Part shown: piece by piece, positions 1 to 64,000 of the stretch | Position numbering within the stretch: the first letter of the stretch is position 1 | How the letters are laid out: the number at the start of each line of letters is the position of its first letter | From: an uncultured Chloroflexia bacterium | GTDB lineage: Bacteria > Chloroflexota > Dehalococcoidia > GIF9 > UBA5629 | Reading direction: 5' to 3' | Length of the DNA stretch: 64,000 nt | NCBI GenBank assembly: GCA_963848815.1 | Contig: CAWKFY010000033.1 | Span: 23,959-87,958 of the forward strand | Position numbers and translations under genes: made by a program | The notes under the pieces: generated by a model | What the model was told of the DNA's origin: nothing | Database searches by the model: none | Seen by the model: only the letters and a program-made list of their open reading frames with translations

Positions 1-17
1 CAAGGCACGCCCCTACA
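1..17. repeat. Partial copy (3' end) of the TGTAGGG...CCCTACA palindromic repeat family, cut by the window edge
   Basis: 'aaggcACGCCCCTACA' matches the 3' end 'aaggtACGCCCCTACA' of the copy at 37501-37562. Confidence 0.4.
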
Positions 18-47
18 GAGGCTTTACAAGAAGGAAACGCGATGGCT

Positions 48-578
48 TCAGCTTTCGCATTCGAGGAGCAGCCAGCGAAGGTCATCTTCCGTAGCGGTCT
101 CATGTTGCACCGCTGCGTAAGGATTCCTTCCCATGTTTATGACGGTCTCAAGCGCTTCGTCCACGGTCAGCTTGTGCTTGTAAACCAGCCAGGCGGCAAG
201 TACATGCCCGGTCCTGCCCGTCCCTTTGGAACAATGAACGACGACCGGCTCCCCTTTGGCAACGGACTCCTCGAAAAACGGGAATATTTTTTCTTTAAGT
301 AAGGCGATGCTGCTGAGGTGAAAATCCTCAATCGGCGCCCAACAGACATTGTCCCGGCCAAATTCCCGGTAGTACGTATCCAGCAGGTCTTCCGAGTAAA
401 AGACGAGTTGATTATCGGGAAGCAGGCAACAGACGCGCTTGATCCCATGCTCCTTCATAAAGGAAACCCATTCCATAACGCTGTCCTGCGATACCGACCT
501 GGAGTTAAAGCCCGGCCTTTCGGAACCGAACACGAATTTTTCCTCTTCGAAGGCAGGCCCAAAATTGAATTGTTCCAT
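48..578 (-). CDS. Cys-based protein tyrosine / dual-specificity phosphatase
   Basis: 176-aa ORF carrying the P-loop signature HCxxGxxR(T/S) as 'VHCSKGTGRTGHV'. Confidence 0.75.
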   Translation of the reverse strand: MEQFNFGPAFEEEKFVFGSERPGFNSRSVSQDSVMEWVSFMKEHGIKRVCCLLPDNQLVFYSEDLLDTYYREFGRDNVCWAPIEDFHLSSIALLKEKIFPFFEESVAKGEPVVVHCSKGTGRTGHVLAAWLVYKHKLTVDEALETVINMGRNPYAAVQHETATEDDLRWLLLECES

Positions 579-825
579 GATTTATAAACCGGTATTCTAC
601 ACTCAAAAACGGTTTCTAACAATTAAAACAAAAGTCCGATCAAGAACGAAAATGGCCGGGTCTAAAAATTTTACACATTTTTAACCCGACATTAACGCCG
701 TCATAAACTCGTGCTGGTAATATGAAAGCGGAGAAGGGATCAAAGCCATCCGTGCCAAAGTACCTTGAAGGTGTGCGTTGAATGCGTCTAAATTGACGTT
801 TGGTCATTTAAGGAGGTATTTAAAT

Positions 826-1149
826 ATGGCTACAAAGCAAAAGCAGGACCCCAAACAGGAACGGGAAGCGCTGAGGTTTCTCGCCGAGGTGCCCGAAGAG
901 CATGTGTTCCACTGCATGGACGGGCGTATTCTGAAGGACATGAAGGACCTCCAGGAAGCCCTGGACCTCATGTCCGATGAGACCTTTGCCCATCACTCGA
1001 ATTTAGAAAAGACGGATTTCAGCAACTGGGTGGCCCAGGTAATCGGAGACAATAAGCTGGCAGATGACCTGGAAAACCTGGTGGAACGAGTCCAGGCTGC
1101 CGAAATCGTGGCCGACAGAATTGCCAGTCTCGAGAAAATGGCGGCCTGA
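826..1149 (+). CDS. Small stand-alone DUF5752-like protein (hypothetical)
   Basis: ATG at 826 lies 8 nt after AGGAGG, so the track ORF start at 778 (TTG) is less likely. The motif 'FAHHSNLEKTDFSNWVAQVIGDNKLADDL' matches both C-terminal repeats of the MscS protein at 25644-27017 ('SNDFALWVEDAL', 'SNDFSVWIRDSF'). The DUF5752 family name is from memory. Confidence 0.6.
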   Translation: MATKQKQDPKQEREALRFLAEVPEEHVFHCMDGRILKDMKDLQEALDLMSDETFAHHSNLEKTDFSNWVAQVIGDNKLADDLENLVERVQAAEIVADRIASLEKMAA

Positions 1150-1683
1150 GTCCTGAACCAGAAGAGTTGAACTGGCTGACATGACTGCAGCATAAGCTGT
1201 GGTCAGGTTCTGCATAGCACGCCTGACCAGCAGGCTTTAATTGAGCGGTGAGCATTTATCGAGAGCTATATTAAGGAAGCGTCGATGATAAATGGAATAA
1301 TGGTTGAACCCGGTCTGCCCGCGGGATATCGTCCGGCGCAGCCGGATTTGTTCAGCACCTCAGGCAACGCCTTCTTGCAGGCCGAGGCCCGGACACGCGG
1401 CGCCGGGCAGCCGCTGTTTTTCAGGGTGCCGCGAGTAAAAAGACCACCGGTCAAAGGAAGTTATTTACGGTCGATATCCGGGGATGGATTAGATTCCTAT
1501 TATTTTGCTTTGGCGTCTTACTGGCTGTTGTCGGCGGTTTAGCATTTTCAGCGAATGTAGCCATTGCAGCCGTACGTACCATTTTCGGCTTTGTAACCGG
1601 CCTCGCACATGTCCGGGTTTACAAAGAGGGAAATGATTGATTGCCCTGCTCACGGACAGGCTGGCATGATGGCAGTGATCGCG

Positions 1684-2862
1684 TCACTCAGCCCTGTTTT
1701 TCGCAAATAGAAAAACAGGCAAGGCGGCGAGTTGCACAATTACAGAGAATGCAATAAGCACTGGAATCGACCAGTCATATAACAGTCCCATAGCCGCGCT
1801 GCCCAGGAACCAGGCAACGCCGAAGCCGGTGTCGAAGACGCCAAAGGCGGTGCTGCGTTTCTCTTTGGCGACAATTCCCGTCAGTATAGCCTTTATCAGA
1901 GAATCCTGAGCTCCGAGGCCGATGCCCCACAGTATCATCCCGATAAGGGCCATGTTGAAATTCCCCAGGAACACAAAAGGCGCAAAGAATGCCGAAAGGA
2001 AAAAAGCGATGAGCAGGGCTGTAAATCCTATCTTGTCGAACAGCTTGCCGAAGACAAAGGCTGCGATGGCGCCCGTCGCCATGGCAACGGCGTATAAGAC
2101 CGGGATAATTTCGCTGGAAACGCTGCCCACTTTCTGGAAGTGAAAGGAAATCAGGGCGAAATCGGCAAATCCGGCTGCGATCAGCGCCCCTGCCAGGATA
2201 TAAAGCCAGTAAGCCCGGGAGAATCCTTTGGTCTGAAGGTATTTGGGCGCTTTGAGCTCGAAGTCCTGCGGCCGTGGATACATAACCCTTGCGACCGCAA
2301 GCGTTGCCAGGCACAAAAGGGCGGAGATCAACAGGATGGCGAAGCCATCACGGTAGCCTCCTTTCAAATACAGGACGAGGGCAACCACCAGAGGGCCGAT
2401 CGTTGCTCCTCCCTGGTCCAGCGCTTCATTCAGCCCGAATACCCACCCTGCCCCCATTTGCCCGGTAGTGTAGGAAAGCATGGTCTCGACGTTGGGCCGC
2501 CTGATGGCCCGTCCCGTCCTCTCCAGGATCATCAGCGCTGCGGCGGCCGGCCAACTCCCGGCCAGCGCCAGGGCTGGAACGGCAAACATATTAATGGCAT
2601 AGCCGATGAAAGTAATAAGCCAGAATTTCCGTGTCTTTTCGCCGATGTAGCCCGTGACTGAACGAAGGCTGTAGCCAATCAGCTCCCCGAACCCGGCCAC
2701 GAGACCTACGATTGTCCCGTTGGCTCCAAGCGTGGCGAGGAAAGGCCCCATGATGCTGCGGCCTCCCTCGTAGGTGAAATCTGCAAATAAATTGACGATG
2801 CCGATGATTATCACGAAACGCAATGCCAGTTGTGCCAGACTACCTTTATTCATCATCGTCAA
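1684..2862 (-). CDS. MFS transporter
   Basis: 392-aa polytopic hydrophobic ORF with about 12 predicted TM segments and typical MFS loop composition. Confidence 0.75.
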   Translation of the reverse strand: MTMMNKGSLAQLALRFVIIIGIVNLFADFTYEGGRSIMGPFLATLGANGTIVGLVAGFGELIGYSLRSVTGYIGEKTRKFWLITFIGYAINMFAVPALALAGSWPAAAALMILERTGRAIRRPNVETMLSYTTGQMGAGWVFGLNEALDQGGATIGPLVVALVLYLKGGYRDGFAILLISALLCLATLAVARVMYPRPQDFELKAPKYLQTKGFSRAYWLYILAGALIAAGFADFALISFHFQKVGSVSSEIIPVLYAVAMATGAIAAFVFGKLFDKIGFTALLIAFFLSAFFAPFVFLGNFNMALIGMILWGIGLGAQDSLIKAILTGIVAKEKRSTAFGVFDTGFGVAWFLGSAAMGLLYDWSIPVLIAFSVIVQLAALPVFLFAKNRAE

Positions 2863-2940
2863 TTAGCTCTGAGGCGCAGTGAAAATGGGATGCCCTGAAT
2901 GCAGTCCCCGGCGCCGCCCTCCGGGGAAAACACTGATAAA

Positions 2941-3180
2941 CTATCTGCCGGGTGCGATGCAATGGCTATCGCCCCATGCCCCTGCGCACACGCTTGAATT
3001 GTTGCCCCTGGTCAGGTTCTCGGATTGAGTGCAAGAGCATTTGCCCCAGCTCTGGTTGTACGGAAGTGTCCAGTTGTCGGAGACGCTTGCGGAAGAAGGC
3101 GTGGCCTCGAAGGCGGCGACTACCATCAAACACGCGGCCGCGGCCAACAGAGACATTGCAAATAATTTAACCGTCTTCAT
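2941..3180 (-). CDS. Small secreted Cys-rich peptide, paralog 1 (79 aa)
   Basis: Start MKTVKLF at 3180 follows a purine-rich GGAAAGAGAG. Hydrophobic N-terminus ends in 'PSSA'. The mature part has 4 Cys and ends 'CIAPGR'. It is a paralog of 4277-4573 with shared blocks DNWT(L/M)PYNQ.WG, ENLT and AWG(D/N)S.CIAPGR. Confidence 0.7.
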   Translation of the reverse strand: MKTVKLFAMSLLAAAACLMVVAAFEATPSSASVSDNWTLPYNQSWGKCSCTQSENLTRGNNSSVCAGAWGDSHCIAPGR

Positions 3181-3254
3181 AGTTTTGCTCTCTTTCCGAT
3201 ATGAAGTTTTTCCCCCTTCCTGTAAAAGAGCATAGCACCGGACATATAAAATAA

Positions 3255-3294
3255 TTGCAAAATTGCGGCCGAAAAGATTGCGAATATATGACAA
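3255..3294 (-). promoter_or_regulatory. Conserved 40-nt upstream box, copy 1
   Basis: TTGCAAAATTGCGGCCGAAAAGATTGCGAATATATGACAA is 37/40 identical to 4659-4698. It lies 75-114 nt upstream of the peptide start at 3180 and 68 nt upstream of the divergent lipoprotein pseudogene. Confidence 0.55.
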
Positions 3295-3361
3295 TGCGTC
3301 TGCGGTACCGGATTCTTATTCTGCAGGTAACTTTTCCTATATAATTAACAGTAGATTGGGA

Positions 3362-4044
3362 ATGGAACGGAAAGATACAATTATCATGCTGGCAGCCTTG
3401 CTGGCCAGCGCCCTGGCTGCAGCAGGCTGCATTAATTCTGCTGTTCAACCTGGGGATAATTCATCAATTACGGCCACACCAACATCTGGAAACTCAGCCG
3501 GAATAAGCTCAGTCGACGCAATGTCGTCAAACGGTCTGAAACTTTCTCTGTCGCTCGACTCGACAACGCTTCGCTCCGGGCAGGAAGTGACGATAAGCAT
3601 CGACGAGCGGAATACATTGCCGGTAGAGAATAAAGTTCTTTAGTCGCACAACTGGGCGTATAGGCGGATTAAGCCTGGGTCCGTGCGGAACTATCAACTA
3701 TCCTTTCGGAGTGGCTATCTTTCAAGGAGATTATTCCTCCGCCGATGTTTCAACGGCCAAACCGCTGCAGCTTTACGACCCTGGCGCAACGTATCACTGC
3801 CCTATGATATTAGCTGTAACTGCGTACAATTTTCAGCCTTCCGGAGACGTTGCCGCTATTTTCGATAGCGGCAATTCTGCTCCTTTCAGCACTGCTCAGA
3901 TGAAGGCGGAGGTTAGGGCGAGCGGATACTGGACAGGCAACCCGTCTGCGACCCTGACCGACTTTACTCCCGGGGTTTATACCGTAGTTAGCCGGGGACG
4001 AATGGGGCACAACGGCAGTGCTTCATTTCGTTGTATCCAGGTAA
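3362..4044 (+). pseudogene. Decayed lipoprotein, X-module paralog of the N-terminal half of 7937-9605
   Basis: Lipobox 'LAAAGC'. Track ORFs 3263-3643 and 3711-4088 are pieces of one gene. Compared with the paralog it has an in-frame TAG at 3641-3643 (GCT in the paralog), a +1 shift near 3655-3670 and a +1 shift near 3990. The restored C-terminus is 'AGDEWGTTAVLHFVVSR*'. Confidence 0.7.
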
Positions 4045-4113
4045 AAGATATCCTGGACTGCCGGCATACCTGCTATAATTCCTCCTGAAGTGAATTTAGT
4101 AAGGAGACAAAAT

Positions 4114-4221
4114 ATGGGAAGCAAAGGCAGAAGAAACGAAAAAAAACCTAAGAAACAAGTGGAATCCAAGAAACAAATAGGCAAGGCGCCGGATAATTCA
4201 GGACAGAAGAAAAAATTCTAG
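4114..4221 (+). CDS. Possible 35-aa lysine-rich miniprotein
   Basis: ATG lies 6 nt after a strong AAGGAGA. Sequence is MGSKGRRNEKKPKKQVESKKQIGKAPDNSGQKKKF. It is below the ORF-track length cut-off and I recognise no homolog. Confidence 0.3.
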   Translation: MGSKGRRNEKKPKKQVESKKQIGKAPDNSGQKKKF

Positions 4222-4276
4222 TTTCCTTAATACTAGACAACAGCATTTCGGCCGGCCATAGCAGTCGCAGATAAAC

Positions 4277-4573
4277 CTACCTGCCCGGTGCGATGCAGCG
4301 GCTGTTGCCCCAGGCGGTGGCGCATGTGCCGAAGTTATTACTGGGCGTCAGGTTCTCGGCCGGGGTGCATGAACTCTGGCCCCAGGAAACAGCACAGCCG
4401 ATGAAACTGCCCCCGTTCCCGGCGGCGCTATTACCCCAGAACTGATTGTAAGGCATGGTCCAGTTGTCGTAGCCCACGTATGCCGAGGACGGCGCAACAT
4501 CGAAGGCGGCAATTACCGCCAGGCATGCCACCAGCGCAAGCATTGACAGTCCCAATATTCTAAACATCTTCAT
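4277..4573 (-). CDS. Small secreted Cys-rich peptide, paralog 2 (98 aa)
   Basis: Hydrophobic N-terminus followed by 'PSSA', 4 Cys in the mature part and a C-terminal 'CIAPGR'. Paralog of 2941-3180. Confidence 0.7.
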   Translation of the reverse strand: MKMFRILGLSMLALVACLAVIAAFDVAPSSAYVGYDNWTMPYNQFWGNSAAGNGGSFIGCAVSWGQSSCTPAENLTPSNNFGTCATAWGNSRCIAPGR

Positions 4574-4658
4574 GGCTTTACCCTCTTATCCCTATATATC
4601 TCAATATACATCAAGTTGGCCTTCATGTATACGATTATAGTATTAGCGTATTAAAAAG

Positions 4659-4698
4659 TTGCAAAATTGCGGCCGAAAAGATGGCAAATATATAACAA
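4659..4698 (-). promoter_or_regulatory. Conserved 40-nt upstream box, copy 2
   Basis: TTGCAAAATTGCGGCCGAAAAGATGGCAAATATATAACAA lies 86-125 nt upstream of the start at 4573. On the minus strand a TTGCAA is followed about 19 nt later by TATAAT. Confidence 0.55.
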
Positions 4699-4746
4699 AG
4701 GGCGTTGTAACTTTAAGGGGCTGCCAGGGCAATGTATTGGAAGGTC

Positions 4747-5544
4747 TTATTGTTTGATGTCGTTGGCCGTCATTTTGCGTTGCCGTATAAATAAAACTAT
4801 GAAAATGATCACGGCGGCTATGATGACCCCGATGGCCGTTAACTGCGCCTGTTTCAGGCCGAGGAACACCACCTCGTTGTCCCGCCAGGTAAACACGATT
4901 ATTTGACTTACGGAATAGCCCAGGACGTAGATAAAAAACAGGATGCCCGGCTTCAGCTTGTTGCGTAACCACCAGAGAAGGCCGAATAGCAATATGTCTA
5001 TTAAGGCCTCATAAACCGCCGCCGGATGGTAGGCTATGTCATGGCGGGGTGCGAACGAGTAGGGGTTGGCGTACACCACTCCCCAGGGAAGGTTGGTAGG
5101 GTAACCGATGACGTCCCCGTTGATTAAATTGCCTATGCGCCCGAAGAATTGGCCTACGACAGCGAAAAGCGCCATGACGTCCAGGAGTTTCAAGATTGAG
5201 ATTTTGAGCCGCCGGCACACAATTATCAGCGTGATCAGCACTGCGAAGATGGCCCCGTAGAAGGCCATACCCCCTTCCCAGAATGCCAGGATGCGCCACG
5301 GCTCCGCCAGGTACGGTCCCAGGGGCTGCTGGATGACATAATATAGCCTGGCGCCGACCAGCCCGGCGGGGATGCTCCAATAGACGACCGTTTCCATCTG
5401 GCTCTGAGTCAACCCCCTGGACATGGCATAAGGCCATGCCACCAGCAGTCCGACCGCAATGCCCACGACGTACATCAAGCCGTACCAGTGGACGGCCAGG
5501 GGGCCGAGCGAAAATGCCACAGGGTTTATATTGATAATTATCAT
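4747..5544 (-). CDS. lgt: Prolipoprotein diacylglyceryl transferase
   Basis: 265-aa membrane protein with Lgt hallmarks 'HWYGLMY', 'FGRIGNLINGD' and 'HPAAVYE'. Confidence 0.9.
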   Translation of the reverse strand: MIIININPVAFSLGPLAVHWYGLMYVVGIAVGLLVAWPYAMSRGLTQSQMETVVYWSIPAGLVGARLYYVIQQPLGPYLAEPWRILAFWEGGMAFYGAIFAVLITLIIVCRRLKISILKLLDVMALFAVVGQFFGRIGNLINGDVIGYPTNLPWGVVYANPYSFAPRHDIAYHPAAVYEALIDILLFGLLWWLRNKLKPGILFFIYVLGYSVSQIIVFTWRDNEVVFLGLKQAQLTAIGVIIAAVIIFIVLFIRQRKMTANDIKQ

Positions 5545-5656
5545 CAGTTCACTCTCGAGGCCAGCCTGACAAGCATGTCCTGCAAACTCATTATTTCCCG
5601 GTCAACCCGTACAGCTTGCGGTAGGCCTTCTTTTTAGTTTATTGTACGGCAGTCTT

Positions 5657-6730
5657 TCACGGCTTAACATTTATTGTAAAACCGACATCGGTCCAGGCTT
5701 TATCATTCAACCAGCATATGTAAATAAATTGATATGTCCCGGGTGCAACCTCGTGAGTGGTTCTTATTGTAATCGTCGGATGATAGATAGTATTGTTGTA
5801 TATAGCGAATTCCGACGGTTCCATGGTTATATCCAAACCGGAGACCATGGGAAGATAATTTGCTGAAAGTCCCTCTTGGCTAAACGATTGGGAGCCCGGT
5901 CCCACCCTGTCAAGAGTGAACCTGCATCTGGTCCCCTGTTCTATATCTTTAAGGACTTTATAGGTTAAGTTGAGGCTATTTGTTTCGCCAGCCGCCAAAT
6001 CAACCGAATAATTATCAGTTGAAATTCTCGACTGTCGAAAGATAGATACACCAGGTATTACACCTATTCTCCCGGTGGTGGATACAAATATGGGTAGAGA
6101 GTCTGTATCTATTTCATCTCCAAGTGTGGCGACAGCCTCAATGGGTGTACCCAATGCCCGGAATATGAAAGACCCATCTTTTTCTTCATTTAGTTGCATA
6201 CCGTTGACCTTGACAATAGCCTGAGAATTTGAGACAGAGCCGGTGATGGTCAGTGGCACTTTACTGTAATCTGTGGTGCGGTCATAGTGCGGCCAATTCA
6301 AATTAACCGTCAGTGGCGGTGAAAAAGTCAGAGTGATTGAGTTACTTGTAATACTGGTTCCCTGGCCGGTTTTTATCTCTATCTTGTTTATTCCTGGCGT
6401 CAAGTCCAAAAAGACGTAATAGTTGCCGTCCTGATCGATGACGGCCGGAATATCATTAACCGTAACATCTATGTCCGACGAGGGAACACTTCCTGTGAAC
6501 TTGACCAGATTCACGTGAACTGTCTTGCAGTCTGAATTAGCATTGATTATTGCCGGGGCCTGCTGGTAGGTGGGCTGAGGGTTTTCGGAAATATTTTCCC
6601 AAGCCGGCGACGCCGGTTTAGAAGTTATATTTTCCGCAGCAGTCGTCGTCGCAGGTTTTACAATACAACCTGAAAGTGCCAGGATGCAGGAGATAGCAAG
6701 CACGCCCAAAGTAATCGGCTTCGTATCCAT
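5657..6730 (-). CDS. Lipoprotein with repeated beta-rich (Ig-like) segments
   Basis: Signal peptide plus lipobox 'LALSGC'. The rest is Thr/Ser/Asn/Val-rich beta-type sequence with no catalytic motif. Confidence 0.65.
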   Translation of the reverse strand: MDTKPITLGVLAISCILALSGCIVKPATTTAAENITSKPASPAWENISENPQPTYQQAPAIINANSDCKTVHVNLVKFTGSVPSSDIDVTVNDIPAVIDQDGNYYVFLDLTPGINKIEIKTGQGTSITSNSITLTFSPPLTVNLNWPHYDRTTDYSKVPLTITGSVSNSQAIVKVNGMQLNEEKDGSFIFRALGTPIEAVATLGDEIDTDSLPIFVSTTGRIGVIPGVSIFRQSRISTDNYSVDLAAGETNSLNLTYKVLKDIEQGTRCRFTLDRVGPGSQSFSQEGLSANYLPMVSGLDITMEPSEFAIYNNTIYHPTITIRTTHEVAPGTYQFIYICWLNDKAWTDVGFTINVKP

Positions 6731-6873
6731 TATTCCTCCCCATTCCGCTTGTTATGGCATTACTATAATACGCTTCTGTGATTTCGTACGCCAATCCCTT
6801 GCGACCCTATTAAATCCGGGTTGACGCCGGTCGAAAAATGGTATAGCTTATAAGACAATCACAGGCAAGGGAG

Positions 6874-7926
6874 ATGGATTTCAAAATGTTAAATGTGCGG
6901 GCTGCCTCAATAGTTTTTCTGTTTGCTTTACTGTCTTTTACGGGTTGCGTTCAGACGGTCCAGCCGCTGACGCCGCCGGTTTCAGGTACTGTATCTGCCT
7001 CCACTGATAATTCCAGCGCGCAGAGCAGTGCCGCAACTTCCAATTCTCCTCTTCCGCCACTGGTCCCGCCCGGTAGGGGCGGCGTATATTCTGTGGGGCT
7101 GGCTATTTCACCGGATAAAACGGCTTACCCATCAGGAGAACTCGTTCAATTGAATGTGACAGTGATGAACAATTCATCGCTGAATTCGCAGCCGGTCACT
7201 ATCAATCCGTATCCGCCCCGCATAGACCTTGAAGTGCCGGTGTCCCCTGCTACGGGAGCTACGGATCTCTGGAGGCTATCGAACAGTGTGATAAAGACTT
7301 TTCCTGCCGGGACCGGCACAAAAACTTTTATTGCAGGGGAAAATATAACTTATCAATTGACCTGGGACCAGAAAGATAACGATGGTAAACAGGTGTCGCC
7401 ATGCTGGTATTTTTTCGACTATAAATTACAAGCTAATAACGGGTCCCAAAATTGGGGTTCCGGTGGAGCCGGTAAGGTATTACTCATCCAGTACCCGCAG
7501 GGCGCCATGAAGAAAACGATCCAGGTAAACCAATCCAAAAGAATAGAAAATCTGACCCTATCGATGGATGGAGGCGGGAGCCGGTCGATTGACCTTGTAT
7601 TACAACTCAAGCAAGTTGTGCTGAATGATATGGGCGCCAGCTTCCTGGTAGTTGCCAGCTCTCCCAGTCATCCCACGCCGGATTACAACGGCATAGGATG
7701 GGCCGGCTCTTCCGAAGCTGAATATATCGTTGACGGCGTTACTAAATATGCGAGGAGCGCTAATAGCCAGGTTACAGGCAACGGAGTTCAGCTGCGCTGG
7801 GGCGACGTAAATAATAAAGATTACTATCTTGATCCTATCCCCGCGGACGCCAAACAGCTTGTATTTATAATGACAGGTTTTGCCAACTGGAAAGGGCCAT
7901 GGCAATTTCAGGTTCCACTTCGGTGA
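6874..7926 (+). CDS. Lipoprotein, Y-module only
   Basis: RBS AAGGGAG and lipobox 'LSFTGC'. Paralog of the C-terminal half of 7937-9605, with shared blocks 'IKTFPAG', 'TWDQKDNDGKQ', 'LIQYPQGAM', 'VNQSKRI' and 'GFANWKGPW.FQVPL'. Confidence 0.7.
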   Translation: MDFKMLNVRAASIVFLFALLSFTGCVQTVQPLTPPVSGTVSASTDNSSAQSSAATSNSPLPPLVPPGRGGVYSVGLAISPDKTAYPSGELVQLNVTVMNNSSLNSQPVTINPYPPRIDLEVPVSPATGATDLWRLSNSVIKTFPAGTGTKTFIAGENITYQLTWDQKDNDGKQVSPCWYFFDYKLQANNGSQNWGSGGAGKVLLIQYPQGAMKKTIQVNQSKRIENLTLSMDGGGSRSIDLVLQLKQVVLNDMGASFLVVASSPSHPTPDYNGIGWAGSSEAEYIVDGVTKYARSANSQVTGNGVQLRWGDVNNKDYYLDPIPADAKQLVFIMTGFANWKGPWQFQVPLR

Positions 7927-7936
7927 GGGGATAAGA

Positions 7937-9605
7937 ATGAGACGTAAAAATGGAACTATTGCAGTAGTATTGCTGCTTGGTGCGTTAGCTGCAGCACTGG
8001 GTTGCGGCAATGCAACTACTCAAGCTAAGACCGATAACACCTCGTCCACCATACCTGCCCCAAACGCTTCATTAACCACCCCCGCACCTCCTTCACCCAC
8101 GACTGAGGACTTCGTTGGAATAAGTTCAAACGCTTCATTGTCGCTAAACGGTCTGAAACTTTCTCTGTCGCTTAACTCGACAACCTTTCAGCTCGGGGAG
8201 GAAGTATCGATAGTTATCGACGAACAGAATACATTGCCGGTCGAAAATAAGGTCCTTGCTTCGCAAAGCTGGCCGCTGGAGGGATTGAGCCTGGGTCCAT
8301 GCGGGACTATCAACTATCCTTTCGGCATAGCTATCTTTCAGGGCAATTATTCCGCTGCCGATATTTCAACGGCAAAACGGCTAATGCTTTATGACCCCGG
8401 CGCAACTTATCATTGTCCCGCGATGATAGCTGGAATCACTGCTTATGATTTTCAGCCTACGAGCGATATGGCCTCTATTTTCGATAGCTACGATCCTGAT
8501 CCGTTTGGTCCCACTCAAATAATATCGGAAGTTTCGGCGAAGGGATACTGGATCGGCAGCCCTGCTGCAACTCTAACCAACTTCCCTCCAGGGGTTTATA
8601 CAGTGGTGGCTGGAGATGAATGGGGCACAACTGGCAGTGCTTCATTTCGTTGTCGCCGTTCAGACAGCCCAGCAATTTCAGTTGGGTCCGCCTTATTACG
8701 TTGGCCCTCCATCAGACATTCCCACCGGGCCGGCGCACCCATTGTATTCTGTGCGGCTGGACCTCTTGCCTGGTAAAACGATGTACGCATTTGGCGAGCC
8801 CGCGCAAATGAATGTAACTCTAACGAACGAGTCGTCGCCGGATGCGGAAAAGGTCACTATCGCACCGTTTCCACCTCGCATAGATATTGTGCTGGCGGAG
8901 GAATGGGCCCCGGGGGAACCGCCCAAAAGTATCCCTAACCCCATAGCACTACCTGAATTTCCCGGGCTATCGATCAAGCTGATAAAGACTTTTCCCGCCG
9001 GAGACGGCGTTAAGATATTCAGTAATGGGGAAAATGTTACTTTTCAATTGACCTGGGACCAGAAGGATAACGATGGGAAGCAGATGTCGCCGGGCTATTA
9101 TTCTTACCAATATGATTATAGAATCGGTTCAGGCTCGGTCATTCAGTCCGGTCAGGGGGGAGGTGGAAAGGCATGCCTTATCCAGTACCCGCAGGGAGCC
9201 ATGCAAAAAATCATCGAGGTTAACCAGTCCAAAAGGATAAACAATCTGCCTTTGCAGACGGATAGCGGAAGCCGGCCGGTTGACCTGGTACTTGAACTCA
9301 AGCAGGTAGTCCTGAGAGAGGAAGGCTCCAGCTTTCTGGTAGTTGGCAGTTCGCCCAACAAACCCGCTACGGGTTACAGCGATGGTTGGACTGGTATGTG
9401 TGTTGCAAGATATGTGGTAGACGGAGTCACTAAAGATGCGCGCAGCGCGATCACACAGGTTACAGATAATGGAATTGTGCTGCGCTGGGGAGGAGAAGAT
9501 AACTGGCTTGACCCTGTGCCTGCGGACGCCAAACAGCTTTCACTCGTGATTCTGGGTTTCGCTAATTGGAAAGGGCCGTGGGAATTTCAGGTTCCTCTTA
9601 AGTGA
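7937..9605 (+). pseudogene. Lipoprotein with fused X and Y modules, interrupted by one +1 frameshift near 8632
   Basis: Lipobox 'LAAALGC'. Track ORFs 7880-8776 and 8616-9605 join if the T at 8632 is removed (ACAACTGGCAGTG here, ACAACGGCAGTG in the paralog at about 4005). Total length is 1669 nt, which is 3n+1. Confidence 0.6.
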
Positions 9606-9620
9606 TTCTAACAAGCTAGA

Positions 9621-10487
9621 TCACTTCCCGGTCAGCCCATATAGCTTGTGGTAGGCAGCTTCGAAGCCGGGGTCGGCTTCGGCCAGGCGATTTCTGATCT
9701 CTTTCATGTTCCCGGCGAACTGCCGGCCATCTTTCTTATTAACCAGGTCGAGCCAGCGGCCGGCCTTCTCCGTAAAGAGCTTCTCGATCTTAGCCACGCC
9801 CGGCAGGTTCATCTGAAGGGATGAGTAGAACTCGGGGTCCTCGGAGGCGACGCTCTCGGCCATAGTCAGGAGCAGCCTGTAGGTCGTGCCGCTTACCACA
9901 GCCGACTCTTTGATCCTGTCCAGCTCCAGCAGCGTGTCGGCGGTCACCAGGCCTATAAAATGCGACAGCCCCAGCACGATGCTCATGATCTCGTCATGCT
10001 CTGCCGGGGACATCACGGCCACCTTCGCCCCCCGCTCCTCCAGGTATTTCCTCACCTTGGCGGCCGTCTCCTCCTCGGCTTTGCCGGTGGGAGTCAGTAC
10101 GAAGCGTTGACCGGCCAGGCCGTCGGCGCCGGGACCGAACATGGGGTGCACGCCCAGCACCGAGCCTTTATTAATATATTTATGCATGACCTCCACAGGC
10201 ATGGCTTTGATCGAGGTTACGTCGAAGATAAGCTGCCCTTGACGTATATAAGGCGCGATCTCACTGACGATCTGCTCGAATTTATCGATGGGGATCGAGA
10301 GTATTACCGCATCGGACGTTTCCACGGCCTCCCTGCTGGAGGCGTATTCAGCACCCAGCCTCTCCGCCGTTTCCCGCAGCTTTTCCCGGTCGCGGCCGGC
10401 GATCACCACCTGCCTGCCCTCCCCGAGCAGGAAGCGGGCCAGCCACTGCCCCATCTTGCCGTATCCGCCGATAATGGCAACCTTCAT
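9621..10487 (-). CDS. tyrA: Prephenate dehydrogenase
   Basis: N-terminal Rossmann motif 'VAIIGGYGKMG', a 'GVHPMFGP' block and position as last gene of the aro operon. Confidence 0.85.
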   Translation of the reverse strand: MKVAIIGGYGKMGQWLARFLLGEGRQVVIAGRDREKLRETAERLGAEYASSREAVETSDAVILSIPIDKFEQIVSEIAPYIRQGQLIFDVTSIKAMPVEVMHKYINKGSVLGVHPMFGPGADGLAGQRFVLTPTGKAEEETAAKVRKYLEERGAKVAVMSPAEHDEIMSIVLGLSHFIGLVTADTLLELDRIKESAVVSGTTYRLLLTMAESVASEDPEFYSSLQMNLPGVAKIEKLFTEKAGRWLDLVNKKDGRQFAGNMKEIRNRLAEADPGFEAAYHKLYGLTGK

Positions 10488-10502
10488 GCTGAGTGCATTA
10501 TA

Positions 10503-11576
10503 TCACTGTGGCTTGGCCCTGGGATATGATCCCAGCACCTTCAAGAATGTGACGTGCTCCTTGAGCTGCTCGAGCGCCTCCTGAATGTTGGGGTCCTTGC
10601 GGTGTCCCTCGAAGTCCAGGTAGAAGTTATATTCCCAGGGCTTCTGGCGCGTGGGGCGCGACTCAATCTTGGTAAGGTTGATGTTGCGGTCGGCGAAGAT
10701 CTTGATGGCCTCGTAAAGTGTGCCCGGCTTGTGCGCCAGCAAAAAGACCACCGAGGTCTTGTCGCTGCCGGTCTGGGGAGAATCTTTACCGCTCAGGATG
10801 AAAAAGCGGGTGGTGTTGTTGGGGTTGTCCTCTATCTCCCGCGCCAGTATCTTCATATCGTAAATCTCGGCGGCGGTGGCGCTGGCGATGGCCGCGCCGT
10901 CCATGATCTTCTCGTCCTTGATCATCTTGACGCTGCCCGCCGTGTCGTAGGTGGGTATCACTTCATAGCCCATGCGCTTGAGAAAGCCCTGGCTCTGCCC
11001 CAGCGCCTGCGGGTGTGAATAGACCTTCTTGACCGTCTCCAGCGTGGCGCCCTTATTGGCGATCAGGCAGTGCGTGACCCTGACCTGGGTCTCGCCGCGT
11101 ACCATGACGTCGGAATCGAGCAGTAAATCATAGGAGCGGCTGATGCTGCCGACCTGCGAGTTCTCCACGGGGATGATGCCGTAGGGCAGCGTGCCCTCCT
11201 GCACGGCGGCGAAGACCTCTTCCAGCGTGTCGAAGGGACCGGTCTCGACCGAGGGGCCGAAGAAGCCCATGGCGGCCTCCTGGCTGTAGGCGCCCGGCTC
11301 TCCCTGGAAGGCCACCTCCATGCCCTGTATGCTTTTGGAAGCCTTGATGACCAGCTTGTAGATGCGGTCCATGTCCTCGGGGTTGAGTCCCTCCTTTTTG
11401 GCCAGCTCCCTGACGTTCCTGAGCACCTGCTCCTCGCGGGCCTTGTCCTCAATGGGGCGCTTGCTCTCTTTCTTCTCCCGCCCGATCTCGTTGGACAGCT
11501 TCTGCCGCTGCGACAGCAGCTCGATAACTTTGATATCGATGTCGTCGATTAACTTTCTGGAATCGTGTATGCTCAT
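10503..11576 (-). CDS. pheA: Bifunctional chorismate mutase / prephenate dehydratase
   Basis: Chorismate mutase helix region, then a PDT domain ('AFQGEPGAYS', 'TRF') and a C-terminal ACT domain ('ESRP'). The likely start MSIHDS at 11576 overlaps the aroC stop as ATGA. The track ORF extends further 5' to 11675. Confidence 0.9.
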   Translation of the reverse strand: MSIHDSRKLIDDIDIKVIELLSQRQKLSNEIGREKKESKRPIEDKAREEQVLRNVRELAKKEGLNPEDMDRIYKLVIKASKSIQGMEVAFQGEPGAYSQEAAMGFFGPSVETGPFDTLEEVFAAVQEGTLPYGIIPVENSQVGSISRSYDLLLDSDVMVRGETQVRVTHCLIANKGATLETVKKVYSHPQALGQSQGFLKRMGYEVIPTYDTAGSVKMIKDEKIMDGAAIASATAAEIYDMKILAREIEDNPNNTTRFFILSGKDSPQTGSDKTSVVFLLAHKPGTLYEAIKIFADRNINLTKIESRPTRQKPWEYNFYLDFEGHRKDPNIQEALEQLKEHVTFLKVLGSYPRAKPQ

Positions 11577-12664
11577 TTCAGCACCTCTTTTATCAGTCCC
11601 GCCCTCATGGCGAAATCGCACAGGACCAGCTTCATCATGGCCGCGGCCACCGGCGCCGCCCTGGGCACGATGCAACTGTCATGCCTGCCCTTGATCGATA
11701 GATCGACCTCTTTGCCCGCCTTGAGGTCAACCGACCTCTGCTTTACGCTGATGGAGGGCGTGGGCTTGACGGCGATCCTGGCTACGATGGGCATGCCGTT
11801 GCTGATGCCGCCCGAAATGCCCCCCGCATTGTTGGTCAGCGTAACAACCTTTTTATGCTTAAGCATAAATATATCATTATGCTGCGAACCTTTCATAGTT
11901 GCCGAGGCGAAGCCCGAACCGAACTCCACCCCCTTTACAGCAGGTATGGCGAAGAAGGCTTTGGCAAGGTCGCCTTCCAGGGTGTCGAAAACCGGTTCGC
12001 CCAGTCCGGCCGGCACGTCCAGCGCCATGACCTCGATTACGCCGCCGATGCTGTCGCCCGCCTTCCTGACCTTCTCAATGAGCCTGATGATTTTTAAAGC
12101 CGCATCAGGGTCGGCGCACCTGACGGGATTTTTATCCACGGTCTTTTTTATATTGGCGGGCGTTTGCGGCGAAGCCTTTATGTCCCCTACCTGCACCGTA
12201 TGGGCCAGCACCTCGATGCCCAGCCTCCCGAGCAGCTTGCCGGCCACGGCCCCCGCCATGACGAACCCGGCCGTGATGCGGCCGGAGAAACGTCCTCCGC
12301 CGCGGAAATCGTTATATCCGCCGTACTTGAGCCAGGCCGTGTAGTCGGCATGGCCCGGACGTGGTACAGCCTTTAAACTCTCATAGGCTGAGGAATCGGT
12401 ATCGCGGTTGCGTACCAGCAGGCAGAGCGGCGCGCCGGTAGTAGTGCCGTTGAAGACGCCGGAGAGTATCTCCACGAGATCCTTCTCCCTGCGGGCGGTG
12501 CCCCCGGCGGCCGGCATGGGCTTGCGCCGGTCGACCTCTTTTTGAATCTCAGCGGCGGCCAGCGGCAGGCCGGCCGGACAGCCGTCCACGATGACGCCGA
12601 CGCATTCGCCGTGGCTCTCGCCGAAGCTGGTGACAACGAATATCTTACCCAGGCTATTTCCCAT
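11573..12664 (-). CDS. aroC: Chorismate synthase
   Basis: 363 aa and intact, with the motifs 'FGESHG', 'RPGHAD' and 'RHDSCIVPRA'. Confidence 0.92.
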   Translation of the reverse strand: MGNSLGKIFVVTSFGESHGECVGVIVDGCPAGLPLAAAEIQKEVDRRKPMPAAGGTARREKDLVEILSGVFNGTTTGAPLCLLVRNRDTDSSAYESLKAVPRPGHADYTAWLKYGGYNDFRGGGRFSGRITAGFVMAGAVAGKLLGRLGIEVLAHTVQVGDIKASPQTPANIKKTVDKNPVRCADPDAALKIIRLIEKVRKAGDSIGGVIEVMALDVPAGLGEPVFDTLEGDLAKAFFAIPAVKGVEFGSGFASATMKGSQHNDIFMLKHKKVVTLTNNAGGISGGISNGMPIVARIAVKPTPSISVKQRSVDLKAGKEVDLSIKGRHDSCIVPRAAPVAAAMMKLVLCDFAMRAGLIKEVLK

Positions 12665-13915
12665 CTAAAATTACTTCACCTCCCATGCTTTTCAGGACGT
12701 CCCAGAACTCGGGCCAGGTCTTGGAGACGCATTCGGCGCCCTCTATTATGGTGTCGCCCGCCAGCACACCCAGGATGCTGAAGGCCATGGCGATGCGGTG
12801 GTCTCCCTTCGAATCTACGCGGCGCCCCTCAGGCGTCCGCCCATGATGAAAAGGCTATAGCGGCCCTCGCTCACGTGGATGCCCATGCGCTCCAGTCCCT
12901 CGCTGACGGCCGCTATCCGGTCGGACTCCTTGAGCCGGGCGCGCTCGATGCCGCTCAGCTCGCTGACTCCAGGCGTGGCCGCGCAAAGCGCCGCCACCGT
13001 GGGCAGCAGGTCGATGCAGTCGGAGAGGTCGGCCTTGAGCGGCTTCAAATCGGACTTTTTAACCGTGACTGAGTCGTGATCGGGATAGATATTGGCGCCC
13101 ATGCGTTTCATCAGGCTCAACAGGGCCGGTCGGCCTGGCGGCTTTCGATATTCAAATTGCCTACATTCGCCTCGCCTGCCACGGCGCCCAGCGCCAGCAG
13201 GTAGGATGCCGATGACCAGTCTCCCTCCACTCTGTAGCGTGGTGGGGTGATAGCTCTGCCGTTCTGCCGTGAAGCTGCGCAGCGTGTCGTCCGGCTTTAT
13301 TTTCACGCCGAACTCTTTCATGCAGTCCAGCGTCATCATGATGTAAGGGACCGACTCAGGCGGCGTGGTCAGCTCGATCTTCATTTGCTGTGGGGCCAGC
13401 GGCGCGATGAAGAGCAGGGCCGAAACGAACTGCGAGCTGATATCGCCCGGCAGGACGGCCGTGCCGCCCTTCAGGCCGCCCTCCACCGTCACGGGGGCCA
13501 TGCCCCTTTCAGATCGGCAGTTAACGCCCACCTGTTGCAGGGCCTCGACCAGCGGGCCGACGGGACGTCCGGCCAGCGACGGGCCCGGCCGTCAGCCGGC
13601 AGGCGCCCGGCACCAGCGAGCAGACCGCCGTCATGAAGCGCAGCGTGCCCGCCGAGTCCCGGCAATACAGGTCGGAGTCCGGCTTTTTAAAATGCCCGCC
13701 CTGTGACCAGCCAGGCATCGCTGCCGTCCTCGATGCCGACGCCGATCTTGCCCAGCACATCGCGGGCGGCCTCGGTATCGTCGGCAGGCAGGGGGCTGAC
13801 GATTTCGCTCGGCCTTGGCCAGTGCGGCGCACACCAGGCCGCGCAGCGTGTAGCTCTTGGAGGAGGGCGCTTTCACCTTCCCCTGTATGTTGCTCTTAGA
13901 TATGAGCGCCCGCAT
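12654..13915 (-). pseudogene. aroA: 3-phosphoshikimate 1-carboxyvinyltransferase (EPSP synthase), frame broken at >=6 sites
   Basis: Track ORFs 13631-13915, 13521-13832 and 12815-13531 plus an unlisted tail give a continuous EPSPS-like protein only after frame changes. The changes fall near 13806-13812, 13694-13702, 13578-13586, 13228-13236, 13124-13131 and 12824-12838. The restored C-terminus 'VDSKGDHRIAMAF...GGEVILDGK*' stops at 12654 and overlaps the aroC start. Confidence 0.85.
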
Positions 13916-14429
13916 TATTTCCTCCGCCGCTGTGCAATTTGATCCACGATATCCTGCACGGACAGGTCGGACGTGTCAACCGTAATATCGGCGGCGTTCT
14001 CATATAAAGGCCTGCGGTAACTTGAGAAGCTCCTGTACGGCCGCCGCCGGGTCGGGCACTTCCAGCAGGGGACGTTTTTCGCCGCCCCAGGCCACGCGCT
14101 TCAGCGCTACCGACGGCAGTACCTTAAGGTAGACGATATCGCATGTCTCTTTAAGCGCAGCGATATTGGCGGGGTTGAGCACGATACCGCCGCCGCAGGC
14201 GATGACGGCCCCCTTCTTCCCGGCCGCTTCCAGCGCTACCTCGGCCTCGATCTTGCGGAAGGCCGGCTCGCCCTCCTCCTCGAATATCTGCGGCAATGGA
14301 CTTGCGGCATTTCTCCGTAACCAGCGCATCGAGCTCGACGAACTCCATATTGAGACTGTCGGCCAGCGCCCTGCCTACGGCGGATTTTCCCGCGCCCATG
14401 AAGCCTATCAGGGCTATATTACTTTTCAT
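13915..14429 (-). pseudogene. aroK: Shikimate kinase, frame broken at 2 sites
   Basis: Walker A 'GFMGAGKS'. Track ORFs 14151-14429 and 14000-14329 plus a tail join with shifts near 14290-14297 and 14012-14022. The restored end '...DIVDQIAQRRRK*' overlaps the aroA ATG as TAATG. Confidence 0.85.
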
Positions 14430-15296
14430 GTCCCTTTCAGCGCCTCAACCGCTGCTTTCCTCATAATATCGACGGGGGCCTTATGGCCGGTCCATTTCTC
14501 GAAGGCCAGTGCGCCCTGCCAGACCAGCATGTCCAGCCCGTTGACTGTCGCAGCGCCGGCTTTCGCCGCCTCCTTCAGAAGCCGCGTTTCAACGGGGTTG
14601 TAAACTATGTCCACCACCGTATGCTGCGGCCCGATGAGATCGCCTTTGACCAGGGTCTCGTCCGGTTCGGGCGACATGCCCACGCTGGTGGTGTTAACCA
14701 GGATGTGGCCCTTTTTCAGGGCGGTTGTAATATTCTGCCGGTCTAAGGGCATGGCCTCAGCCGGGTGCCCGGCGGTTTTCATAATATCCCCCACCAGGCG
14801 GGCGGCCCTGCCCGACGTCCTGTTCAATATGATGAGCGCCACTCCTGCGGTGGATAGTGCGAAGCAGACTGCCCTGGCTGCGCCGCCCGAGCCGAGGATA
14901 ACCGCAGTCTTGCCCCTGACTTCGACGTTATGTTCTTTCAGAGCTCGCATGAAACCTTCGGCATCCGTGTTATAGCCTTTGAGCATACTGCTATCGTTGA
15001 TAATCACGTTCACTGCGCCGATGGAGCGTGCCGGAGGGTCTATCTCATCCAGCAGAGGTATGACTTTTACCTTGTAGGGGATGGTGACGTTGATCCCCCG
15101 GATACTGAGCGCCCGCATGCCCTGCACGGCGGCTGCCAGGTGCCTGGGTGGAACCCTGAACGGCAGATATGACATAGTCCAGTCCCAGCGCTTTGAAGGC
15201 GGCGTTGTGCATGGCCGGCGACACGGTATGTTCGACGGGGTCGCCGATGACTCCGCAGACCGTGGTCTTGCCGGTTATCTCGGGCCATGTGTTCAT
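14426..15296 (-). pseudogene. aroE: Shikimate 5-dehydrogenase, frame broken at 1 site
   Basis: The N-terminus '[34 protein letters not shown]' (inside track ORF 15045-15461) joins ORF 14426-15175 ('YLPFRV...NVTIPYK...GSGGAARA') with a shift near 15168-15174. Confidence 0.85.
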
Positions 15297-15946
15297 CCGC
15301 CAACCCCAGCAGCCTGCGCATGACTTCAGCCGGCACCTGGCCGGGTGCGGACTCTTTGCCACTCCCTGTGGAAGCGTAAGTAAAATAGCTGCCCGCCCAC
15401 GGCGACAGCACGCGGCTGAGCCTCCCCTCTGCGCCCATGGCGAAGGAAACGATCCTGGCACTGGGGAAGCACGCGGATAATTTCGAGCACGGGGATGTTA
15501 TCCTCGATCTTGACGGCTGTGGTCACAAGCTTGCAAATGTCGGCGCCGGCCTTGATCTGCCGACGTACTATGGCCGCCAGTTCATCCGTTGAGGGCGTGC
15601 CCTGCCAGTCATGGTGCGAGATGATGCATCTGGCCTTTTTTTTGATCTGTGGCACAATATCTTTCAGATCCTCGGCATTGAGCTCAATATCGATGATATC
15701 GGCGCCCAGATTGGCTGCCGAAAGGAGCTCCCTAATCCTGCCTTCCTCACCCGCCCTCCATTTTCCGTGCTCATTCACGCTGCGATTGGCGGCTATCCAG
15801 GGCTTTTTGAGCGCAGGTACGATCTCACGCCAGCCTTCCCCGATCATATCTATGCGTACCTCGAAGAGGTCGGCCAATCCGGCGGCGCTTTTAAGCGAAC
15901 TGACGTCATTGTCTGTTATAACCGTGCAGATCTTAAGTCTCTTCAT
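15293..15946 (-). pseudogene. aroD: 3-dehydroquinate dehydratase type I, frame broken at 1 clear site and probably a second
   Basis: ORF 15326-15946 loses homology after '[12 protein letters not shown]'. The continuation '[30 protein letters not shown]' is in the frame of ORF 15067-15438, with the shift near 15458-15468. The 3' end at 15293 is inferred from a TGA overlapping the aroE ATG, which needs one more shift near 15300-15325. Confidence 0.75.
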
Positions 15947-17027
15947 TGTTCCTCTCCAACACTTCTATAGCCAGCGCAAAACTTACATCTTCGGAGATGA
16001 AGACCTTGCCTATCGAGCGCGGCAGTATGAAACTGCATTTTACCGTTGTGCACTTTCTTGTCGTGCTCCATGGCCTTGATCACCCTGGCCATGTCCAGGC
16101 GCGGCACGGCCACGGGCAGCCCGGCCGCCAGCAGCAGGTTTTTCAGCCAGGGCCAGCTCTTTGGCCTTGAAGATGCCGATCTTATTGGAAATGACGCAGG
16201 CCGTGACCATGCCTATGGCTATGGCCTGGCCGTGCTTGATCCTGAAATCGGAGGCGGACTCGATGGCATGGCCGATGGTATGGCCGAAATTGAGTATATT
16301 GCGCAGGCCGGTGTCCTTCTCGTCCTTTTCGACGATGGCGGCTTTGATGGCGGCCGACCTGACTACGATCTCCTCCAGCAGCAAGTTATCGAAGGAACGG
16401 ACCTTGTCCAGGTTTTTTTCCAGCAGGCTGAAGAAAGCCCTGTCCCGGATAACGGCGTACTTGATAACCTCGGCCAGGCCGTTGCTGACCTCAATGTGAG
16501 GCAGGCTGTGAAGCGTGAGGGTATCGGATACGACCAGCAAGGGCTGATGAAAGACGCCGATATTGTTTTTAAGCGGGCCGTGGTCGACCGCGGTCTTGCC
16601 GCCGATGCTGCTGTCAACCTGCGCCAGCAGGGTGGTGGGCAGCTGTACCAGCGGGCAGGCCGCGCATATAGGTGGCGGCCACGAAGCCGGCCAGGTCGCC
16701 GATAACTCCGCCGCCCAGGGCCAGCATGGGGGTCGTGCCGCTCGGCGTGGACCGCCTGCAGGCCCGCATAGAGTTTGGCGGCGGTATCCAGCGACTTATG
16801 CTCTTCGCCTTCCGGGACCAGCAGCAGTGCGGGTTTGAAACCCGGCCTTGTCCAGCGACCGCTTGAGTATAGTCGCCGTACAGCCTGTCGACGATGGGAT
16901 TGGTGATGATGACGGCCTTATCCGGAGGGCAGCATCGCCTCAGCCATATGCCTACCTGCCCGAGCAGGTCCCGGCCTATGCGGATGTCGTAGCCCCTTCT
17001 GCCAAGCCTGACCTTGACTATCCTCAA
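15933..17027 (-). pseudogene. aroB: 3-dehydroquinate synthase, frame broken at about 6 sites
   Basis: The conserved blocks 'ALGGGVIGDLAGFVAATYMRG', 'LVQLPTTLLAQVDSSIGGKTAV', 'NFGHTIGHAIE' and 'LPRSIGKVFISEDV' lie in different frames. Shifts fall near 16855-16866, 16835-16845, 16728-16735, 16650-16658, 16138-16145 and 16027-16033. The 3' end is approximate. Confidence 0.85.
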
Positions 17028-17042
17028 CCTGATCGGCCCACC

Positions 17043-18113
17043 TTATTGGCTGCCCGCCCGGCCTGCAACCATCTGATGGATTTCCCGGCAGGCCTTTATT
17101 ATATCCTGTAGCTCGCCGGTGTAATGGTCTGCCGGCCGTCCACGATGGCCTCCTGCGGGGTTGTAGTGCGCTTCGATCATCAGCCCGTCGGCGCCGGCGG
17201 CGATGGCGGCGCAGCTCATGCTGAATATCAGGTCGCGGCGGCCGGTGGCGTGGCTGGGGTCGACGATGACCGGCAGGTAGGTCTCCTTCTTCATGACGGG
17301 CACGGCGGCCAGGTCGAGGGTGTAGCGGGTGAATTCCCTGCCCTTGCCCACGGGCACGATGCCGCGCTCGCACAGGATGATGTCCTTGTTGCCCTCGGCG
17401 GCGATATATTCGGCGAAGGAGAGGAATTCCTCGATGCCGGCGCCGAAATGCCTTTTGAGCAGGACGGGCTTGTTCTTCTTGCCCACCTTGCCCAGCAGGT
17501 CCTGGTTGTACATATTGCGGGAGCCTATCTGCAGTATATCGACATATTCGGCGGCCAGGTCGACGTGGTCCTCGCCCCTGACCTCGGTGACGACCGGCAG
17601 GCCGAACTCTCGTCCGGCGTCGCGCATCCATTTAAGCGCCTGTTCGGCGCTCTTGCGGTCGGTGCCGCCCACGCCCTGGAAGGAATGCACCGAGCTGCGG
17701 GGCTTGAAGATGCCGCCCCTCAGGATGTGCGCGCCGGCTTTCTTAACGGCCTCGGCTATCATGAACAATTGCTTCTTGTTCTCCACTGCGCAGGGGCCTG
17801 CCATGATGATGGGCTCGCCGTTGCCGATCTGGAGGTTGCCTATCTGGACGGGCTTGCGTTCCTCGCCTTTCTCGCCCGTAGCCCGGCCGTACTCCCGGCT
17901 GATGAGTTTATATGGCGTTTCGATTTTAATCACCTCCTTTACGCCTGGCAAGACTGCTAAATGATCGAAAGGGACGTTACTCTCGTCGCCGACCAGCCCG
18001 ATAACGGTCCTAAAATCGCCGCGGGAGACATCGGCCTTGAGGCCGTAATGCCGTATCTCCTTGACGATGCGCTTGATATCCTCGTCTGTTGCGTCGCGTT
18101 TCATGATCATCAT
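17043..18113 (-). CDS. aroF: DAHP synthase (type I-beta) with an N-terminal ferredoxin-like regulatory domain; about 13 C-terminal codons are out of frame
   Basis: 356-aa ORF with a KDSA/DAHPS core ('IMAGPCAVE', 'KPRSS', 'IVDPSH'). Between about 17115 and 17155 the listed frame reads 'AGGHRGRPADHYTG', while the +1 frame reads the family-typical 'EAIVDGRQTITP'. That indicates two compensating indels. RBS AGGAGG at 18124-18129. Confidence 0.88.
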   Translation of the reverse strand: MMIMKRDATDEDIKRIVKEIRHYGLKADVSRGDFRTVIGLVGDESNVPFDHLAVLPGVKEVIKIETPYKLISREYGRATGEKGEERKPVQIGNLQIGNGEPIIMAGPCAVENKKQLFMIAEAVKKAGAHILRGGIFKPRSSVHSFQGVGGTDRKSAEQALKWMRDAGREFGLPVVTEVRGEDHVDLAAEYVDILQIGSRNMYNQDLLGKVGKKNKPVLLKRHFGAGIEEFLSFAEYIAAEGNKDIILCERGIVPVGKGREFTRYTLDLAAVPVMKKETYLPVIVDPSHATGRRDLIFSMSCAAIAAGADGLMIEAHYNPAGGHRGRPADHYTGELQDIIKACREIHQMVAGRAGSQ

Positions 18114-18142
18114 TGCTCGTGTACCTCCTGAAATTTTAGTGT

Positions 18143-18179
18143 ATAAAAAGAGAGGAGCCCTCCGCTTGGAGGGCTCCTT
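18143..18179 (-). terminator. Intrinsic terminator of the aro leader (attenuator terminator)
   Basis: On the minus strand GGAGCCCTCC-aagc-GGAGGGCTCC (18177 down to 18154) is a perfect 10-bp GC-rich stem followed by TCTCTTTTTAT. It sits about 30 nt upstream of the aroF start. The plus strand also reads as a hairpin followed by TTTATTTT. Confidence 0.7.
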
Positions 18180-18205
18180 TATTTTGCTACTTCTTTACTT
18201 ACTTC

Positions 18206-18307
18206 TTATCTGGAACCGGGTGCGCTGCACCTCTCCCCAAGCCTATCGCAGGGCGTAAAAAACCAGTAATAGAAGTAAAAGCTTTGAGAGGCTATGCAGT
18301 TTTCCAT
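18206..18307 (-). CDS. Aromatic-rich leader peptide (33 aa) of the aro operon
   Basis: MENCIASQSFYFYYWFFTPCDRLGERCSAPGSR, with eight consecutive aromatic codons (TTT TAC TTC TAT TAC TGG TTT TTT) at 18257-18280. No clear SD. It is below the ORF-track cut-off. Confidence 0.6.
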   Translation of the reverse strand: MENCIASQSFYFYYWFFTPCDRLGERCSAPGSR

Positions 18308-18379
18308 ATCAGTAGATAAGATTAACATAGAAAAAAACGGCTGTCAAAATCCGGCTACAAAACGGTAATTATACGCACA

Positions 18380-18853
18380 TCATGTAATCAGGACGTTTTT
18401 GGGCGACGGGTGCTCTTTGATTAGGGCTTCCATTATTTCCACGGCGTCCCGGACGAAGGGCGGGCAGACCGTGCGGAAAAGCCCCAGTTTGCGCACCTCG
18501 AGTAGTGTCTGGCGGTTGCTGATGTCATAGCCCAGCAAGTCCCGGCAGACAACGGTCTTGTGCCTGGCCTTAAACCGCTGCAGGAACTCGCCCACCAACT
18601 GGTAGGTGGCCTCGTTGGATGAGAAGGGGTCTTCGGAAGACATGCCGTAGTGAAGTCCGAGCGCCATGATTGCGCCGGAGACGGCCCCGCAGGTCTCGGC
18701 CATGCGGCCGATTCCGCCGCCGAAGCCGGCAGCGATCTTCTGCGCATTGATAATGCTCAGCCCGTAATCGGCGGCGAAAGCAGACAGCACAGACTGCGAA
18801 CAATTGAAACCTTTCTTAAAGGTGGCTACGGCCTTTTCAGATTTTTCACTCAT
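18380..18853 (-). CDS. C_GCAxxG_C_C family redox protein
   Basis: 'FNCSQSV', 'ETCGAVSGA', 'VVCRDLL' and 'TVCPPF' reproduce the family Cys pattern. Confidence 0.8.
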   Translation of the reverse strand: MSEKSEKAVATFKKGFNCSQSVLSAFAADYGLSIINAQKIAAGFGGGIGRMAETCGAVSGAIMALGLHYGMSSEDPFSSNEATYQLVGEFLQRFKARHKTVVCRDLLGYDISNRQTLLEVRKLGLFRTVCPPFVRDAVEIMEALIKEHPSPKNVLIT

Positions 18854-18902
18854 CCAAGTACGTCCTTAACCGTCTATCATCGCTCCCCTTCGGAATCTAT
18901 AT

Positions 18903-19367
18903 CTATTTTCTAACTCTTGCCAGAGTTTTTTCAAACTGGACAAGGTGGTCTTTGAGGTGCCGGTAGTAGTCGGTGATAAGGAATTCCAGCGTCATTTTCT
19001 TATCTCCCGTCGCCAGGTAGTTGCCCAGTTTCTCCTTATCGACCGTATCGATAATATGTGCAAGCAGTATGTTGTATTGCTTCCAGAGCAGCATAATATC
19101 CGACAGGGGCAGGTCGTTGAACCTCTCCACGCCGATCCACTCGATCTGATACTTGTGGTGTTCCGGATTGGCCATTTCGGCGACGAACTGCAGCCCTATG
19201 AAGCGCTGGTGATTGTTGGAGGCCGAATTTATCAGGTGGCCGATGATCTCCTTCAGGGACCATTCTCCGGGCTCCGGCCGCAGGGACGCTTTCTTGTCGT
19301 CGAGATTCTTATATTTTTTATAGAAGTCCTGTACCGTCTTGTTGAGATCTTTGCTGATACTTTCCAT
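18903..19367 (-). CDS. DinB/YfiT-like four-helix-bundle protein
   Basis: 154 aa with 'EWSLKEIIGHLINSASNNHQRF' and a C-terminal 'YYRHLKDH' His pattern typical of the DinB_2 superfamily. Confidence 0.65.
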   Translation of the reverse strand: MESISKDLNKTVQDFYKKYKNLDDKKASLRPEPGEWSLKEIIGHLINSASNNHQRFIGLQFVAEMANPEHHKYQIEWIGVERFNDLPLSDIMLLWKQYNILLAHIIDTVDKEKLGNYLATGDKKMTLEFLITDYYRHLKDHLVQFEKTLARVRK

Positions 19368-19513
19368 TTCACCTGCCTCCGAATTTTATTGACCACCTAA
19401 TTATACTTTACTTTGGCTATAAACTGGAGATCATTCGTACCGGCAGCACGTGTAGGATGGCTTTCCCCTTGATTTTCGGTGCCTTTTTATGATGAAATAT
19501 CAGGGGTGGTAAT

Positions 19514-20725
19514 TTGACTGCACTAGTTTTCGGAATCGCCGGCGCCCTGCTCATCATAGGCTACCTCACGGATTTTCTTTTCAGGAAAACAGGGTTCCCT
19601 GATATCCTGATATTGCTGGCAATAGGTTATCTGCTGGGCCCGGTATACCATGTCATCGATCCCGCCGAATTGGGGACGGTGTCGCAACTGATCGCTACAA
19701 TTGCCCTGGTGGTTATTATTTTCAACGGTGGCATCGGGTTTGACATCGCCAGGGTGATCTCTTCCACGCCCAGAGCGATGATAATGGTCATATTCGGGGT
19801 AGCTGTAAGCATAGCGTTCATCGCCGTCCCGGCCTTTGCATTGTTTCACTGGGGCGTGCTCGACAGCCTGCTGCTGGGGACGGTGGTTGGGGGCACCAGT
19901 TCGGCCATTGTGATCGGCCTGGTAAGCCGTGCCAAGGTCCCGGACAATATAATCTCGCTGCTGAGCCTGGAATCGGTATTGAACAGCCCGATAGTCATCG
20001 TTGTAGCGTTGATCTTACTTCAGGCGATCGCAGCAGGAGCAAGCGGAGTAAGCTTCGCGGCCATCGGCCAGACAATAGGCATCAGGGTTGCAGTGGGGTT
20101 GGGAGTCGGCATCGCGGCGGGCATTGGTTGGCTCTGGTTGCTGCTGTTGATGAAGAAAGAAGAGTTTAATGACATATTAAACCTTGCCATCGTCTTCCTG
20201 CTGTATTTTGTAGTGGAATATTTCAATGGGAGCGGCGTAGTTTTCGCTCTGGTATTCGGCCTTATCATCGGCAACGGTGTCATAGTCGGCAAATTCAAAC
20301 TGGTGCAGGCCGAGCAGACCACGTTTATGATGCGGAGGTTTACTTCGCAGGTGTATTTCTTCGTCAAGACGTTTTTCTTTATTTATCTCGGTCTGATCAG
20401 TACGTTCAGTCAACCTGAACTGGTGGGCCTGGGTGTGGCCGCCGGTATCCTGCTCCTCCTGGGCAGATACCTGGTGGCGCTTCTCGCCTCGATCGGGAAC
20501 AGGGAGCTGTTCGAGCACAGAGGGCTACTGTCTACCATGATGGCCAGGGGGGAAACATCAGCGGTTTTGATACAATTGGTAATAGCGGCAGGGATCCAGC
20601 ACTCGGCCCAGTACCCTGACTTGGTCATGTCGATTGTCCTGACTACAGTGATCATAGCCGCCCTGGGCATGCTTATCTTCGGGCGCGAGAAAAAAGAGGA
20701 AGATACAGAGCAGTCCTGGGCCTGA
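19514..20725 (+). CDS. Cation:proton antiporter (Na+/H+ exchanger family)
   Basis: 403-aa polytopic protein. The N-terminal 'GFPDILILLAIGYLLGP' is typical of the CPA1/CPA2 family. Confidence 0.78.
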   Translation: MTALVFGIAGALLIIGYLTDFLFRKTGFPDILILLAIGYLLGPVYHVIDPAELGTVSQLIATIALVVIIFNGGIGFDIARVISSTPRAMIMVIFGVAVSIAFIAVPAFALFHWGVLDSLLLGTVVGGTSSAIVIGLVSRAKVPDNIISLLSLESVLNSPIVIVVALILLQAIAAGASGVSFAAIGQTIGIRVAVGLGVGIAAGIGWLWLLLLMKKEEFNDILNLAIVFLLYFVVEYFNGSGVVFALVFGLIIGNGVIVGKFKLVQAEQTTFMMRRFTSQVYFFVKTFFFIYLGLISTFSQPELVGLGVAAGILLLLGRYLVALLASIGNRELFEHRGLLSTMMARGETSAVLIQLVIAAGIQHSAQYPDLVMSIVLTTVIIAALGMLIFGREKKEEDTEQSWA

Positions 20726-20761
20726 AAGCCCGCATAATTAAAAAACTGATGTCCTGCCCGG

Positions 20762-21856
20762 CTAACTGAATAGCACCGGCAAAAGGACGACGAAGTAAAT
20801 CGCCATCATCACGAGCCCCACCGGCACGCCGATAAGGGCCCACTCCTTCATGGTTATTTTCAAGCGTCCCGCCGCCACAATGTTGGGTATATTCCCCGGT
20901 ATGAGCATGCCGCCTGAAATAAGCAGGGCTATCACGGCACCGATTATTTGAGAAAGCTGCAGTCCGGGGCTGATCTCTATAGCCGTCAACGTAGCATTAT
21001 CCAGGAAAGAGGAGAGCAGGTTGATCCAGTATAGAGCCCAGGCGGGGACCATGCCTAAAAATAGTGTGAAGAGCGGTCCCAAACCTGCGCCCAGCAATAT
21101 CAGCGCAAATATAAATATATATACCTTAAAGGACCGGATAACGACGGTTTTCACAGATTCAGAGGCGTTTGATTGGGCTTCGGAGAGTGCAATGCCGCAA
21201 CGCGGCAGCAGGCTGCCCGCAATTGCGATCAGTATTATGCCCGGCAGTATGTAAAGGCCGAGTGTGGTAAGAGGGAAGAAAAAGCCGGCATTATAGGGCG
21301 GTCCGCTGAGCTTATAGACCAGGATTGTGGATAAAGGCTCCCCTATCGGCGTCAGGCCGGCGCCGAGCCCTATGGCGAAGCAAGATATAACAGCTATTTT
21401 GACCTTGTCCTGGCGGCTGAACGGCAGGATAATCAGCAGTTCGGCCAGTATGACCGATGTGGCTATGACCGAGAGGACGCTGGAAAGCAGGCCGAGCAGC
21501 AGGATCGTCAAGAACAGGAATAGTCCGGGACGCAGCTTCCGGTAAACCCGGGTGACCAGGCCGTATAACCTGTGGTCGAAATAGTGTATGAGCAGCCCGA
21601 ACAGCAGGACGACCTGGAAAATGCCTATTGGGGCCGAGCCGATTGTTACAGGCGCTTTCAAGGCTTCCAGCAGTACATCGACGGACCAGCCGCCGGAAAT
21701 GGTCAGGGCGGCAACTCCCATGACCAGAAAGAAATATTCAATGTAGTCGTTGACCAGCCGGAAAATGAAGGGGAAAAGCAGGGTTATCAGGGTTATCAGG
21801 GACAGCAGCACTATCTGGTAGATGGGGATGGATGGGCCGGCATACTCATACAGCAT
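20762..21856 (-). CDS. Polytopic membrane protein, DUF1646-like predicted cation transporter
   Basis: 364 aa with about 10 TM segments. The family assignment is from memory of size and architecture and was not verified. Confidence 0.45.
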   Translation of the reverse strand: MLYEYAGPSIPIYQIVLLSLITLITLLFPFIFRLVNDYIEYFFLVMGVAALTISGGWSVDVLLEALKAPVTIGSAPIGIFQVVLLFGLLIHYFDHRLYGLVTRVYRKLRPGLFLFLTILLLGLLSSVLSVIATSVILAELLIILPFSRQDKVKIAVISCFAIGLGAGLTPIGEPLSTILVYKLSGPPYNAGFFFPLTTLGLYILPGIILIAIAGSLLPRCGIALSEAQSNASESVKTVVIRSFKVYIFIFALILLGAGLGPLFTLFLGMVPAWALYWINLLSSFLDNATLTAIEISPGLQLSQIIGAVIALLISGGMLIPGNIPNIVAAGRLKITMKEWALIGVPVGLVMMAIYFVVLLPVLFS

Positions 21857-21861
21857 GGATG

Positions 21862-22347
21862 CTAGCGTCTCACCTTATTCCCGGCATGAGGGACTTTATT
21901 GAGCGGCAGCACCCTGATGAGCAGGACCGGTACATAACAATAGTGGATCAGCTTGTCCGCTACGCTGCCCATGATCCAGCGTTCGACGCCCGACCTTCCG
22001 TGCGTGGCCATAATTATGAGGTCGAAATCATGTCCGTTGGCGTAGTCGATCAGGCTCTCGTCCGCCTTTCCTTCGAGAAAGGTGGTACTGGTTGAAATCC
22101 CTTTGTCAACGAAATATTTTTTAATCCTGCGAAGGTACGCCATGGAGTGGTTTTTGGACCTTTTGTTATATTCTGCAATGTTTTCTTCATCGAATACCAT
22201 GCCTCCGTGCGGGGGCATTTCAAATTGCTCGAAGACTGTTATAAGTTCAATGCTGGAGTGTCTTGTTTTCGCGATATCCTCCACATAAGGGAAAACGCTT
22301 TCGGCAAGTTTAGAGCCATCGAGAGGCACCATAATTTTACTGAACAT
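21862..22347 (-). CDS. Universal stress protein
   Basis: Start 'MFSKIMVPLDGS' follows AGGAGG. The C-terminal 'MATHGRSGVERWIMGSVADKL' is the Usp ATP-binding motif. Confidence 0.8.
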   Translation of the reverse strand: MFSKIMVPLDGSKLAESVFPYVEDIAKTRHSSIELITVFEQFEMPPHGGMVFDEENIAEYNKRSKNHSMAYLRRIKKYFVDKGISTSTTFLEGKADESLIDYANGHDFDLIIMATHGRSGVERWIMGSVADKLIHYCYVPVLLIRVLPLNKVPHAGNKVRR

Positions 22348-22467
22348 GATCCTCCTCACTAAAGGTAATAATCTGCATCCCATCTTATTTCAACGGATGT
22401 AATTTGGCAACAGGTGTGTAAACGTGGCCGTCAACCAGCTGCTGCCCGAAGGTTTCCAGTAGCCGCC

Positions 22468-24360
22468 CTATGCCTCGATCATTTCCACAACGCCGGCATG
22501 GCTACGATAAGTACGGATGACATCCTCTATGCACAACATGCCCACCAGCTTCAAAGGATGTTCTTCATCAAGCACAGGCAGGTGGCTGATATTGTTCCTG
22601 CTCATGCGTTCAAGAGCAACATCCAGGGATTCATGTGAGTAGCATACTATCAGCTTGGTGGTCATGACATCCGCAGCCGTTTTAAATTCCCTGTCTTTTT
22701 TGGGCACCTGTACCATATCAAGGTTGGCAACGATTCCGATAATGGCCCCTTCCTGCATAACGGGGACGGCATCCACCCTTTTGTCTTGGAACAAGATTTG
22801 TACGTCCGTTAATTTTGTCTCAGGGATTACGGAAGCCAGCACGGTATGCATTGCATCCTGGACCATCAGCCTTGTCAGCAGGGGAACGGAGTACTCGGCC
22901 TTGTGCGCAGGAGAGGCGGCCCGGTTGGCGACCTGGTTCTCGTAGATATAGCTATTTCCGGAGGAAAAATAAGCTATAACAACGGCGATCATGCATGGCG
23001 CCAGCAGGACATAGCTGTTGGTCATCTCGCTGACCATGATCATAATGGCCAGGGGAGCCTTGGCGATGCCGCCGAAAAGCGCCATCATGCCCACGATTAC
23101 GAAGGCGTCTGGGCTGGGCGTTACAATGGCCGGGACGCCTTTGAGCAGCCACCAGACTATGGCGCCTACCATGCCACCTATTACCAGCCCGGGAGCAAAG
23201 ACGCCGCCGCTGCCTCCGGAACCGATGGACAGCCCGGTGGCTAGGATTTTACCCACCAGTATACCGAGCATTAAGAATATGGGGAGCACGGCAAAATTGC
23301 CGTCTATGCCGAGCTGGACCCATCCGTAGCCCTGGCCCAGTACCTGCGGTAGAAACATGCCTATAATGCCTACCCCGAATCCGCCGATAGCCGGCTTTAA
23401 ATAGTCGGGGATCTTCCAAGCCTTAAACAGGTCGCGTATTTTATAGAAAGTGCGGCCGTAGAGCAGGCCCACCAGGCCGCAGGCCAGCCCGAGAACAACG
23501 TAGCCTGCAAGCTGAAGCGGGCTTTCGAAGGCCAGGCCGGGTGGTATGGTGAAAATGGGTTGCCAGCCGTTGAAGGATGCGAAGATCACATATCCTATGA
23601 TCGAGGCGACGAAAGAAGGGAAGATGGCCTCGATCTCGAAATCACGCCTGTAAAGCACCTCCGTGCCCAGCAGTGCGCCGCCGAGCGGCGCTTTAAATAT
23701 AGAACCTATGCCGGCGCCGATGCCGATGGTCAGTGCAATTCTCCGGTCACGGTCATTAAGCTTGAATGCGTCCCCCAGTATCGATCCAAAGCCGGCGCTT
23801 ATCAATGCCACGGGCCCTTCTCTGCCGGCGCTGCCGCCGGAGCCGATCGTAACTGCTGAAGCAATAATTTTGATGGGGGGCACACGGGCGCGGATATGAC
23901 CCCGCTTGTGATGAAAAGCATTGATGGCGGCATCGGTACCATGGCCTTCGGCCTCAGGGGCGAATTTGAATACGATCAGGCCGCTTATAAGCCCTCCCAG
24001 CGTGGTCACCAGTGGGATGGCCCAGAGCCTGGTGATAGTTGTTACAATGGTAGGGCCTTCACCGCCGGGGACCGGCGCGGTGTAACCGGCCAGGTATCCC
24101 AGGAAAAGCTGCGAGGCCCATTGAATCAGCAGGTAAAATATAATCGAGCCGAAGCCTGCCACCATCCCTATTAATACGCCGATGATCAGCCACTTGCGCA
24201 GGTAACCGATATCCATCAGCCCGGTGAAACGGGAGAAGATGTTTTTCAGGATATTGTAGGCGCGCAGTATGCGGGTGCTAAGACGTAGGAAACCTATATA
24301 GAGGGATTTTCTGAGATTATCTAACATTAATATCCGCTTAAAAATTATATACCGGCGCAC
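22468..24360 (-). CDS. ClC chloride channel / H+-Cl- antiporter with C-terminal CBS pair
   Basis: 'GSGGSAGREGP' and 'GIFAPGL'-type motifs ('GGVFAPGLVIGG'), then two CBS-like segments. The true start may be internal (MLDNL...). Confidence 0.85.
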   Translation of the reverse strand: MRRYIIFKRILMLDNLRKSLYIGFLRLSTRILRAYNILKNIFSRFTGLMDIGYLRKWLIIGVLIGMVAGFGSIIFYLLIQWASQLFLGYLAGYTAPVPGGEGPTIVTTITRLWAIPLVTTLGGLISGLIVFKFAPEAEGHGTDAAINAFHHKRGHIRARVPPIKIIASAVTIGSGGSAGREGPVALISAGFGSILGDAFKLNDRDRRIALTIGIGAGIGSIFKAPLGGALLGTEVLYRRDFEIEAIFPSFVASIIGYVIFASFNGWQPIFTIPPGLAFESPLQLAGYVVLGLACGLVGLLYGRTFYKIRDLFKAWKIPDYLKPAIGGFGVGIIGMFLPQVLGQGYGWVQLGIDGNFAVLPIFLMLGILVGKILATGLSIGSGGSGGVFAPGLVIGGMVGAIVWWLLKGVPAIVTPSPDAFVIVGMMALFGGIAKAPLAIMIMVSEMTNSYVLLAPCMIAVVIAYFSSGNSYIYENQVANRAASPAHKAEYSVPLLTRLMVQDAMHTVLASVIPETKLTDVQILFQDKRVDAVPVMQEGAIIGIVANLDMVQVPKKDREFKTAADVMTTKLIVCYSHESLDVALERMSRNNISHLPVLDEEHPLKLVGMLCIEDVIRTYRSHAGVVEMIEA

Positions 24361-24388
24361 CGGCTGAATCCATCATCGGGAAGGGACG

Positions 24389-25636
24389 CTAAAGGTTGAT
24401 TACATCTTCAGGGTGATTAAGCGCGACAAACAGCAGCAGGTATTCTTTCAGGTGCCGCGTAATCAGGAAATTTTGCTTGACGTGCTGCATGCCGTTTTTC
24501 CCCAGCCGCTCCGCCAGGTCGGGATTGCCCAACAACTGCTTTAACGCGTAAGCGGCTCCTTCTACGCTGTGGCAGAGAAGGCCTGTGAACTTGTTCTTGA
24601 TCTGAAGCGGAATGCCGCCGACCGCGCTGGCCACGACAGGCTTGCTTTTCCACAGGGCTTCACTGATGGTCAGCCCGAAGCCCTCCTTGAGCGACTTCTG
24701 GAAAATGACCGTGGCTGCCCGCTGCAAAGCGTTTATCTCAACATCGCTTCCCGGCGGTATCAGAAGCACCTTAATGTCCGGGTTGCCGTCGGCGCGGTTC
24801 ATGACGTCGTTGAGTACCATTGTGCACTCCGGGTCATCCGTGGCCGTTCCACCCGCCAAGATCAGCTGACAGTCGAATCCTTTGCGGACCATTTCGAACG
24901 CCTCGATCACGCCCAGCGGGTCCTTTAAATAGTCGAATCTCGATATTTGCACCACCATGGGCTTCCCAGGGTCCAGGCCGTACTTGTTCAGCACCTCATC
25001 GATCTGCTTGCCGGTAAGTTCCTTATTCTTGTCGCTCAAGGGGTCGATAGAAGGCGAAATCAGGAACTGACGGATGGGCAATCGGGGAGAAAAGGAAGGC
25101 GCCGAAAAGACGGCAGCATCGTATTTGACAACGAACTGGTTGAGGAACTTCCATACCTGCTCATCCGGGTGCGATAAGTCTATGTGGCAGCGCCATATCC
25201 ATTGTCCGCCCACCTTCTGCTTTTGGGAGATCAATGCCGCCGGCTGGGGGTCGTGGATAAACATGATATCGGCGCCCAGGCTCATTTCTGCGATGTTTTT
25301 GCGGGTCGTATCCATGAAAAGATCAAAATCTTCACCGGAAATATTTTCGTGCTGTCCGTGAAGGGCGTTGTGGAATTTCTTGGTTACATCGAAGAAGGCG
25401 CTGTCACCCTCTATTACGTCCCAGCGGGCATCCAGGCCCAACTGATTGAGCAGCGGCACCATGCGGTTAAGTATTTCCGCCACGCCTCCACCTGAGAAGG
25501 TGGAGTTAATATTCTGAATCTTCTTGCCGGAAAGGTATCCTCCAATCAGCTTCAATTCATCGATCACGCTCTTGCCCACGATGGGTTGATAATCATCTAT
25601 TTTGGTTGCAAAGTGGCCTATCGTATCTGTTATCAT
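24389..25636 (-). CDS. treT: Trehalose synthase, TreT-type GT4 glycosyltransferase
   Basis: Matches my recollection of archaeal TreT along its length: 'NSTFSGGGVAEIL', 'FFDVTKKFHNALHG', 'HDPQPAAL', 'WRCHIDLS' and 'REGFGLT..EA.WK.KPV'. Confidence 0.75.
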   Translation of the reverse strand: MITDTIGHFATKIDDYQPIVGKSVIDELKLIGGYLSGKKIQNINSTFSGGGVAEILNRMVPLLNQLGLDARWDVIEGDSAFFDVTKKFHNALHGQHENISGEDFDLFMDTTRKNIAEMSLGADIMFIHDPQPAALISQKQKVGGQWIWRCHIDLSHPDEQVWKFLNQFVVKYDAAVFSAPSFSPRLPIRQFLISPSIDPLSDKNKELTGKQIDEVLNKYGLDPGKPMVVQISRFDYLKDPLGVIEAFEMVRKGFDCQLILAGGTATDDPECTMVLNDVMNRADGNPDIKVLLIPPGSDVEINALQRAATVIFQKSLKEGFGLTISEALWKSKPVVASAVGGIPLQIKNKFTGLLCHSVEGAAYALKQLLGNPDLAERLGKNGMQHVKQNFLITRHLKEYLLLFVALNHPEDVINL

Positions 25637-25643
25637 ACCGTTT

Positions 25644-27017
25644 TTATTTAATTCTCTTCTCTATATTTTGAACGATGAATGACCGCATGCCTTCAATAGT
25701 CGAGGTATATGGAAGGAGGCCGTCGATTTTATCGGCCAGGTCGTTCTCGCCGAAGGAGTCCCTTATCCAGACGGAAAAATCGTTGGATACCTTTTGTAAG
25801 CGGAGGCGCGATTCGAAGATATGGTAATAAAGAGAGTCGATGGTGATTTTACGCAGGACCTCAACGAACTCCCTGAGATCTGAAGCATAATACGGGGTCG
25901 GCACCACAACGCTTATGGACTTAATAAAATAAAAATCGTTTTCTGCCGGGGCCTGTGCCAACCCGGGATTGTTGGCGACATACTGTTCGATGACCGTGAC
26001 TATCATCGATTTCAATGCGCCCAGGCTTGAATAAGCGAAGGTATCGATATTGGCCAGTTTTTCCGAAAGTATATGGTCATCGAGGGCATCTTCTACCCAC
26101 AGGGCAAAATCGTTGGATGGTTCCGGTGTCAGGAACTGGTGCTCTTCCAGGAAGTGGTGCGTGTGGTAATAGACGACCGAATCCGGAGCAGATTTTAAGA
26201 TAGCTAAAAGCTGCGTGAGATTGTTCGCTTTCAGGCCGGTGAGCTCCTTGAGGTGCAGCCTGGTAAAGAAGTGGAAAGGTTTATCGGCCTTTTTCAACGG
26301 CCGTCCGTAGTTAATTACGGTCTCCCTCACCAGCTTGCTGTTGGGTACTATGATGATGTACTGGTCGGGCGTCCGGATCTTGATATTTCGCCAGGCCATA
26401 TCGACAACATATCCCTCTTCGCCCGTGCTTAATTTTATGAAATCTCCCGCTTTGATCGTCCCGCCCGCCGCCACTTCCAGACCCGAAAAAACGTTGAGGA
26501 TGGCATCACGGGAGGCGACCACCACCACTAATATGACGGCTGCAAGCAAAAGTATTACAGGAGTAAGAGGCCATCCCCAGTAGTCCGCCAGTATCAGCAC
26601 GCCCAGCAAAAGTATGGTTGCCCTGACCCCCGTCGTCACGAATTTGTGCGGAGGCTTGGGGGACTGGATGCGGCTCAGGTACAATTTGAGCAGTCTGTCG
26701 GTCAGCAGGACCATCAGCCAGATCACGGAGATGATGAATATGCTGGCTATAATTTTGCCTGCCAGCTCCTTTGCCAGGGGTGAAAGCTCCGAGAATGCTA
26801 TACCTATGTAGGCGCCCAGCAGGATAATCCAGAAAAAGAATGGGCCCCTGGTTGTCTGCAGGAGCACGTCTCTGCCGCCCCAGCCGGACTGCGTCAGCAG
26901 CTGGTCAACCCGGTTATATAACGCACGCCTCCCCCAGAGGCCTATTATGCAAAAGGCAAGGAAAATGGCGAGGGGGACGGCAATCATTATCCAGTTATTT
27001 TGAATCCATTCAAACAT
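25644..27017 (-). CDS. MscS-family mechanosensitive channel fused to two C-terminal DUF5752-like repeats
   Basis: TM region plus the MscS beta-domain 'IKAGDFIKLSTGEEGYVVDMAWRNIKIRTPDQYIIIVPNSKL', followed by two repeats containing 'SNDFALWVEDAL' and 'SNDFSVWIRDSF'. Confidence 0.78.
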   Translation of the reverse strand: MFEWIQNNWIMIAVPLAIFLAFCIIGLWGRRALYNRVDQLLTQSGWGGRDVLLQTTRGPFFFWIILLGAYIGIAFSELSPLAKELAGKIIASIFIISVIWLMVLLTDRLLKLYLSRIQSPKPPHKFVTTGVRATILLLGVLILADYWGWPLTPVILLLAAVILVVVVASRDAILNVFSGLEVAAGGTIKAGDFIKLSTGEEGYVVDMAWRNIKIRTPDQYIIIVPNSKLVRETVINYGRPLKKADKPFHFFTRLHLKELTGLKANNLTQLLAILKSAPDSVVYYHTHHFLEEHQFLTPEPSNDFALWVEDALDDHILSEKLANIDTFAYSSLGALKSMIVTVIEQYVANNPGLAQAPAENDFYFIKSISVVVPTPYYASDLREFVEVLRKITIDSLYYHIFESRLRLQKVSNDFSVWIRDSFGENDLADKIDGLLPYTSTIEGMRSFIVQNIEKRIK

Positions 27018-27030
27018 ACAAAGTTCTTCC

Positions 27031-27831
27031 CTACAGGATTTTCAACAGCTCGGCCAGGACGCTGTTAACCTCCAGTGTCGAGTTCAGGTAATAAGCGGCA
27101 GCAGACTGGGGGGAAGGCGGTCCCACCAGGATGGAGATGCCATCCAGGTCGTTGACCGACTTGAAAGCATCCTCGTCGGTCAAATCGTCTCCAAAATAGA
27201 TCGGCAACAGATGGCCCTTCTTTTGTGAGGTGGATAATTTCCCATAAATTAATTGTACGGCCTTGCCTTTGTCCCATTCAACGGCGGGACGGATTTCATG
27301 TACTTTTTTGCCCGACGTAGTTTTGATCTTTCCCAGTTTCATGGCTGGTCCTACAGTGTTTTCCAATGTTGCGCTGACCGCCGGAAGTTTACTTTCGTCG
27401 ACCAGCCTGTAATGCACGCTCAACGTGACGCCTTTGTCTTCGACCTTTACGCCTTTAATATTGCCCAGTGTCCTCGTGAGGATTGTGCCTATCAGGTGCA
27501 TCAGTGAACGTATTTCCTCGGTTAACGGGTGAATAAACCGTATTCCCGGCCCGTCTATTTCAAAACCGTGGTTGCCTGCATAGATTATGCCTTCGACGTA
27601 CACTTTTTCTTTAATATCATACAGGGCGCGGCCGCTGATGATGCCTACGACCAGGCCGGGCTTATGTACCAGCTGGTTTAAAAGCCGCCTGGTCCCTTCC
27701 GGCAAGACAGCTAGTTCCGGGCTATCCACAATTGGCGTAAGTGTGCCGTCATAGTCACACAGCAGCAATTTATTTTTGGATTGCCTGATCTTTTTATCGA
27801 TCTCGTTCCATACGTTAAAAACATATTGCAT
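27031..27831 (-). CDS. otsB: Trehalose-6-phosphate phosphatase
   Basis: HAD motif I 'LLLCDYDGTLTP', 'GDDLTDEDAF', and position directly downstream of otsA. Confidence 0.85.
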   Translation of the reverse strand: MQYVFNVWNEIDKKIRQSKNKLLLCDYDGTLTPIVDSPELAVLPEGTRRLLNQLVHKPGLVVGIISGRALYDIKEKVYVEGIIYAGNHGFEIDGPGIRFIHPLTEEIRSLMHLIGTILTRTLGNIKGVKVEDKGVTLSVHYRLVDESKLPAVSATLENTVGPAMKLGKIKTTSGKKVHEIRPAVEWDKGKAVQLIYGKLSTSQKKGHLLPIYFGDDLTDEDAFKSVNDLDGISILVGPPSPQSAAAYYLNSTLEVNSVLAELLKIL

Positions 27832-27844
27832 GAATTTCGAAAAG

Positions 27845-29323
27845 TCATATTGACTCTATTTTCACCAGCTCAGTGATGATATCAGCCGCCCACCGGTAGA
27901 TATTATTATCCTTTACCCTATTGCGAAGTTTGATCATGCGCTTCTTCTGTACATCAAGGGGCATGTCGATTGCGACGCGGATCATCTCGGCGATATGGTC
28001 AATTGCGAAGGGGTTGATCATCAGGGCTTCGCCCAACTCTCTCGCCGCACCCGTAAATCTGCTCAATATGAGGACGCCGTCATCGTCGATCCTGCTGGCT
28101 ACATACTCTTTGGCTACCAGGTTCATACCATCATGCAGCGAACTTACTATGCAGAACCTGGCCATGCGCCTGAATGCCATCAATGTCAGCGGCGATTTGT
28201 GCTCCTTTATGTATATTATGGGCCTCCAGCCATCCACCTGATGTCTGGTGTTAATTTCAGCTACCAGCTTATCGATTTCATCATTCAACTCGCGGTATGT
28301 ATCTATTTTGGTCCTGCTCGGCTCGGCGAGCTGGAAAAAGACCAGCCTGTTATTGGATTTTAATTCGGGATGCCTGGTCAGCAGCAGGTCAATCGCCTTC
28401 AGCCGTTCGGGGATTCCCTTGGTATAGTCGATCCTGTCCATCCCTATTCCAACGATCTCGTCGGTTAGGCCGAACCTGGCCTTAATGGCTGATATCTCCT
28501 GGTATACTTCCGGTTGAGCTGCCTCCTGCGCTATCCTGTCAAAGTCGACGCTGATAGGAAATGGTGACACGTATGTTGTATGCTGATTACGCGTAATGGA
28601 GAAATTTTCATAGTCGATACGGCATTCCAGTGACCTGTCAACCGTATCAAGGAAGTTGCGTCGGTGATAAGCAATATGGAACCCCAGCAAGTCATTGCCG
28701 AGCAGCCCCTGGAGGATTTCTTCCTGCCAAGGGCAGATCCTGAATGCCTCCGGGTTGGGCCAGGGAATGTGCCAGAACTGGGCCGTTATGACACGCGGGT
28801 TTTTCTCTTTTAGCATCTGCGGTACCAGCGTCAGGTGGTAATCCTGAATGAAGACGAAGGCCTTTTTATTTCCTATTTCCTCCAGGACCGCATTGGCAAA
28901 AAGCTCATTCACATGCTTGTAGGTTCTCCAATCATCGCTGTCAAATTTCGGACGCTTATAGACGATGTGGCACAGAGGCCATAAGGCTTCATTGGAAAAG
29001 CCCAGGTAGTAGCGATCAACCTCTTCTCCCGTCAGCCAAATGCGGCGCAGCGTGTAACATTTCTTTTCAGGTGGTACGGATACATGGTTTTGAATATCAA
29101 CTGTTTTTTTATCCGCGCTGCCGCTTCCGTGGGCCACCCAGGTGCCACCGCATGCCTGCATAACGGGATCGAGTGCCACCGTCAACCCGCTGGCCGGCAC
29201 CACGCAATCGATGCCTTCATTTACATAATTATGTATGTAAGGTTCCCTGTTGGAAACAACGATGAAAAGATAGTTGGAGAGCTGTTCCTTGACCAACTCC
29301 TGCAAAGAAGCACGGGTCCACAT
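27845..29323 (-). CDS. otsA: Alpha,alpha-trehalose-phosphate synthase (GT20)
   Basis: 'FSNEALWPLCH', 'IQDYHL', 'FWHIPWP' and 'LHDGMNLVAKEY'. Confidence 0.9.
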   Translation of the reverse strand: MWTRASLQELVKEQLSNYLFIVVSNREPYIHNYVNEGIDCVVPASGLTVALDPVMQACGGTWVAHGSGSADKKTVDIQNHVSVPPEKKCYTLRRIWLTGEEVDRYYLGFSNEALWPLCHIVYKRPKFDSDDWRTYKHVNELFANAVLEEIGNKKAFVFIQDYHLTLVPQMLKEKNPRVITAQFWHIPWPNPEAFRICPWQEEILQGLLGNDLLGFHIAYHRRNFLDTVDRSLECRIDYENFSITRNQHTTYVSPFPISVDFDRIAQEAAQPEVYQEISAIKARFGLTDEIVGIGMDRIDYTKGIPERLKAIDLLLTRHPELKSNNRLVFFQLAEPSRTKIDTYRELNDEIDKLVAEINTRHQVDGWRPIIYIKEHKSPLTLMAFRRMARFCIVSSLHDGMNLVAKEYVASRIDDDGVLILSRFTGAARELGEALMINPFAIDHIAEMIRVAIDMPLDVQKKRMIKLRNRVKDNNIYRWAADIITELVKIESI

Positions 29324-29701
29324 TTACCGCCTTGCCCCCATCTTTATTTTGATTTTGTGAATTAATATTAGCATAGAAGACTCCATGTTCGAAGTAAGCA
29401 TCAAGGCTGGTAAGCCATTCCCCACACAAGCAGAAATATTATCAAGGCCAGAATTAATAACAGGAAAATCCAGCCTAGCTGACTTAATTTGAGTATTTCG
29501 CTCACCTCGGATATAAAGCGGCCCGTAGATATGTGAAAAGGCATCGAACCGGCTGGTTGACTGAACGTGCAAATTTAACCAACCCGGAAGTCGGGCCGCA
29601 TCCATCAAACAATACTGTTAGTAAATGATAACTAGCAAAAAATAATAGTCCATCCAAATAGCTGTGTCAAAAAACGAGGATAGCATTGCGTTGCGGTTTT
29701 G

Positions 29702-30286
29702 TCAGGCCAGCCCTTTGCGCAGCAGTGCCAGAATGGGCGCGAATTTTTGTAAAGGATCAAAATTGTAGTTACTTAACATCCATATATTTGAAAGGCCTTG
29801 TATGATGCTGAATATCATTATGGCGGCGGCATGGGTATCAATGTCGCTTCGCAGATTTCCTTTGTCGATCTCATCTATTAATATCTCCTCAAGTTTACCG
29901 ATATACCCCTCCAGTACTGTATGTATGCGTCTATTAAGATTTTTATCTCCCAGGCTGATTATCTCGGCTATCACCTGGAAAGAGACCCCGCGACGCATTT
30001 CAACGGCCGATAGATGGCTCATCAAAATGTTCTCGAGCCGCCCCAGTTCAGGCCGTGTTGTAGATTCCAGATCGGATATGAGATTATTTTCTACGCTTTC
30101 TACAAGCAAATATAAAATATCTTTCTTGCTTTTAAAGTGCCGGTAAATTGCCGCTTCGGAGATTCCGACCTCCTCTGCTATCTTTCTTACAGTGACATTT
30201 TCGCTTCCATGCTTGATAACCAGCTTTCTTGCGGCATTAACTATTTGATCCCTTCGGGCAGGTCCTTTCTTCTGTTTGTTCATCAT
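29702..30286 (-). CDS. TetR family transcriptional regulator
   Basis: N-terminal HTH 'VTVRKIAEEVGISEAAIYRHFKSKKDIL'. Confidence 0.85.
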   Translation of the reverse strand: MMNKQKKGPARRDQIVNAARKLVIKHGSENVTVRKIAEEVGISEAAIYRHFKSKKDILYLLVESVENNLISDLESTTRPELGRLENILMSHLSAVEMRRGVSFQVIAEIISLGDKNLNRRIHTVLEGYIGKLEEILIDEIDKGNLRSDIDTHAAAIMIFSIIQGLSNIWMLSNYNFDPLQKFAPILALLRKGLA

Positions 30287-30456
30287 TTTACTCTATCAGT
30301 GTAAATGTAATTCGGAGCTAATTATATTATGTACCCGGTTTTTTATATAGTCGTACGCAGGTTGGCTATAATAAAAACCTGCCGTAGCTGCCGGTCTTAT
30401 GATCATGCCTCGATCTGATATAATTTGCGCACTACCTCAAGCCGTCAAAATAGAAA

Positions 30457-31470
30457 ATGGAAAACATACCGGTTCAGGTCTCGCTGCTGGGGTCGGGCGC
30501 GCTGGTGCTGCTGTCCGCCCTCATCTTCGTCAATGCCATAGAGTATGTGGGCTACCGACTGCACCTGGGCGGCTCCTTCGTATCGGCCATACTGTCGCCT
30601 CTCTTCACCTCGCTGCCCGAGATGATCGTGTTCCTGGTGGCGGTCTTTGCCTATGCAGGAAAGTCCGGCGAGGAGATCGGCATCGGCACAATATTCGGCC
30701 AGCCCTTCATGGCCTCCAGCCTCTCCTACGGGCTGGTCGGCATCTCTATACTGCTGGGTTTCTGGTTCAAGCAGCGCAAGACCCTCTCCATGACTATCGA
30801 CCGTACGCTGATGATCCCCTATATTTTCATACTGGTGCTATTCCCGCTGGCCCTGTTGCCTGCGCTTATCAAGGACGAGAGCATCAAGCACTTGTGCGGG
30901 CTGATATTCCTGGCGGCCTTCGTCTTCTACATCTGGCTGATGCACCGCAGGCGCATGGCCGAGCTGATCGAGGATGCCGAAATGCCCTATTTCGCCAGGT
31001 TACTGCCCGAATCACCGCACAACGGTGTCATCATGGCGGCTATACAGTTGCTGGTGGCGACCGTGGTGCTGTATTTCGGCTCCAGGCAACTGGTGGGCTC
31101 GGTCGATATGCTGTCTAAAAGCATCGGGGCCAGCACATTGGGGGTGGCGCTGATCATTATACCTGCAGCTACCGCCATACCGGAGACGGCCAGCGCTCTC
31201 ATCTGGAGCTTCAAGGGTAAGGACACCTTCAGCATCGGCTCGCTGGTCGGCGAAAAGATACTCTACTGCACCTTCTATACGGGTCTAGCCCTGCTGGTGA
31301 CAAACTGGGACCTGGATGTGCACGCCTATATAAGCGTCCTGGCCACAACTGTGATATCGCTGGTCTTGCTTTTCTTCATAGCCAGGCAGAGGATGCCCTG
31401 GTGGGGACTGTGCATGGGGTTTGTCTTCTTCGTGGGCTACGCCTTCCTGGTCTTCAACCTGCGGGTTTAA
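30457..31470 (+). CDS. Ca2+/cation antiporter (CaCA) family membrane protein
   Basis: Two alpha-repeat-like motifs, 'LFTSLPEMIV' and 'AATAIPETASAL', in a polytopic 337-aa protein. Confidence 0.65.
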   Translation: MENIPVQVSLLGSGALVLLSALIFVNAIEYVGYRLHLGGSFVSAILSPLFTSLPEMIVFLVAVFAYAGKSGEEIGIGTIFGQPFMASSLSYGLVGISILLGFWFKQRKTLSMTIDRTLMIPYIFILVLFPLALLPALIKDESIKHLCGLIFLAAFVFYIWLMHRRRMAELIEDAEMPYFARLLPESPHNGVIMAAIQLLVATVVLYFGSRQLVGSVDMLSKSIGASTLGVALIIIPAATAIPETASALIWSFKGKDTFSIGSLVGEKILYCTFYTGLALLVTNWDLDVHAYISVLATTVISLVLLFFIARQRMPWWGLCMGFVFFVGYAFLVFNLRV

Positions 31471-32165
31471 GCCCAGCCCTCGGCGGACAGGTAGTCGTGA
31501 AGCTCATCGGGATGGTGGCGGCAGTGGTATTCCAGCCTGCTCGACTCGGCATGTGCCTTGGAATAGGGCAAGCCCTGCGCCATGCGGTTACGTTCGTGAA
31601 GCTCGTGCAAGAGCACGTAGCCTCGCTCCTGCTCTTCCAGGTCATTATCGATCCAGACCTCATTATCCGGCACGAACTCGTAGACGTGGTCGTGGCCGCC
31701 CTCGGTGAAATCGATGTCAAAGACGCTGCGTACCATGCGCCCGTCTACGATCCAGACGCTGACTCCATCCTCCAGCTTCTTCCACAGCTCGACATGCGCT
31801 TTGGCGCCGTCGGGCAGCTTCTGCCCGTCACGTGTAAAGCGTGATAGGTCTCCCGCCTTGCGGCGCTCGGCCCGCTCTGCCAGGTCGGCCTTGGTGATGG
31901 CGTCATCGTAGGACATGCCTTTGGCCATCAGCCGGTGCTCTACCAGCAGGTGCTCGATGTAGAACTCGGTCTCATCCTCTTTGGCCTCACGGTCTATCCA
32001 CAGCTCATCTAGCGGGATGTACTTGAACCTGTAATGCTGGCCGAAGTTGGTGAACTCCTCATCTATGTGGCCGCGGATGTAAGCGCCGTCTACCGACCAG
32101 ACCGCCAGGTCGCCGCGCTCATCCAGCTTCTTGATGTAGGGAGGCTTTAAGCTGTTTCCCACCAT
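31467..32165 (-). CDS. Hypothetical protein with an internal tandem duplication; second half carries HExxH
   Basis: The halves align on VW.VDG...D..FT..G....Y.F.P..E.WID...E....H.L.E...MA.G..Y..A. The second half reads 'LLHELHERNRM' and the first has the degenerate 'LLVEHRLM'. Confidence 0.5.
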   Translation of the reverse strand: MVGNSLKPPYIKKLDERGDLAVWSVDGAYIRGHIDEEFTNFGQHYRFKYIPLDELWIDREAKEDETEFYIEHLLVEHRLMAKGMSYDDAITKADLAERAERRKAGDLSRFTRDGQKLPDGAKAHVELWKKLEDGVSVWIVDGRMVRSVFDIDFTEGGHDHVYEFVPDNEVWIDNDLEEQERGYVLLHELHERNRMAQGLPYSKAHAESSRLEYHCRHHPDELHDYLSAEGWA

Positions 32166-32198
32166 TGAATTGATTATATCTCACAAGGAATTTAAGCG

Positions 32199-33194
32199 CT
32201 ATTTGATGAAGCTCAGCAAGAAATAGATCGTGCCCGAGATGATGGCGGCGCCCGGTATGGTAAGCACCCAGGCCCAGACGATGCGCAGGGTTACGCCCCA
32301 GTTGACGGCGGTCCAGCGGTTGGCGGAACCAACGCCCGATACTGCCCCTGTAATTACATGCGTGGTGCTGACCGGGACTCCCATGGAAGTGGCCAGGAAG
32401 ATGGCCGCCGCGCCGCCTGTCTCTGCGCAGAACCCGTCGATCGGCCTCAGCCGGGTTATCTTTTGCCCCATGGTCTTGACGATGCGCCAGCCGCCGGTCA
32501 GGGTCCCGATGGCGATAGCGGTGTAGGCCAGCAGCACTACCCAGATCGGAATGTGGAACTCATGGATTACGCCGCCAGTCAGTAGCAAGCTGGTGATGAC
32601 GCCCATGGTCTTCTGAGCATCATTCCCGCCATGGCCCAGGCTATAGAGGGCGGCGGAGAAAAGTTGCATCACGCGCGACCATTTATTGACGTTGCCGGGG
32701 CTCTGCCTGCAGAAAATCCAGGAAGTTATGATCTTAAGCACGAAGCCCAGGGCCAGCCCGATGGTTGGCGCCAGGATGATGAAAATAAGCGTTTTAACCC
32801 AGCCTCCGGCTATGATTACGCCGAAGCCGCTTTTGACGATAGCCGCACCGGCGTAGCCTCCGATCAGGGCGTGGGAGGAACTGCTGGGCAGGCCCAGGTA
32901 CCAGGTGATGAGGTTCCAACAAATGGCGCCCAGCAGGCCGGCCAGTATAACGGTCTCGTTGATGGTCGATACATCGATCATCCCGTTGCCGATGGTCTCG
33001 GCCACAGCCGTGCCGAATATGAGGAAGGCCGCAAAGTTGAAGAAGGCCGCCCACAAGACGGCGACCCTGGGAGGGAGCACGCGGGTTGAAACGATGGTGG
33101 CGATGGAGTTTGCGGCATCGTGCATGCCGTTGGTGAAGTCAAAAACGAGGGCAATAAGGATGATGAAGCCAATGAAAATTAAGTGTAAGTCCAT
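32199..33194 (-). CDS. pitA: Inorganic phosphate transporter, PiT family
   Basis: 'FDFTNGMHDAANSIAT' and a second 'GHGGNDAQKTMG' PHO4 repeat. Confidence 0.88.
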   Translation of the reverse strand: MDLHLIFIGFIILIALVFDFTNGMHDAANSIATIVSTRVLPPRVAVLWAAFFNFAAFLIFGTAVAETIGNGMIDVSTINETVILAGLLGAICWNLITWYLGLPSSSSHALIGGYAGAAIVKSGFGVIIAGGWVKTLIFIILAPTIGLALGFVLKIITSWIFCRQSPGNVNKWSRVMQLFSAALYSLGHGGNDAQKTMGVITSLLLTGGVIHEFHIPIWVVLLAYTAIAIGTLTGGWRIVKTMGQKITRLRPIDGFCAETGGAAAIFLATSMGVPVSTTHVITGAVSGVGSANRWTAVNWGVTLRIVWAWVLTIPGAAIISGTIYFLLSFIK

Positions 33195-33358
33195 CAGGCG
33201 GCTGTCAAATCCGGCGCATAATTCCGGGAACTAATTATATATTTTTCCGCCCGAAAAGTTTATAATAGCTCGATTCACACGTGTAAGGCCGACGGCCTGC
33301 ACATTTAGGTCAGCTATAGAGTTACCAGACAAACAGGGAAATCTTCGCATAAAGGAGG

Positions 33359-34588
33359 TTGACCGTGGAGCAGCAATACAAGGTTTACGGCTACCGCTGG
33401 CTTGTCCTCGGCATCTACATGTACGTGTCGGCGCTGACACAGCTTTACTGGCTCAATTTCGCCGCCATCGACACCTACATCGAAGACTTGCTCAAGATTC
33501 CGGCCAGCGACGTTCAATGGTTCACCCTGGTCTTTCCACTGGTGCAGGTGATTCTGACCATACCGGCCGGTATCGTCATCGACAAGATCGGTTTTAAGTG
33601 GGGCGTCGGCATCGGCGCTATCTTCACCGGCGTATTTGCCTTGTTTAGAGTGATTAACCCTGCCTCATTCATCTTGCTGGTTGTGGGACAGGCGGGCATC
33701 TCGATCGGCCAGCCCTTCGTTCTGAACGGCGTGACCAAGATGGCTACGGTTTGGTTCTCTCCCAAGGAGGAGGCTACTGCGGTCGGGCTGGGCTCACTGG
33801 CCCTTTTCGTGGGCATGATGGTGGCCCTGGGACTTACGCCGCTAATGGTGCAGACCCTTGGCTATAACCAGATGCTGTGGATCTACGGCATCGCCGGCAT
33901 TGTCGGCGCTCTCGCCTTTATCTTTTTAATCCGGCAGAAGCCGTTGACGCCTTCACGGGCGCCCGATGAGGACCTCTCTGAGGTTAAATGGGGCGGCATG
34001 GGCGTCATTCTCAGGAACAGGAATTTCCTGCTGCTCGGATTTGTGGCGATGGTCGGCATCGGCGTTTTCAACGGACTGGCTACCTGGCTGGAGAAGATCC
34101 TGAATGAAATGCACGGTATCGCGCTGACCGATGCGGGAGATGTATCGGCGGTGCTTATTTTCGCCGGACTGATCGGCTGCTTCGTAATCCCGCTGATCTC
34201 GGATAAGATCGGGCGCAGGAAGCCTTTCCTGTTGGCGGCTCCGCTGGTAGGGGCGATCTGTATAACGGCCCTTATATTCATCCGCGGCTATACAGCCAAC
34301 ATAATCAACGGCATCTTCCTGGGATTCTTCCTGATCTCGGCGCTGCCGATCATGCTGACCATGTCGGCGGAGATGACCGGACCTAAATATGCCGGCGTTT
34401 CGGTGGGATACCTGCAGCTCCTTGGCAATCTGGCCGCCGTGATACTGGTGCCCACCATGGAGGGCGTGAACTCCAGCACGGGACAGTGGGTAACCCCGCT
34501 GGCCCTGCTTGTGGTGTTGATGCTGGCATCGTTTACCCTGGCCTGGTGGATACGCGATACACACCCGGGCAGCGTTACCACGACTTAA
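33359..34588 (+). CDS. MFS transporter
   Basis: 409-aa 12-TM-type protein with a non-ATG start (TTG or GTG) after AGGAGG. Confidence 0.75.
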   Translation: MTVEQQYKVYGYRWLVLGIYMYVSALTQLYWLNFAAIDTYIEDLLKIPASDVQWFTLVFPLVQVILTIPAGIVIDKIGFKWGVGIGAIFTGVFALFRVINPASFILLVVGQAGISIGQPFVLNGVTKMATVWFSPKEEATAVGLGSLALFVGMMVALGLTPLMVQTLGYNQMLWIYGIAGIVGALAFIFLIRQKPLTPSRAPDEDLSEVKWGGMGVILRNRNFLLLGFVAMVGIGVFNGLATWLEKILNEMHGIALTDAGDVSAVLIFAGLIGCFVIPLISDKIGRRKPFLLAAPLVGAICITALIFIRGYTANIINGIFLGFFLISALPIMLTMSAEMTGPKYAGVSVGYLQLLGNLAAVILVPTMEGVNSSTGQWVTPLALLVVLMLASFTLAWWIRDTHPGSVTTT

Positions 34589-34607
34589 AATCCTGTCGCA
34601 ATAGATT

Positions 34608-35090
34608 TTACGGCTGCTGGGGCTTGAGCCTGGAAAGCTCCAGCAGCATGCATCCGATTATGCCCAGCGCCACGGCTACAACCAGCATGAAACCGCCCAT
34701 GGCCTCGGCTATGGTGGTGACGCCCAGACCCAGCACTGCCATATACAGGTAGTTTTCAAGGTTCAAGGCTTGGGCATACCTCACGTGAGCGGGGTTGGTA
34801 GGATCAAATTTCCCGCCCGCCATCAGGGATCCGTAAGATGGGGCTATCGAGCGCCGGTCGGCCCGAACCTTATCGGCCGCTATCTGCGCCGTCTCGGCGT
34901 TCTGTACTACCAGACCGGAGTTGGGCCCAATGATTCCCAGGCTTGAAAGGGTGATATTCTCCTGTTGCATCGCTCCCTCAATGAATATCTGTTTGCTGAA
35001 ACCCTCGAATAAAAATGCCGCGCTCATGGCAAGGGCTGCCACGGCCAGCAAGATTACTACGATACCGGATACCTTCAATTTCCCGCTCAT
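34608..35090 (-). CDS. Hypothetical membrane protein (N- and C-terminal TM segments)
   Basis: 160-aa ORF with no recognisable motif. Confidence 0.45.
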   Translation of the reverse strand: MSGKLKVSGIVVILLAVAALAMSAAFLFEGFSKQIFIEGAMQQENITLSSLGIIGPNSGLVVQNAETAQIAADKVRADRRSIAPSYGSLMAGGKFDPTNPAHVRYAQALNLENYLYMAVLGLGVTTIAEAMGGFMLVVAVALGIIGCMLLELSRLKPQQP

Positions 35091-35163
35091 TTCATGCCTC
35101 CTGAATTAATTATAGTGGGGGCATGGGATAAACGATAAACGAGGTTGGTCGGAAGCCGCCAAA

Positions 35164-35842
35164 TTAGCTCTTTAGCCTGGCCCTGATCTTTTCGTCTGTC
35201 AGTTCGCGTAGCGCATCGGAGGCAATCCATCTGGCGCTTTTGGAGTCCCGTTTGTAGATGCGCTCCGCAACTTGTATAGCCGATCTATTTAAACGGAGGT
35301 TGCGTTTGCCTACCTGCCGGAGTGCCCAGTTGACCGCTTTCTTCACGTAGTTGCGTTCGTCGCTGGATTCACGTTCGATGGCCTGCATAAATATCTCGAA
35401 CCTGGCGTCGGGCGCCTTCTTGTCGCCTATAGCCAGGCAGGCCATGAGGGAAAAGCCCGCCCTTTTGACGAACTCCTCAGGATGGCCGGACCATTCCAGC
35501 GCCTTTTCGAAAGCTGTTGCAGTTTTGGAGAAAAGGTTGAGGCAAACCTGGTCGCAGACGTCCCACGAATCGAAGTCCTTGACCCAGCTATCCATCTGCT
35601 TTTGGGTGACCAGGCCGGGATCGTCCACCATGCCGGCCAGTATGTGGGCCTCATGTATGCCGGAGTCCCACAGTTCCAGTGCAAGGGTGTGGTCCTTGCC
35701 GGCCTGCCTGGCCAGCTTGCGCAGATTGGGAATGGAAACGCCCAAGGTGTTATGCGGGTTGATGCCGTACCTGGCCATGCCTTTGACGTTATCGGGATCT
35801 GGCCAGGGCTTTCAGGTTATGGATGACCTCGTTTAAATCCAT
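35164..35842 (-). pseudogene. DNA alkylation repair (AlkD-like HEAT-repeat) protein with an N-terminal +1 frameshift
   Basis: ORF 35164-35778 lacks the family N-terminus. Upstream, 'MDLNEVIHNLKALA' starts at 35842 and joins 'DPDNVKGMARYGIN...' if one nt is removed near 35797-35802. Confidence 0.7.
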
Positions 35843-35929
35843 ATGGACAGATGACAAAATCCAGAATTTTGCGGGCGATTGTAACAGCCATTGAGATATG
35901 TGTCAATGAAGGTGTATGATAATTGAATA

Positions 35930-36004
35930 TAGGGACGGGTCTTTAGACCCGTTGGAAAGTCAAGAGGGCGTCCCGATTCTCATCGGGAAAGGTATGCCCC
36001 TACA
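35930..36004. repeat. Palindromic REP/MITE-like element (TAGGGACGGG...GCCCCTACA), copy upstream of the serpin
   Basis: Internal hairpins ACGGGTC/GACCCGT and TCCCGAT/ATCGGGA, with inverted termini TAGGG/CCCTA. Related to 37501-37562. Confidence 0.55.
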
Positions 36005-36107
36005 AGTCAGATTTGAGGCTTACGTTAGGTGGCAGTTTAAGGAAGCTAGACCTTTAAACTGCGCATCTGTTATCTATTGCGTAAATTGAGCTTGCAGGAG
36101 CGGGGTT

Positions 36108-37391
36108 ATGAAAATGAAGCTGTTTTCCATCATCGGTCTGGGTATTATCTTATTGGGAGTCTTACCTGGCTGCCAATCTCCGGCAGCTTCCGAAGAGGTA
36201 CTGTCATCCGGTAAGCCGAGGCAGGTAGTGGCGGCGGTCAACCCGTCCGACCTCTCGGCGCTGGTCGAAGGCAACAATCAGTTTGCCATGGGCCTTTACC
36301 AGATGTTGAAGGAGGGTGGGGGAAATATTTTCTATTCGCCCTACAGCATCTCCATGGCGCTGGCCATGACCTACGCCGGCGCGGAGGGGCTCACGGCCGA
36401 GCAGATGGCCGATACCCTGCATTTCACTTTGCCGCAGGAAACCCTGCACCCGACTTTCAACGGGCTGGACCAGGAGTTAGCCAGCCGTGGCCAGGGGGCC
36501 AAAGACAAGGAGGGGCAGGCCTTTAAGCTCAATATAGTTAATGCATTATGGGGACAGAAGGGCTACCAGTTCATTCCGTCCTACCTTGACGTGCTGGCGC
36601 AGAACTATGGAGCGGGGATGAGGCTGATGGACTTCCGGAATGATCCCGACGGCTCCCGCCAGACAATCAATAAATGGGTGGCCGACCAGACCAAGGATAA
36701 AATTCAGGACTTGATACCTCAGGGCGCCATAGATACCCTGACCCGGCTGGTGCTGACCAACGCCATCTATTTCAACGCGGCCTGGGCCACGGCTTTCAAT
36801 AAGAGTGCAACTCAGGATGACAACTTCACATTGAATGACGGCAGCATGGTCACTGTGCCTCTGATGCACGAATCGGAGAACCTTGGCTACGCAGAGGGCA
36901 GCGGCTATAAGGCCGTCGAGCTCCCTTACGATGGACATCAACTCTCGATGGTGATCGTACTACCGGACAGCGGCACTTTCAGCCAGTTTGAAAATACCTT
37001 TACGGCCGATAAATACGACAGCATTATACAGGGCCTGTCGCTCAAACAGGTGGTCCTGACCATGCCCAGCTTTAAATACGATTCGGAATTCAGCCTCAAC
37101 AAGACGCTGTCGGATATGGGGATGCCCATCGCCTTCACCGGCGATGCCGACTTTTCGGGCATGACGGGAGACCGCGACCTGGCCATATCGGACGTCATCC
37201 ACAAGGCTTACGTCTCGGTCGACGAGTCCGGAACCGAGGCCGCCGCAGCCACAGCAGTGATGATGCGGGCCACCGCTATAATGCTATCGCCCACAGAAGT
37301 CAAAGTCGATCATCCTTTCATTTTCATTATCCGGGATATCCAGACGGGGACAGTGCTGTTCATAGGGAGGGTCTTGAATCCAAAGAGTTAA
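36108..37391 (+). CDS. Serpin (serine protease inhibitor), predicted lipoprotein
   Basis: Lipobox 'GVLPGC'. Serpin body with the C-terminal signature 'VKVDHPFIFIIRDIQTGTVLFIGRVLNP'. Confidence 0.88.
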   Translation: MKMKLFSIIGLGIILLGVLPGCQSPAASEEVLSSGKPRQVVAAVNPSDLSALVEGNNQFAMGLYQMLKEGGGNIFYSPYSISMALAMTYAGAEGLTAEQMADTLHFTLPQETLHPTFNGLDQELASRGQGAKDKEGQAFKLNIVNALWGQKGYQFIPSYLDVLAQNYGAGMRLMDFRNDPDGSRQTINKWVADQTKDKIQDLIPQGAIDTLTRLVLTNAIYFNAAWATAFNKSATQDDNFTLNDGSMVTVPLMHESENLGYAEGSGYKAVELPYDGHQLSMVIVLPDSGTFSQFENTFTADKYDSIIQGLSLKQVVLTMPSFKYDSEFSLNKTLSDMGMPIAFTGDADFSGMTGDRDLAISDVIHKAYVSVDESGTEAAAATAVMMRATAIMLSPTEVKVDHPFIFIIRDIQTGTVLFIGRVLNPKS

Positions 37392-37444
37392 ATTCCAAAT
37401 TTCAAAAGATTGAAAGACTCAAAGGATTTGATCTCTTCACTGCT

Positions 37445-37472
37445 TCGCTCACCCTTTCCCGAGGGAGAGCGA
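37445..37472 (+). terminator. Possible serpin terminator hairpin
   Basis: TCGCTCaCCCT-ttcccg-AGGGaGAGCGA forms a 10-bp stem with one mismatch. The T-run follows only after about 15 nt, so this is not a canonical terminator. Confidence 0.3.
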
Positions 37473-37500
37473 GGACTCAATACCTTCCTTTTTAGCAAAC

Positions 37501-37562
37501 TGTAGGGACGGGGCTAAAGACCCGTCCGGGAATGCGGGCGAACCTGAAGGTACGCCCCTACA
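37501..37562. repeat. Palindromic REP/MITE-like element, copy downstream of the serpin
   Basis: TGTAGGGACGGGGCTAAAGACCCGTCCGGGAATGCGGGCGAACCTGAAGGTACGCCCCTACA has 7-bp inverted termini TGTAGGG/CCCTACA and two internal hairpins. An extra hairpin-like tail runs to about 37605. Confidence 0.55.
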
Positions 37563-37736
37563 TCTTCGAATAAGGGATTGCCACGCCCGGATCACATCGG
37601 GAACCGGTCTATGGTCAAATTTGCAAATGCCCTGTCTTAATATACAATTGAGTTGATTAACCGGCCAACAAATAGCCGGCGTCAGTCAGGATATCCGATC
37701 AAACAACCGGCGCAAGCACGCTTTATAGGAGATATT

Positions 37737-39323
37737 ATGTGGCAAAAAGGATGGCGCGAAAAAGTCTGGTCAGGACTCGATCAACCATGGGACTTGATCA
37801 TCATCGGCGGAGGCATAACCGGCGCCGGGATATTGCGCCACGCAACAGCGCAGGGGCTGAAGACACTGCTGGTCGAAGCCGGTGACTTCTCCTCGGGGAC
37901 TTCCAGCCGTTCCTCCAAGCTGATCCATGGCGGTCTGCGCTATATCCTCAACAAGCAGTTCAAGGTCACGCAGGAATCGGTCAGGGAGAGGGAGCGCCTG
38001 ATGAAGGAGGCCCCGCACCTTGTCACCAAGCTGGGATTCTTCTTCCCCAACTACGCACGTTATCACACCAGGACTTTTCAGGTGGGCGAGATCATTGCCA
38101 TTTACGACCTGCTGGCCCCCAAGTGGGACCACCGTAAGTTCAGCATGAAAAGGATGATCAAAGAATGTCCCGATATAAATAATGAGGGACTGCTGGGCGG
38201 CTACCTTTATTACGATGCCGCCATGGATGACTGCCGCATCGTCATCCGGGTATTGAGGGAAGCCGTGAGGGATGGCGGCACCGCGTTGAATTATGCCAGG
38301 GTGCAGAGTCTGCTGCGGGATAACAGCCAGAAGGTCTGCGGAGTTGTTCTGAAGGATACAGCCTCGTCCGAAGGCAAAACACTCGAGGTCAAGGCTAAAG
38401 TGGTGGTGAATGCCTCGGGACCGTGGGCGGACCAAATACGTATGCAGATAGCCGGCACGCCGCGGCTGCGACGCGTGCGGGGCAGCCATCTGATTTTACC
38501 GCGGGCCAGGCTGCCGCTGGACAGGGCCATTACACTGGTGCACCCTCGTGATAGCCGCGCCGTCTTCGTCATTCCCTGGGAGGGCACCACCATACTGGGC
38601 ACAACCGAGGTCGACCAGGACCCGGCCCTCGACATGAAATACGCCGAGCCGTTCTGCAGCCAGGAGGAGATGGCCTATATGCTGGAAGCCGCCACCTACC
38701 TCTTCCCCGGCCTAAATATCACGGCGGCGGATATAGTTTCCTCTTTTGCGGGACTGCGCCCCATCGTGAGCGGCGGCGCCGAGTCCGCCTCCAAGGAATC
38801 GCGGGCGCATTCCATATGGGATGAGGATGGCATGATAACCATTACCGGCGGCAAATATACGACCTTCCGCATCATGGCCCGCCAGACGCTGGCGGCCGTG
38901 CTGAAAAAGCTGGGACGGCCTCCCATGATAAAAATGAACCGTGTCTTCAATAAGCTCCCGGATATGCAGGCGCGCAACATCAATCCGGCCACGCTGGGCT
39001 ACCTGGCGGGCCGGCACGGCGGAGATACGCCCGGCCTGATCAGCTCGGCTGGCGCAGGGGAGCTGGAGTGCATCGGCAACCTGTCCAACGTATGGGCCGA
39101 GTTGCGCTGGGCTGCCCGGGAGGAAGGCGTCGTCCACCTCGACGATATTTTACTGCGGCGAGTGAGGCTGGGAATGCTGCTGCCCAATGGGGCCAGGGAG
39201 CATATGGAGCATATACGCAGCCTGACCCAGGCCGAGCTGGGCTGGAGCGATGAACGTTGGAAGCAGGAAGCGGAAAACTATTTGAATACCTGGCAGAAAT
39301 ATTACAGTCCCACGCCGGGCTGA
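37737..39323 (+). CDS. glpD: FAD-dependent glycerol-3-phosphate dehydrogenase
   Basis: ATG follows AGGAGA. Dinucleotide fold 'DLIIIGGGITGAGI' and GlpA/GlpD-type length and blocks. Confidence 0.82.
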   Translation: MWQKGWREKVWSGLDQPWDLIIIGGGITGAGILRHATAQGLKTLLVEAGDFSSGTSSRSSKLIHGGLRYILNKQFKVTQESVRERERLMKEAPHLVTKLGFFFPNYARYHTRTFQVGEIIAIYDLLAPKWDHRKFSMKRMIKECPDINNEGLLGGYLYYDAAMDDCRIVIRVLREAVRDGGTALNYARVQSLLRDNSQKVCGVVLKDTASSEGKTLEVKAKVVVNASGPWADQIRMQIAGTPRLRRVRGSHLILPRARLPLDRAITLVHPRDSRAVFVIPWEGTTILGTTEVDQDPALDMKYAEPFCSQEEMAYMLEAATYLFPGLNITAADIVSSFAGLRPIVSGGAESASKESRAHSIWDEDGMITITGGKYTTFRIMARQTLAAVLKKLGRPPMIKMNRVFNKLPDMQARNINPATLGYLAGRHGGDTPGLISSAGAGELECIGNLSNVWAELRWAAREEGVVHLDDILLRRVRLGMLLPNGAREHMEHIRSLTQAELGWSDERWKQEAENYLNTWQKYYSPTPG

Positions 39324-39376
39324 GAAAGCTGCGGCGTAAGCCGGTCACCGGTTGAAGATTCCGGAGGAGGTTCACT

Positions 39377-41107
39377 ATGACGGCCAAAGATGAATTTGTC
39401 CCTCAGTGGTGCGAACAGGTAGCGCCCGCTCACTCTTTTCGCAGCCTTATAAAATACGGCGATCCTGCGGGATTCAAACATCCCAACTCCGGCATGTTCA
39501 AGTTGCTGAAGGAGACCTTCGGCATGACGGACGACGATTTCAAGAAGCCGGACCTTTCCATGGAGGACTTCGATATCGAGATACCCTCTAAGATGCCGCA
39601 GGCGCAGATCGACATCCTCAAAGGCGTGGTGGGGGCGGAAAATATGCACCTGGATTCTTACAACCGCACGCGAGTCTCTTACGGGGGAGGAATGATCGAC
39701 GCTCTGCGCTTGCGCCATCATGTGGTGGAAAACCTGCCGGACGTGGTAGTGGACCCACGGGATGAAAAGGATATCGAGGCCATCGTGAAATACTGCAACC
39801 AGGAGCACATACCCCTTTACGTGGCGGCAGGCAACTCAAGCGTTACGCGCGGCAAAGAAGCGGTCAAGGGCGGTGTTTGCCTGGATATGTGCGTCCACAT
39901 GAATAAAATATTGAAGCTCAATGAGATAAATCAGACCATAACCGTCCAGCCCGGCATCATGGGCCCCGAACTGGAGAGGATGTTGAACGACGCCCCGGAT
40001 ACCATGAAAGCCAAACGGGGCTATACAGTGGGGCATTTCCCGCAGTCCTTCGAGCATTCCTGCGTGGGTGGATGGGTGGTGACGAGGGGCGCCGGGCAGA
40101 ACTCGACGTATTACGGCAAGATCGAAGATATGGTGATAGCCCAGAGATACGTGACTCCCATCGGCAATTTCGAGACTCCGGAGGTCCCGCGCTCAGCTAC
40201 CGGGCCGGATTTCGACCAGATCATGATAGGCAGCGAGGGCACCTTCGGGATACTGACGAGCGTTACTCTGCGGCTTTGCCGCTACATGCCCGAGAATACA
40301 CGCCGTTTCTCATTCATGTTCAAGACCTGGGAGGATGCGCTCAGCGCCTATCGCGAAGTGATGCAGGGCGAGTTCGGACTGCCCTCGGTCTTCCGCCTCT
40401 CCGACCCGGAAGAGACGGATGTGGCCATGCGAATGTACCACGTGCACGGCACAATTGCCGATACCCTTCTGCGCGCCATGGGCTACCTGCCGATGAAGCG
40501 CTGCATATTGCTGGGGACAGCCGACGGCGACCGCGCTTTCACAGGGCTGGTCGTTAAAAGGATCAAGCAGGTCTTCAGCAAATACCGGCCTTTTAACCTG
40601 AGCCCTGCAGGGGTCACGAAGGCCTGGGAGAGGAGCCGCTATACAGACCCCTTCATGCGCGAGGACCTGATGGACTACGGCATCCTGATCGATACACTGG
40701 AATGCGCCGTCAACTGGGAGAACCTGCCGAAGGTGCACGAACAGGTAAGGGCCTTCGTTAAATCGCGCCCTCAGACCATCTGCATGACGCACGTGTCCCA
40801 TGCCTATCCCCAGGGAGGCAACCTGTATTTCATTTTCGTCTGCAGGATGAAGGGCATCAACGAGTACCTGGAGCTGCAATACGGCATACTGGACGCCGTG
40901 CTGAAGGCTGGCGCCGCCATGAGCCATCATCACGGCATCGGCAAGCAGACGGGGCCCTGGCTGGTCCAGCAGATAGGACAGCAATTGGACGTGATTCGTG
41001 TATTGCGCGACCATTTCGATCCGAACCACATCATGAATCCCGGCGGCACGCTGGGGCTGGATATGACCGAGGAGCAGAAAGCGAAGCGCTGGGGATTTCA
41101 GAAGTAA
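39377..41107 (+). CDS. FAD-linked oxidase, alkyl-DHAP-synthase / GlcD-like
   Basis: PCMH-type FAD-binding region and a C-terminal 'MSHHHGIGK' typical of the FAD_binding_4 / FAD-oxidase_C families. Confidence 0.75.
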   Translation: MTAKDEFVPQWCEQVAPAHSFRSLIKYGDPAGFKHPNSGMFKLLKETFGMTDDDFKKPDLSMEDFDIEIPSKMPQAQIDILKGVVGAENMHLDSYNRTRVSYGGGMIDALRLRHHVVENLPDVVVDPRDEKDIEAIVKYCNQEHIPLYVAAGNSSVTRGKEAVKGGVCLDMCVHMNKILKLNEINQTITVQPGIMGPELERMLNDAPDTMKAKRGYTVGHFPQSFEHSCVGGWVVTRGAGQNSTYYGKIEDMVIAQRYVTPIGNFETPEVPRSATGPDFDQIMIGSEGTFGILTSVTLRLCRYMPENTRRFSFMFKTWEDALSAYREVMQGEFGLPSVFRLSDPEETDVAMRMYHVHGTIADTLLRAMGYLPMKRCILLGTADGDRAFTGLVVKRIKQVFSKYRPFNLSPAGVTKAWERSRYTDPFMREDLMDYGILIDTLECAVNWENLPKVHEQVRAFVKSRPQTICMTHVSHAYPQGGNLYFIFVCRMKGINEYLELQYGILDAVLKAGAAMSHHHGIGKQTGPWLVQQIGQQLDVIRVLRDHFDPNHIMNPGGTLGLDMTEEQKAKRWGFQK

Positions 41108-41125
41108 AAATAGAGGAGGCCGGCT

Positions 41126-42679
41126 ATGGCTGAAAACTTGCTTTCTATCGACGTTGGCACGCAAAGCGTACGTGCATTGATCTTCGACCCGCGGGGCAAT
41201 TTGCTTGCCAGGCAGCGCGTGCCCTACGAGCCTTACTACTCGGATGCGCCGGGGCTGGCGGAGCAAAAGCCGCAAGTGTATTGGGAAGCTATCTGCCAGG
41301 CCTGCCGCGGTTTATGGCAAAAGCCGGAGGTGAAGAAGGAGAGTATCGCCGCAGTGGCGCTCACTACTCTGAGGGCTTCAGTGGTCAATGTAGATGAAAC
41401 TGGAGAGCCGCTGCGCCCGGCCATCATATGGCTCGACCGGCGTCGCACGGATGGCCTGCCGCCTCTGGGAGGCGTGTGGGGCATCCTCTTTGCCCTGGCA
41501 GGGGCCAGCAAAACGGTGGCCTATTTGCAGGCGGAAGCTGAGGCCAACTGGATAATCAAGAATCAGCCCGAGATATGGAAGAAAACGCATAAATATCTGC
41601 TGCTTTCGGGCTACCTTACTCATCTATTGACCGGCCGCTTCGTTGATTCGGTCGGATGCCAGGTGGGCTATATACCATTCGACTATAAAAGCCAGAACTG
41701 GGAAGGTAAATGGGGCTGGAAGTGGCAGGCGGTGCCTGTAAAACCGGGGATGCTGCCTGAACTTATTCCACAGGCGCAGCCGCTGGGAGAGATAACAGGA
41801 AGGGCGGCAGAAGCCACGGGCATCCCGGCCGGACTTCCGCTGATCGCGGCAGCGGCCGACAAAGCCTGCGAAGTGCTGGGTGCAGGGGCATTGGAACCGA
41901 ACGTTGCCTGCCTGAGCTACGGAACTACGGCAACTGTCGATACGACGCATGATAAATATGTGGAGGTCGTCCCGCTATTGCCTCCTTATCCGGCGGCAGT
42001 GCCCAAGCTCTACAGCTTCGAGATAGAGATATTCCGCGGTTACTGGATGGTAAACTGGTTCAAGAACGAATTTGGCCTGCGGGAGCAGCTTATGTCCGCC
42101 GAGAAGGGGGTGGAGCCCGAAGTGCTTTTCGATGACCTGGTGAATTCTGTGCCGCCCGGGTCGCAGGGGCTGGTATTACAGCCCTACTGGTCGCCGGGGC
42201 TGCTCTTTCCCGGGCCTGAGGCACGCGGCGCCATCATCGGGTTCAACGATGTTCATACCAGGGCGCACATTTACCGCGCTATCCTGGAAGGCCTGGCCTA
42301 TGCGCTCCGGGAAGGCAAGGACCGCACCGAGAAACGCAGCGGAGTCAAAATAACCGATCTGCGCATCGCCGGCGGCGGAAGCCAGAGCGATGCTGCCATG
42401 CAATTGACCGCCGACATCTTCGGCTTGCCGTCCTCACGCCCGCATGTATACGAAGCCTCGGGGCTGGGAGCGGCCATGGATGCGGCGGTGGGCATTAAAC
42501 TGCACGCCGATTTTAAAACTGCGGTAAAAGAGATGACCCATCTAGGGAGAAGCTTCGACCCGCATCCTGAGATGCAGCAAATATACGACCGGCTCTACCA
42601 CGAGGTTTACCTGAAGATGTATGACAGGCTGAAGCCGCTCTACGGCACGATCAGCGAGATATCAGGCGGGCGGCCTTAG
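41126..42679 (+). CDS. FGGY-family carbohydrate/polyol kinase
   Basis: N-terminal '[16 protein letters not shown]' and a C-terminal '[18 protein letters not shown]' FGGY signature. Confidence 0.85.
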
Positions 42680-43228
42680 AATAAATAAGACTGAGACGAG
42701 AAGGATAGCCGTAACAGCCAGCCCGGCATAAGCCGCCTTGCGCAGGTTGGAAATGGTCCGGTCTATATCCTTAAAGCGCCGCGTTGTGACGTTCTTTGTA
42801 TAGCGGGTGGTGAAGATGGCAGCCGGGATGATGAACACCCAGCCTGCTATAGCGAAAGGCGTCCCCAACTGCGGGACCATCCTGCCGGTTATGGCAAAGA
42901 CCGCGGCCAGCAGCATCTGTGTGGCCCAGGCCAGGCTGATGGCCATATTGGGCTGTATGAACATGCTGGTATGCCAGATTGACTGCTTGAAGCCCCATTT
43001 GGAGAATTCCGCGCAGAAGGGCAGCTCGACTATGGGCGATAAGGAGACCAGCCACAGGGCGGCCACGAGCAGGAGGCCGATGGTCGGCCACCAGGAAAGC
43101 ACGAGCGGTGGTGCGCCAATAGCAAGGAGCAAGATCGTCACTAGAAAAAAGATCCAGCTAAACACATCCATCCAGGCCGGCCGGTTGAAGGTAAGCTTAT
43201 AAAGGATGGTGATGCGTTGCCAGTGCAA
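42662..43228 (-). CDS. Membrane protein; possibly the displaced C-terminal part of 43197-43838
   Basis: 188 aa with about 5 TM segments. It starts at TTG inside the end of the upstream ORF. Confidence 0.45.
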
Positions 43229-43838
43229 AGGAGACGGCGGCGCTGGCCCAGTATCCTACAGCGGGGATGGAAAAGGTAATCCAGAACAGCCACCAGGGCA
43301 AGAAAAATACGTAGTTCCAGGCCATGCCCGGCAGTCGCAGCGGTCCGGCGGGACGGCACCCGGCTGCAGGCTGTAGCCCGGGGGTCTCTTTACGAAAGAT
43401 CGAGAAGAACGGCTGCCGTCCGGGTTCGGAATCATCCCTGATGCTGAAATTCTCGGGACGCTTGAAGATATCGCCAAACCGGGCAAACAGGCCGGCGTCG
43501 CCCTCTATGGTATAGAGGCTCTGAAGCAGGGCATCGGCGCCCGATATCTCTCCCCTGCTGACGCTCCGCCAGATTTCGGATGGGGTATTGATGACCAGGG
43601 AGGGAAGTGCCGCGGGACCTTTGCGGAAGGCGCAGGCGCCGGACCTTATAATGAGCTGGTAAATACCCGGTTCCTGCCCGCTGACGTTGAACTGGATGAC
43701 GGCGTCGAGGTCGCCGGCGGCGGCGGGATTGAATATCACTGACATGCCTTCCACCAGTTGGCGGAAGCTCATGGTATCGGTGTCGATGTGCCCCGGCTGG
43801 TTCATATAAAGAGTCCTCGCATTTACTGTTTTCGTCAA
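43197..43838 (-). CDS. SCP2 (sterol-carrier-like) domain protein with a C-terminal TM segment
   Basis: 'GDLDAVIQFNVSGQEPGIYQLIIRSGACAFRKG...TIEGDAGLFARFGDIF' fits the SCP2 pattern. Confidence 0.6.
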   Translation of the reverse strand: MTKTVNARTLYMNQPGHIDTDTMSFRQLVEGMSVIFNPAAAGDLDAVIQFNVSGQEPGIYQLIIRSGACAFRKGPAALPSLVINTPSEIWRSVSRGEISGADALLQSLYTIEGDAGLFARFGDIFKRPENFSIRDDSEPGRQPFFSIFRKETPGLQPAAGCRPAGPLRLPGMAWNYVFFLPWWLFWITFSIPAVGYWASAAVSFALATHHHPL

Positions 43839-43847
43839 TATCGGTTT

Positions 43848-44378
43848 TCATTTGTTTTTGGGCATGATCTCTTTCATAAAGACTACACGGTCTTTCCCGG
43901 GGCCGGAATAGTCCCGCACAACTGGTACTCCGGTATTTATGGCATCTCCCAAGAGCTTCATCCCAATGCTCTTGTGAAAAGAAATGGACAGCGAATTCAA
44001 TGGGCTGGTTATGGCCTTCAACTGCTTGCAACCGTGCGCACTGGCAAATTGACCAAAACGCTCGTACAACCTTTTAGCCAGTCCTTGCCTGCGGTAACCT
44101 TCCCTGACTGCGAGCAATTGAACATAACCTACCGGGTCAGTCTGCGAAAGAAAGCCGAAAAGGTAGGCAATTACCTTATCGCCTTCCTTTATTACAAAAG
44201 CCGAGTTGCCGAACTCGTTGATAAGTGTGGGATGGTGTAAGGCCAGGGTACGGTCATGATCCCAAAACTCGTTGAACTGCGTTAATATGCTGTCGAAATC
44301 TTCTTTTGTACAAGTAGTGATTTCCATTACAGCCCGTCGCTTATCAGTGTATCTAACCCGGAAGACAAGTATACTCAA
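43848..44378 (-). CDS. GNAT family N-acetyltransferase
   Basis: Acetyl-CoA motif 'VREGYRRQGLAKRLY'. The true start is probably MEITT near 44327. Confidence 0.8.
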   Translation of the reverse strand: MSILVFRVRYTDKRRAVMEITTCTKEDFDSILTQFNEFWDHDRTLALHHPTLINEFGNSAFVIKEGDKVIAYLFGFLSQTDPVGYVQLLAVREGYRRQGLAKRLYERFGQFASAHGCKQLKAITSPLNSLSISFHKSIGMKLLGDAINTGVPVVRDYSGPGKDRVVFMKEIMPKNK

Positions 44379-44523
44379 TCCAGTGTAATATTGAAAGGAA
44401 TATAAATACGCATGTCAGTATTTATGCTGTCCAATGGACGAATAATTTGGCAGTGCGCTGACCGACCTATTAAACTTTATTAAAATAGTCTTAGCCCCTT
44501 ATTGAGTTGACCCGGATTAAGTT

Positions 44524-47052
44524 GTGAAAGATAACATAGAATCCTTCTGGGCCCTGCCTGCAACGGATGTTATGCAGAAGTTGCAGGCCACTCAGGCCGG
44601 ATTATCCGCGGTCGAGGCCTCCTCCAGACTGGCACGATTCGGGCCGAATTCGCTCAAGCCGGCAAAAGGTTTTACCACCCTCTCGCTTTTGCTGGGGCAG
44701 TTCAAGAGCCCCATCATTATTATCCTGCTGTTTGCGACCGTGCTGGCCTTTTTCCTGGGTGATCCGGTGGATGCGGCCATCATCCTCGTTATTATCGTTG
44801 TCAGCGGCCTGCTCGGGTTCTGGCAGGAGAGGGGTGCAACCAATGCCGTAGCCAAACTGCTGGCTATAGTACAAATCAAAACCACGGTAATACGCGACGG
44901 CCAGGCGGTCAGCGTCAGGCTGCAAGATATAGTGCCGGGAGATATAGTATTGTTGAAAGCGGGCGACGTGATCCCGGGGGACTGTCTGGCGCTCGATTCA
45001 AGAGACCTTTATGTGGACGAAGCGGCGCTAACGGGCGAGACTTTTCCGGTGGAAAAGAAAACCGGTGCCCTGCCGGTTGAAACACCTTTAAGCCAGCGCG
45101 TCAATGTCCTTTACACGGGCACGCACGTAGTCAGCGGCACTGCAACAGCGGTAGTGGTTAAAACAGGCCTCGGCACTGAATTCGGAAAGATATCCGATAG
45201 GTTGAAGCTGCGCCCGCCCGAGACCGAGTTCGAACATGGTGTCAGACACTTCGGCTACCTGTTGATGGAGGTGACGCTCGTACTGGTTGTCGCCATTTTC
45301 GCCATAAATGTATTTTTCAAACGTCCGGTGCTGGAAGCTTTCCTGTTTGCCCTGGCGCTGGCAGTGGGCCTCACTCCGCAGTTGCTGCCGGCCATCATAA
45401 GCATCAACCTTTCCCACGGCGCCAGCAGGATGGCGAAGAAAAAGGTCATCGTTAAAAGGCTGTCCTCTATCGAAAACTTCGGCAGCATGAACGTATTATG
45501 TTCCGACAAGACGGGAACGCTGACCGAAGGCACCATCCATCTGCACGGAGCAATCGATATCAGCGGCAAGGATAACGCAAGGGTGCTGGAGTTTGCCTAT
45601 TTGAACTCGATTTTTGAGACGGGTTTCAATAACCCGATCGACGAGGCGATACGCTCGGTACGCAACCAGGATATAGCGGGATATGCCAAGCTGGATGAAG
45701 TGCCCTATGATTTCAACCGTAAACGCCTGACCGTGCTGGTGAGCAAAGCGGGCGTCTCAACCATGATCACCAAAGGAGCGGTGGAGAACGTCCTGGCTGT
45801 CTGCTCAAACGTGGAGAATGTCAAAGGCGACGTTCAGGATATCAAGCCGGCCCTGGACGATTTACAGCGGCGTTACCAGGAGCTGAGCACCACCGGCTAC
45901 AGGACGCTGGGGCTGGCCTATAAACCGGCGGATGGAGTTCAGACCATAAATCAGGAGCAGGAAAAGGATATGACTTTCCTGGGGTTCCTGGTTTTTCACG
46001 ACCCGTTGAAGGAATCCATTGCACAAACGGTGGATGAATTGAAACGGTTGGGGGTGACGTTGAAAATCATAACCGGGGACAACCGTTACGTAGCTGCTCA
46101 TGCCGGCCAACAAGTTGGTTTTCCCGCTTCACGCTTGCTCACGGGACCTGAGATCAGCCGGATGAGCCCAGAGGCACTGATCAGGAAGGTCAACGACATC
46201 GATATATTCGCCCAGATCGAGCCCAGCCAGAAAGAATTTATCGTTACCTCTTTAAAGAAGGCGGGAAATGTAGTCGGATTTATGGGCGACGGGATTAACG
46301 ACGCCTCAGCCCTGCATGCGGCAGATGTCAGCATGTCGGTGGATAGCGCCGTGGACGTGGCCAAGCAGGCTGCGGATATAGTGCTCCTGGAAAAAGACCT
46401 GGGCGTGCTTAAAGACGGCGTACGGGAAGGCAGGGTGACATTCGCCAACACCTTGAAATACGTCTTCATGGCCACGAGCGCCAACTTCGGTAATATGTTC
46501 AGTATGGCCGGAGCTTCGCTTTTAATGTCCTTTCTGCCTTTATTGCCCAAGCAGATACTTCTGACCAACCTGCTTACCGATCTGCCCGAGATGACCATAG
46601 CCAACGACAATGTCGATCCTGAGGCATTGGAAAAGCCCAGAAAGTGGGACCTCAAATTTATCCGCAATTTCATGTTCACCTTCGGCCTTCTCAGTTCCGT
46701 ATTCGATTTTGTGACCTTCGGTGTATTGCTGTTGCTGCTGCATGCCACCCAGGAACAATTCCGCTCAGGCTGGTTTGTGGAGTCGGTGGTATCGGCCGCC
46801 TTAATAGTATTGGTCGTCAGGACGCGCAGGTTTTTCCTTAAGAGCAGGCCGGGAAATGCGCTGCTGGTCACCACCGTGCTTGTGGTCCTGGCAGTGCTTA
46901 TTTTCCCCTATACGGGGTTGGGCGTTTTGTTCGGATTTGCGCCCCTGCCGCCGTACTTCCTGGTGTTCGTGGCTGTGATAGTTATTTTTTATGCAGGATC
47001 GGCGGAGATAGCCAAGAGGATCTTTTACCGCAGGTTCAGTCTGGCCAAATGA
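44524..47052 (+). CDS. mgtA: P-type ATPase, Mg2+-importing (MgtA-like) subtype
   Basis: 'CSDKTGTLT', 'MGDGINDASAL' and 'TGES/TGET'-type motifs, with MgtA-like N-terminus and TM tail. GTG start. Confidence 0.8.
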   Translation: MKDNIESFWALPATDVMQKLQATQAGLSAVEASSRLARFGPNSLKPAKGFTTLSLLLGQFKSPIIIILLFATVLAFFLGDPVDAAIILVIIVVSGLLGFWQERGATNAVAKLLAIVQIKTTVIRDGQAVSVRLQDIVPGDIVLLKAGDVIPGDCLALDSRDLYVDEAALTGETFPVEKKTGALPVETPLSQRVNVLYTGTHVVSGTATAVVVKTGLGTEFGKISDRLKLRPPETEFEHGVRHFGYLLMEVTLVLVVAIFAINVFFKRPVLEAFLFALALAVGLTPQLLPAIISINLSHGASRMAKKKVIVKRLSSIENFGSMNVLCSDKTGTLTEGTIHLHGAIDISGKDNARVLEFAYLNSIFETGFNNPIDEAIRSVRNQDIAGYAKLDEVPYDFNRKRLTVLVSKAGVSTMITKGAVENVLAVCSNVENVKGDVQDIKPALDDLQRRYQELSTTGYRTLGLAYKPADGVQTINQEQEKDMTFLGFLVFHDPLKESIAQTVDELKRLGVTLKIITGDNRYVAAHAGQQVGFPASRLLTGPEISRMSPEALIRKVNDIDIFAQIEPSQKEFIVTSLKKAGNVVGFMGDGINDASALHAADVSMSVDSAVDVAKQAADIVLLEKDLGVLKDGVREGRVTFANTLKYVFMATSANFGNMFSMAGASLLMSFLPLLPKQILLTNLLTDLPEMTIANDNVDPEALEKPRKWDLKFIRNFMFTFGLLSSVFDFVTFGVLLLLLHATQEQFRSGWFVESVVSAALIVLVVRTRRFFLKSRPGNALLVTTVLVVLAVLIFPYTGLGVLFGFAPLPPYFLVFVAVIVIFYAGSAEIAKRIFYRRFSLAK

Positions 47053-47093
47053 TAAGGGAGTCCGGAGGGAAATAGCCCGCTTTTCAGGGGCAA

Positions 47094-50000
47094 TCAGGGC
47101 AGGCTGATATCCAGTTGATCGCTGGTAGAATAGACCTTATATTGCATACCGCCGTGGCGCTTGGAATAGTACATGGCGGCGTCTGACTTGCGCATCAGGG
47201 CATCCATATCCTCGCCGTTGTCGGGATAAATGGCAATGCCGATGCTCGTCGATATGTGAAGTTCAAAGCCGTTTACGCGCAAAGGCTCCTTGCAGGAATC
47301 GATAATTTTCTCAGCTATCAGGATGGCATCCTCGGGATAATGGATCTCTTGAAGCAGCAGCAAGAATTCATCGCCGCCCAAACGGGCAACGGTGTCGCTG
47401 GACCGGAGAATATTCGAGAGCCTCGATCCTGTGGCTTTGAGCAATTGATCCCCGACGGCATGTCCCATGGTATCGTTAACTTCCTTGAAGTGGTCGAGGT
47501 CCAATGACATGATTCCCAGCTTATAGTTGTTGCGGTTGGCCTGGGCCAGGGCCACCTGGAAGCGGTCATTAAGCAGTATCCTGTTGGGCAGTGCGGTCAG
47601 GAAATCGTGGGTGGCCATGTCGGCCAGCCTTTGCTCCAGCAATTTGCGCTCTGTGACATCCCTGCTGACGCAACGAAAACCCACGATCGCACCCTGTTTA
47701 CCTTTCAGCAGCGATATGGAAGCTTCCACGTAGCCGATGCTGCCGTCCTTCCTTACCATACGATGCGAATAACCTTTATTGGCTTCACCCGACCTGAATA
47801 CATTATTATAGGCGGTAAATACCGGGTTTATATCTTCCTCGTAGGTAAGCTGCCGGAAGTTCATCTTGGTGAGTTCTTCGACAGTATAGCCGGTATGGCG
47901 TGTAGTTGCTTCGTTAACGAACGTGAAGTTGCCGGAAAGGTCCACTTCATAATAAGCATCCTCCATCTCTTCCAGTATGGTCCGGTACTTTTCCTCGGAC
48001 AGGCGGAGGGCTGCCTCCAGCATTTTACGTTCGGTCACATCCCGGACGACTGACTTGAAGCCGATAATCTCGCCACGCTGGTTTTTACGTACGTCGACAG
48101 AGCTTTCAACTAATATCGACATGCCATCTTTTACGGCGATCTTATGTGAGAAGGCGTTATTTGGGATACCGCTTTTAAAAACCTGGTTGTAGGCCTGGAA
48201 AACCAGGTCGGTCTCACCGGGTGGTGTAATCAAACGATAGTTCATTCCGATCAGTTGTTCTTTGGGGATGCCCAGAATATTTCCCGCGGCTGTATTGGCA
48301 AATGTGTAGTTGCCCTTCAGGTCTACTTCGTAATAGCCGTCCTGCATCTGCTCGAGCATGGTGCGGTATTTTTCCTCGGAGCTTGAGAGATATTCTTCCA
48401 GTTGGGTGCGCTCGGTGACATCGCGGGCAAAGCAGCTAAAGCCTCTGGCCTTTCCGTCTTCCCTCTTAAGAAGGCGGACCGATGTTTCGATATATTTTAC
48501 TTCGCCGTTCTTGCCAATAAGCCTGTAGGAAAAACCTTTATTGGCCTGCCCGGTTTTGAACACGTCGTTAAACCTTGAATAGATGAAATCCTGCAGTCCC
48601 GGTTCGTCTATCTGGCGGAAATTCTTGCTAAGCAGTTCCTCCGCCGAGTATCCGGTGAAATTGCAGAAGGCATTGTTAACATAGGTGTAACTTCCCTCGA
48701 GGTCGACCTCATAGTACATGTCAGGCATCTGCTCCAGCACGGACCTGTACCTTTCTTCAGAGCGTCTGAGATCGTCTTCCAGCTTTATGCGTTCGGAGAC
48801 ATCGCGGCCCAGGCAGGAGAACCCAATGGGATGGCCCTGCTTGTCCTGCAACAGGCCGATCGATGATTCCCCATATCCTATGGAGCCATCCTTGCGCACG
48901 ATCCTGTGAGAGAAACCTAAATTCGGCTCTCCGGTTTCATATACCTTGTGGAAGGCGGCGAAAACCCTGTCGATCTCGTCTTCAGGTATGGTGCTCCGGT
49001 AGTTCTTGTTATCGAGCTCTCCCTTCTCATAGCCCAGGTTTTGGTAGGTGGCGGCATTAAGAAAGGTAAAGTTGCCGGCCAGGTCGACCTCGTAATACGA
49101 GTCCAGCATGCGCTCCAGCATATTCCGGTAGCGCTCCTCGGATGCAGCCAGCGCCTCCTCGAGGGCCTTGCGCTCAGTTATATCGCGGCCGACGCAGAGA
49201 TAACCGGCAGGTTCACCGCCCGGGCCTTTAAGCAACGAGATGGAAGATTCCAAATAGAAAACCTCGCCATTTTTGCGGGTTGTCTTGGTGACGGTATTGA
49301 TTTTGGGTTTGCCCGTACGCAGGACCTCGATGAATTCCCTATGGCGCGCTGCCCTGGGTTCTTCGGGCATAAACATCTCGGCTTTATTACCGATAAGCTC
49401 CTCACGTTTATAGCCCAGGTCGCGGCATACTCCCTCGTTGACGAAAGTCAAATTACCATCCAGGTCCAGGCCAAAGCAACTATCGTGCATCTGCTCGAGG
49501 ATGGCCCTGTAACGTTCTTCCGAGGCCGCAAGCGCATCCTCCAGCATTTTGCGCTGGGTTATATTGCGCGCAACGCAAAGGAAGCCGTAGGGTTGGCCGT
49601 CCCGGCTTTTCATCAGTGATACGGACTGCTCGGTCCAGCCTATCACCCCATCCTTACGCCTCACCCTGTGTACGAGTCCGATACAGGGCTTGCCTGTCTC
49701 GAAGACCTCCACGTATTTCGGATAGGCCATGGCATGGTCTTCATCAGGGACGACCAGTTTGGTATTATGCCCTAAGAGTTCATCGGCCGAATACTGGATC
49801 TCGCGGCACATGGCTTCGTTAACAAACAGGTAATTGCCCTTTAGATCGATTTCGTAGCAGGCATCCTGCATCTGATCGAGAATGGCCCTGTGCCATTCTT
49901 CCGATTTAGCGAGAGCTTCTTCAAGGACTTTGCGCTGGTTGATGTCCATGAAGCTTCCCATGGCTGCCCGCTGTCCCATATATTCCATGGAGGCAATTCG

Positions 50001-50345
50001 CTCAAGCACCCATACTGCTTCGCCGTTTTTTTTCAAGAACCTGTATTCGTAGGTATTGTCTTTGCTTTTTTTCTTGTTCTTTAATATGCGAATTACCTTT
50101 TTTTGAACCATTTCCCGGTCTTCGGGGTGGACCAGATCGAGACAGGGAGTGCCTGCCAGTTCCTGCATGGTATAGCCGGACAACTCCTCAAAAAACGGAT
50201 TGACATATATGAAATTTTTATCTTGAACTATGTAGATGCCCGCGCCCGTATTATTCAGGAGCGCTTCGATCAGTGACGCCAGCCCGGATAGATCGGACTG
50301 ATAATGTTGTAGCTCTTCTTCCATGGGGTCAGGTTGTACAGACAT
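47094..50345 (-). CDS. Multi-PAS diguanylate cyclase (GGDEF)
   Basis: Seven to eight PAS modules, each preceded by '(S/A)SEE(R/K)YR', then a GGDEF domain with 'RLGGDEFLLLL'. Confidence 0.9.
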   Translation of the reverse strand: MSVQPDPMEEELQHYQSDLSGLASLIEALLNNTGAGIYIVQDKNFIYVNPFFEELSGYTMQELAGTPCLDLVHPEDREMVQKKVIRILKNKKKSKDNTYEYRFLKKNGEAVWVLERIASMEYMGQRAAMGSFMDINQRKVLEEALAKSEEWHRAILDQMQDACYEIDLKGNYLFVNEAMCREIQYSADELLGHNTKLVVPDEDHAMAYPKYVEVFETGKPCIGLVHRVRRKDGVIGWTEQSVSLMKSRDGQPYGFLCVARNITQRKMLEDALAASEERYRAILEQMHDSCFGLDLDGNLTFVNEGVCRDLGYKREELIGNKAEMFMPEEPRAARHREFIEVLRTGKPKINTVTKTTRKNGEVFYLESSISLLKGPGGEPAGYLCVGRDITERKALEEALAASEERYRNMLERMLDSYYEVDLAGNFTFLNAATYQNLGYEKGELDNKNYRSTIPEDEIDRVFAAFHKVYETGEPNLGFSHRIVRKDGSIGYGESSIGLLQDKQGHPIGFSCLGRDVSERIKLEDDLRRSEERYRSVLEQMPDMYYEVDLEGSYTYVNNAFCNFTGYSAEELLSKNFRQIDEPGLQDFIYSRFNDVFKTGQANKGFSYRLIGKNGEVKYIETSVRLLKREDGKARGFSCFARDVTERTQLEEYLSSSEEKYRTMLEQMQDGYYEVDLKGNYTFANTAAGNILGIPKEQLIGMNYRLITPPGETDLVFQAYNQVFKSGIPNNAFSHKIAVKDGMSILVESSVDVRKNQRGEIIGFKSVVRDVTERKMLEAALRLSEEKYRTILEEMEDAYYEVDLSGNFTFVNEATTRHTGYTVEELTKMNFRQLTYEEDINPVFTAYNNVFRSGEANKGYSHRMVRKDGSIGYVEASISLLKGKQGAIVGFRCVSRDVTERKLLEQRLADMATHDFLTALPNRILLNDRFQVALAQANRNNYKLGIMSLDLDHFKEVNDTMGHAVGDQLLKATGSRLSNILRSSDTVARLGGDEFLLLLQEIHYPEDAILIAEKIIDSCKEPLRVNGFELHISTSIGIAIYPDNGEDMDALMRKSDAAMYYSKRHGGMQYKVYSTSDQLDISLP

Positions 50346-50529
50346 GCCCTAATACCTTGTATATACCCCTTATACTAAAAGACCCCTGCTGCGTAAACGA
50401 GAATTAGGTCGCGGCCGATCTTGCGTTTATTTTACCACGCAAGCTAAGATTATACCACAGCCGTCAAGCTAAAACACCATTAAACTATTTTAATGCTGAA
50501 TCCAGATATCCACACAATGGCTACGCGGC

Positions 50530-50736
50530 TCATTTTGCTATCAAACGGGCCAGCAGCGACATGATGAAGTAAAGGTAGAATACAAACGCCAGCAGTATCC
50601 AGGTTACAGGTGTAAACCCGGCCACTGTAATATTGGCAGCCGCTGTAACTATCCCGATCAGCGTCAGGACATCTCCGCACGTACCACATATCCACATCAT
50701 CCAACTTTTTTCCAGCATCTTTAAAAGGAAGGTCAT
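50530..50736 (-). CDS. Small two-TM membrane protein (68 aa)
   Basis: ATG follows AGGAGGAG. Sequence is 'MTFLLKMLEKSWMMWICGTCGDVLTLIGIV...'. The longer overlapping track ORFs are less likely. Confidence 0.5.
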   Translation of the reverse strand: MTFLLKMLEKSWMMWICGTCGDVLTLIGIVTAAANITVAGFTPVTWILLAFVFYLYFIMSLLARLIAK

Positions 50737-50998
50737 TTTCTCCTCCTGTATTGGTTTTAGTGAGTTCCTGTATCCTGAGTTTAATAATGCTAAAGGATGC
50801 CTGTCCAAAAAGCAAGTAAGTGATTACCAACTTATTTGCAAGTGGCACGGTTGATTGGAGCCGCATGTGGCCGGTGAACAGTGATATGTGGGAGGTTGAT
50901 GAACTGAGGCGATGAACGGGCTGTCAACATCCAGAGTAATTAGGGCTATAATTTAATAATGCGCTGAGAGTTGCTATGTTTTTATATAGGAGAATCAC

Positions 50999-52594
50999 AT
51001 GAATCTCGGTACCCTGTCGGAAGAAGGCATCAGGAAATTCGGCGAATACCAAAGCTGCTATTTCGAGGGCCGGTGGTATACCAATGTAGAGTTGAACCGC
51101 ATGTCCAGGCGGCTGGCCAACGGGCTTAAGTCACTGGGTATAGGCAAAGGCGACCGCGTGGTCACTCAGTTGCCCAATTGCGTGGAAATATTTGCCGTGT
51201 TCAGCGCGGTTTTTAAGATCGGGGCGGTGATAGTGCCGATGAACCCCATACTGCGACCCGATCAGATGGCGTATATTTACAAAGACTGCGGCGCCACGCT
51301 TACAGTTACGAGCTCGGATTATCTACCCTGGATAGAAGCGGCGCAGCGGGAAGCGCCGGACCTGAAAAACATAATACTGGTTGACAAAGATATTGAGGGC
51401 ACTATTTTCTTGAAAAGCCTGGTCTCAGACAATTCCGAAGAGCTGAATATATTGGACATGGACAACGATGACCTTGCGGCGCTTATCTATACATCCGGCA
51501 CGACGGGCAACCCCAAAGGGGTTATGCACACGCACTATTCGCTATGGATGAACGCCGTGGCGTTTACGGATTTCCTATTGCAGTCTTCTCCGACCACTCT
51601 TACCAACGTAAAGAGGGCCTTCAACGAAAAAAAATACCGGATGGAGGAAACCAGGGAGATAGTCACCGGCGTTGACCGCGGCACCATGTTCCTGGCTGTA
51701 TTGCCACTTTCACACTCGTACGGGATTTCTTTCATGAATCTGGGTTTCCTGGTCGGCGCCAGGTCGGTCATGCTGAAATGGTGGAATCCGGACGAGGCAC
51801 TCAAGGCGATTCAAGACTTCCGTGTAAATTATCTGGCGCTGGTACCTACCATGTATGTTCAGTTGCTGGACCGGCCCGATTTCGAAAAATATGACATCTC
51901 CTCTCTGAAATACTGCAACTCCGGCGCGGCTGCATTGGACCAGGAAATTGCAACCAGATGGAAAGAGAGGACCGGCATAGCCATTCATGAGGGCTGGGGG
52001 CTCACGGAATCCGGCGCCACAACTGCCGGTAATCCCATGACCAGGGAGCCCAGGATAGGATCGATAGGCGTTAATATGCTCAAATGTAACAGAATGAAAA
52101 TTTTCGACAATGAAGATAAGGAGTTGCCACCCGGTGAAAAGGGTGAAATCGTTATAAGGGGGCCCGCAGTCATGAAAGGCTACTGGAACCTGCCGGATGA
52201 AACGGCGGAGGCGCTTAAAAACGGCTGGCTGCACACCGGTGACGTTGGATATATGGATGAGGATGGATATTTCTTTATTACCGACCGCAAAAAGGACCTA
52301 ATCATCCGCGGAGGAGAGAATATATCGCCCAAAGAAGTCGAAGAGGTTATATGCCGGCATCCCAAGGTGGCGGATGCCGGGTGTGTAGGCGTGAAGGACA
52401 GGGTTTACGGTGAAGAAGTGATGGCCTTCGTCATCCTGAAACAGGATGCGGAGTGCAGCGAGGATGAGATCATACAGCACTGTAAAAAATCTCTGCCGAC
52501 GTTCAAAACGCCTAAGCAAGTGCGCTTTGTAAGATCCCTGCCTAAAAATATACTTGGCAAGCTGCTGCGCACGGAACTGAAGAAAATGAGATAA
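50999..52594 (+). CDS. fadD: Acyl-CoA synthetase / long-chain fatty acid-CoA ligase
   Basis: AMP-binding motif 'IYTSGTTGNPKGVMHTH' and 'GWLHTGDVGYMDEDGYFFITDRKKDLI'. Confidence 0.85.
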   Translation: MNLGTLSEEGIRKFGEYQSCYFEGRWYTNVELNRMSRRLANGLKSLGIGKGDRVVTQLPNCVEIFAVFSAVFKIGAVIVPMNPILRPDQMAYIYKDCGATLTVTSSDYLPWIEAAQREAPDLKNIILVDKDIEGTIFLKSLVSDNSEELNILDMDNDDLAALIYTSGTTGNPKGVMHTHYSLWMNAVAFTDFLLQSSPTTLTNVKRAFNEKKYRMEETREIVTGVDRGTMFLAVLPLSHSYGISFMNLGFLVGARSVMLKWWNPDEALKAIQDFRVNYLALVPTMYVQLLDRPDFEKYDISSLKYCNSGAAALDQEIATRWKERTGIAIHEGWGLTESGATTAGNPMTREPRIGSIGVNMLKCNRMKIFDNEDKELPPGEKGEIVIRGPAVMKGYWNLPDETAEALKNGWLHTGDVGYMDEDGYFFITDRKKDLIIRGGENISPKEVEEVICRHPKVADAGCVGVKDRVYGEEVMAFVILKQDAECSEDEIIQHCKKSLPTFKTPKQVRFVRSLPKNILGKLLRTELKKMR

Positions 52595-52609
52595 AATGGG
52601 ATAAGCGAG

Positions 52610-53404
52610 GTGAATATGCCTTTTCAGCAATGGCTCCTGGTTACCTTTCCCACATGGTTGATAGGCGTGGTCATGCTTGTCGTAGCAATAGGCACGGTCG
52701 TAGGCGGCGTGCTGCTGGTGCATCGCTTTGTAAACGTTAATACGCTCAAAAGCCACCACGACATAGCGGGGCCGATCTTTGCCACCATAGGCGTAGTCTA
52801 TGCAGTCATGCTTTCGTATGTATTGATAATCGTATGGCAACAATTTGATACTACTTCGCGAAATGTGGTCAGGGAAGCCAACCTGTATGCGGACATCTAC
52901 CATGACTGCAATGGCCTGTCGGAGCCGTTCCGGAGCCAGTTTATTGCCGCCAATTCAAAGTACATCGATGATGTCATCGATGACGAATGGAAATTACTGG
53001 CCTTCGGCCAGCGCAGCTTGATAGTGCAGCAGGATGCCGACGATGTATGGAAACTGGCCGGCTCTTTCCAACCCAAAACCGAAGGGGAAAAGATATTCTT
53101 TTCTGAGATACTGTCCAGGATGAATGATGCGGGGGAGATGAGAAGGCAACGCTTACTGGATGCCCAGACGGGCCTCCATCCCATGCTCTGGTTCGTTCTG
53201 CTGTTCGGTGGCATTATAACCGTGGTCTTCGCTTTCTTCTTCGGTTCCGAAAATTTAAAATCTCAGCTTATCATGACCACGCTGCTGGTGGTGCTGATCG
53301 TGCTGATCTTATTTACCATACTAATCATGGATTTTCCCTTCAGCGGGGAAATGGCGGTTTCGTCCGATGCATTCAAGCAGGTATTGCTATATCTGAAACC
53401 CTGA
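52610..53404 (+). CDS. DUF4239-like membrane protein
   Basis: 264 aa with two N-terminal and two C-terminal TM segments around a soluble core. The family name is from memory. Confidence 0.45.
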   Translation: MNMPFQQWLLVTFPTWLIGVVMLVVAIGTVVGGVLLVHRFVNVNTLKSHHDIAGPIFATIGVVYAVMLSYVLIIVWQQFDTTSRNVVREANLYADIYHDCNGLSEPFRSQFIAANSKYIDDVIDDEWKLLAFGQRSLIVQQDADDVWKLAGSFQPKTEGEKIFFSEILSRMNDAGEMRRQRLLDAQTGLHPMLWFVLLFGGIITVVFAFFFGSENLKSQLIMTTLLVVLIVLILFTILIMDFPFSGEMAVSSDAFKQVLLYLKP

Positions 53405-53530
53405 CGGCCCTGCCCTACGTGGTCATGCGACGGAGAAAGCGGCGGCTATTTGCTATCCGCATCGACAACGCATAAAATATTTCGTTGTGCGGCCGGTCGC
53501 CAAGGACGCCGCTCGCAGCGTATTATAATC

Positions 53531-53770
53531 GTGCCAGATAAACAGAGTTCTGCTAAAACCGTAAAAGGGTCTATCGTCATATCCCGTGAGCTCTGCAAGG
53601 GATGTGAGCTCTGCATAAACTTTTGCCCGAAAAAGGTCATATCGCAGTCGGATAAATTGAATGCTGCAGGATATCTCAGCGCGGTGTTCAAGGATAATGG
53701 CGAATGCACGGGCTGTGCCATCTGCGCCATAGTCTGCCCCGAGGTGGCCATCGAGGTGTACCGTGAGTAA
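53531..53770 (+). CDS. korD: 2-oxoacid:ferredoxin oxidoreductase delta subunit (2x[4Fe-4S] ferredoxin)
   Basis: 'CKGCELCINFCP' and 'CTGCAICAIVCP'. The start (GTG at 53531) is uncertain. Confidence 0.7.
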   Translation: MPDKQSSAKTVKGSIVISRELCKGCELCINFCPKKVISQSDKLNAAGYLSAVFKDNGECTGCAICAIVCPEVAIEVYRE

Positions 53771-54830
53771 GGTGCTCATGGACGGCAACAGCGCCATCGG
53801 CGAAGCCGCCATCCGGGCGGGGTGCAGGTGCTATTTTGGCTATCCCATCACGCCCCAAAATGAATTAACTGAATATATGGCCATGCACCTTAGCCGTAAA
53901 AAAGGCTGCTCTTTCGTTCAGGCGGAAAGCGAGCTGGCCGCCATCAACATGGTCTACGGCGCCAGCCTGGTGGGGGCCCGGGCTATGACTTCGTCGTCGA
54001 GTCCCGGCATCAGCCTCAAGCAGGAGGGCATCTCATATCTGGCCGCCTGCGAATTGCCCGCAGTTATCGTAAATATGCAGAGGGGAGGGCCCGGCCTGGG
54101 CAGCATATCCGCGGCTCAGTCCGACTATTTTCAGGCAACCAGGGGAGGCGGCCATGGCGACTATCGTACCATCGTCCTCGGGCCGTCATCAGTCCAGGAA
54201 CTGGCCGACCTGACCATGCGGGCCTTCGACCTGGCCGATAAATATAAAATACCCGTCATCATACTGGGCGACGGCGTACTGGGCCAGATGATGGAGCCGG
54301 TTGAATTCAAAAGGGAAGCACCTGCCGAGCTGCCCGTAAGGGAGAACTCGCTGCGCGGCGCCAAAGGCAGGCCCAGCAAAATAATAAAGACGTTTACCTC
54401 CAACCCGTCGGAGTTGGAGGAAATCAACTGGAGCCTGTTCAGGCGCTATGCGCTTATCAAGAAACAGGAGACGACCTGCGAGACGTTCATGGTTGAGGAT
54501 GCCCGGCTGGTCGTGGTGGCCTATGGCATTGCCGCCAGGATAGCGAAGGGTGCTATAAGGACGGCCCGCGCCGAGGGTCTGAAGATCGGTCTCATCAGGC
54601 CTGTCACCCTGTGGCCTTTCCCCGACGAGCAAGTCAAGGAAGTAGCCAAGAACACCAGACAGTTCCTGGTCTTTGAGATGAACATGGGCCAGATGATAGA
54701 GGACGTTCAACTGGCGCTGGCAGGGCAGGGTGAGGTGGCCTTCTATGGGAGGCCGGGTGGCGTGATACCTGCGCCCAGCGAAGTCACGCGCGTCATTTCC
54801 AGGCTGTATTACCAGAAGGGTTTGAAATAA
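53763..54830 (+). CDS. korA: 2-oxoglutarate/2-oxoacid:ferredoxin oxidoreductase alpha subunit
   Basis: 355 aa with 'GNSAIGEAAIRAGCRCYFGYPITPQNE'. Confidence 0.88.
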   Translation: MSKVLMDGNSAIGEAAIRAGCRCYFGYPITPQNELTEYMAMHLSRKKGCSFVQAESELAAINMVYGASLVGARAMTSSSSPGISLKQEGISYLAACELPAVIVNMQRGGPGLGSISAAQSDYFQATRGGGHGDYRTIVLGPSSVQELADLTMRAFDLADKYKIPVIILGDGVLGQMMEPVEFKREAPAELPVRENSLRGAKGRPSKIIKTFTSNPSELEEINWSLFRRYALIKKQETTCETFMVEDARLVVVAYGIAARIAKGAIRTARAEGLKIGLIRPVTLWPFPDEQVKEVAKNTRQFLVFEMNMGQMIEDVQLALAGQGEVAFYGRPGGVIPAPSEVTRVISRLYYQKGLK

Positions 54831-55585
54831 TGAAGCTGATTTACTCACGTCCCAAGTCATTGAAGAAGGCCGTGTTTCACTATTGTCCCGGCTGCGGGCA
54901 TTCGGTTGCGCACCGGCTGATCTGTGAAGTCATCGATGAGATGGTACTGCAGGAAAGGACCCTCGGAATCCCGCCCCCGGGCTGCTCGGTTTTCGCCTAT
55001 AACTATTTTGATGTGGATATGGCGGAATGCGCACATGGACGTGGCGCGGCGGTGGCGACGGGAGTAAAACGGGCCTATCCGGAAGTGGTCGTCTTCACTT
55101 ATCAGGGTGATGGCGACCTGGCCGCCATAGGCACGGCCGAAACAATCCACGCTGCCAACCGCGGTGAAAATATCACAACTATATTTATTAATAACGCGGT
55201 ATACGGCATGACCGGCGGACAGATGGCGCCGACCACGCTGAAGGGCATGAAAACCACAACCACACCCTACGGGCGCGACCATATACTGGAAGGGCACCCC
55301 ATCAAGATGAGCGAGATACTCTGCCTGCTCGATGGGGTCGCTTATATCGAACGCGTAGCCGTAAATTCTCCCGCCAATATCCGGAAGACTAAAAAGGCCA
55401 TCGCCAAGGCGTTTCAAATGCAACTGGATAATCGTGGGTTTTCCATGGTGGAAATACTTTCACCCTGCCCTACCAACTGGAAAATGAGCCCTGTGCAGGC
55501 CTGGAAGTGGGTCGATGACGAGATGAGCAAAATTTTCCCACTGGGTGTATTCAAGGATGTGACGGAGAAGAAGGATGCTGATTAA
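54830..55585 (+). CDS. korB: 2-oxoacid:ferredoxin oxidoreductase beta subunit (TPP-binding)
   Basis: 'YCPGCGH' and 'GDGDLAAIG'. The start overlaps the korA stop. Confidence 0.9.
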   Translation: MKLIYSRPKSLKKAVFHYCPGCGHSVAHRLICEVIDEMVLQERTLGIPPPGCSVFAYNYFDVDMAECAHGRGAAVATGVKRAYPEVVVFTYQGDGDLAAIGTAETIHAANRGENITTIFINNAVYGMTGGQMAPTTLKGMKTTTTPYGRDHILEGHPIKMSEILCLLDGVAYIERVAVNSPANIRKTKKAIAKAFQMQLDNRGFSMVEILSPCPTNWKMSPVQAWKWVDDEMSKIFPLGVFKDVTEKKDAD

Positions 55586-56111
55586 GACGCTGATAGCCGG
55601 CTTCGGCGGCCAGGGCGTGCTGTCCATGGGGTTGAACCTGGCTGAGGCGGCTATGCTGGAAGGAAAGAATGTAACTTATCTGCCCGCTTACGGGGCGGAG
55701 GTGCGCGGTGGCACAGCCAACTGTACGATAGCTATTTCCGATGATGAAATAGCTTCGCCGGTGGCGTCTTCGCCCGAGTTCGTGGTAGCTATGAACCAGC
55801 CGTCGGCAGTCAAATTCCAGCACCATATCCAGTCGGGCGGCCTGCTCTTCCTCAACTCGTCCTTGGTGGAGGTAGAGATATCCAGAGGTGATATCGAAAT
55901 AGTGCGTGTGGCGGCTAATAAAATAGCAGAGGAACTGGGCAGCCCCAGGGCGGCCAATATGGTGATGCTGGGCGCCCTTACCAGGAAAAGCGGACTGGTT
56001 GAACTTGATAGCATGATTGAGACCCTCAAGCGCATTATGGGCGCTAAAAAGAAACAGAAGCTGATTGACGTTAATGAAAAGGCCATGAGAACGGGCTATG
56101 ACCTATTTTGA
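55575..56111 (+). CDS. korC: 2-oxoacid:ferredoxin oxidoreductase gamma subunit
   Basis: 'IAGFGGQGVLSMG' at the N-terminus. Confidence 0.85.
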   Translation: MLIKTLIAGFGGQGVLSMGLNLAEAAMLEGKNVTYLPAYGAEVRGGTANCTIAISDDEIASPVASSPEFVVAMNQPSAVKFQHHIQSGGLLFLNSSLVEVEISRGDIEIVRVAANKIAEELGSPRAANMVMLGALTRKSGLVELDSMIETLKRIMGAKKKQKLIDVNEKAMRTGYDLF

Positions 56112-56132
56112 TTTGTATTTAAGGGGGAAGCC

Positions 56133-56564
56133 ATGGGCGTAAAGCAAGTATCCGTAATCCTGGAAAACGTACCTGGTGAGTTCTTATCGGTTGGAGAATG
56201 CCTGGCCAGGGAAAATATCAATATACGCGCCATATCCGTGGCCGATACATCCCAGACCAGCACGGTCAGGTTCGTTACCGATAACCCCCAGAAGACGTTG
56301 AGCGTGCTGAAAAGCAATGGCTATAATACGCTGGAAAATGATGTGATTGCCGTCGAGATCCCGGACCATCCGGGCGCACTGCGCGCCGTGCTCAAGCCCC
56401 TGCGGGAACTGAATATAAATGTGCTTTACTTCTATACCTATCTCGGGCGCGGCGAAAGCGGCCAACCGATTGTTATAATAGGGGTGGACAGGACGGAAGA
56501 AGCCGTGGAGGCTTTAAAAAAGAACTGGGTGCACACGTTCGGGAACGAGATATATTCGCTATAA
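56133..56564 (+). CDS. Tandem ACT-domain protein
   Basis: 143 aa in two halves of about 65 aa, each with an ACT-like 'ENVPG/PDHPGAL' loop. Confidence 0.6.
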   Translation: MGVKQVSVILENVPGEFLSVGECLARENINIRAISVADTSQTSTVRFVTDNPQKTLSVLKSNGYNTLENDVIAVEIPDHPGALRAVLKPLRELNINVLYFYTYLGRGESGQPIVIIGVDRTEEAVEALKKNWVHTFGNEIYSL

Positions 56565-56621
56565 GTGGTATAGTTCGATGAACTGGTATAGCTGTCGTAC
56601 CATTGGCAGTGCCTCTTATAG

Positions 56622-58550
56622 TTAACCGGAATTGCCGCCCGGGGATTTGAAAATCACGGCTGCCAGAGGCGGAATGGTGAGGTTGAGGGAATATGGCCTG
56701 GCGTGAAAAGGTATCTCCTCGGCTTGCAGGCCGCCCAGATTGCCGTGCCCGCTTCCGCCATAGTCATAGGCATCGCTATTAAGAACCTCCTGCCAGTAAC
56801 CTCCTCTTGGAACGCCTATACGGTAACCGATGTGCGGCGAGGGCGTGAAGTTGCATACCGTCAGAATGATATCTCGGGTGAAGCGGCCGCGGCGCAGGAA
56901 GCTGATTATGCTGTGCAGTGAATCGTTGCAGTCGATCCACTCGAACCCGCCGGGCTCGAAATCCAGCTCGTAAAGTGCCTGTTCGCTGCGATAGAGGCGG
57001 GCAAGGTCCTGCACCAGTTTTTGCAGGCCGCTGTGTGGCCTGTATTGCAGAAGATGCCAGTCCAGGCTGGTCTCGTGGTTCCACTCGTTCCACTGTCCTA
57101 TCTCGTCGCCCATAAACAATAATTTCTTGCCGGGCTGGGTAAACATGTAAGAGAAGAGCAGGCGCAGGTTGGCGAATTTTTGCCAGGAGTCCCCGGGCAT
57201 TTTGCCTATGAGAGAGCTCTTGCCGTGCACTACCTCGTCATGGGACAGGGAGAGCACAAAGTTCTCGGTAAAGGCATAAATCATGCGGAATGTTAGCCGG
57301 TCGTGATGAAATTTCCGGTAGATGGGGTTTTTGCTCATATAGTCCAGCATATCGTGCATCCAGCCCATGTCCCATTTCATGCCGAAGCCCAGCCCGCCCA
57401 GGTAGGTGGGGCGGCTGACCATGGGCCAATCGGTGGACTCCTCAGCAATGGTCTGCACATCGGGATAGTTTTTATAGACCTCTTCATTGAAACGGCGCAA
57501 CAGTGAGATGGCCTGCAGGTTTTCGCGTCCGCCGAACTCATTCGGTACCCATTCGCCCTTTTTCCTTGAATAGTCAAGGTAAAGCATCGAGGCGACTCCG
57601 TCTACGCGAATACCGTCGATGTGGTATTTATCCAGCCAGAACATGGCACTGCTGATGAGGAAACTGCGCACCTCGTGGCGGCCGTAATTGAATATATCGC
57701 TCTTCCAATCGGGGTGGAAACCCTTTCTGGCATCCTCATGCTCGTAGAGATGTGTGCCATCGAAGAAACCCAGCCCATGCTCGTCGGTAGGAAAATGGGA
57801 AGGCACCCAGTCAAGCATGACGCCGATATCGTGTTGATGCAGGTAGTCCACCAGATACATTAAATCCTGAGGGGTGCCGTAGCGGCTGGTGGGCGCAAAG
57901 TAGCCGGTAACCTGGTAACCCCATGACCCATAAAAGGGATGCTCCATAACCGGCATAAGCTCTACATGTGTAAATCCCATATTATTGACATACTCGGCCA
58001 GCTTATGAGCCAATTCACGATAAGTCAGCCAGCGATTATTGTCCTCGGGCACCCGCATCCATGAACCGAGGTGGACCTCGTAAATATTTATAGGCTTTGC
58101 CAGGGAGTTACGGCCTTTGCGCCCGTTCATCCATGAAGAGTCCCGCCAATCGTAGGAGAGGTCCCATATGATCGAAGCTGTTTTGGGCGGTTGTTCACTT
58201 TTGAAAGCGAAGGGGTCTGCCTTGTCTACTTGGTACCGGCGCACATTCGAATCGATGTGGTATTTATAAAGCGTCCCGCTTCGGACTCCGGGTATAAAGC
58301 CCTCCCAGATGCCCGAGCCCTTAAGCGAGCTAAGCCCGAAACCCTGTTTATCCCAGCCGTTGAAATCGCCGGCAACACTTACGTGACGGGCGTTAGGGGC
58401 CCATACTGCAAAATAGGTGCCGGTCTGACCGCCGGACGTGATGGGATGTGCTCCCAGCTTTTCGTACAGGCGGATATGGCTGCCTTCGTTGAACAGGTAG
58501 AGATCGTCATCGCTAAGAAGGCTAAAGCTGTCCCAACTTATATCAGCCAT
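56622..58550 (-). CDS. glgB: 1,4-alpha-glucan branching enzyme
   Basis: GH13 blocks 'DWVPSHF', '[10 protein letters not shown]', 'AEESTDWP' and '[10 protein letters not shown]'. Confidence 0.92.
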
Positions 58551-58555
58551 ATGCT

Positions 58556-61500
58556 TTACTCAGGGAATTTGAAGCCCTGCTCTTTGAAAAGGGTGACGCA
58601 TGCATCCACCACCGTTTCATCGTACAAAACTCCCCTATTCATAGTTATCTCTTCCAGGGCTTTATCGATGCCCAGGGCCGGCCGGTAAGGACGATGGGAT
58701 GTCATGGCCTCGACTACATCGGCTACGGCCAGTATCCTCGCTTCGAGTATGATTTCATCTCCTTTTATGCCCTTGGGATAGCCTGAGCCGTCCAGCCGCT
58801 CGTGATGCTGGATGATGATCCTGCAAACGGGCCAGGGGAACTTGATGGCTTTTACGATATCATAGCTGGCCGAGGCGTGTGTTTTGGCCAGGCCTCTCTC
58901 GAGATCTGACAGTTTACCGGGCTTGCTTAAAATTTCGGACGGCACATATACCTTGCCGACATCGTGCAGAAGGCCGGCCACGCGCAGCGCCTTGATCTGG
59001 TCCTCCGGCAACCCCATTTCGTTAGCGATGGCCATAGCCAACTGCGTCACCATTTTCTGGTGGCCGGCGGTATATGGATCGCGCAACTCGCTCATCATGG
59101 CGATGGCCTCGATAGTGCCCTCCAGCGTGGAGTTGATCTTTTCCAGGGCTTTATTTCGCTCCGTAACGTCTTCGGCCACGCTGTAGACTCCGACAATGTT
59201 TTCATTGACCACCACAGACAAATTCGAGATATTCAAATTACGTTTTTCGCCGCTTTTAGTGATGATGGTAACTTCATAGGTCCGTGGCTCTCCGCCTGCA
59301 GCCTTTGTAAAATTGGAACGCGCTTTCTTCAAGTCCTCGACGACAATGAGCTGCTCCGGCTGCATGCCGAGCAACTCCTCACGGGAATAGCCTGTCAGCT
59401 TGGAGGTAGCATCATTTACCCTCAGGAACGCCCCGTTAAAGTCCTGTAAATAGATGGCGACCGGATTGTACTCGAAGAGCGAACGGTAGCGCTGCTCGCT
59501 CTCTTGAAGGGCGGTCTCAGCCTTTTTACGCTCAGTTATATCATGTTCAACGCTGAGCAGAAGCTTCTCACCCTCGAACTCAATTATTCTGGTCTGGACT
59601 TCTATATTTATGATCGAGCCGTCTTTGCGGCGTTGGGCGCCCTCGAAAACTACGCATCCCATCTCCTTGATTTCCTGTTTGCGCTGCTCTAACAGGGCGG
59701 CATCTTCAGGAAAAATGAGATCGTCCAGTTTCATGGCCATCAGCTCTTCCTTTGTGTACCCCTTGGTCTTGTAGGCCGCTTCGTTGACATATTTAAAATT
59801 GCCGGCGAAATCATGCATGACAATGGAATCGGTGGAGGTGTCCAGCAGCAATGCCCTTAGCTCCAGTTGCTCCTGGGCCTTGTGATGACCGGTTACATCA
59901 CGGCTTATACCGCGAAAACCCGTCACTTCGCCGAGGTTATTTTTAATGGGATAAATCGAGTCCTCTACGTAGACCCTTGAGCCGTCCTTTTTTATATTTA
60001 TTAAAGGGAGCCACAGCACGGCCTGGCCGGTACGATAAACCTCGTTAAAAATGGCGCGGACATTTGGAATGTGCTCAGGAAGCATATACTGCCTGTAATT
60101 AAGGGTCTGCAATTCCTCCCTTGAATAACCGAGTTGCCTGCAGAGAGCGTCGTTAAAAAATGTATAATTGCCTTTCAAATCCAACTCGTAATAGACCTCG
60201 TCCATTTCTTCCAGGATGGTGCGGTACTTCTCCTCGCTCTGCCTCATGGCATCCTCGGCCAGCTTGCGGGCGGTTACATCGCTGGAGAAATACAAGACGG
60301 CAGGCTTGTTTTCCCACAGGATGGAGACGCCGCTTACCTCTATCCAGGATATGCGGCCGTCCTCCGCCTTATATCTGAGCTGGTAGGGGCCTTCAATAGG
60401 CTCGCCCCGCATACGCGCCCGGTAGCGCTCTACAGCCGCATCTATATCGTCGGGATGCAATAGCTCCTTAACACGTCTGCCGATCAGTTTTTCAACCGTA
60501 GTGTCGAATATTTTGGCAATTTTAGGATTGGCGAATTTAATTATCCCATCCTGGAGAACATGTATGCCTTCCATAGAGCTCTCTACCAGCAGCCGGTATT
60601 TCTCCTCGCTCTCCTGGAGCGCTTCAAGGGCTCTTTTGCGTTCGGTAACATCGCGGGTCATGCCGCGAAGAGCAACAATCTCACCCTCATCATTTCTTAC
60701 AGGAAAAACCGAGCCTTCAATGTAAAACAAAGTACCGTCCTTTTTATTACGGCTGAACGGGTGCCAAAGCACGGGGACCCCCGTGCGGAATACTTCTGAA
60801 AATATTTGTCTCGTGTGGGAGATGTCTTCAGCGGGCACGTAGCTCTTATAGTTCATGCTGAGAGCTTCTTCCCGTGTATAGCCCATCTGACGGCACATAG
60901 CATCATTGACGAAGGTAAAATTGCCCTTGCGATCGACTTCATAATAACCCTCGTCCATCTGTTCGAGGATATTGCGGTAGTTCTCCTCGCTTTTTCGCAG
61001 TGCGTCTTCGGCCAGCTTACGTTGCGTAATGTCGTTGGCAAAATACAGGAAGGACGGCTCGCCTTCCCACTCGATAGGGATGGCGCTTAGCTCGACCCAT
61101 ATTTGACGGTCATCTTTGGTGCGGATCCTGTATAGCGATACAGCGTCTGCCAGCTCCCCGCGCAGCCTTTGCCGGTAACGTTCTTCCATGGCCGGGCGGT
61201 CTTCGGGATCGAATAACTGCATGACGCTCTCGCCAATCAGATCATTAACTGCATAGCCTGTAAGCTCGGCCAGCCGCTTGTTAGTAAATATGATTGTCCC
61301 GGCCTTGATGACAACGATGCCTTCCAGGGAGCTCTCGACCAGCAGCCGGTATTTCTCTTCGCTCCGGCGCAGTTGGTCTGCCGTTTTCCGATGCTCAGAC
61401 ACATCGCGGCTTATGCCGCGCAAGCCTATTATCTCACCCTTCTCATCCCTCAGCGGGGAGATAGAATCCTCGACATAAATAGTTTTCCCATCTTTCCTCA

Positions 61501-63793
61501 TGTGAGTAAGCGGTAGCCAGTGCTGCGGTTTACCGGTGTTGAATACCTCCGAAAATCCTGCAACGGCCCTATGTATTTCTCCGGGTGGGATGTACGCCTT
61601 GTAGTTCAGCCCCAATAACTCTTCCCTGCTATAGCCCATTTGACGAATGAGGGCGTCGTTAAAAAAAGTAAAATTACCTTTGGAATCCACCTCATAGTAG
61701 CTGTCGTCCATCTGCTCGAGGATGGTGCGGTATTTTTCTTCGCTCTTTCGCAATGAGTCTTCCGCCAGCCTGCGCTCGGTTATATCGTTCAGGAAATTAA
61801 GCGTGGCCGGCCTGCCTTCCCATTCTATGGCGACGGCCCTGACTTCCACCCACCCAATGCTTCCATCTCTATTTTGAAGACGGAAAGCATAGTTATCTAT
61901 ATGCTCTCCCCTGAGCCGGCGTATATGGTTTTCCCTGACCATTTGCCTGTCGTCAACGTAAATGAAATCCAGGAAAGGCCGGGAGATAAGCTCGTCCCAG
62001 GTGTAGCCCATCCGTTCGGAGGTCGTGCGATTGGAGAATTTTATAGTTCCATCCTGGACTATAACTATCAATTCGACTGCGTTTTCCACCACCTTACGGT
62101 ATTTTTCTTCGCTGTCCTGCACCGCCGACTCCAGGTTCACGCGGTCTGTTATATCCCGCTGTACGATCAGCGCTGCCGGTCTGTCTTCCCATTTAATGGT
62201 CGTTGTGTGTGCCTCAACCCATCTGATGTTCCCCGATTTATCGACAACACGGTATTTATATTCGGAGGGGCCCTCTCCACCGCTCATCCTGCCCGCGTGT
62301 TTAGTCAGTATATCGGGGAGGTCGTCGGGATAAACCAGCTCCGACAAAGATTTACTCATTATTTCCTGGCCGTTGTAACCCGTTATTTTGGATAAGCCCT
62401 CCTTGGCGAATTTAATTTGGCCGTTTTGAAGTACGAAGATTTCCTCCGCAGAATTGTCGATTAGCATGCGGTATCGCTCTTCACTTTCCTCGAGGTCTTT
62501 TTCCGTCCTGTGTTGCTGCGTCATATCCCGGCCGAAAAAGGAGACACCCGTAATCTGCCCGGCGGGCGAGACTATGGGATTGACCGAGATCTCAAGGTCG
62601 ATAGGGCCGTTTTCGAAATCATAGTGTCTCTCGAAAGTAAAGCGCTCACCCTTGAAGCCCCGTTTAGAAATTTCGATCCCTGATTTTCTGCTTTCCTCCG
62701 GCAGACTGGCAAAAACATCCTCTCCCTCTCTCAAATCGATGCCGTAGGCGATAAGGAAAAGCTCCCTGGCCGCATTATTAGCCGTGATCAGACGGTTGGC
62801 GCTGTCCACTGACCAGATGGAGTCATGGGTATTCTCCATTATGGCTGTTATGCGTGACTCGCTTTCCTGAATGGCTTTGTAGGATAGAAAGCGGTCTGTT
62901 ATATCATCGAAGGTGGCGAAAACCCGGTACGGCTTTTCTTCATCTTCTCTGAACTGCGGCTGGGCGCTGACATTGACCCAGTGAAACATGCTATCCACAG
63001 GATTAAAGGCTCCCATGACCACGTCCCTGACCATTTTCCCCGTATTAAGCACCATCGCAACCGGCCGTTTATCCATCGGCAAATCCGCACCATCCTCATT
63101 GATAAATCGCCAGGCCGGATCACGTAAGGCTCTGCCGATTAACTGGTCCCTGGTGAGGCCCAGTATCCTCTCAGCTGCGGGGTTGATGGATATGACCGTA
63201 CCCTCAGCATCATAGTAGATTACGCCTTGGGCCATGGTCTCGAATAATGCTCGATACTGCGCTTCGCTGTTACGCAGGGCCTCTTCGGTCTTCTTGCGCT
63301 CCACTATCTCTTCTTCAAGATCGGCCATTTTAGCTTCGAGTTTTTGCATGAGGTTGATGCTGACCAGTTTTTCGGCATCACCGTCTTTCCTCTCCCTGGG
63401 CGGCCTGCCTCTCTTTTTAGGCTCGGGCTTACGCGCCAGTATTCCCTCCAGAGTTTTAACGAAATCATTCGGCTCCACCGGTTTACGTATGAACGCCTGC
63501 ACACCCAGCTTTAGAGCAAGCTCCTCATCTCTGGCGTCCAGGAAGGCCCCTGTAACGAAGGCGAACGGTATGTTTCTCAGTTTGACGTCGGACTTGCATT
63601 CCTGGAGCAGATGAAAACCGTCCATAATAGGCATAAGTATATCAGAAACGATGATATCTACGCTGTCGTCGTGCAGTTTCTGCAGGGCATCTTCGCCATT
63701 GGCCGCGGTTATAACGTCAAACCCCTTCCGCTCCAAGATAATCTTGAAGAGATTAAGGTTATTTGAATTATCGTCAACTATCAGGGCTCTCAT
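58556..63793 (-). CDS. Response-regulator receiver / multi-PAS (about 12) / HD-GYP c-di-GMP phosphodiesterase-type protein
   Basis: REC N-terminus ('DDNSNN...DILMPIMDG'), a long PAS array, and a C-terminal 'HDVGK' plus '[13 protein letters not shown]'. Confidence 0.9.
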
Positions 63794-64000
63794 AGAGTCT
63801 TTTTCATATAATTTGCCGGGGGAAATAAGTCTCCGGTTAAATTCCTTAACAATCGTACGTACTCACTATATTCTTCAATTAATATGTTATCCTGTCAAGT
63901 GCCGGAGATATCATTTTTTGAGGCGATCAGGGTAATAATGGACCGGGTTCCGGAGGGGAATTGCTGTTATGTTATAATTGTTCTACACGTAACTTAGCTA

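What the first reader, a model, noticed from the sequence alone, without database searches (positions are those of the whole stretch)
2941..4698. Pair of small secreted four-Cys peptides with a shared CIAPGR C-terminus, conserved N-x-T sequons and a near-identical 40-nt upstream box
Peptide similarity:
- The two minus-strand genes (2941-3180, 79 aa; 4277-4573, 98 aa) both have a hydrophobic leader ending in PSSA.
- They share the blocks DNWT(L/M)PYNQ.WG, C(T/S)..ENLT..NN...CA.AWG(D/N)S.CIAPGR, four mature-region Cys, and an identical C-terminal hexapeptide.
- Paralog 2 carries an extra Gly/Ser/Ala-rich insert.
- The NWT and NLT sequons are conserved in both.

Shared upstream box:
- Each gene is preceded, about 75-125 nt upstream of its start, by a box that is 37/40 identical between the two copies: TTGCAAAATTGCGGCCGAAAAGAT(T/G)GC(G/A)AATATAT(G/A)ACAA.
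- This implies common regulation, or recent duplication of the peptide gene together with its control region.

Context:
- The genes sit among lipoprotein genes and lgt.
- I do not recognise the peptide family. Possible roles include a disulfide-knotted envelope or adhesion peptide, a bacteriocin-like or signalling peptide, or a glycopeptide. All of these are speculative.
Basis: seen in the sequence. Interest (0 to 1): 0.7.

Follow-up and report, generated by a model that had tools for sequence, protein, structure and literature searches.

The report
Orphan secreted four-cysteine peptide pair
Two small paralogous genes in an uncultured peat/soil Dehalococcoidia genome encode exported four-cysteine peptides of a tiny family with no known relatives, each driven by a promoter box found only in front of this family; the genes are real and well conserved, but their function is unknown and nothing points to an exotic mechanism.

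Summary
ORFs 2941-3180 (79 aa) and 4277-4573 (98 aa), both on the minus strand, are 50% identical paralogues. Each has a Sec-type leader ending in PSSA, four mature-region Cys and a CIAPGR terminus. Each is preceded by a 40-nt box that is 37/40 identical between the two copies.

The family is very small: about 18 clusters among 5.8 billion proteins, all from Dehalococcoidia MAGs, with no Pfam, NCBIfam, PDB, PHROG or PADLOC match. Genomes carry up to three copies (long, short and a second short). Selection is purifying (dN/dS 0.14-0.49) although synonymous sites are near saturation, so the duplication is old.

In scans of 185,579 species genomes and of JGI metagenomes, the box occurs in this lineage only 74-86 nt upstream of family genes (7/7 and 5/5 hits). 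It ends 19-20 nt before a conserved TATAAT-like -10 and has no RNA structure, so it is most likely a family-specific promoter/operator.

No neighbouring gene is conserved. A radical-SAM/methyltransferase pair sits next to the long gene in one lineage only. AlphaFold gives no confident fold.

My best reading is Sec-exported, signal-peptidase-I-processed peptides of 48 and 67 aa that work outside the cytoplasm and are co-regulated. Bacteriocin, RiPP, glycopeptide and lipoprotein readings are weaker. The family is new but ordinary in kind.

The parts
2941..3180 (-). Short-form precursor gene (79 aa, = P0006), including the stop codon
   Evidence: ORF list. Orthologues are 63-80% identical in other Dehalococcoidia MAGs. 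dN/dS is 0.14-0.19 against orthologues.
3088..3180 (-). Signal peptide of the short form (31 aa; K2/K5 n-region, 19-residue hydrophobic core, c-region TPSSA with S at -3 and A at -1)
   Evidence: Mean Kyte-Doolittle hydropathy of the core is 2.49. AlphaFold predicts a helix at residues 2-26 with pLDDT 73-79. P28, S29 and A31 are invariant in the alignment. Cleavage itself is inferred.
2944..3087 (-). Predicted mature short peptide (48 aa, 5.1 kDa, pI 6.5, four Cys, two WGxS/C units, C-terminal CIAPGR)
3255..3294 (-). Box copy 1. On the gene strand it reads TTGTCATATATTCGCAATCTTTTCGGCCGCAATTTTGCAA.
   Evidence: It is 39/40 identical to the orthologous box in L001.
3229..3237 (-). Putative extended -10 element (TGcTATGCT), 20 nt downstream of the TTGCAA that ends the box
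   Evidence: The TAT..T columns are invariant in alignment A4. Assigned by reading the sequence; the simple promoter scan did not call it because the spacing is outside 16-18 nt.
4277..4573 (-). Long-form precursor gene (98 aa, = P0001), including the stop codon
   Evidence: ORF list. Orthologues are 62-76% identical. dN/dS is 0.15-0.25. The locus is syntenic downstream of the aro operon in L011, L044 and L046.
4481..4573 (-). Signal peptide of the long form (31 aa, ends APSSA)
   Evidence: core hydropathy 2.71; S at -3 and A at -1.
4280..4480 (-). Predicted mature long peptide (67 aa, 7.1 kDa, pI 6.0, four Cys, three WGxS units)
4659..4698 (-). Box copy 2. On the gene strand it reads TTGTTATATATTTGCCATCTTTTCGGCCGCAATTTTGCAA.
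   Evidence: It is 38/40 identical to the boxes of L001 and L011.
4634..4639 (-). Putative -10 hexamer TATAAT, 19 nt downstream of the box
   Evidence: Alignment A4 and sequence reading.
4574..4633 (-). Conserved 5' leader of about 60 nt. It contains GAAGG, an optional short upstream ORF (ATG at 4611-4609, TGA overlapping the main ATG) and the Shine-Dalgarno sequence AAGAGGG at 4581-4587.
   Evidence: Alignments A4 and A5. No conserved RNA structure.

Best explanation
The two genes are paralogous members of a lineage-restricted family that is core and vertically inherited, with up to three loci per genome.

Each is a single-gene unit.
- Transcription starts from a TATAAT-like -10.
- Upstream of it, at roughly -37 to -76, lies a 40-bp element specific to this family.
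- The element ends in TTGCAA, which is 19-20 bp from the -10. That is too far for a good -35, so an unidentified DNA-binding activator, or less likely a repressor, probably acts there and co-regulates the paralogues.

The products are exported by Sec, cut by signal peptidase I after P-S-x-A, and released as neutral peptides of 48 and 67 residues rich in Gly, Ser, Asn and Trp. They are built from two or three WGxS(x)C units. Their four Cys form two disulfides or a four-thiolate site.

I infer that they act outside the cytoplasm as envelope-associated structural or ligand-binding peptides, not as toxins or enzyme-modified natural products.

Shown here: the genes, their conservation and purifying selection, the specificity of the box, and the absence of conserved partner genes.
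Inferred: export, the cleavage site, Cys chemistry, activator dependence and the biological role.
For: The genes are real:
- Paralogy is clear.
- dN/dS is 0.14-0.49 while dS is 0.3-1.7.
- The long form sits at the same syntenic position after the aro operon in at least five lineages.

Export:
- The leader has the n/h/c architecture of a Sec signal, with invariant P, S and A at -4, -3 and -1.
- AlphaFold models it as a helix.

Cys chemistry:
- All 17 close members keep exactly four mature Cys, although the first Cys lies at non-homologous positions in the short (KCSC) and long (GC...SSC) forms. This points to selection on Cys number.

The box:
- Mean pairwise identity is 35.3/40, against about 45-54% expected at neutral sites of the same lineages.
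- The 22-nt core is 100% identical between the window, L001 and L011.
- 7/7 genome hits and 5/5 metagenome hits in this lineage lie 74-86 nt upstream of a family ATG.
- A complete 2.46-Mb chromosome has this pattern only twice, before its linked long and short genes. Its third copy (P0021, L035) carries a diverged box that the pattern does not match.
- It has no RNA structure: alignment fold -1.0 kcal/mol, single-sequence z-score -0.98.

Against toxin or natural-product readings:
- No neighbour is conserved.
- The mature peptides are neutral (pI 6.0-6.5) and have no hydrophobic segment.
- No mobile-element association was found.
Against: - There is no expression, secretion or cleavage data.
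- AlphaFold gives pLDDT below 50 for the mature parts with both alignments, so no fold supports a defined binding module.
- The distant relatives P0018 and P0022 keep only one mature Cys, so disulfides are not ancestral to the wider family.
- The host class is largely anaerobic, and no extracytoplasmic thiol oxidase was seen in the window.
- The regulator is unidentified, and the box shows no clean dyad or direct-repeat symmetry.
- One long-form orthologue (L005) has lost the box but keeps the -10 and the leader, so the box is not indispensable.
- 'Envelope-associated structural or ligand-binding' is a guess by elimination.
Confidence: 0.5

Rival explanations
1. Sec-dependent unmodified (class II-like) bacteriocins. 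The peptides are exported by Sec and kill competitors. The box is the target of a quorum-sensing response regulator.
For: The peptides are small, carry a Sec leader and Cys pairs, and have their own promoter with an upstream conserved element. Sec-dependent class II bacteriocins exist (PMC3546714). In one lineage a PAS histidine kinase and an OmpR-type regulator lie about 1 kb upstream.
Against: - There is no YGNGV box and no similarity to any bacteriocin family.
- The mature peptides are neutral and hydrophilic.
- No conserved downstream immunity gene or transporter is present.
- The genes are core, syntenic and under purifying selection rather than strain-variable.
- The two-component system is absent from the other loci and from the window's neighbourhood.
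Confidence: 0.12
2. Precursors of an enzyme-modified peptide (RiPP). A radical-SAM/SPASM enzyme, possibly with a methyltransferase, crosslinks Cys or Trp residues before or during export.
For: - In the L001/L002/L004 lineage a radical-SAM/SPASM gene and a class I methyltransferase start about 130 nt after the long gene on the same strand.
- A leftover 3' end of an older long gene lies behind the methyltransferase and is closer to the window's copy. This suggests that long gene + radical SAM + methyltransferase arrived together as one block.
- The peptides are rich in Cys, Trp and Ser and have a strongly conserved C-terminus.
Against: - The radical-SAM pair is absent next to the peptides in the window (tblastn) and in L005, L011, L044, L046, L008 and L035.
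- The enzyme's best matches are heme-pathway NirJ/AhbD-type models, all far below their cut-offs.
- The leader is a Sec signal, not a recognition leader, and no RRE protein, peptidase or transporter is linked.
Confidence: 0.08
3. N-glycosylated secreted peptides. The conserved N-x-T/S sites are real glycan acceptor sites.
For: The first sequon is kept in 17/17 close members while its middle residue varies (W, L, S). The second is kept in 15/17 with L/V/A/I and T/S variation.
Against: - The second sequon is lost in P0019 and P0020, and both are absent in P0018 and P0022.
- The acidic residue is at -1, not at the -2 position required by the bacterial PglB sequon D/E-x-N-x-S/T (sequence reading plus general knowledge).
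- No oligosaccharyltransferase or linked glycosyltransferase is in the window. The only GT genes are trehalose synthesis genes about 20 kb away.
- N-linked glycosylation is not known to me in Chloroflexota (from memory; the literature search found nothing).
Confidence: 0.07
4. Lipid-anchored small proteins. Cys17 in the leader is a lipobox Cys, processed by Lgt and signal peptidase II, so the peptide stays tethered to the membrane.
For: Cys17 is conserved in most members. A permissive PROSITE-like lipobox fits 14/19 sequences, and the window's long form has a strict L-V-A-C. lgt lies directly upstream of the long gene in the window.
Against: - A strict lipobox is present in only 2/19 members.
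- P0008 has Ser in place of the Cys, and P0010 and P0021 fail even the permissive pattern.
- The seven residues after the Cys are strongly hydrophobic (mean hydropathy 1.9-3.0), against 0.5 in a genuine lipoprotein of the same window.
- A conserved P-S-x-A signal-peptidase-I site follows the hydrophobic core.
- The lgt adjacency is not conserved.
Confidence: 0.1
5. Sec-exported signalling (pheromone) precursors. The conserved C-terminal CIAPGR would be released and sensed, feeding back on the box-containing promoters.
For: The C-terminal hexapeptide is strongly conserved, export is Sec-type, a dedicated promoter element is shared by all paralogues, and the -35/-10 spacing is too long, as is typical of activator-dependent promoters (the analogy to Phr and agr systems is from memory).
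Against: The whole mature region is conserved, not only the tail. No receptor, Rap-like protein or oligopeptide permease is linked. The tail varies in some members (CVVPGK, CTLSSR, CIAPDR).
Confidence: 0.08

Closest known systems
Sec-dependent class II bacteriocins (enterocin P, hiracin JM79, bacteriocin 31)
   Same: These are small precursors with a cleavable Sec signal peptide and a mature peptide of about 45-70 aa stabilised by Cys pairs. Transcription is often controlled by a response regulator that binds upstream of the promoter (PMC3546714).
   Different: The window's peptides have no YGNGV/pediocin box and no sequence similarity. They are neutral rather than cationic, have no adjacent immunity gene, and are core and syntenic rather than accessory.
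Radical-SAM/SPASM-modified peptides (sactipeptides, ranthipeptides, streptide/WGK-type)
   Same: They are short Cys- and Trp-rich peptides. One lineage has a radical-SAM/SPASM gene directly downstream. Short forms even contain a W-G-K triplet.
   Different: The leader is a Sec signal. The enzyme is missing in most lineages, including the window. Its scores against peptide-maturase models are 30-60 bits, against cut-offs of 265-725.
Glycocins (sublancin, glycocin F)
   Same: They are peptides of about 40-60 aa with two disulfides and glycan acceptor residues.
   Different: From memory, glycocins have double-glycine-type leaders, paired C-x6-C motifs, and an adjacent glycosyltransferase, transporter and thiol-disulfide oxidoreductase genes. 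None of these is present here.
Hevein-like / knottin carbohydrate-binding mini-proteins
   Same: They are small Cys-stabilised peptides rich in Gly, Ser and aromatic residues. The local motif S-W-G-x-C resembles the hevein S-x-W/F-G-W/Y-C core (from memory).
   Different: Cys number and spacing differ. There is no Pfam Chitin_bind_1 hit even at E <= 10, and no confident fold to compare.
Pfam DUF3551 (PF12071) and big defensin (PDB 2rng)
   Same: These are the only database matches of any kind: E 0.063 (13.8 bits) and E 0.031 (17.9 bits).
   Different: Both are far below threshold (the DUF3551 gathering score is 26.5) and mainly cover the hydrophobic leader. I treat them as chance.

Membership tests
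Class IIa / Sec-dependent class II bacteriocins | N-terminal YGNGV(L)xCxK/NxxC 'pediocin box' (PMC3546714) | tested here: not met
   The motif is absent from all 19 family sequences, and there is no bacteriocin family hit in Pfam or NCBIfam.
Class IIa / Sec-dependent class II bacteriocins | Immunity gene in the same operon or next to the structural gene (PMC3546714) | tested here: not met
   The downstream genes differ in every lineage: MFS, a broken lipoprotein gene, PEMT-like, ADH, radical SAM, or a 125-aa/FMN reductase pair on the opposite strand.
Class IIa / Sec-dependent class II bacteriocins | Antimicrobial activity of the mature peptide | not testable with these tools
   This needs purified peptide and indicator strains.
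Radical-SAM/SPASM RiPP precursors | Maturase gene conserved next to the precursor across the family | tested here: not met
   It is present only in L001, L002 and L004. It is absent in the window and in L005, L008, L011, L035, L044 and L046.
Radical-SAM/SPASM RiPP precursors | The maturase scores above the cut-off of a peptide-maturase model | tested here: not met
   The best hits are NirJ2/AhbD at 87-90 bits against cut-offs of 500. Peptide-maturase models score 30-63 bits against cut-offs of 265-725.
Radical-SAM/SPASM RiPP precursors | Cytoplasmic recognition leader rather than a Sec signal | tested here: not met
   The N-terminus has the n/h/c regions and the -3/-1 rule of a Sec signal peptide.
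Bacterial N-glycoproteins (PglB type) | Extended sequon D/E-x-N-x-S/T | tested here: not met
   The sites read S-D-N-W-T and S-E-N-L-T, so the acidic residue is at -1 and not at -2.
Bacterial N-glycoproteins (PglB type) | Oligosaccharyltransferase (STT3/PglB) encoded in the genome | not tested
   None is present in the 64-kb window. The rest of the genome was not available.
Bacterial lipoproteins | Lipobox [LVI][ASTVI][GAS]C with an invariant Cys, followed by a polar linker | tested here: not met
   A strict lipobox occurs in 2/19 members, the Cys is replaced by Ser in P0008, and the residues after the Cys are hydrophobic.
Sec signal peptide / signal peptidase I substrates | Basic n-region, hydrophobic h-region, small residues at -3 and -1 | tested here: met
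   K2 and K5 (R5 in the long form) form the n-region. The 19-residue core has mean hydropathy 2.5-2.7. S at -3 and A at -1 are invariant, and Pro is at -4. No dedicated predictor such as SignalP was available.
Sigma-54 promoters (-24 GG / -12 GC) | Invariant GG-N10-GC | tested here: not met
   The window's box fits GG-N10-GC (CGGCCGCAATTTTGCA). In the orthologous boxes of L005, L008 and L035, however, the GG is GA, GT or GC, and a conserved TATAAT follows.
Structured RNA leader / riboswitch | Conserved secondary structure with covariation, or an Rfam match | tested here: not met
   There are no Rfam hits. The alignment fold is -1.0 to -1.6 kcal/mol with at most one compensatory pair, and the z-score is -0.98.

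The most novel reading that the evidence does not exclude
The family could be a previously unseen class of Sec-exported peptides that are modified after translation. The modification could be radical-SAM crosslinking or methylation, as the cassette in one lineage hints, or glycosylation at the conserved DNWT site. Such peptides might serve uncultured peat Dehalococcoidia as a dedicated signal or metal/ligand-binding factor, switched on through their own 40-bp operator by an unknown regulator.
Probability: 0.1. Interest if true: 0.7.

Novelty: new member of a known kind. Interest (0 to 1): 0.33.

Why it matters
The family adds a well-supported orphan small-protein family to a poorly known class of bacteria that is abundant in peat and fen soils. 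It has three paralogous loci, clear purifying selection and an unusually well conserved private promoter element.

The box is a ready-made handle. DNA-affinity capture or reporter assays could identify its regulator, and with it the condition under which the peptides are made. Beyond that, nothing found here challenges current ideas, and the practical value is mainly better annotation of small secreted proteins in metagenome-assembled genomes.

Tried and rejected
- **Known families:** Pfam, NCBIfam, PHROGs, PADLOC and a PDB profile search gave only sub-threshold noise: DUF3551, an anti-sigma factor, OmpA and big defensin.
- **Remote homology:** a profile HMM search of 1.84 billion cluster representatives found only the family itself and the marginal relative P0018. 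The other hits matched the leader region of repetitive proteins.
- **Structure:** two AlphaFold runs gave mature-region pLDDT below 50 (full short form with 10 sequences; mature long form with 16 sequences). I therefore ran no fold search.
- **Mobile-element origin:** no hits in phage, plasmid or IMG/VR collections.
- **Sigma-54 promoter reading of the box:** rejected because the GG is not conserved.
- **MerR-type, CRP/FNR-type or LytTR-type site:** no consistent dyad or direct repeat was found within the box.
- **RNA leader or riboswitch:** rejected.
- **Upstream ORF in the leader:** its ATG is missing in 3 of 10 sequences and its frame and stop shift between lineages, so it is probably not a conserved coding unit.
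- **Conserved partner gene:** the 245-aa gene after P0022 and the PEMT-like gene after the L005 short form are unrelated. The two-component system, DUF3096 genes, the radical SAM/methyltransferase pair and the 35-aa basic ORF are each confined to one or two lineages.
- **Expression evidence:** short contigs gave none.
- **Literature:** searches found nothing on these peptides.
Full report
**Observation**

The minus strand carries two ORFs at 2941-3180 (79 aa) and 4277-4573 (98 aa). They are 50% identical over their full length (E 2e-31).
- Both start with a basic n-region (K2 and K5 in the short form, K2 and R5 in the long form), a 19-residue hydrophobic core and a c-region ending in PSSA.
- Both have four Cys after the leader, the blocks DNWT.PYNQ, WG, EN-L-T and CA.AWG.S.CIAPGR, and an identical last hexapeptide.
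- The long form has an extra 18-19 residues, FWGNSAAGNGGSFIGCAV.

The 40-nt box is at 3255-3294 and 4659-4698. It is 37/40 identical between the copies, occurs nowhere else in the window, and was never matched in shuffles. lgt (4747-5544) and several lipoprotein-type genes flank the pair.

**How wide the family is**

Two word-indexed searches of 5.8 billion proteins, and a third with an alignment, returned 18 clusters in all. Every named one comes from a Dehalococcoidia MAG. The records that hold them are titled as MAGs (UBA1162, fen_1075, MFD isolates) and several are JGI or ENA metagenome contigs. I read these from memory as peat, fen and soil samples, because the tool outputs do not give sample types.

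An exhaustive profile HMM search of 1.84 billion representatives found one 50%-identity cluster, one fragment and a marginal relative, P0018 (E 2e-4). The other hits only matched the leader. P0018 and P0022 (84 aa) share the leader, PY, three WGxS units and CATGWGNS. They have one mature Cys, no sequons and a different tail.

Pfam, NCBIfam, PDB, PHROGs and PADLOC give nothing above noise. There are no phage, plasmid or IMG/VR relatives.

**Are they genes?**

Pairwise Nei-Gojobori estimates between orthologues give dN/dS of 0.14-0.49 with dS of 0.3-1.7. This is clear purifying selection on the proposed frame. Some assemblies-108-aa ORFs on the opposite strand, and I take these to be artefacts.

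Genomes hold up to three copies:
- a long form;
- a short form beside it or a few kb away (window, L001, L005);
- a second short form at another locus next to an alcohol dehydrogenase and nitroreductases (L008, L035).

The long form sits at a syntenic position downstream of the aromatic amino-acid operon in the window, L011, L044 and L046. The duplication therefore predates these species. 'Recent duplication' is not the reason the boxes look alike.

**The box**

The exact 22-nt core CTTTTCGGCCGCAATTTTGCAA recurs upstream of orthologues in L001-L004 and L011-L013, and with three substitutions in L005-L010.

A degenerate core was scanned over one genome for each of 185,579 species and gave 18 hits.
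- The seven hits in Dehalococcoidia (or 'Chloroflexia'-labelled) MAGs all lie 74-86 nt before a family ATG.
- The other eleven are in unrelated bacteria (mostly Proteobacteria). The flanking sequence carries long ORFs with no family gene downstream; three of them read like M13-type peptidases. I treat these as chance matches.

A relaxed pattern scanned over JGI metagenomes gave five hits, all before family genes. The complete 2.46-Mb chromosome OY970123.1 has the pattern twice, before its linked long and short genes. Its third copy (P0021, L035) carries a diverged box (CTTTCCGCTTGCAATTTTGCAA) that the pattern does not match.

Mean pairwise identity of the nine distinct boxes is 35.3/40. Neutral sites at the observed dS would be 45-54% identical.

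The invariant positions are TTGT.ATA..TT.GC.A.CTTT..G...GC.ATTTTGCAA. The CGGCC centre varies.

Alignment A4 shows the following layout: the box, then a 19 nt (long) or 20 nt (short) spacer, then TATAAT/TATACT/TATGCT (with an upstream TG in four of the six short-form copies aligned, including both in-window-type short genes), then a conserved leader of about 60 nt with a good Shine-Dalgarno sequence.

The terminal TTGCAA is too far from the -10 to be a good -35. I therefore read the box as an activator or operator site at about -37 to -76. It is not a sigma-54 promoter, because the GG is not conserved. It is not an RNA element either (Rfam none; alignment folds -1.0 and -1.6 kcal/mol; z-score -0.98).

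No clean dyad or direct repeat was found, and no regulator gene is consistently nearby. One long-form orthologue (L005) has lost the box but keeps the -10 and the leader.

**What the products are likely to be**

The leader obeys the Sec/signal peptidase I pattern, with invariant Pro at -4, Ser at -3 and Ala at -1. AlphaFold models it as a helix. Cleavage would give peptides of 48 aa (5.1 kDa, pI 6.5) and 67 aa (7.1 kDa, pI 6.0). Both are 50-55% Gly/Ser/Asn/Ala/Thr, have several Trp/Tyr/Phe, and lack any hydrophobic or cationic segment.

All 17 close members keep four mature Cys. The first Cys sits at different, non-homologous positions in short and long forms. This suggests selection for an even Cys number, meaning two disulfides or a four-thiolate site.

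The first sequon is universal among close members. The second is lost twice. AlphaFold gives no confident fold for the mature part (pLDDT 37-47).

**Context**

In the window the neighbours are an MFS transporter, a frame-broken lipoprotein paralogue, a 35-aa basic ORF, lgt, more lipoproteins and the aro operon. Elsewhere the neighbours differ.

The only suggestive linkage is a radical-SAM/SPASM gene plus a methyltransferase directly after the long gene in L001, L002 and L004.
- A relic of an older long-gene 3' end, more like the window's, lies behind them. The block seems to have entered by recombination together with a foreign long gene.
- The enzyme resembles heme-pathway NirJ/AhbD proteins, far below every cut-off.
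- It is absent from the window and from five other lineages.

**Verdict**

The finding is real. It is an orphan, lineage-restricted family of probably secreted four-Cys peptides with a private, strongly conserved promoter element.

My best reading (confidence about 0.5) is export by Sec, cleavage by signal peptidase I, an extracytoplasmic structural or ligand-binding role, and co-regulation through the box. The rival readings each carry about 0.07-0.12: bacteriocin, RiPP, N-glycopeptide, lipoprotein and pheromone.

The family is new, but its kind (small secreted Cys-containing peptides) is familiar, and no unusual mechanism is demonstrated. Interest is moderate to low.

Noticed in passing
window 3362-3643 and 3711-4088 (+): A lipoprotein gene between the two peptide genes is split into two frames. 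Both pieces match the paralogue at 7880-8776 (49% and 64% identity). It is either a pseudogene or an indel error in the assembly.
   Followed up: partly
window 12815-15946 (-); also L046 1-2352: Several aro-operon genes look truncated or fragmented: the EPSP synthase ORF covers only profile positions 133-371, and shikimate dehydrogenase starts at profile position 27. L046, a contig from a long-read-looking ENA assembly, shows similar fragmentation. This suggests frameshift errors in the assembly rather than biology.
   Followed up: no
window 4114-4218 (+): A 35-aa extremely basic ORF (MGSKGRRNEKKPKKQVESKKQIGKAPDNSGQKKKF) is convergent with the long peptide gene. It is 94% identical in L001, L002, L004 and L024, was not found in the other loci, and has no family hit.
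   Followed up: partly
L001 8429-10361 and 10298-10468: A radical-SAM/SPASM gene plus a methyltransferase are inserted between the long and short peptide genes in one lineage. A relic of an older long-gene 3' end (…GTCATAWGNSRCIAPVR) follows them, and that relic is closer to the window's copy than the intact L001 gene is.
   Followed up: partly
window 4570-4611 (-) and the homologous leaders: A short upstream ORF (MYIEIYRDKRVKP, with its TGA overlapping the main ATG) is preceded by GAAGG. The ATG is present in 7 of 10 aligned leaders, but frame and length are not conserved.
   Followed up: partly
window 5657-9605: This is a cluster of lipoprotein genes with no Pfam family. It includes two pairs of paralogues (6874-7926 with 8616-9605; 7880-8776 with 3362-4088), which looks like a duplicated two-gene cassette. 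One has a weak BsuPI-like (proteinase inhibitor) hit.
   Followed up: no
window 20762-29323 (-); L032 10232-16029: An osmoadaptation block contains DUF1646, Usp, a ClC channel with a CBS domain, TreT-type trehalose synthase, an MscS-DUF5752 fusion, trehalose-phosphatase and OtsA. The same gene order lies near the distant family member P0022 in L032.
   Followed up: no
window 36108-37391 (+): A full-length bacterial serpin (PF00079, E 3.5e-120).
   Followed up: no
window 47094-50345 (-) and 58556-63793 (-): Two very large PAS-repeat proteins: one of 1083 aa with seven PAS domains and a GGDEF domain, and one of 1745 aa that has several PAS-like matches by tblastn.
   Followed up: no
L008 6506-7438: In one lineage the second short-form copy lies directly downstream of a phage-type integrase gene, but no phage or plasmid relatives of the peptide were found.
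   Followed up: partly

Follow-up and report, generated by a model that had tools for sequence, protein, structure and literature searches.

Probable consensus errors behind a dense patch of frame disruptions in the aro operon of an uncultured Dehalococcoidia genome

Has an uncultured Dehalococcoidia species just lost five enzymes of the shikimate pathway, or does its deposited genome misreport an intact operon? The question arises in a window of 64,000 bp (the whole stretch of DNA that was analysed), in which most genes of the aro operon are split by closely packed frame changes. The source genome was a draft Dehalococcoidia MAG of 2.25 Mb in 46 contigs. At this size its CheckM completeness was 74.7%, compared to 91–98% for congeners of 2.1–2.5 Mb. 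The aro operon had a GC content of about 61% and the genome as a whole of 51%.

The location of the genes and of the frame-disrupting events is given in Table 1. Among the minus-strand stop-to-stop ORFs, aroF remained a single open frame, and aroB, aroD, aroE, aroK and aroA were each distributed over two or three frames. The AroF protein was 89% identical to that of the congener G004 by tblastn. For aroB, the TIGR01357 profile gave only a partial match, on the longest fragment. The genes aroC, pheA and tyrA (9624 to 12664, minus strand) made up the clean downstream flank. At E ≤ 1e-5 the assembly contained no second aro copy and no paralogous operon, so that redundancy offers no argument against a real loss.

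Table 1. Genes of the aro locus and private frame-disrupting events (window coordinates).
Feature	Coordinates	Strand	Evidence or content
Indel-dense patch	12818–17154	minus	21 private frame-disrupting events, 4.4–4.8 per kb over 4,337 bp
Insertions (14, gapped)	17154, 16872, 16847, 16741, 16656, 16149, 16034, 15469, 15170, 14290, 14018, 13702, 13583, 13240		
Deletions (5, gapped)	17120, 15300, 13815 (2 bp), 13127, 12818		
aroF, DAHP synthase, 356 aa	17046–18113	minus	NCBIfam NF006421, 416 bits, full length
aroB, 3-dehydroquinate synthase	15939–17027	minus	tblastn HSPs in three frames
aroD, type I dehydroquinate dehydratase	15301–15955	minus	profile matches, tblastn, alignment
aroE, shikimate dehydrogenase	14429–15296	minus	profile matches, tblastn, alignment
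aroK, shikimate kinase	13918–14429	minus	profile matches, tblastn, alignment
aroA, EPSP synthase	12657–13915	minus	profile matches, tblastn, alignment
aroC, intact	11576–12664	minus	full-length NCBIfam match, single ORF
pheA, chorismate mutase/prephenate dehydratase, intact	10506–11675	minus	full-length NCBIfam match, single ORF
tyrA, intact	9624–10487	minus	full-length NCBIfam match, single ORF

Four genomes of the same genus (G004, G002, G001 and G005), 78–87% identical in the alignments, served as references; G004, a complete genome, showed 87% nucleotide identity. The gene series aroF-B-D-E-K-A-C was uninterrupted in all four. The events were read from nucleotide alignments (MAFFT) to these congeners, which displayed 19 gapped events private to the window. 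A sequence-only reading had counted about 19 single-base breaks in 4.3 kb, and each of the aligned events fell within about 13 nt of a site that it had listed. An extra compensated pair in aroB (a deletion near 16937 and an insertion near 16925) was left ungapped by MAFFT. With this pair the patch comprised 15 one-base insertions, five one-base deletions and one 2-bp deletion, and all 19–21 events were absent from the four congeners. Between 9 and 11 of them were also called independently by an ab initio Viterbi frameshift scan. Closer relatives were sought in larger collections: among 5.8 billion proteins only the window's own AroC exceeded 86% identity, the AroC cluster being a singleton, and a metagenome-contig scan with a genus-invariant 20-mer of aroE returned 36 loci, the best 86% identical at the nucleotide level, with no conspecific copy.

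The consequences differed from gene to gene. In aroF, the insertion at 17154 and the deletion at 17120 compensated each other and scrambled about 11 codons near the C-terminus. The gene aroB carried eight events, the ungapped pair being followed by insertions at 16872, 16847, 16741, 16656, 16149 and 16034. In aroD there was an insertion at 15469, and the deletion at 15300 removed the stop codon at the aroD/aroE overlap. The insertion at 15170 cut off the first 42 codons of aroE from the remainder. Two insertions (14290 and 14018) were found in aroK, and aroA combined three insertions (13702, 13583 and 13240) with three deletions (13815, of 2 bp, 13127 and 12818). The statement that most sites touch homopolymer runs was correct in part, as at least 6 of the 14 gapped insertions were unambiguous and non-homopolymeric, for example GA[C]TATA, TGC[A]GTT, GTG[C]TTC, GTC[A]TAT and GTT[A]CCG.

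The edges of the patch were sharp. No private indel was present in the 2.67 kb of aligned coding flanks (11110–12817 and 17155–18113), an outcome with P = 4.6e-6 if the flank rate equalled the patch rate. The integrity of aroC, pheA, tyrA and most of aroF, already noted in the sequence-only reading, was borne out by single ORFs, full-length NCBIfam matches and the clean flanks. The idea that the damage was confined to the aro patch held for these flanks and failed further away, since a lipoprotein paralogue at about 3305–4034 showed a homology match in two frames. The scan made weak calls at 7891 and 8585 within the three overlapping ORFs of the region 6874–9605, for which neither a Pfam match nor a homologue in G004 or G002 was obtained. 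Two other scan calls in the window (31507 and 42626), located about 3 nt from the ends of gene models, were set aside as probable scan artefacts.

Do the broken genes bear the marks of decay? In the corrected frames no stop codon was encountered in 1,456 codons, in agreement with the sequence-only reading. Alignment to related aro operons, which that reading had proposed, showed no elevation of nonsynonymous change: 46 nonsynonymous and 106 synonymous codon changes fell on the window lineage, and 35 and 105 on that of G004, whose operon is intact (Fisher p = 0.36). The repaired aro genes were 81–94% identical to G004 at the amino acid level, equal to their intact neighbours, and the signature of selection was normal in each of the five broken genes, with no sign of relaxation. 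In real bacterial pseudogenes deletions outnumber insertions (insertion:deletion ratio of about 0.76), the mean deletion is many bp long, and indel rates are about ten-fold lower than substitution rates (PMC6054270). The patch, with 15 insertions for 6 deletions, all of 1–2 bp, is the reverse of this deletion-biased spectrum of varied sizes, and neither relaxed purifying selection nor nonsense mutations accompanied it. Tested against the pseudogene expectation (PMC6054270), the binomial p was 0.013 in the patch and 5e-31 over the whole genome.

The latter value stems from a scan of the 2.25 Mb by ab initio dicodon Viterbi dynamic programming, with a recall of 0.48 on simulated indels. It returned 312 calls (0.139 per kilobase); congener loci totalling 61.3 kb gave none, and all control loci together (238.8 kb) gave three. 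Insertion-type and deletion-type calls numbered 235 and 77, the same 3:1 ratio. The calls were grouped, with 19 clusters of four or more where 1.75 were expected; the aro patch was the longest in the genome, and similar or higher densities were reached elsewhere (6.0 calls per kilobase in cluster C36 and 4.4 in the gyrB region). The suspicion of a local problem was right about a dense aro patch and too narrow, as the genome has 19 or more patches rich in errors, of which this is one, over a high background. After correction for recall, the calls still rose with GC content, the successive values being roughly 0.7, 2.5 and about 10 per 5 kb. One or more frame breaks were detectable in about 10% of the 2,601 gene models (13% relative to the 1,916 models of at least 100 aa). 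Frame-corrected models matched the NCBIfam families of DNA gyrase B (four calls), glycine-tRNA ligase (three calls), ribulose-phosphate 3-epimerase and homocysteine synthase. The match spanned the called sites in one stretch for gyrB, rpe and homocysteine synthase and in several stretches for the tRNA ligase. In a nucleotide alignment with the four congeners, gyrB, located at 19.4–21.3 kb of contig C22, contained five private 1-bp insertions and no gapped deletion, and two more ungapped stretches, judged by eye, resembled compensated shifts. The genes gyrB, glyS and rpe were broken and present as a single copy in the assembly. Indel errors are known to lower the completeness of MAGs (PMC8103633).

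We conclude that the frame breaks of the aro operon are very probably base-calling or consensus errors of the deposited assembly and not mutations of the organism. The sequence-only reading had leaned the same way, and its preference was strengthened by the same lesions genome-wide, including in single-copy essential genes, by the lack of relaxed selection and by the intact congeners. The living cell most likely has an unbroken, working aroF-B-D-E-K-A-C operon, as judged from its state in the four congeners. What sets the aro patch apart is only that it is the longest of the error clusters in an error-rich genome, and the finding itself contains no new biology. The MAG consensus would carry spurious 1-bp indels by the hundred, one in about every 3.5 kb by our estimate, and insertions would outnumber deletions about threefold. 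These errors would be concentrated in patches of 1–4 kb tending to be GC-rich, the longest of which would lie in the aro operon. The patches may come from an error-prone long-read consensus that had few supporting reads or was missed by short-read polishing or gap-filling. The sharp edges of the patch go beyond GC content and speak against an artefact: aroF, aroC and pheA are equal in GC and yet clean. For this reason GC content as the sole cause was rejected, and it is considered a correlate rather than an explanation of the edges. A model with homopolymer errors only was also rejected, because several insertions in aro and gyrB were unambiguously non-homopolymeric.

In 2019 Watson and Warr reportedly described residual indel errors that cause frameshifts in draft genomes and MAGs of long-read origin or low coverage. 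As in such drafts (proovframe preprint 10.1101/2021.08.23.457338; PMC8103633), where the effect is worse at low coverage, single-base indels spread conserved genes over several frames, genes are called in excess and in truncated form, the CheckM completeness is lowered and related references are intact. The present genome differs from them by the strong clustering in patches of 1–4 kb. It differs from a nanopore consensus, in which homopolymer deletions are typical, by its 3:1 insertion bias and its often non-homopolymeric sites.

A very recent and real pseudogenisation has some appeal, given that Dehalococcoidia often depend on partners for their metabolism. Five shikimate enzymes would have just been lost, with aroF, aroC, pheA, tyrA and the leader left intact; the lesions are present in the deposited sequence, confined to one functional unit, and the assembly has no second aro copy. 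Several frameshifts in adjacent biosynthetic genes with retention of the operon architecture are likewise found in reductive genome evolution, for example in the Ca. Burkholderia leaf-nodule symbionts (PMC6054270). Natural pseudogenes, however, display a deletion bias, broad indel sizes, substitutions with nonsense codons and an elevated dN/dS, none of which was observed in the aro patch. About 21 independent indels without nonsynonymous excess or nonsense codon would all have had to arise almost at once; indel rates are about ten-fold below those of substitutions (PMC6054270). In addition, lesions of identical type and density affect the indispensable genes gyrB and glyS, and the patch extends into aroF, where the indel pair happens to compensate. 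We regard such a loss as highly unlikely, and the "snapshot of emerging auxotrophy" that had been envisaged finds no support. A mixed case, in which one or a few aro lesions are genuine among the errors of the assembly, draws on a background error rate that prevents the judgment of any single site without reads, and on the rank of the patch as the longest cluster. It is nevertheless quite improbable, as no aro site stands out among the rest, each of the five genes has a normal signature of selection and comparable or higher densities exist in C36 and around gyrB. It is very unlikely that the aro lesions, or a subset of them, are real; were this true, the record would have caught a population very shortly after the loss of shikimate steps 2–6, at a time when it still had the enzyme of entry into the pathway, chorismate synthase, the enzymes of the Phe/Tyr branch and the predicted leader-peptide attenuator.

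Finally, the living cell could circumvent the breaks through recoding, be it programmed ribosomal frameshifting, slippage during transcription or RNA editing. The preservation of protein motifs in the shifted frames agrees with this and nothing further does, and a functional protein encoded over two frames is indeed known from prfB (+1) and dnaX (−1). Such programmed genes each rely on one site, equipped with a slippery sequence and stimulators and conserved in relatives. The 21 sites of the aro operon comprise both signs and have no slippery heptamer or motif in common, not one of them is present in any of the four congeners, and the same breaks run across hundreds of unrelated genes. Recoding was rejected because there is neither motif nor conservation, and its probability appears negligible.

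Consensus errors being the preferred explanation, the locus is mainly a warning. Taken at face value, the record would predict that an uncultured Dehalococcoidia species is auxotrophic for aromatic amino acids and has lost, among other functions, gyrase B and glycyl-tRNA synthetase, and it would feed fragmented proteins into databases. For any metabolic reconstruction or pseudogene count, this genome has to be handled with frameshifts in mind or polished again. Of more interest at the aro locus is the stretch upstream of aroF, where the gene is preceded by a conserved aromatic leader peptide, predicted to form a leader-peptide attenuator.

The shikimate/aromatic operon lay on the minus strand at 9.6–18.1 kb of the window, in the order aroF, aroB, aroD, aroE, aroK, aroA, aroC, pheA, tyrA. 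The genes aroB, aroD, aroE, aroK and aroA were present solely as pieces spread over different frames, every piece being a partial match to the expected family (TIGR01357 for aroB, TIGR01093 for aroD, TIGR00507 for aroE, shikimate kinase models for aroK and TIGR01356 for aroA). A whole-genome search located the operon in five genomes of the same genus, on a single contig in four of them. Nucleotide identity was 87% for the complete 2.46-Mb genome G004, 83% for G002, 79% for G001 and 78% for G005. In G004, each gene was a single ORF (AroF, 356 aa; AroB, 362; AroD, 222; AroE, 289; AroK, 170; AroA, 420; AroC, 363), and the tblastn HSPs of these proteins against the window switched from frame to frame. 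In the fifth genome, the draft G003, two contigs (C6 and C63) ended inside the operon, at the equivalent of window positions 15,445–15,516, a faint hint that the locus may be hard for short reads.

Private indels were defined as alignment columns in which the window alone differed from four congeners. Two five-way nucleotide alignments, A1 and A2, contained 14 one-base insertions and five deletions (one of 2 bp) between positions 17,154 and 12,818. An extra deletion/insertion pair in aroB, near 16,937 and 16,925 and about 12 nt apart, was masked in an ungapped stretch of A1, bringing the totals to 15 insertions and 6 deletions, all of 1–2 bp, at a density of 4.4–4.8 events per kilobase. The sequence-only reading had reported about 19 frame breaks in the operon; the 19 gapped events and the additional pair bear this out, and its positions lie no more than about 13 nt from the aligned lesions. 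The edges of the patch are abrupt: the flanks at 11,110–12,650 and 17,350–18,890, aligned in the same way, were devoid of private coding-sequence indels, and the probability of zero events in 2.67 kb of flank at the patch rate is 4.6e-6, which confirms the dense clustering. The neighbours aroC, pheA, tyrA and most of aroF had been described earlier as intact, and each of the four genes was a single ORF (see the table).

The whole genome (2.25 Mb, 46 contigs, with the window at positions 23,959–87,958 of contig C33) was scanned with a Viterbi frameshift detector using dicodon log-odds trained on its own long ORFs. The states were plus-strand coding, minus-strand coding and non-coding, stop codons were forced gene ends, and frameshifts were modelled as jumps of 1 or 2 nt that carried a penalty. 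With a penalty of 10, there were 312 calls in the genome (0.139 per kilobase), nine in the aro patch (2.0 per kilobase) and two, both doubtful, in the remaining 59.6 kb of the window. Loci from the congeners, with the corresponding aro and gyrB genes among them, gave no call in 61.3 kb, and all fetched control loci gave three in 238.8 kb. Recall on simulated single indels was 0.48 overall (0.11 below 45% GC and 0.62 above 60% GC), so the true load would be in the region of 650 indels, or one in every 3.5 kb or so. Insertion-type calls outnumbered deletion-type calls by 235 to 77, with near equal recall for both, and this excess of about 3:1 equals that of the aro patch. The calls were over-dispersed (variance/mean 1.96); with a penalty of 8, 19 clusters of at least four calls were observed versus 1.75 expected. 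The aro patch was the longest cluster, and others matched or exceeded its density (for instance 6.0 calls per kilobase on contig C36). Several dense clusters were located at contig ends (C16:90–2766, C19:164243–167836 and C46:18126–20614). Clusters were GC-rich, mostly 0.56–0.63 versus 0.514 for the genome, and recall-corrected calls still climbed with GC, with about 0.7 in every 5 kb where GC was below 45% and about 2.5 at 55–60%. GC richness does not explain the sharp edges of the aro patch since aroF, aroC and pheA, as had been noticed, are equally GC-rich and clean; GC is a correlate of error density.

At least one call fell in 251 gene models and at least two in 46. Nine frame-corrected models with three or four calls apiece were scanned against NCBIfam, and a family was found for eight. 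Matches ran in one stretch across the called sites for DNA gyrase subunit B, a glycyl-radical activase, an amidase, an ABC ATPase, ribulose-phosphate 3-epimerase (profile positions 7–210 of 211) and homocysteine synthase (4–429 of 431). Glycine-tRNA ligase scored 630 bits with the match split into two stretches, a VhuA-like hydrogenase subunit matched far under the curated cut-off, and the ninth model had no match. In the alignment of gyrB with four congeners there were no gapped deletions, and two ungapped stretches resembled, by eye, compensated shifts. Several of its insertions were plainly non-homopolymeric, such as AACAA[G]AACACG and CTGA[T]CCGG. No second copy of gyrB, glyS or rpe was present in the assembly. 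As a free-living bacterium cannot do without gyrase B and glycyl-tRNA synthetase, this class of lesion must be an artefact of the record. CheckM completeness was 74.7% at 2.25 Mb compared to 91–98% in congeners of 2.1–2.5 Mb, a deficit explained by the genome-wide frame-breaking lesions; correcting frameshifts is known to add about 10 points to the completeness of MAGs (PMC8103633).

Location of the aro neighbours, other frame-broken genes and the leader element
Feature	Coordinates	Strand	Remarks
aroF	17046-18113	-	single ORF, full-length NCBIfam match
aroC	11576-12664	-	single ORF, full-length NCBIfam match
pheA	10506-11675	-	single ORF, full-length NCBIfam match
tyrA	9624-10487	-	single ORF, full-length NCBIfam match
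gyrB	C22:19432-21356		outside window; five private 1-bp insertions versus four congeners
glyS	C29:101270-102613		split across frames
rpe	C13:26375-27011		split across frames
homocysteine synthase	C33:13672-14992		upstream of window start on C33; split across frames
putative leader-peptide attenuator	18143-18347	-	ahead of aroF
promoter-like TTGACA...TATGTTAAT	18321-18347	-	upstream of aroF
leader ORF, 33 codons	18206-18307	-	product MENCIASQSFYFYYWFFTPCDRLGERCSAPGSR
terminator-like hairpin, strong, with U-run	18143-18178	-	directly ahead of aroF ribosome-binding site

Emerging aromatic auxotrophy, the alternative raised by the sequence-only reading, would mean a genuine loss of the shikimate pathway. 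Codons were taken via the alignment in G004 frames and changes were polarised with G002. As that reading had stated, the corrected frames held no premature stop (0 of 1,456 codons across the five broken genes), and codon changes fell mainly at third positions. Nonsynonymous to synonymous codon changes stood at 46:106 on the window lineage, and at 35:105 on that of G004, where the genes are intact (Fisher p = 0.36); the suggested alignment to reference operons typed the lesions and showed no raised ratio. Substitutions are roughly ten times more frequent than indels (PMC6054270), so about 21 neutral indels should be accompanied by about a hundred or more unconstrained substitutions, nonsense included. 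In curated bacterial pseudogenes, the insertion to deletion ratio is 0.76 and 396 deletions total 7,421 nt, many base pairs on average (PMC6054270); the 15:6 of the patch differs from this ratio (binomial p = 0.013). Selection, the spectrum of short, insertion-biased indels and the occurrence of the same lesions genome-wide contradict pathway loss and, with the broken single-copy essential genes, back the consensus or assembly artefact preferred at the outset. It is very improbable that even one of the aro lesions is real. The protein and metagenome collections searched held no conspecific sequence.

In the artefact explanation, the deposited consensus would retain residual indel errors, which would gather in patches where the consensus is weakest. 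Indels far outnumbered substitutions, insertions outnumbered deletions and many events were non-homopolymeric. Such a signature resembles a low-depth consensus of error-prone long reads; stretches missed by short-read polishing, or gap-filled, fit it as well. We infer that the patches stem from one of these sources. The pattern matches the indel-induced frameshifts documented for MAGs and for drafts assembled from long reads (proovframe preprint 10.1101/2021.08.23.457338; PMC8103633). Tested against genuine pseudogene clusters and against programmed frameshifting, the aro patch fitted neither. The cluster of aro breaks is no real biological feature, and the problem is already well described.

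The element upstream of aroF looks, from its sequence, like a classic leader-peptide attenuator. Its ORF contains eight consecutive aromatic codons (FYFYYWFF; Phe, Tyr, Trp), and the entire element was kept in all four congeners, with the run ...SFYAYYWFF... The window had no Rfam match at the gathering level; Phe_leader (RF01859) stayed sub-threshold, with 29 bits where the gathering score is 55 (E = 0.005). A literature search returned no account of such a leader in Chloroflexota/Dehalococcoidia.

A family of signal-peptide lipoprotein paralogues was visible at 3305–4034 and 6874–9605. The latter segment, wholly missing from G004 and G002, carries three ORFs that overlap by 47 and 161 nt and have no Pfam match. 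The copy at about 3305–4034 aligned to the paralogue at 7880–8776 in two different frames and probably represents a further frame break.

Follow-up and report, generated by a model that had tools for sequence, protein, structure and literature searches.

Among bacteria, Proteobacteria, Actinobacteria and a few Firmicutes are known to use leader-peptide attenuation (PMC2965389). The closest analogue of the locus described here is aroR-aroF of Corynebacterium glutamicum, in which an aromatic Phe-Tyr-Phe leader, aroR, lies upstream of aroF and ribosome stalling enhances read-through (PMC11802643, citing Neshat 2014). A first-pass annotation of the present DNA had already named this leader. Streptomyces species have leaderless leader peptides with terminators, documented by RNA-seq, and the trpL1, leuL and ilvL-type leaders of Streptomyces lividans comprise 12 to 29 codons with one to five regulatory codons for Trp, Leu or Ile/Val (PMC8079986). 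Enterobacterial pheL-pheA combines a leader peptide carrying an aromatic run with alternative hairpins and an intrinsic terminator. In Escherichia coli trpL, the stalled ribosome masks region 1, giving the 2:3 antiterminator, and otherwise the 3:4 hairpin terminates; the trp terminator surpasses the antiterminator in thermodynamic stability, and the choice between them is kinetic.

The window analyzed here is a 64-kb stretch of DNA from an uncultured member of the Dehalococcoidia (Chloroflexota). This class comprises anaerobes that abound in sediments, peat and aquifers and have mostly not been cultured; to our knowledge, almost nothing is known about their gene regulation. The window contains an aromatic biosynthesis operon whose products, from Pfam gene content, are Phe, Tyr and the common precursor chorismate (Table 1). 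Pfam agrees with the first-pass annotation that the full common pathway plus pheA and tyrA lie downstream of the leader, and that the first enzyme has an extra N-terminal domain (DAHP_snth_FXD); the pheA product is CM_2-PDT-ACT. The aroB, aroD/E and aroA genes are frameshift-split in the ORF list of the window and unbroken in a relative (L002), and because of these frameshifts the window's own copy of the operon may be error-laden or decaying. The reported 266-nt gap before aroF was borne out and extends from the stop of the upstream gene at 18380 to the aroF ATG at 18113. For comparison, 45 orthologous aroF loci of Dehalococcoidia (aroF identity, 58 to 90%) were used, giving 46 leaders when the window is included.

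Table 1. Coordinates of the aroF leader, its predicted RNA structures and the downstream operon in the window
Feature	Position	Strand	Basis
-35 hexamer TTGACA of leader promoter	18342..18347	(-)	Sequence; best-scoring -35 in 43/46 leaders
-10 hexamer TAATCT, preceded by TGT (extended -10-like)	18319..18324	(-)	Sequence
Leader ORF, 33 codons + TAA, MENCIASQSFYFYYWFFTPCDRLGERCSAPGSR	18206..18307	(-)	Sequence; short ORFs upstream of aroF in ~45 loci
P1 5' strand (UGCA..CCUCUC, codons 4-8), upstream half of predicted long-range anti-antiterminator stem	18286..18298	(-)	MFE folds
Putative regulatory run of eight adjoining aromatic codons (F Y F Y Y W F F)	18257..18280	(-)	Sequence
Hairpin H (CCCUGC-GAUAG-GCUUGGG), predicted local anti-antiterminator ("1:2")	18236..18253	(-)	Alignment A1
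Region 2: G-rich antiterminator 5' strand + P1 3' strand	18226..18242	(-)	Pairing, RNAalifold
Antiterminator 5' strand GCUUGGGGAG	18242-18233	(-)	Continuous with P1 3' strand
P1 3' strand GAGAGGUGCA	18235-18226	(-)	Continuous with GCUUGGGGAG
Stop codon and purine-rich (82% A/G), apparently unstructured spacer	18179..18208	(-)	
Intrinsic terminator hairpin	18153..18178	(-)	Terminator scan; 91% paired, 5 compensatory pairs
Terminator 5' arm (region 3)	18178-18168	(-)	
Terminator loop AAGC	18167-18164	(-)	
Terminator 3' arm (region 4)	18163-18153	(-)	
U-rich tract CUCUUUUUAU after terminator	18143..18152	(-)	Sequence, terminator scan
aroF Shine-Dalgarno (SD) sequence AGGAGG	18124..18129	(-)	Sequence; GGAGG invariant in alignment A1
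Operon aroF-aroB-aroD-aroE-aroK-aroA-aroC-pheA-tyrA	9621..18113	(-)	ORFs, Pfam

The leader ORF begins ATG GAA AAC and ends with TAA, and its codons 10 to 17 read TTT TAC TTC TAT TAC TGG TTT TTT. Both the reading frame and the F-Y-F-Y-Y-W-F-F run had been proposed from the sequence alone; the codons are exactly those claimed, and about 45 loci have a conserved short ORF in front of aroF. Extension of the search to aroF orthologs, as had been suggested, found at least six aromatic codons within a stretch of eight upstream of aroF in 41 of the 45 loci, against an expectation of 0.018 per 350 nt. Across all six frames of the 64 kb, only two 8-codon stretches contain at least six aromatic residues: the leader itself and the antisense of its downstream spacer (at 18182). 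The run is 85% aromatic over the 46 leaders (Tyr, 175; Phe, 108; Trp, 35) and, in the orthologous leaders, always in frame with the start and stop codons. Within it, TAT and TAC interchange, as do TTT and TTC, and the order of Phe, Tyr and Trp is permuted with aromatic identity kept, while an Ala codon embedded in the run uses all four GCN codons among orthologs. The ORF varies in length from 18 to 37 codons in the 46 leaders, with start and stop codons kept; the 33-codon length is identical in the window, L001, L002, L004 and L046, and one leader (L014) starts with GTG. This pattern of sequence variation fits coding constraint and conservation of the mini-ORF as a coding feature. Model R1, a covariance model for which close-clade leaders served as the training set, gives the window leader 145 bits and finds untrained distant leaders at their assigned start codons (e.g., L028, 50.7 bits); on sequence grounds, the leaders of the close and distant clades are one family.

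A sigma-70-type promoter pattern, TTGACA-17/18-TAnnnT, is conserved among the leaders, with an exact TTGACA as the top-scoring -35 hexamer in 43 of 46 and a spacer of 17 to 18 nt. The end of the -10 hexamer is 11 nt from the leader ATG in the window, giving a predicted 5' untranslated region of ~4 to 6 nt, and this distance is 7 to 11 nt in 25 of 28 close-clade loci. No SD sequence precedes the leader ATG in the window, which had been noted as a difficulty for translation of the ORF. As the conserved promoter puts the transcription start at the ATG or within a few nucleotides of it, the leader is probably translated in a leaderless or near-leaderless manner, which would account for the missing SD, and its translation in the window depends on such leaderless initiation. 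Leaderless translation is thereby suggested to operate in this lineage. In the distant clades the ORF is preceded by 16- to 47-nt leaders, about half of them with GAGG or AAGG motifs.

The intrinsic terminator, GGAGCCCTCC-AAGC-GGAGGGCTCC, is an 11-bp stem (-23.1 kcal/mol) in which an additional A-U pair extends the perfect 10-bp GC hairpin described in the first-pass annotation. CTCTTTTTAT follows directly, then AGGAGG and the aroF ATG; the distance from terminator to ATG is ~40 nt, and no promoter-like site was found on that strand within it in the window. A terminator hairpin is present in all 46 leaders and is followed by a U-tract in 45. The spacer upstream of the terminator has a median purine content of 69% across the leaders.

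In the window, the sequence GCTTGGGGAGAGG (18242-18230) starts 14 nt past the last aromatic codon and pairs with CCCTCCAAGC through eight contiguous pairs, including one G-U, followed by a mismatch and a G-C pair; its partner is the terminator 5' arm plus loop. This pairing, already proposed as an antiterminator, is conserved and carries compensatory changes. The G-rich strand starts a median of 13 nt (range, 7 to 18) past the last aromatic codon in the 46 leaders, a spacing that fits the edge of a stalled ribosome. In the alignment, the antiterminator is 91.8% paired, compared with 68% when slid by one position, and contains three compensatory pairs; CG<->UA changes occur at positions that pair with the terminator loop and are not constrained by the terminator helix. 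Compensatory changes, which the first-pass annotation had proposed to look for in the stems of orthologs, were thus found in both the antiterminator (at terminator-loop positions) and the terminator. None of 500 shuffles reached the observed antiterminator score, and unguided RNAalifold returned the antiterminator as the consensus structure. Each of the 46 leaders contains the duplex (median dG, -18.8 kcal/mol), with z scores of <-2 in 38. That of the window is weaker than those of its relatives (-13.9 kcal/mol; z, -1.7) and carries GGGGAGAGG where the relatives have GGGGGGCG. The stop codon lies 19 nt downstream of the antiterminator strand in the window and 17 to 26 nt downstream in its clade; in the distant clades, it follows the strand by 2 to 9 nt.

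Two further elements, overlooked in the first-pass annotation, sequester the antiterminator strand. Hairpin H begins 3 nt past the last aromatic codon, and the antiterminator strand begins with its 3' arm; 93.5% of cells are paired in alignment A1, and an equivalent hairpin of differing sequence sequesters the antiterminator strand in 45 of 46 leaders. In the long-range stem P1, helix 1 is 88% paired and helix 2 only 64%, with four compensatory pairs. Jointly, the OFF-state helices (P1, H and the terminator) show 85% pairing and contain 10 compensatory pairs. In the folding model, this anti-antiterminator (H and P1) would be what the stalled ribosome disrupts.

From the ORF, codon run, promoter, three covarying alternative helices and their geometry, we infer, with a probability of about 0.85, that the element is a ribosome-mediated (leader-peptide) transcription attenuator controlling aroF-aroB-aroD-aroE-aroK-aroA-aroC-pheA-tyrA. 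The operon would most likely be switched on when aromatic amino acids are short. The conserved promoter would fire a few nucleotides before the leader ATG, and a ribosome would initiate on the leaderless or near-leaderless 5' end. With charged Tyr-, Phe- or Trp-tRNA scarce, it would stall within the eight-codon run, its footprint hiding the anti-antiterminator's 5' strands, those of P1 ahead of the run and of H just downstream. GCUUGGGGAG, just past the leading edge of the ribosome, would remain free and pair with the terminator 5' arm and loop once these are transcribed; the terminator would then not form, and RNA polymerase would continue into aroF. With aromatic tRNAs charged, the ribosome would reach the stop codon, H and P1 would fold again once it had passed, sequestering the G-rich strand, and the 11-bp GC terminator would form and end transcription at the U-tract. 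In the distant clades, a ribosome at the stop codon would sit on the antiterminator strand itself.

The predicted switch was simulated by masking the ribosome footprint on a transcript cut at the terminator loop, before the terminator 3' arm. Full-length equilibrium folding with masks was rejected as a test, as the terminator wins in nearly all leaders under any mask (probability, ~0.9 to 1.0 in most); the switch would consequently have to be kinetic, and the truncated fold was used instead, since the outcome of attenuation is settled while the terminator 3' arm has yet to be transcribed. On the truncated transcript, the alternative structures of the window switch as the first-pass annotation had predicted: the antiterminator probability was 0.01 for naked RNA, 0.84 to 0.98 with the A site on codons 10 to 14 and 0.00 with the ribosome at the stop codon. 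Permissive stalling positions in the window were restricted to A-site codons 7 to 20, coinciding with the aromatic run. Among the 45 orthologs, the antiterminator probability exceeded 0.5 at some stalled position in 43 and was <0.3 at the stop codon in 34. An antiterminator is predicted without a ribosome at equilibrium in about half of the orthologs, and "superattenuation" is therefore not universal. Conservation, covariation and the masking simulation thus support the proposal that a stalled ribosome would free the antiterminator. The companion proposal, that a ribosome reaching the stop codon melts the antiterminator and so permits termination, stands for the predicted termination but not for the melting: in the window, such a ribosome would neither melt nor cover the strand, because the stop codon lies too far (19 nt) beyond it.

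The arrangement of terminator, antiterminator and anti-antiterminator would suit any attenuation sensor, and the attenuator could be real but respond to a riboswitch, a T-box-like tRNA sensor or an RNA-binding protein, with the ORF incidental; the lack of an SD in the window points in this direction, and T-boxes have been reported in Chloroflexi. We consider a nonribosomal sensor improbable. No Rfam family covers the leader, and T-box or riboswitch identity was rejected: no T-box or riboswitch family gave a match at an E value of ≤10 in the window (positions 17900-18600 for the T-box), and in 20 orthologous loci none attained the gathering score. Furthermore, the run is conserved by amino acid class rather than by nucleotides and is always framed by start and stop codons, the permissive stalling positions coincide with it, SD-like motifs precede the ORF in distant clades, and the only conserved RNA elements are the switch helices, with no conserved unpaired element elsewhere to act as a ligand pocket or specifier loop.

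The nearest Rfam family, Phe_leader (RF01859), aligns over its full length with the window at 29 bits (E = 0.011), compared with a gathering score of 55, which is reached in none of the 20 orthologous loci, and membership was rejected. The subthreshold match is explained by pairing between the codon run and the purine-rich spacer, which is compositional and appears in the naked MFE structure, in the Phe_leader alignment and as the antisense aromatic stretch at 18182. As a functional helix, this pairing was rejected (median z of -0.1 against shuffles, with 1 of 46 leaders below -2); the outer stem of Phe_leader, formed by the codon run and downstream purines, is accordingly not conserved here beyond composition.

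The ribosome could also be the sensor in another way, stalled by the nascent aromatic-rich peptide and/or a free amino acid in the exit tunnel, as in TnaC-like arrest. Pro-containing motifs are common in arrest peptides, and F-T-P-G is kept right after the run in the close clade; TnaC itself is a precedent for Trp sensing (PMC8429421). However, the residues beyond the run differ between clades (TPG, WRS, WGY and ERP), and the nearly invariant ACG CCC GGC forms the H 5' arm; being invariant even at third codon positions, it indicates constraint on the RNA rather than on the peptide. In addition, a stall triggered by abundance would turn a biosynthetic operon on in the presence of ample product, contrary to the logic expected, and we judge peptide arrest to be no likelier than a nonribosomal sensor. 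Least credible is a functional aromatic-rich micropeptide gene with its own terminator, with aroF transcribed independently and nothing regulatory, which would account for a conserved ORF followed by a strong terminator but leaves only the ~40 nt without a promoter-like site ahead of aroF, gives no role to the covarying antiterminator in a plain gene-plus-terminator layout, and conflicts with a peptide that diverges freely save for aromatic class and RNA-pairing positions and with strict linkage to aroF across 45 loci.

As a leader-peptide attenuator, the element resembles aroR in placing an aromatic leader directly upstream of the DAHP synthase gene aroF, with a window run that also starts F-Y-F, a likeness in function only. 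The two differ in phylum (Actinomycetota for aroR and Chloroflexota here), in the run (eight codons here versus three in aroR, with the family here Tyr dominated and usually including Trp), in the operon (here spanning all of the common pathway as well as pheA and tyrA) and in the DAHP synthase, which here has a ferredoxin-like N-terminal domain. The differences in phylum and DAHP synthase architecture suggest that the two may have arisen independently. The pheL leader of gammaproteobacteria has Phe-only codons and controls pheA alone, whereas the leader here reads a Tyr/Phe/Trp mix and precedes aroF, with pheA as the eighth gene. As in trp, the terminator is more stable than the antiterminator in folding and the choice would be kinetic, and in the distant clades the stop codon lies close enough to region 2 for a terminating ribosome to cover it, as in the classical system. 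Unlike in trpL, the two parts of region 1 flank the codon run (P1 before it and H after it), the stop codon in the window's clade lies 17 to 26 nt beyond region 2, translation is predicted to start leaderless rather than from an SD, and three amino acids rather than one would be read. Actinobacterial leaderless leaders similarly have a short ORF that begins where transcription starts, with hairpins and a U-stretch after it, but those described neither mix aromatic codons nor precede an aro operon (PMC8079986).

The mechanism is a textbook one and no concept is overturned, but the element is apparently a new, undescribed example of it. The full-text literature searched contained no description for Dehalococcoidia or Chloroflexi (subscription surveys, e.g., Lopatovskaya/Seliverstov/Lyubetsky 2010 and Vitreschak 2004, were outside its scope), and an earlier computational prediction may exist. 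The element would extend leader-peptide attenuation to Chloroflexota and provide a second, apparently independent aromatic leader before aroF after that of Corynebacterium, suggesting convergence. A broader reading, to which we give even odds, is that of an undescribed Dehalococcoidia-wide attenuator family, the first in Chloroflexota, in which a single leaderless mini-ORF acts as a Tyr/Phe/Trp-tRNA OR gate over the entire shikimate/Phe/Tyr supraoperon, with Tyr as the dominant signal. If so, this control would come on top of that exerted by the first enzyme's allosteric ferredoxin-like domain. We know of no functional leader-peptide sensor established for Tyr.

The family offers a rare regulatory handle in this class: a cis-regulatory RNA with 46 examples, covariation, a working covariance model and nine aromatic-synthesis genes. 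It could enter Rfam, and hundreds of metagenome-assembled genomes would then have the region corrected where it is now called a "hypothetical small ORF" or left as unannotated intergenic sequence. Model R1 found no second copy of the element elsewhere in the window, and a scan that recovered the aroF leader yielded no further convincing leader-peptide attenuators in the 64 kb. Antisense R1 matches over the leaders were set aside as products of the palindromic terminator, and minus-strand matches in L007 and L008 correspond to an unrelated terminator between hydrogenase and phosphate-transporter genes.

The leader-peptide ORF proposed ahead of aroF in the first-pass annotation is present on the minus strand, running from ATG to TAA and encoding MENCIASQSFYFYYWFFTPCDRLGERCSAPGSR, in which codons 10 to 17 read TTT TAC TTC TAT TAC TGG TTT TTT as described. 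Windows of eight codons with at least six aromatic residues occur only twice in all six frames of the 64 kb, once in the leader and once on the opposite strand of the spacer that follows it, and the run is therefore no chance feature. Leader ORFs of identical length occur in the four closest relatives; one orthologous leader has a GTG start codon.

A query with the aroF protein returned 58 loci from a species-representative genome collection (those in other genomes carry L numbers). The best matches (78-90% identity) came from MAGs of uncultured Dehalococcoidia (Chloroflexota) sampled in fen, peat and lake sediment, and a second Dehalococcoidia group matched at 58-71%. The run proved to be conserved: of 45 Dehalococcoidia loci, 41 have a stretch with at least six of eight aromatic codons in the 350 nt before aroF, with an expectation of 0.018 calculated from the remainder of the same loci. 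The aroF homologues of L041 (Dehalococcoidales STB_68, 59% identity), L044 (a Bathyarchaeia MAG) and L050 (a WOR-3 MAG) have no aromatic leader, and that of L022 has a weak aromatic run only, although it is still counted among the 46 leaders analyzed. In this sample, the aromatic leader is confined to Dehalococcoidia and is not quite universal there.

Leader peptides vary by lineage (FYAYYWFF, YYFYAYWF, WFYAYYYF, WYAYYFYF, YYYFYYYFFW, WYYYYFIF, FWGYFYY and YYYYIYMY). Aromatic residues make up 85% of the run across the 46 leaders (Tyr, 175; Phe, 108; Trp, 35), and Trp is present in 38 of them. Synonymous codons are exchanged (TAT/TAC and TTT/TTC), residue order is permuted, and an Ala codon embedded in the run may be GCC, GCT, GCG or GCA. 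These patterns indicate that conservation of the mini-ORF is at the coding level and that the constraint on the run is on amino-acid class rather than on nucleotides. Directly 3' of the run, ACG CCC GGC is near-invariant, including third codon positions, in an alignment of 28 close-clade leaders, and constraint at the RNA level is therefore implied. Codon 12 is TTC (Phe) in the window but Ala (GCN) in 25 of the other 27 close-clade leaders. The difference, two nucleotides (GCC to TTC), leaves the window with eight uninterrupted aromatic codons. An independent Phe replacement (TTT) occurs at the same codon of L021.

Features of the aroF leader and its surroundings (window coordinates)
Feature	Position	Strand	Remark
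C_GCAxxG-like gene	18853-18380		upstream gene
Palindromic motif TATAATTA	18366-18373	minus	AT-rich; 18 nt upstream of -35 box
-35 hexamer	18347-18342	minus	TTGACA
-10 box	18324-18319	minus	TGT directly 5'
Leader ORF	18307-18206	minus	
Stem P1	18298-18286 with 18235-18226	minus	long-range, brackets run; close clade
Leader codon 12	18272-18274	minus	
Hairpin H	18253-18236	minus	local, 0-3 nt 3' of run
Antiterminator strand GCTTGGGGAGAGG	18242-18230	minus	
Antiterminator helix	18242-18233 with 18173-18164	minus	from pair counts in the close-clade alignment
Terminator	18178-18153	minus	11 bp, loop AAGC
Same hairpin, opposite strand	18151-18180	plus	13 pairs
aroF ATG	18113	minus	
aroB	17027-16614 / 16540-16040	minus	split across reading frames
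aroD-aroE	15946-14426	minus	split across reading frames
aroA	13832-12815	minus	split across reading frames

The best promoter match, found in 43 of 46 leaders, combines an exact TTGACA, a spacer of 17-18 nt and a TAnnnT -10 box. In the close clade, 7-11 nt separate the end of the -10 box from the start codon at 25 of 28 loci, and at two more, which were mis-scored, the distance is 7 nt by eye; transcripts should therefore begin at, or no more than about 5 nt from, the AUG. The window's leader mRNA is thus probably leaderless or nearly so, which would explain the absent Shine-Dalgarno sequence. In distant clades this distance is 16-47 nt, and about half of the leaders have GAGG/AAGG motifs. In Streptomyces lividans, RNA-seq has documented leaderless leader peptides with hairpins and U-stretches after them, and such peptides are also cited for Corynebacterium (PMC8079986).

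The palindromic motif upstream of the promoter lies directly past the stop codon of the C_GCAxxG-like gene and could be an UP element, the -10 box of a second promoter or an operator; similar motifs (CGCATAATTATAGC) lie upstream of the promoter, at another distance, in the clade of L009, L012, L013, L015 and L043. A short repeated element with CTCGCAATGAC / GTCATTGCGAGGAGC, absent at the window's leader, lies just 5' of the leader promoter in L006, L008 and L010, with more copies about 1.3 kb away in L008 (1300-1440). It resembles a dispersed repeat or a MITE-like element.

The GC hairpin reported downstream of the ORF is a strong terminator (-23.1 kcal/mol), followed as described by CTCTTTTTAT, AGGAGG and the aroF start. 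In the close-clade alignment, pairing is 91% with five compensatory pairs, and 45 of the 46 leaders have a terminator followed by a U-tract. The same hairpin was scored as a plus-strand terminator too, with ATTTTGCTAC after it; no convincing convergent gene on that strand ends at this position, and the score probably just reflects the A-rich spacer of the minus strand.

The proposed antiterminator strand begins 14 nt 3' of the last aromatic codon. As claimed, its sequence complements CCCTCCAAGC, the 5' arm plus loop of the terminator. Pairing in this helix is 91.8%, versus 68% with the partner slid by one column, and its covariation score was reached by 0 of 500 shuffles. Three compensatory CG/UA pairs (alignment columns 70/153, 71/152 and 72/151) support the antiterminator specifically, because they involve terminator-loop nucleotides, on which the terminator helix imposes no constraint. 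Tested singly, all 46 leaders form the duplex (median, -18.8 kcal/mol; z < -2 in 38), that of the window (-13.9 kcal/mol) being weaker than in relatives. Between clades the loop covaries with its partner (AAGC:GCUU, AGGC:GCCU, AGAC:GUCU, CCCCAG:CUGGGG and CUGAGU:GCUCA), and the unguided RNAalifold consensus structure is the antiterminator. Two further helices form an anti-antiterminator. The 3' arm of hairpin H is the beginning of the antiterminator strand; H pairing is 93.5%, and equivalent hairpins of unrelated sequence occur in 45 of 46 leaders. The long-range stem P1 is moderately supported, with four compensatory pairs and pairing of only 64-88%. Compensatory changes, suggested earlier as a check on the stems, are thus found in the terminator, the antiterminator and P1.

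The antiterminator strand begins a median of 13 nt (range, 7-18) 3' of the last aromatic codon, about as far as the front of a ribosome stalled at the end of the run would reach. In equilibrium folding of the full leader the terminator always wins, as it does in E. coli trp; the decision must therefore be kinetic, and transcripts truncated after the terminator loop were folded with the nucleotides under a ribosome (A site -15 to +13) kept unpaired. The probability that the antiterminator strand captures the terminator 5' arm in the window was 0.01 without a ribosome, at most 0.01 with the A site at codons 2-6, 0.84-0.98 at codons 10-14, 0.28-0.37 at codons 15-17, at most 0.01 at codons 21-33 and 0.00 at the stop codon. 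The permissive stalling range, codons 7-20, coincides with the position of the aromatic run. Of 45 orthologs, 43 exceeded a probability of 0.5 at some stalled position, and 34 gave less than 0.3 for a ribosome at the stop codon. On naked RNA only 24 were below 0.3; at equilibrium, therefore, not every leader is "off" by default when untranslated.

The first-pass annotation had a stalled ribosome free the antiterminator, in agreement with these folds, and a ribosome at the stop codon melt it, which would apply to distant clades only. There the stop codon lies 2-9 nt past the antiterminator strand, so that the terminating ribosome would sit on region 2 (the G-rich 5' strand of the antiterminator), as in the classical E. 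coli trp model. In the window's clade it lies 17-26 nt past the strand, and termination would rely on H and P1 re-forming.

Sequence and comparison thus delineate a predicted promoter, ORF, codon run, H/P1, antiterminator and terminator with their spacing; the attenuation mechanism as a whole is proposed on a purely computational basis. A ribosome would load at the 5' AUG and, when charged Tyr-, Phe- or Trp-tRNA is scarce, stall within the run. Its footprint would block H/P1, and the free G-rich strand would capture the terminator 5' arm and loop, allowing RNA polymerase to read into aroF...tyrA. When aromatic tRNAs are plentiful, the ribosome would advance, H/P1 would sequester the G-rich strand and the terminator would form.

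By Pfam, the operon order is DAHP synthase (aroF), aroB, aroD, aroE, aroK, aroA, aroC, pheA (CM_2-PDT-ACT) and tyrA. Tyr and Phe are most likely the signals sensed, because their codons dominate the run and pheA and tyrA are the last genes of the operon. Trp, the third product of the common pathway, may be sensed as well through its codon, usually a single one. The aroF product has an N-terminal ferredoxin-like DAHP_snth_FXD domain, which in the Thermotoga enzyme is an allosteric Tyr/Phe-binding domain; attenuation would be layered on the presumed allosteric control of DAHP synthase through it. Frameshifts split aroB, aroD/E and aroA in the window (12815-17027, minus strand) and leave the leader ORF unaffected. 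Their counterparts in L002 are intact (aroB, 362 amino acids; aroD, 222; aroE, 289), and the window therefore carries either indel errors, typical of long-read MAG assemblies, or genes decaying by pseudogenization.

The mechanism itself is textbook. The closest analogue, by description rather than sequence, is C. glutamicum aroR, a Phe-Tyr-Phe leader 5' of aroF with increased read-through under Phe limitation (PMC11802643, citing Neshat 2014). The two differ in phylum, enzyme architecture and operon content, which suggests convergence. A 2010 survey lists such systems as then known from Proteobacteria and Actinobacteria only and adds Firmicutes (PMC2965389). Full-text literature searches and attenuator surveys outside the subscription journals revealed no account of leader-peptide attenuation for Dehalococcoidia or Chloroflexi, and an earlier computational prediction is possible. 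The new particulars are the phylum, the mixed, Tyr-dominated run, the whole-pathway operon and the probable leaderless start.

No Rfam family reached its gathering score on 20 orthologous leaders, and no T-box signal was detected in these or in the window's leader. The sole suggestive match, Phe_leader (RF01859; 29 bits versus a gathering score of 55), was rejected on its score and because the aligned stem, in which the codon run pairs with purines 3' of it, shows no conservation beyond composition; pheL works alike, but the Dehalococcoidia leader falls outside its family. Unrelated to the attenuator, a pan motif (RF01749; 48.1 bits, above gathering score) lies about 100 nt 5' of the aro leader in L023, a distant Dehalococcoidales locus (417-503, minus strand). 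A covariance model built from the close clade only scored 145 bits on the window's leader, with no second copy found in the 64-kb window. It also detected distant leaders on which it was not trained (L028, 50.7 bits; L027, L030, L033, L039, L032 and L024, 30-39 bits), with matches falling exactly on the previously assigned start codons, and the Dehalococcoidia leaders therefore form one family.
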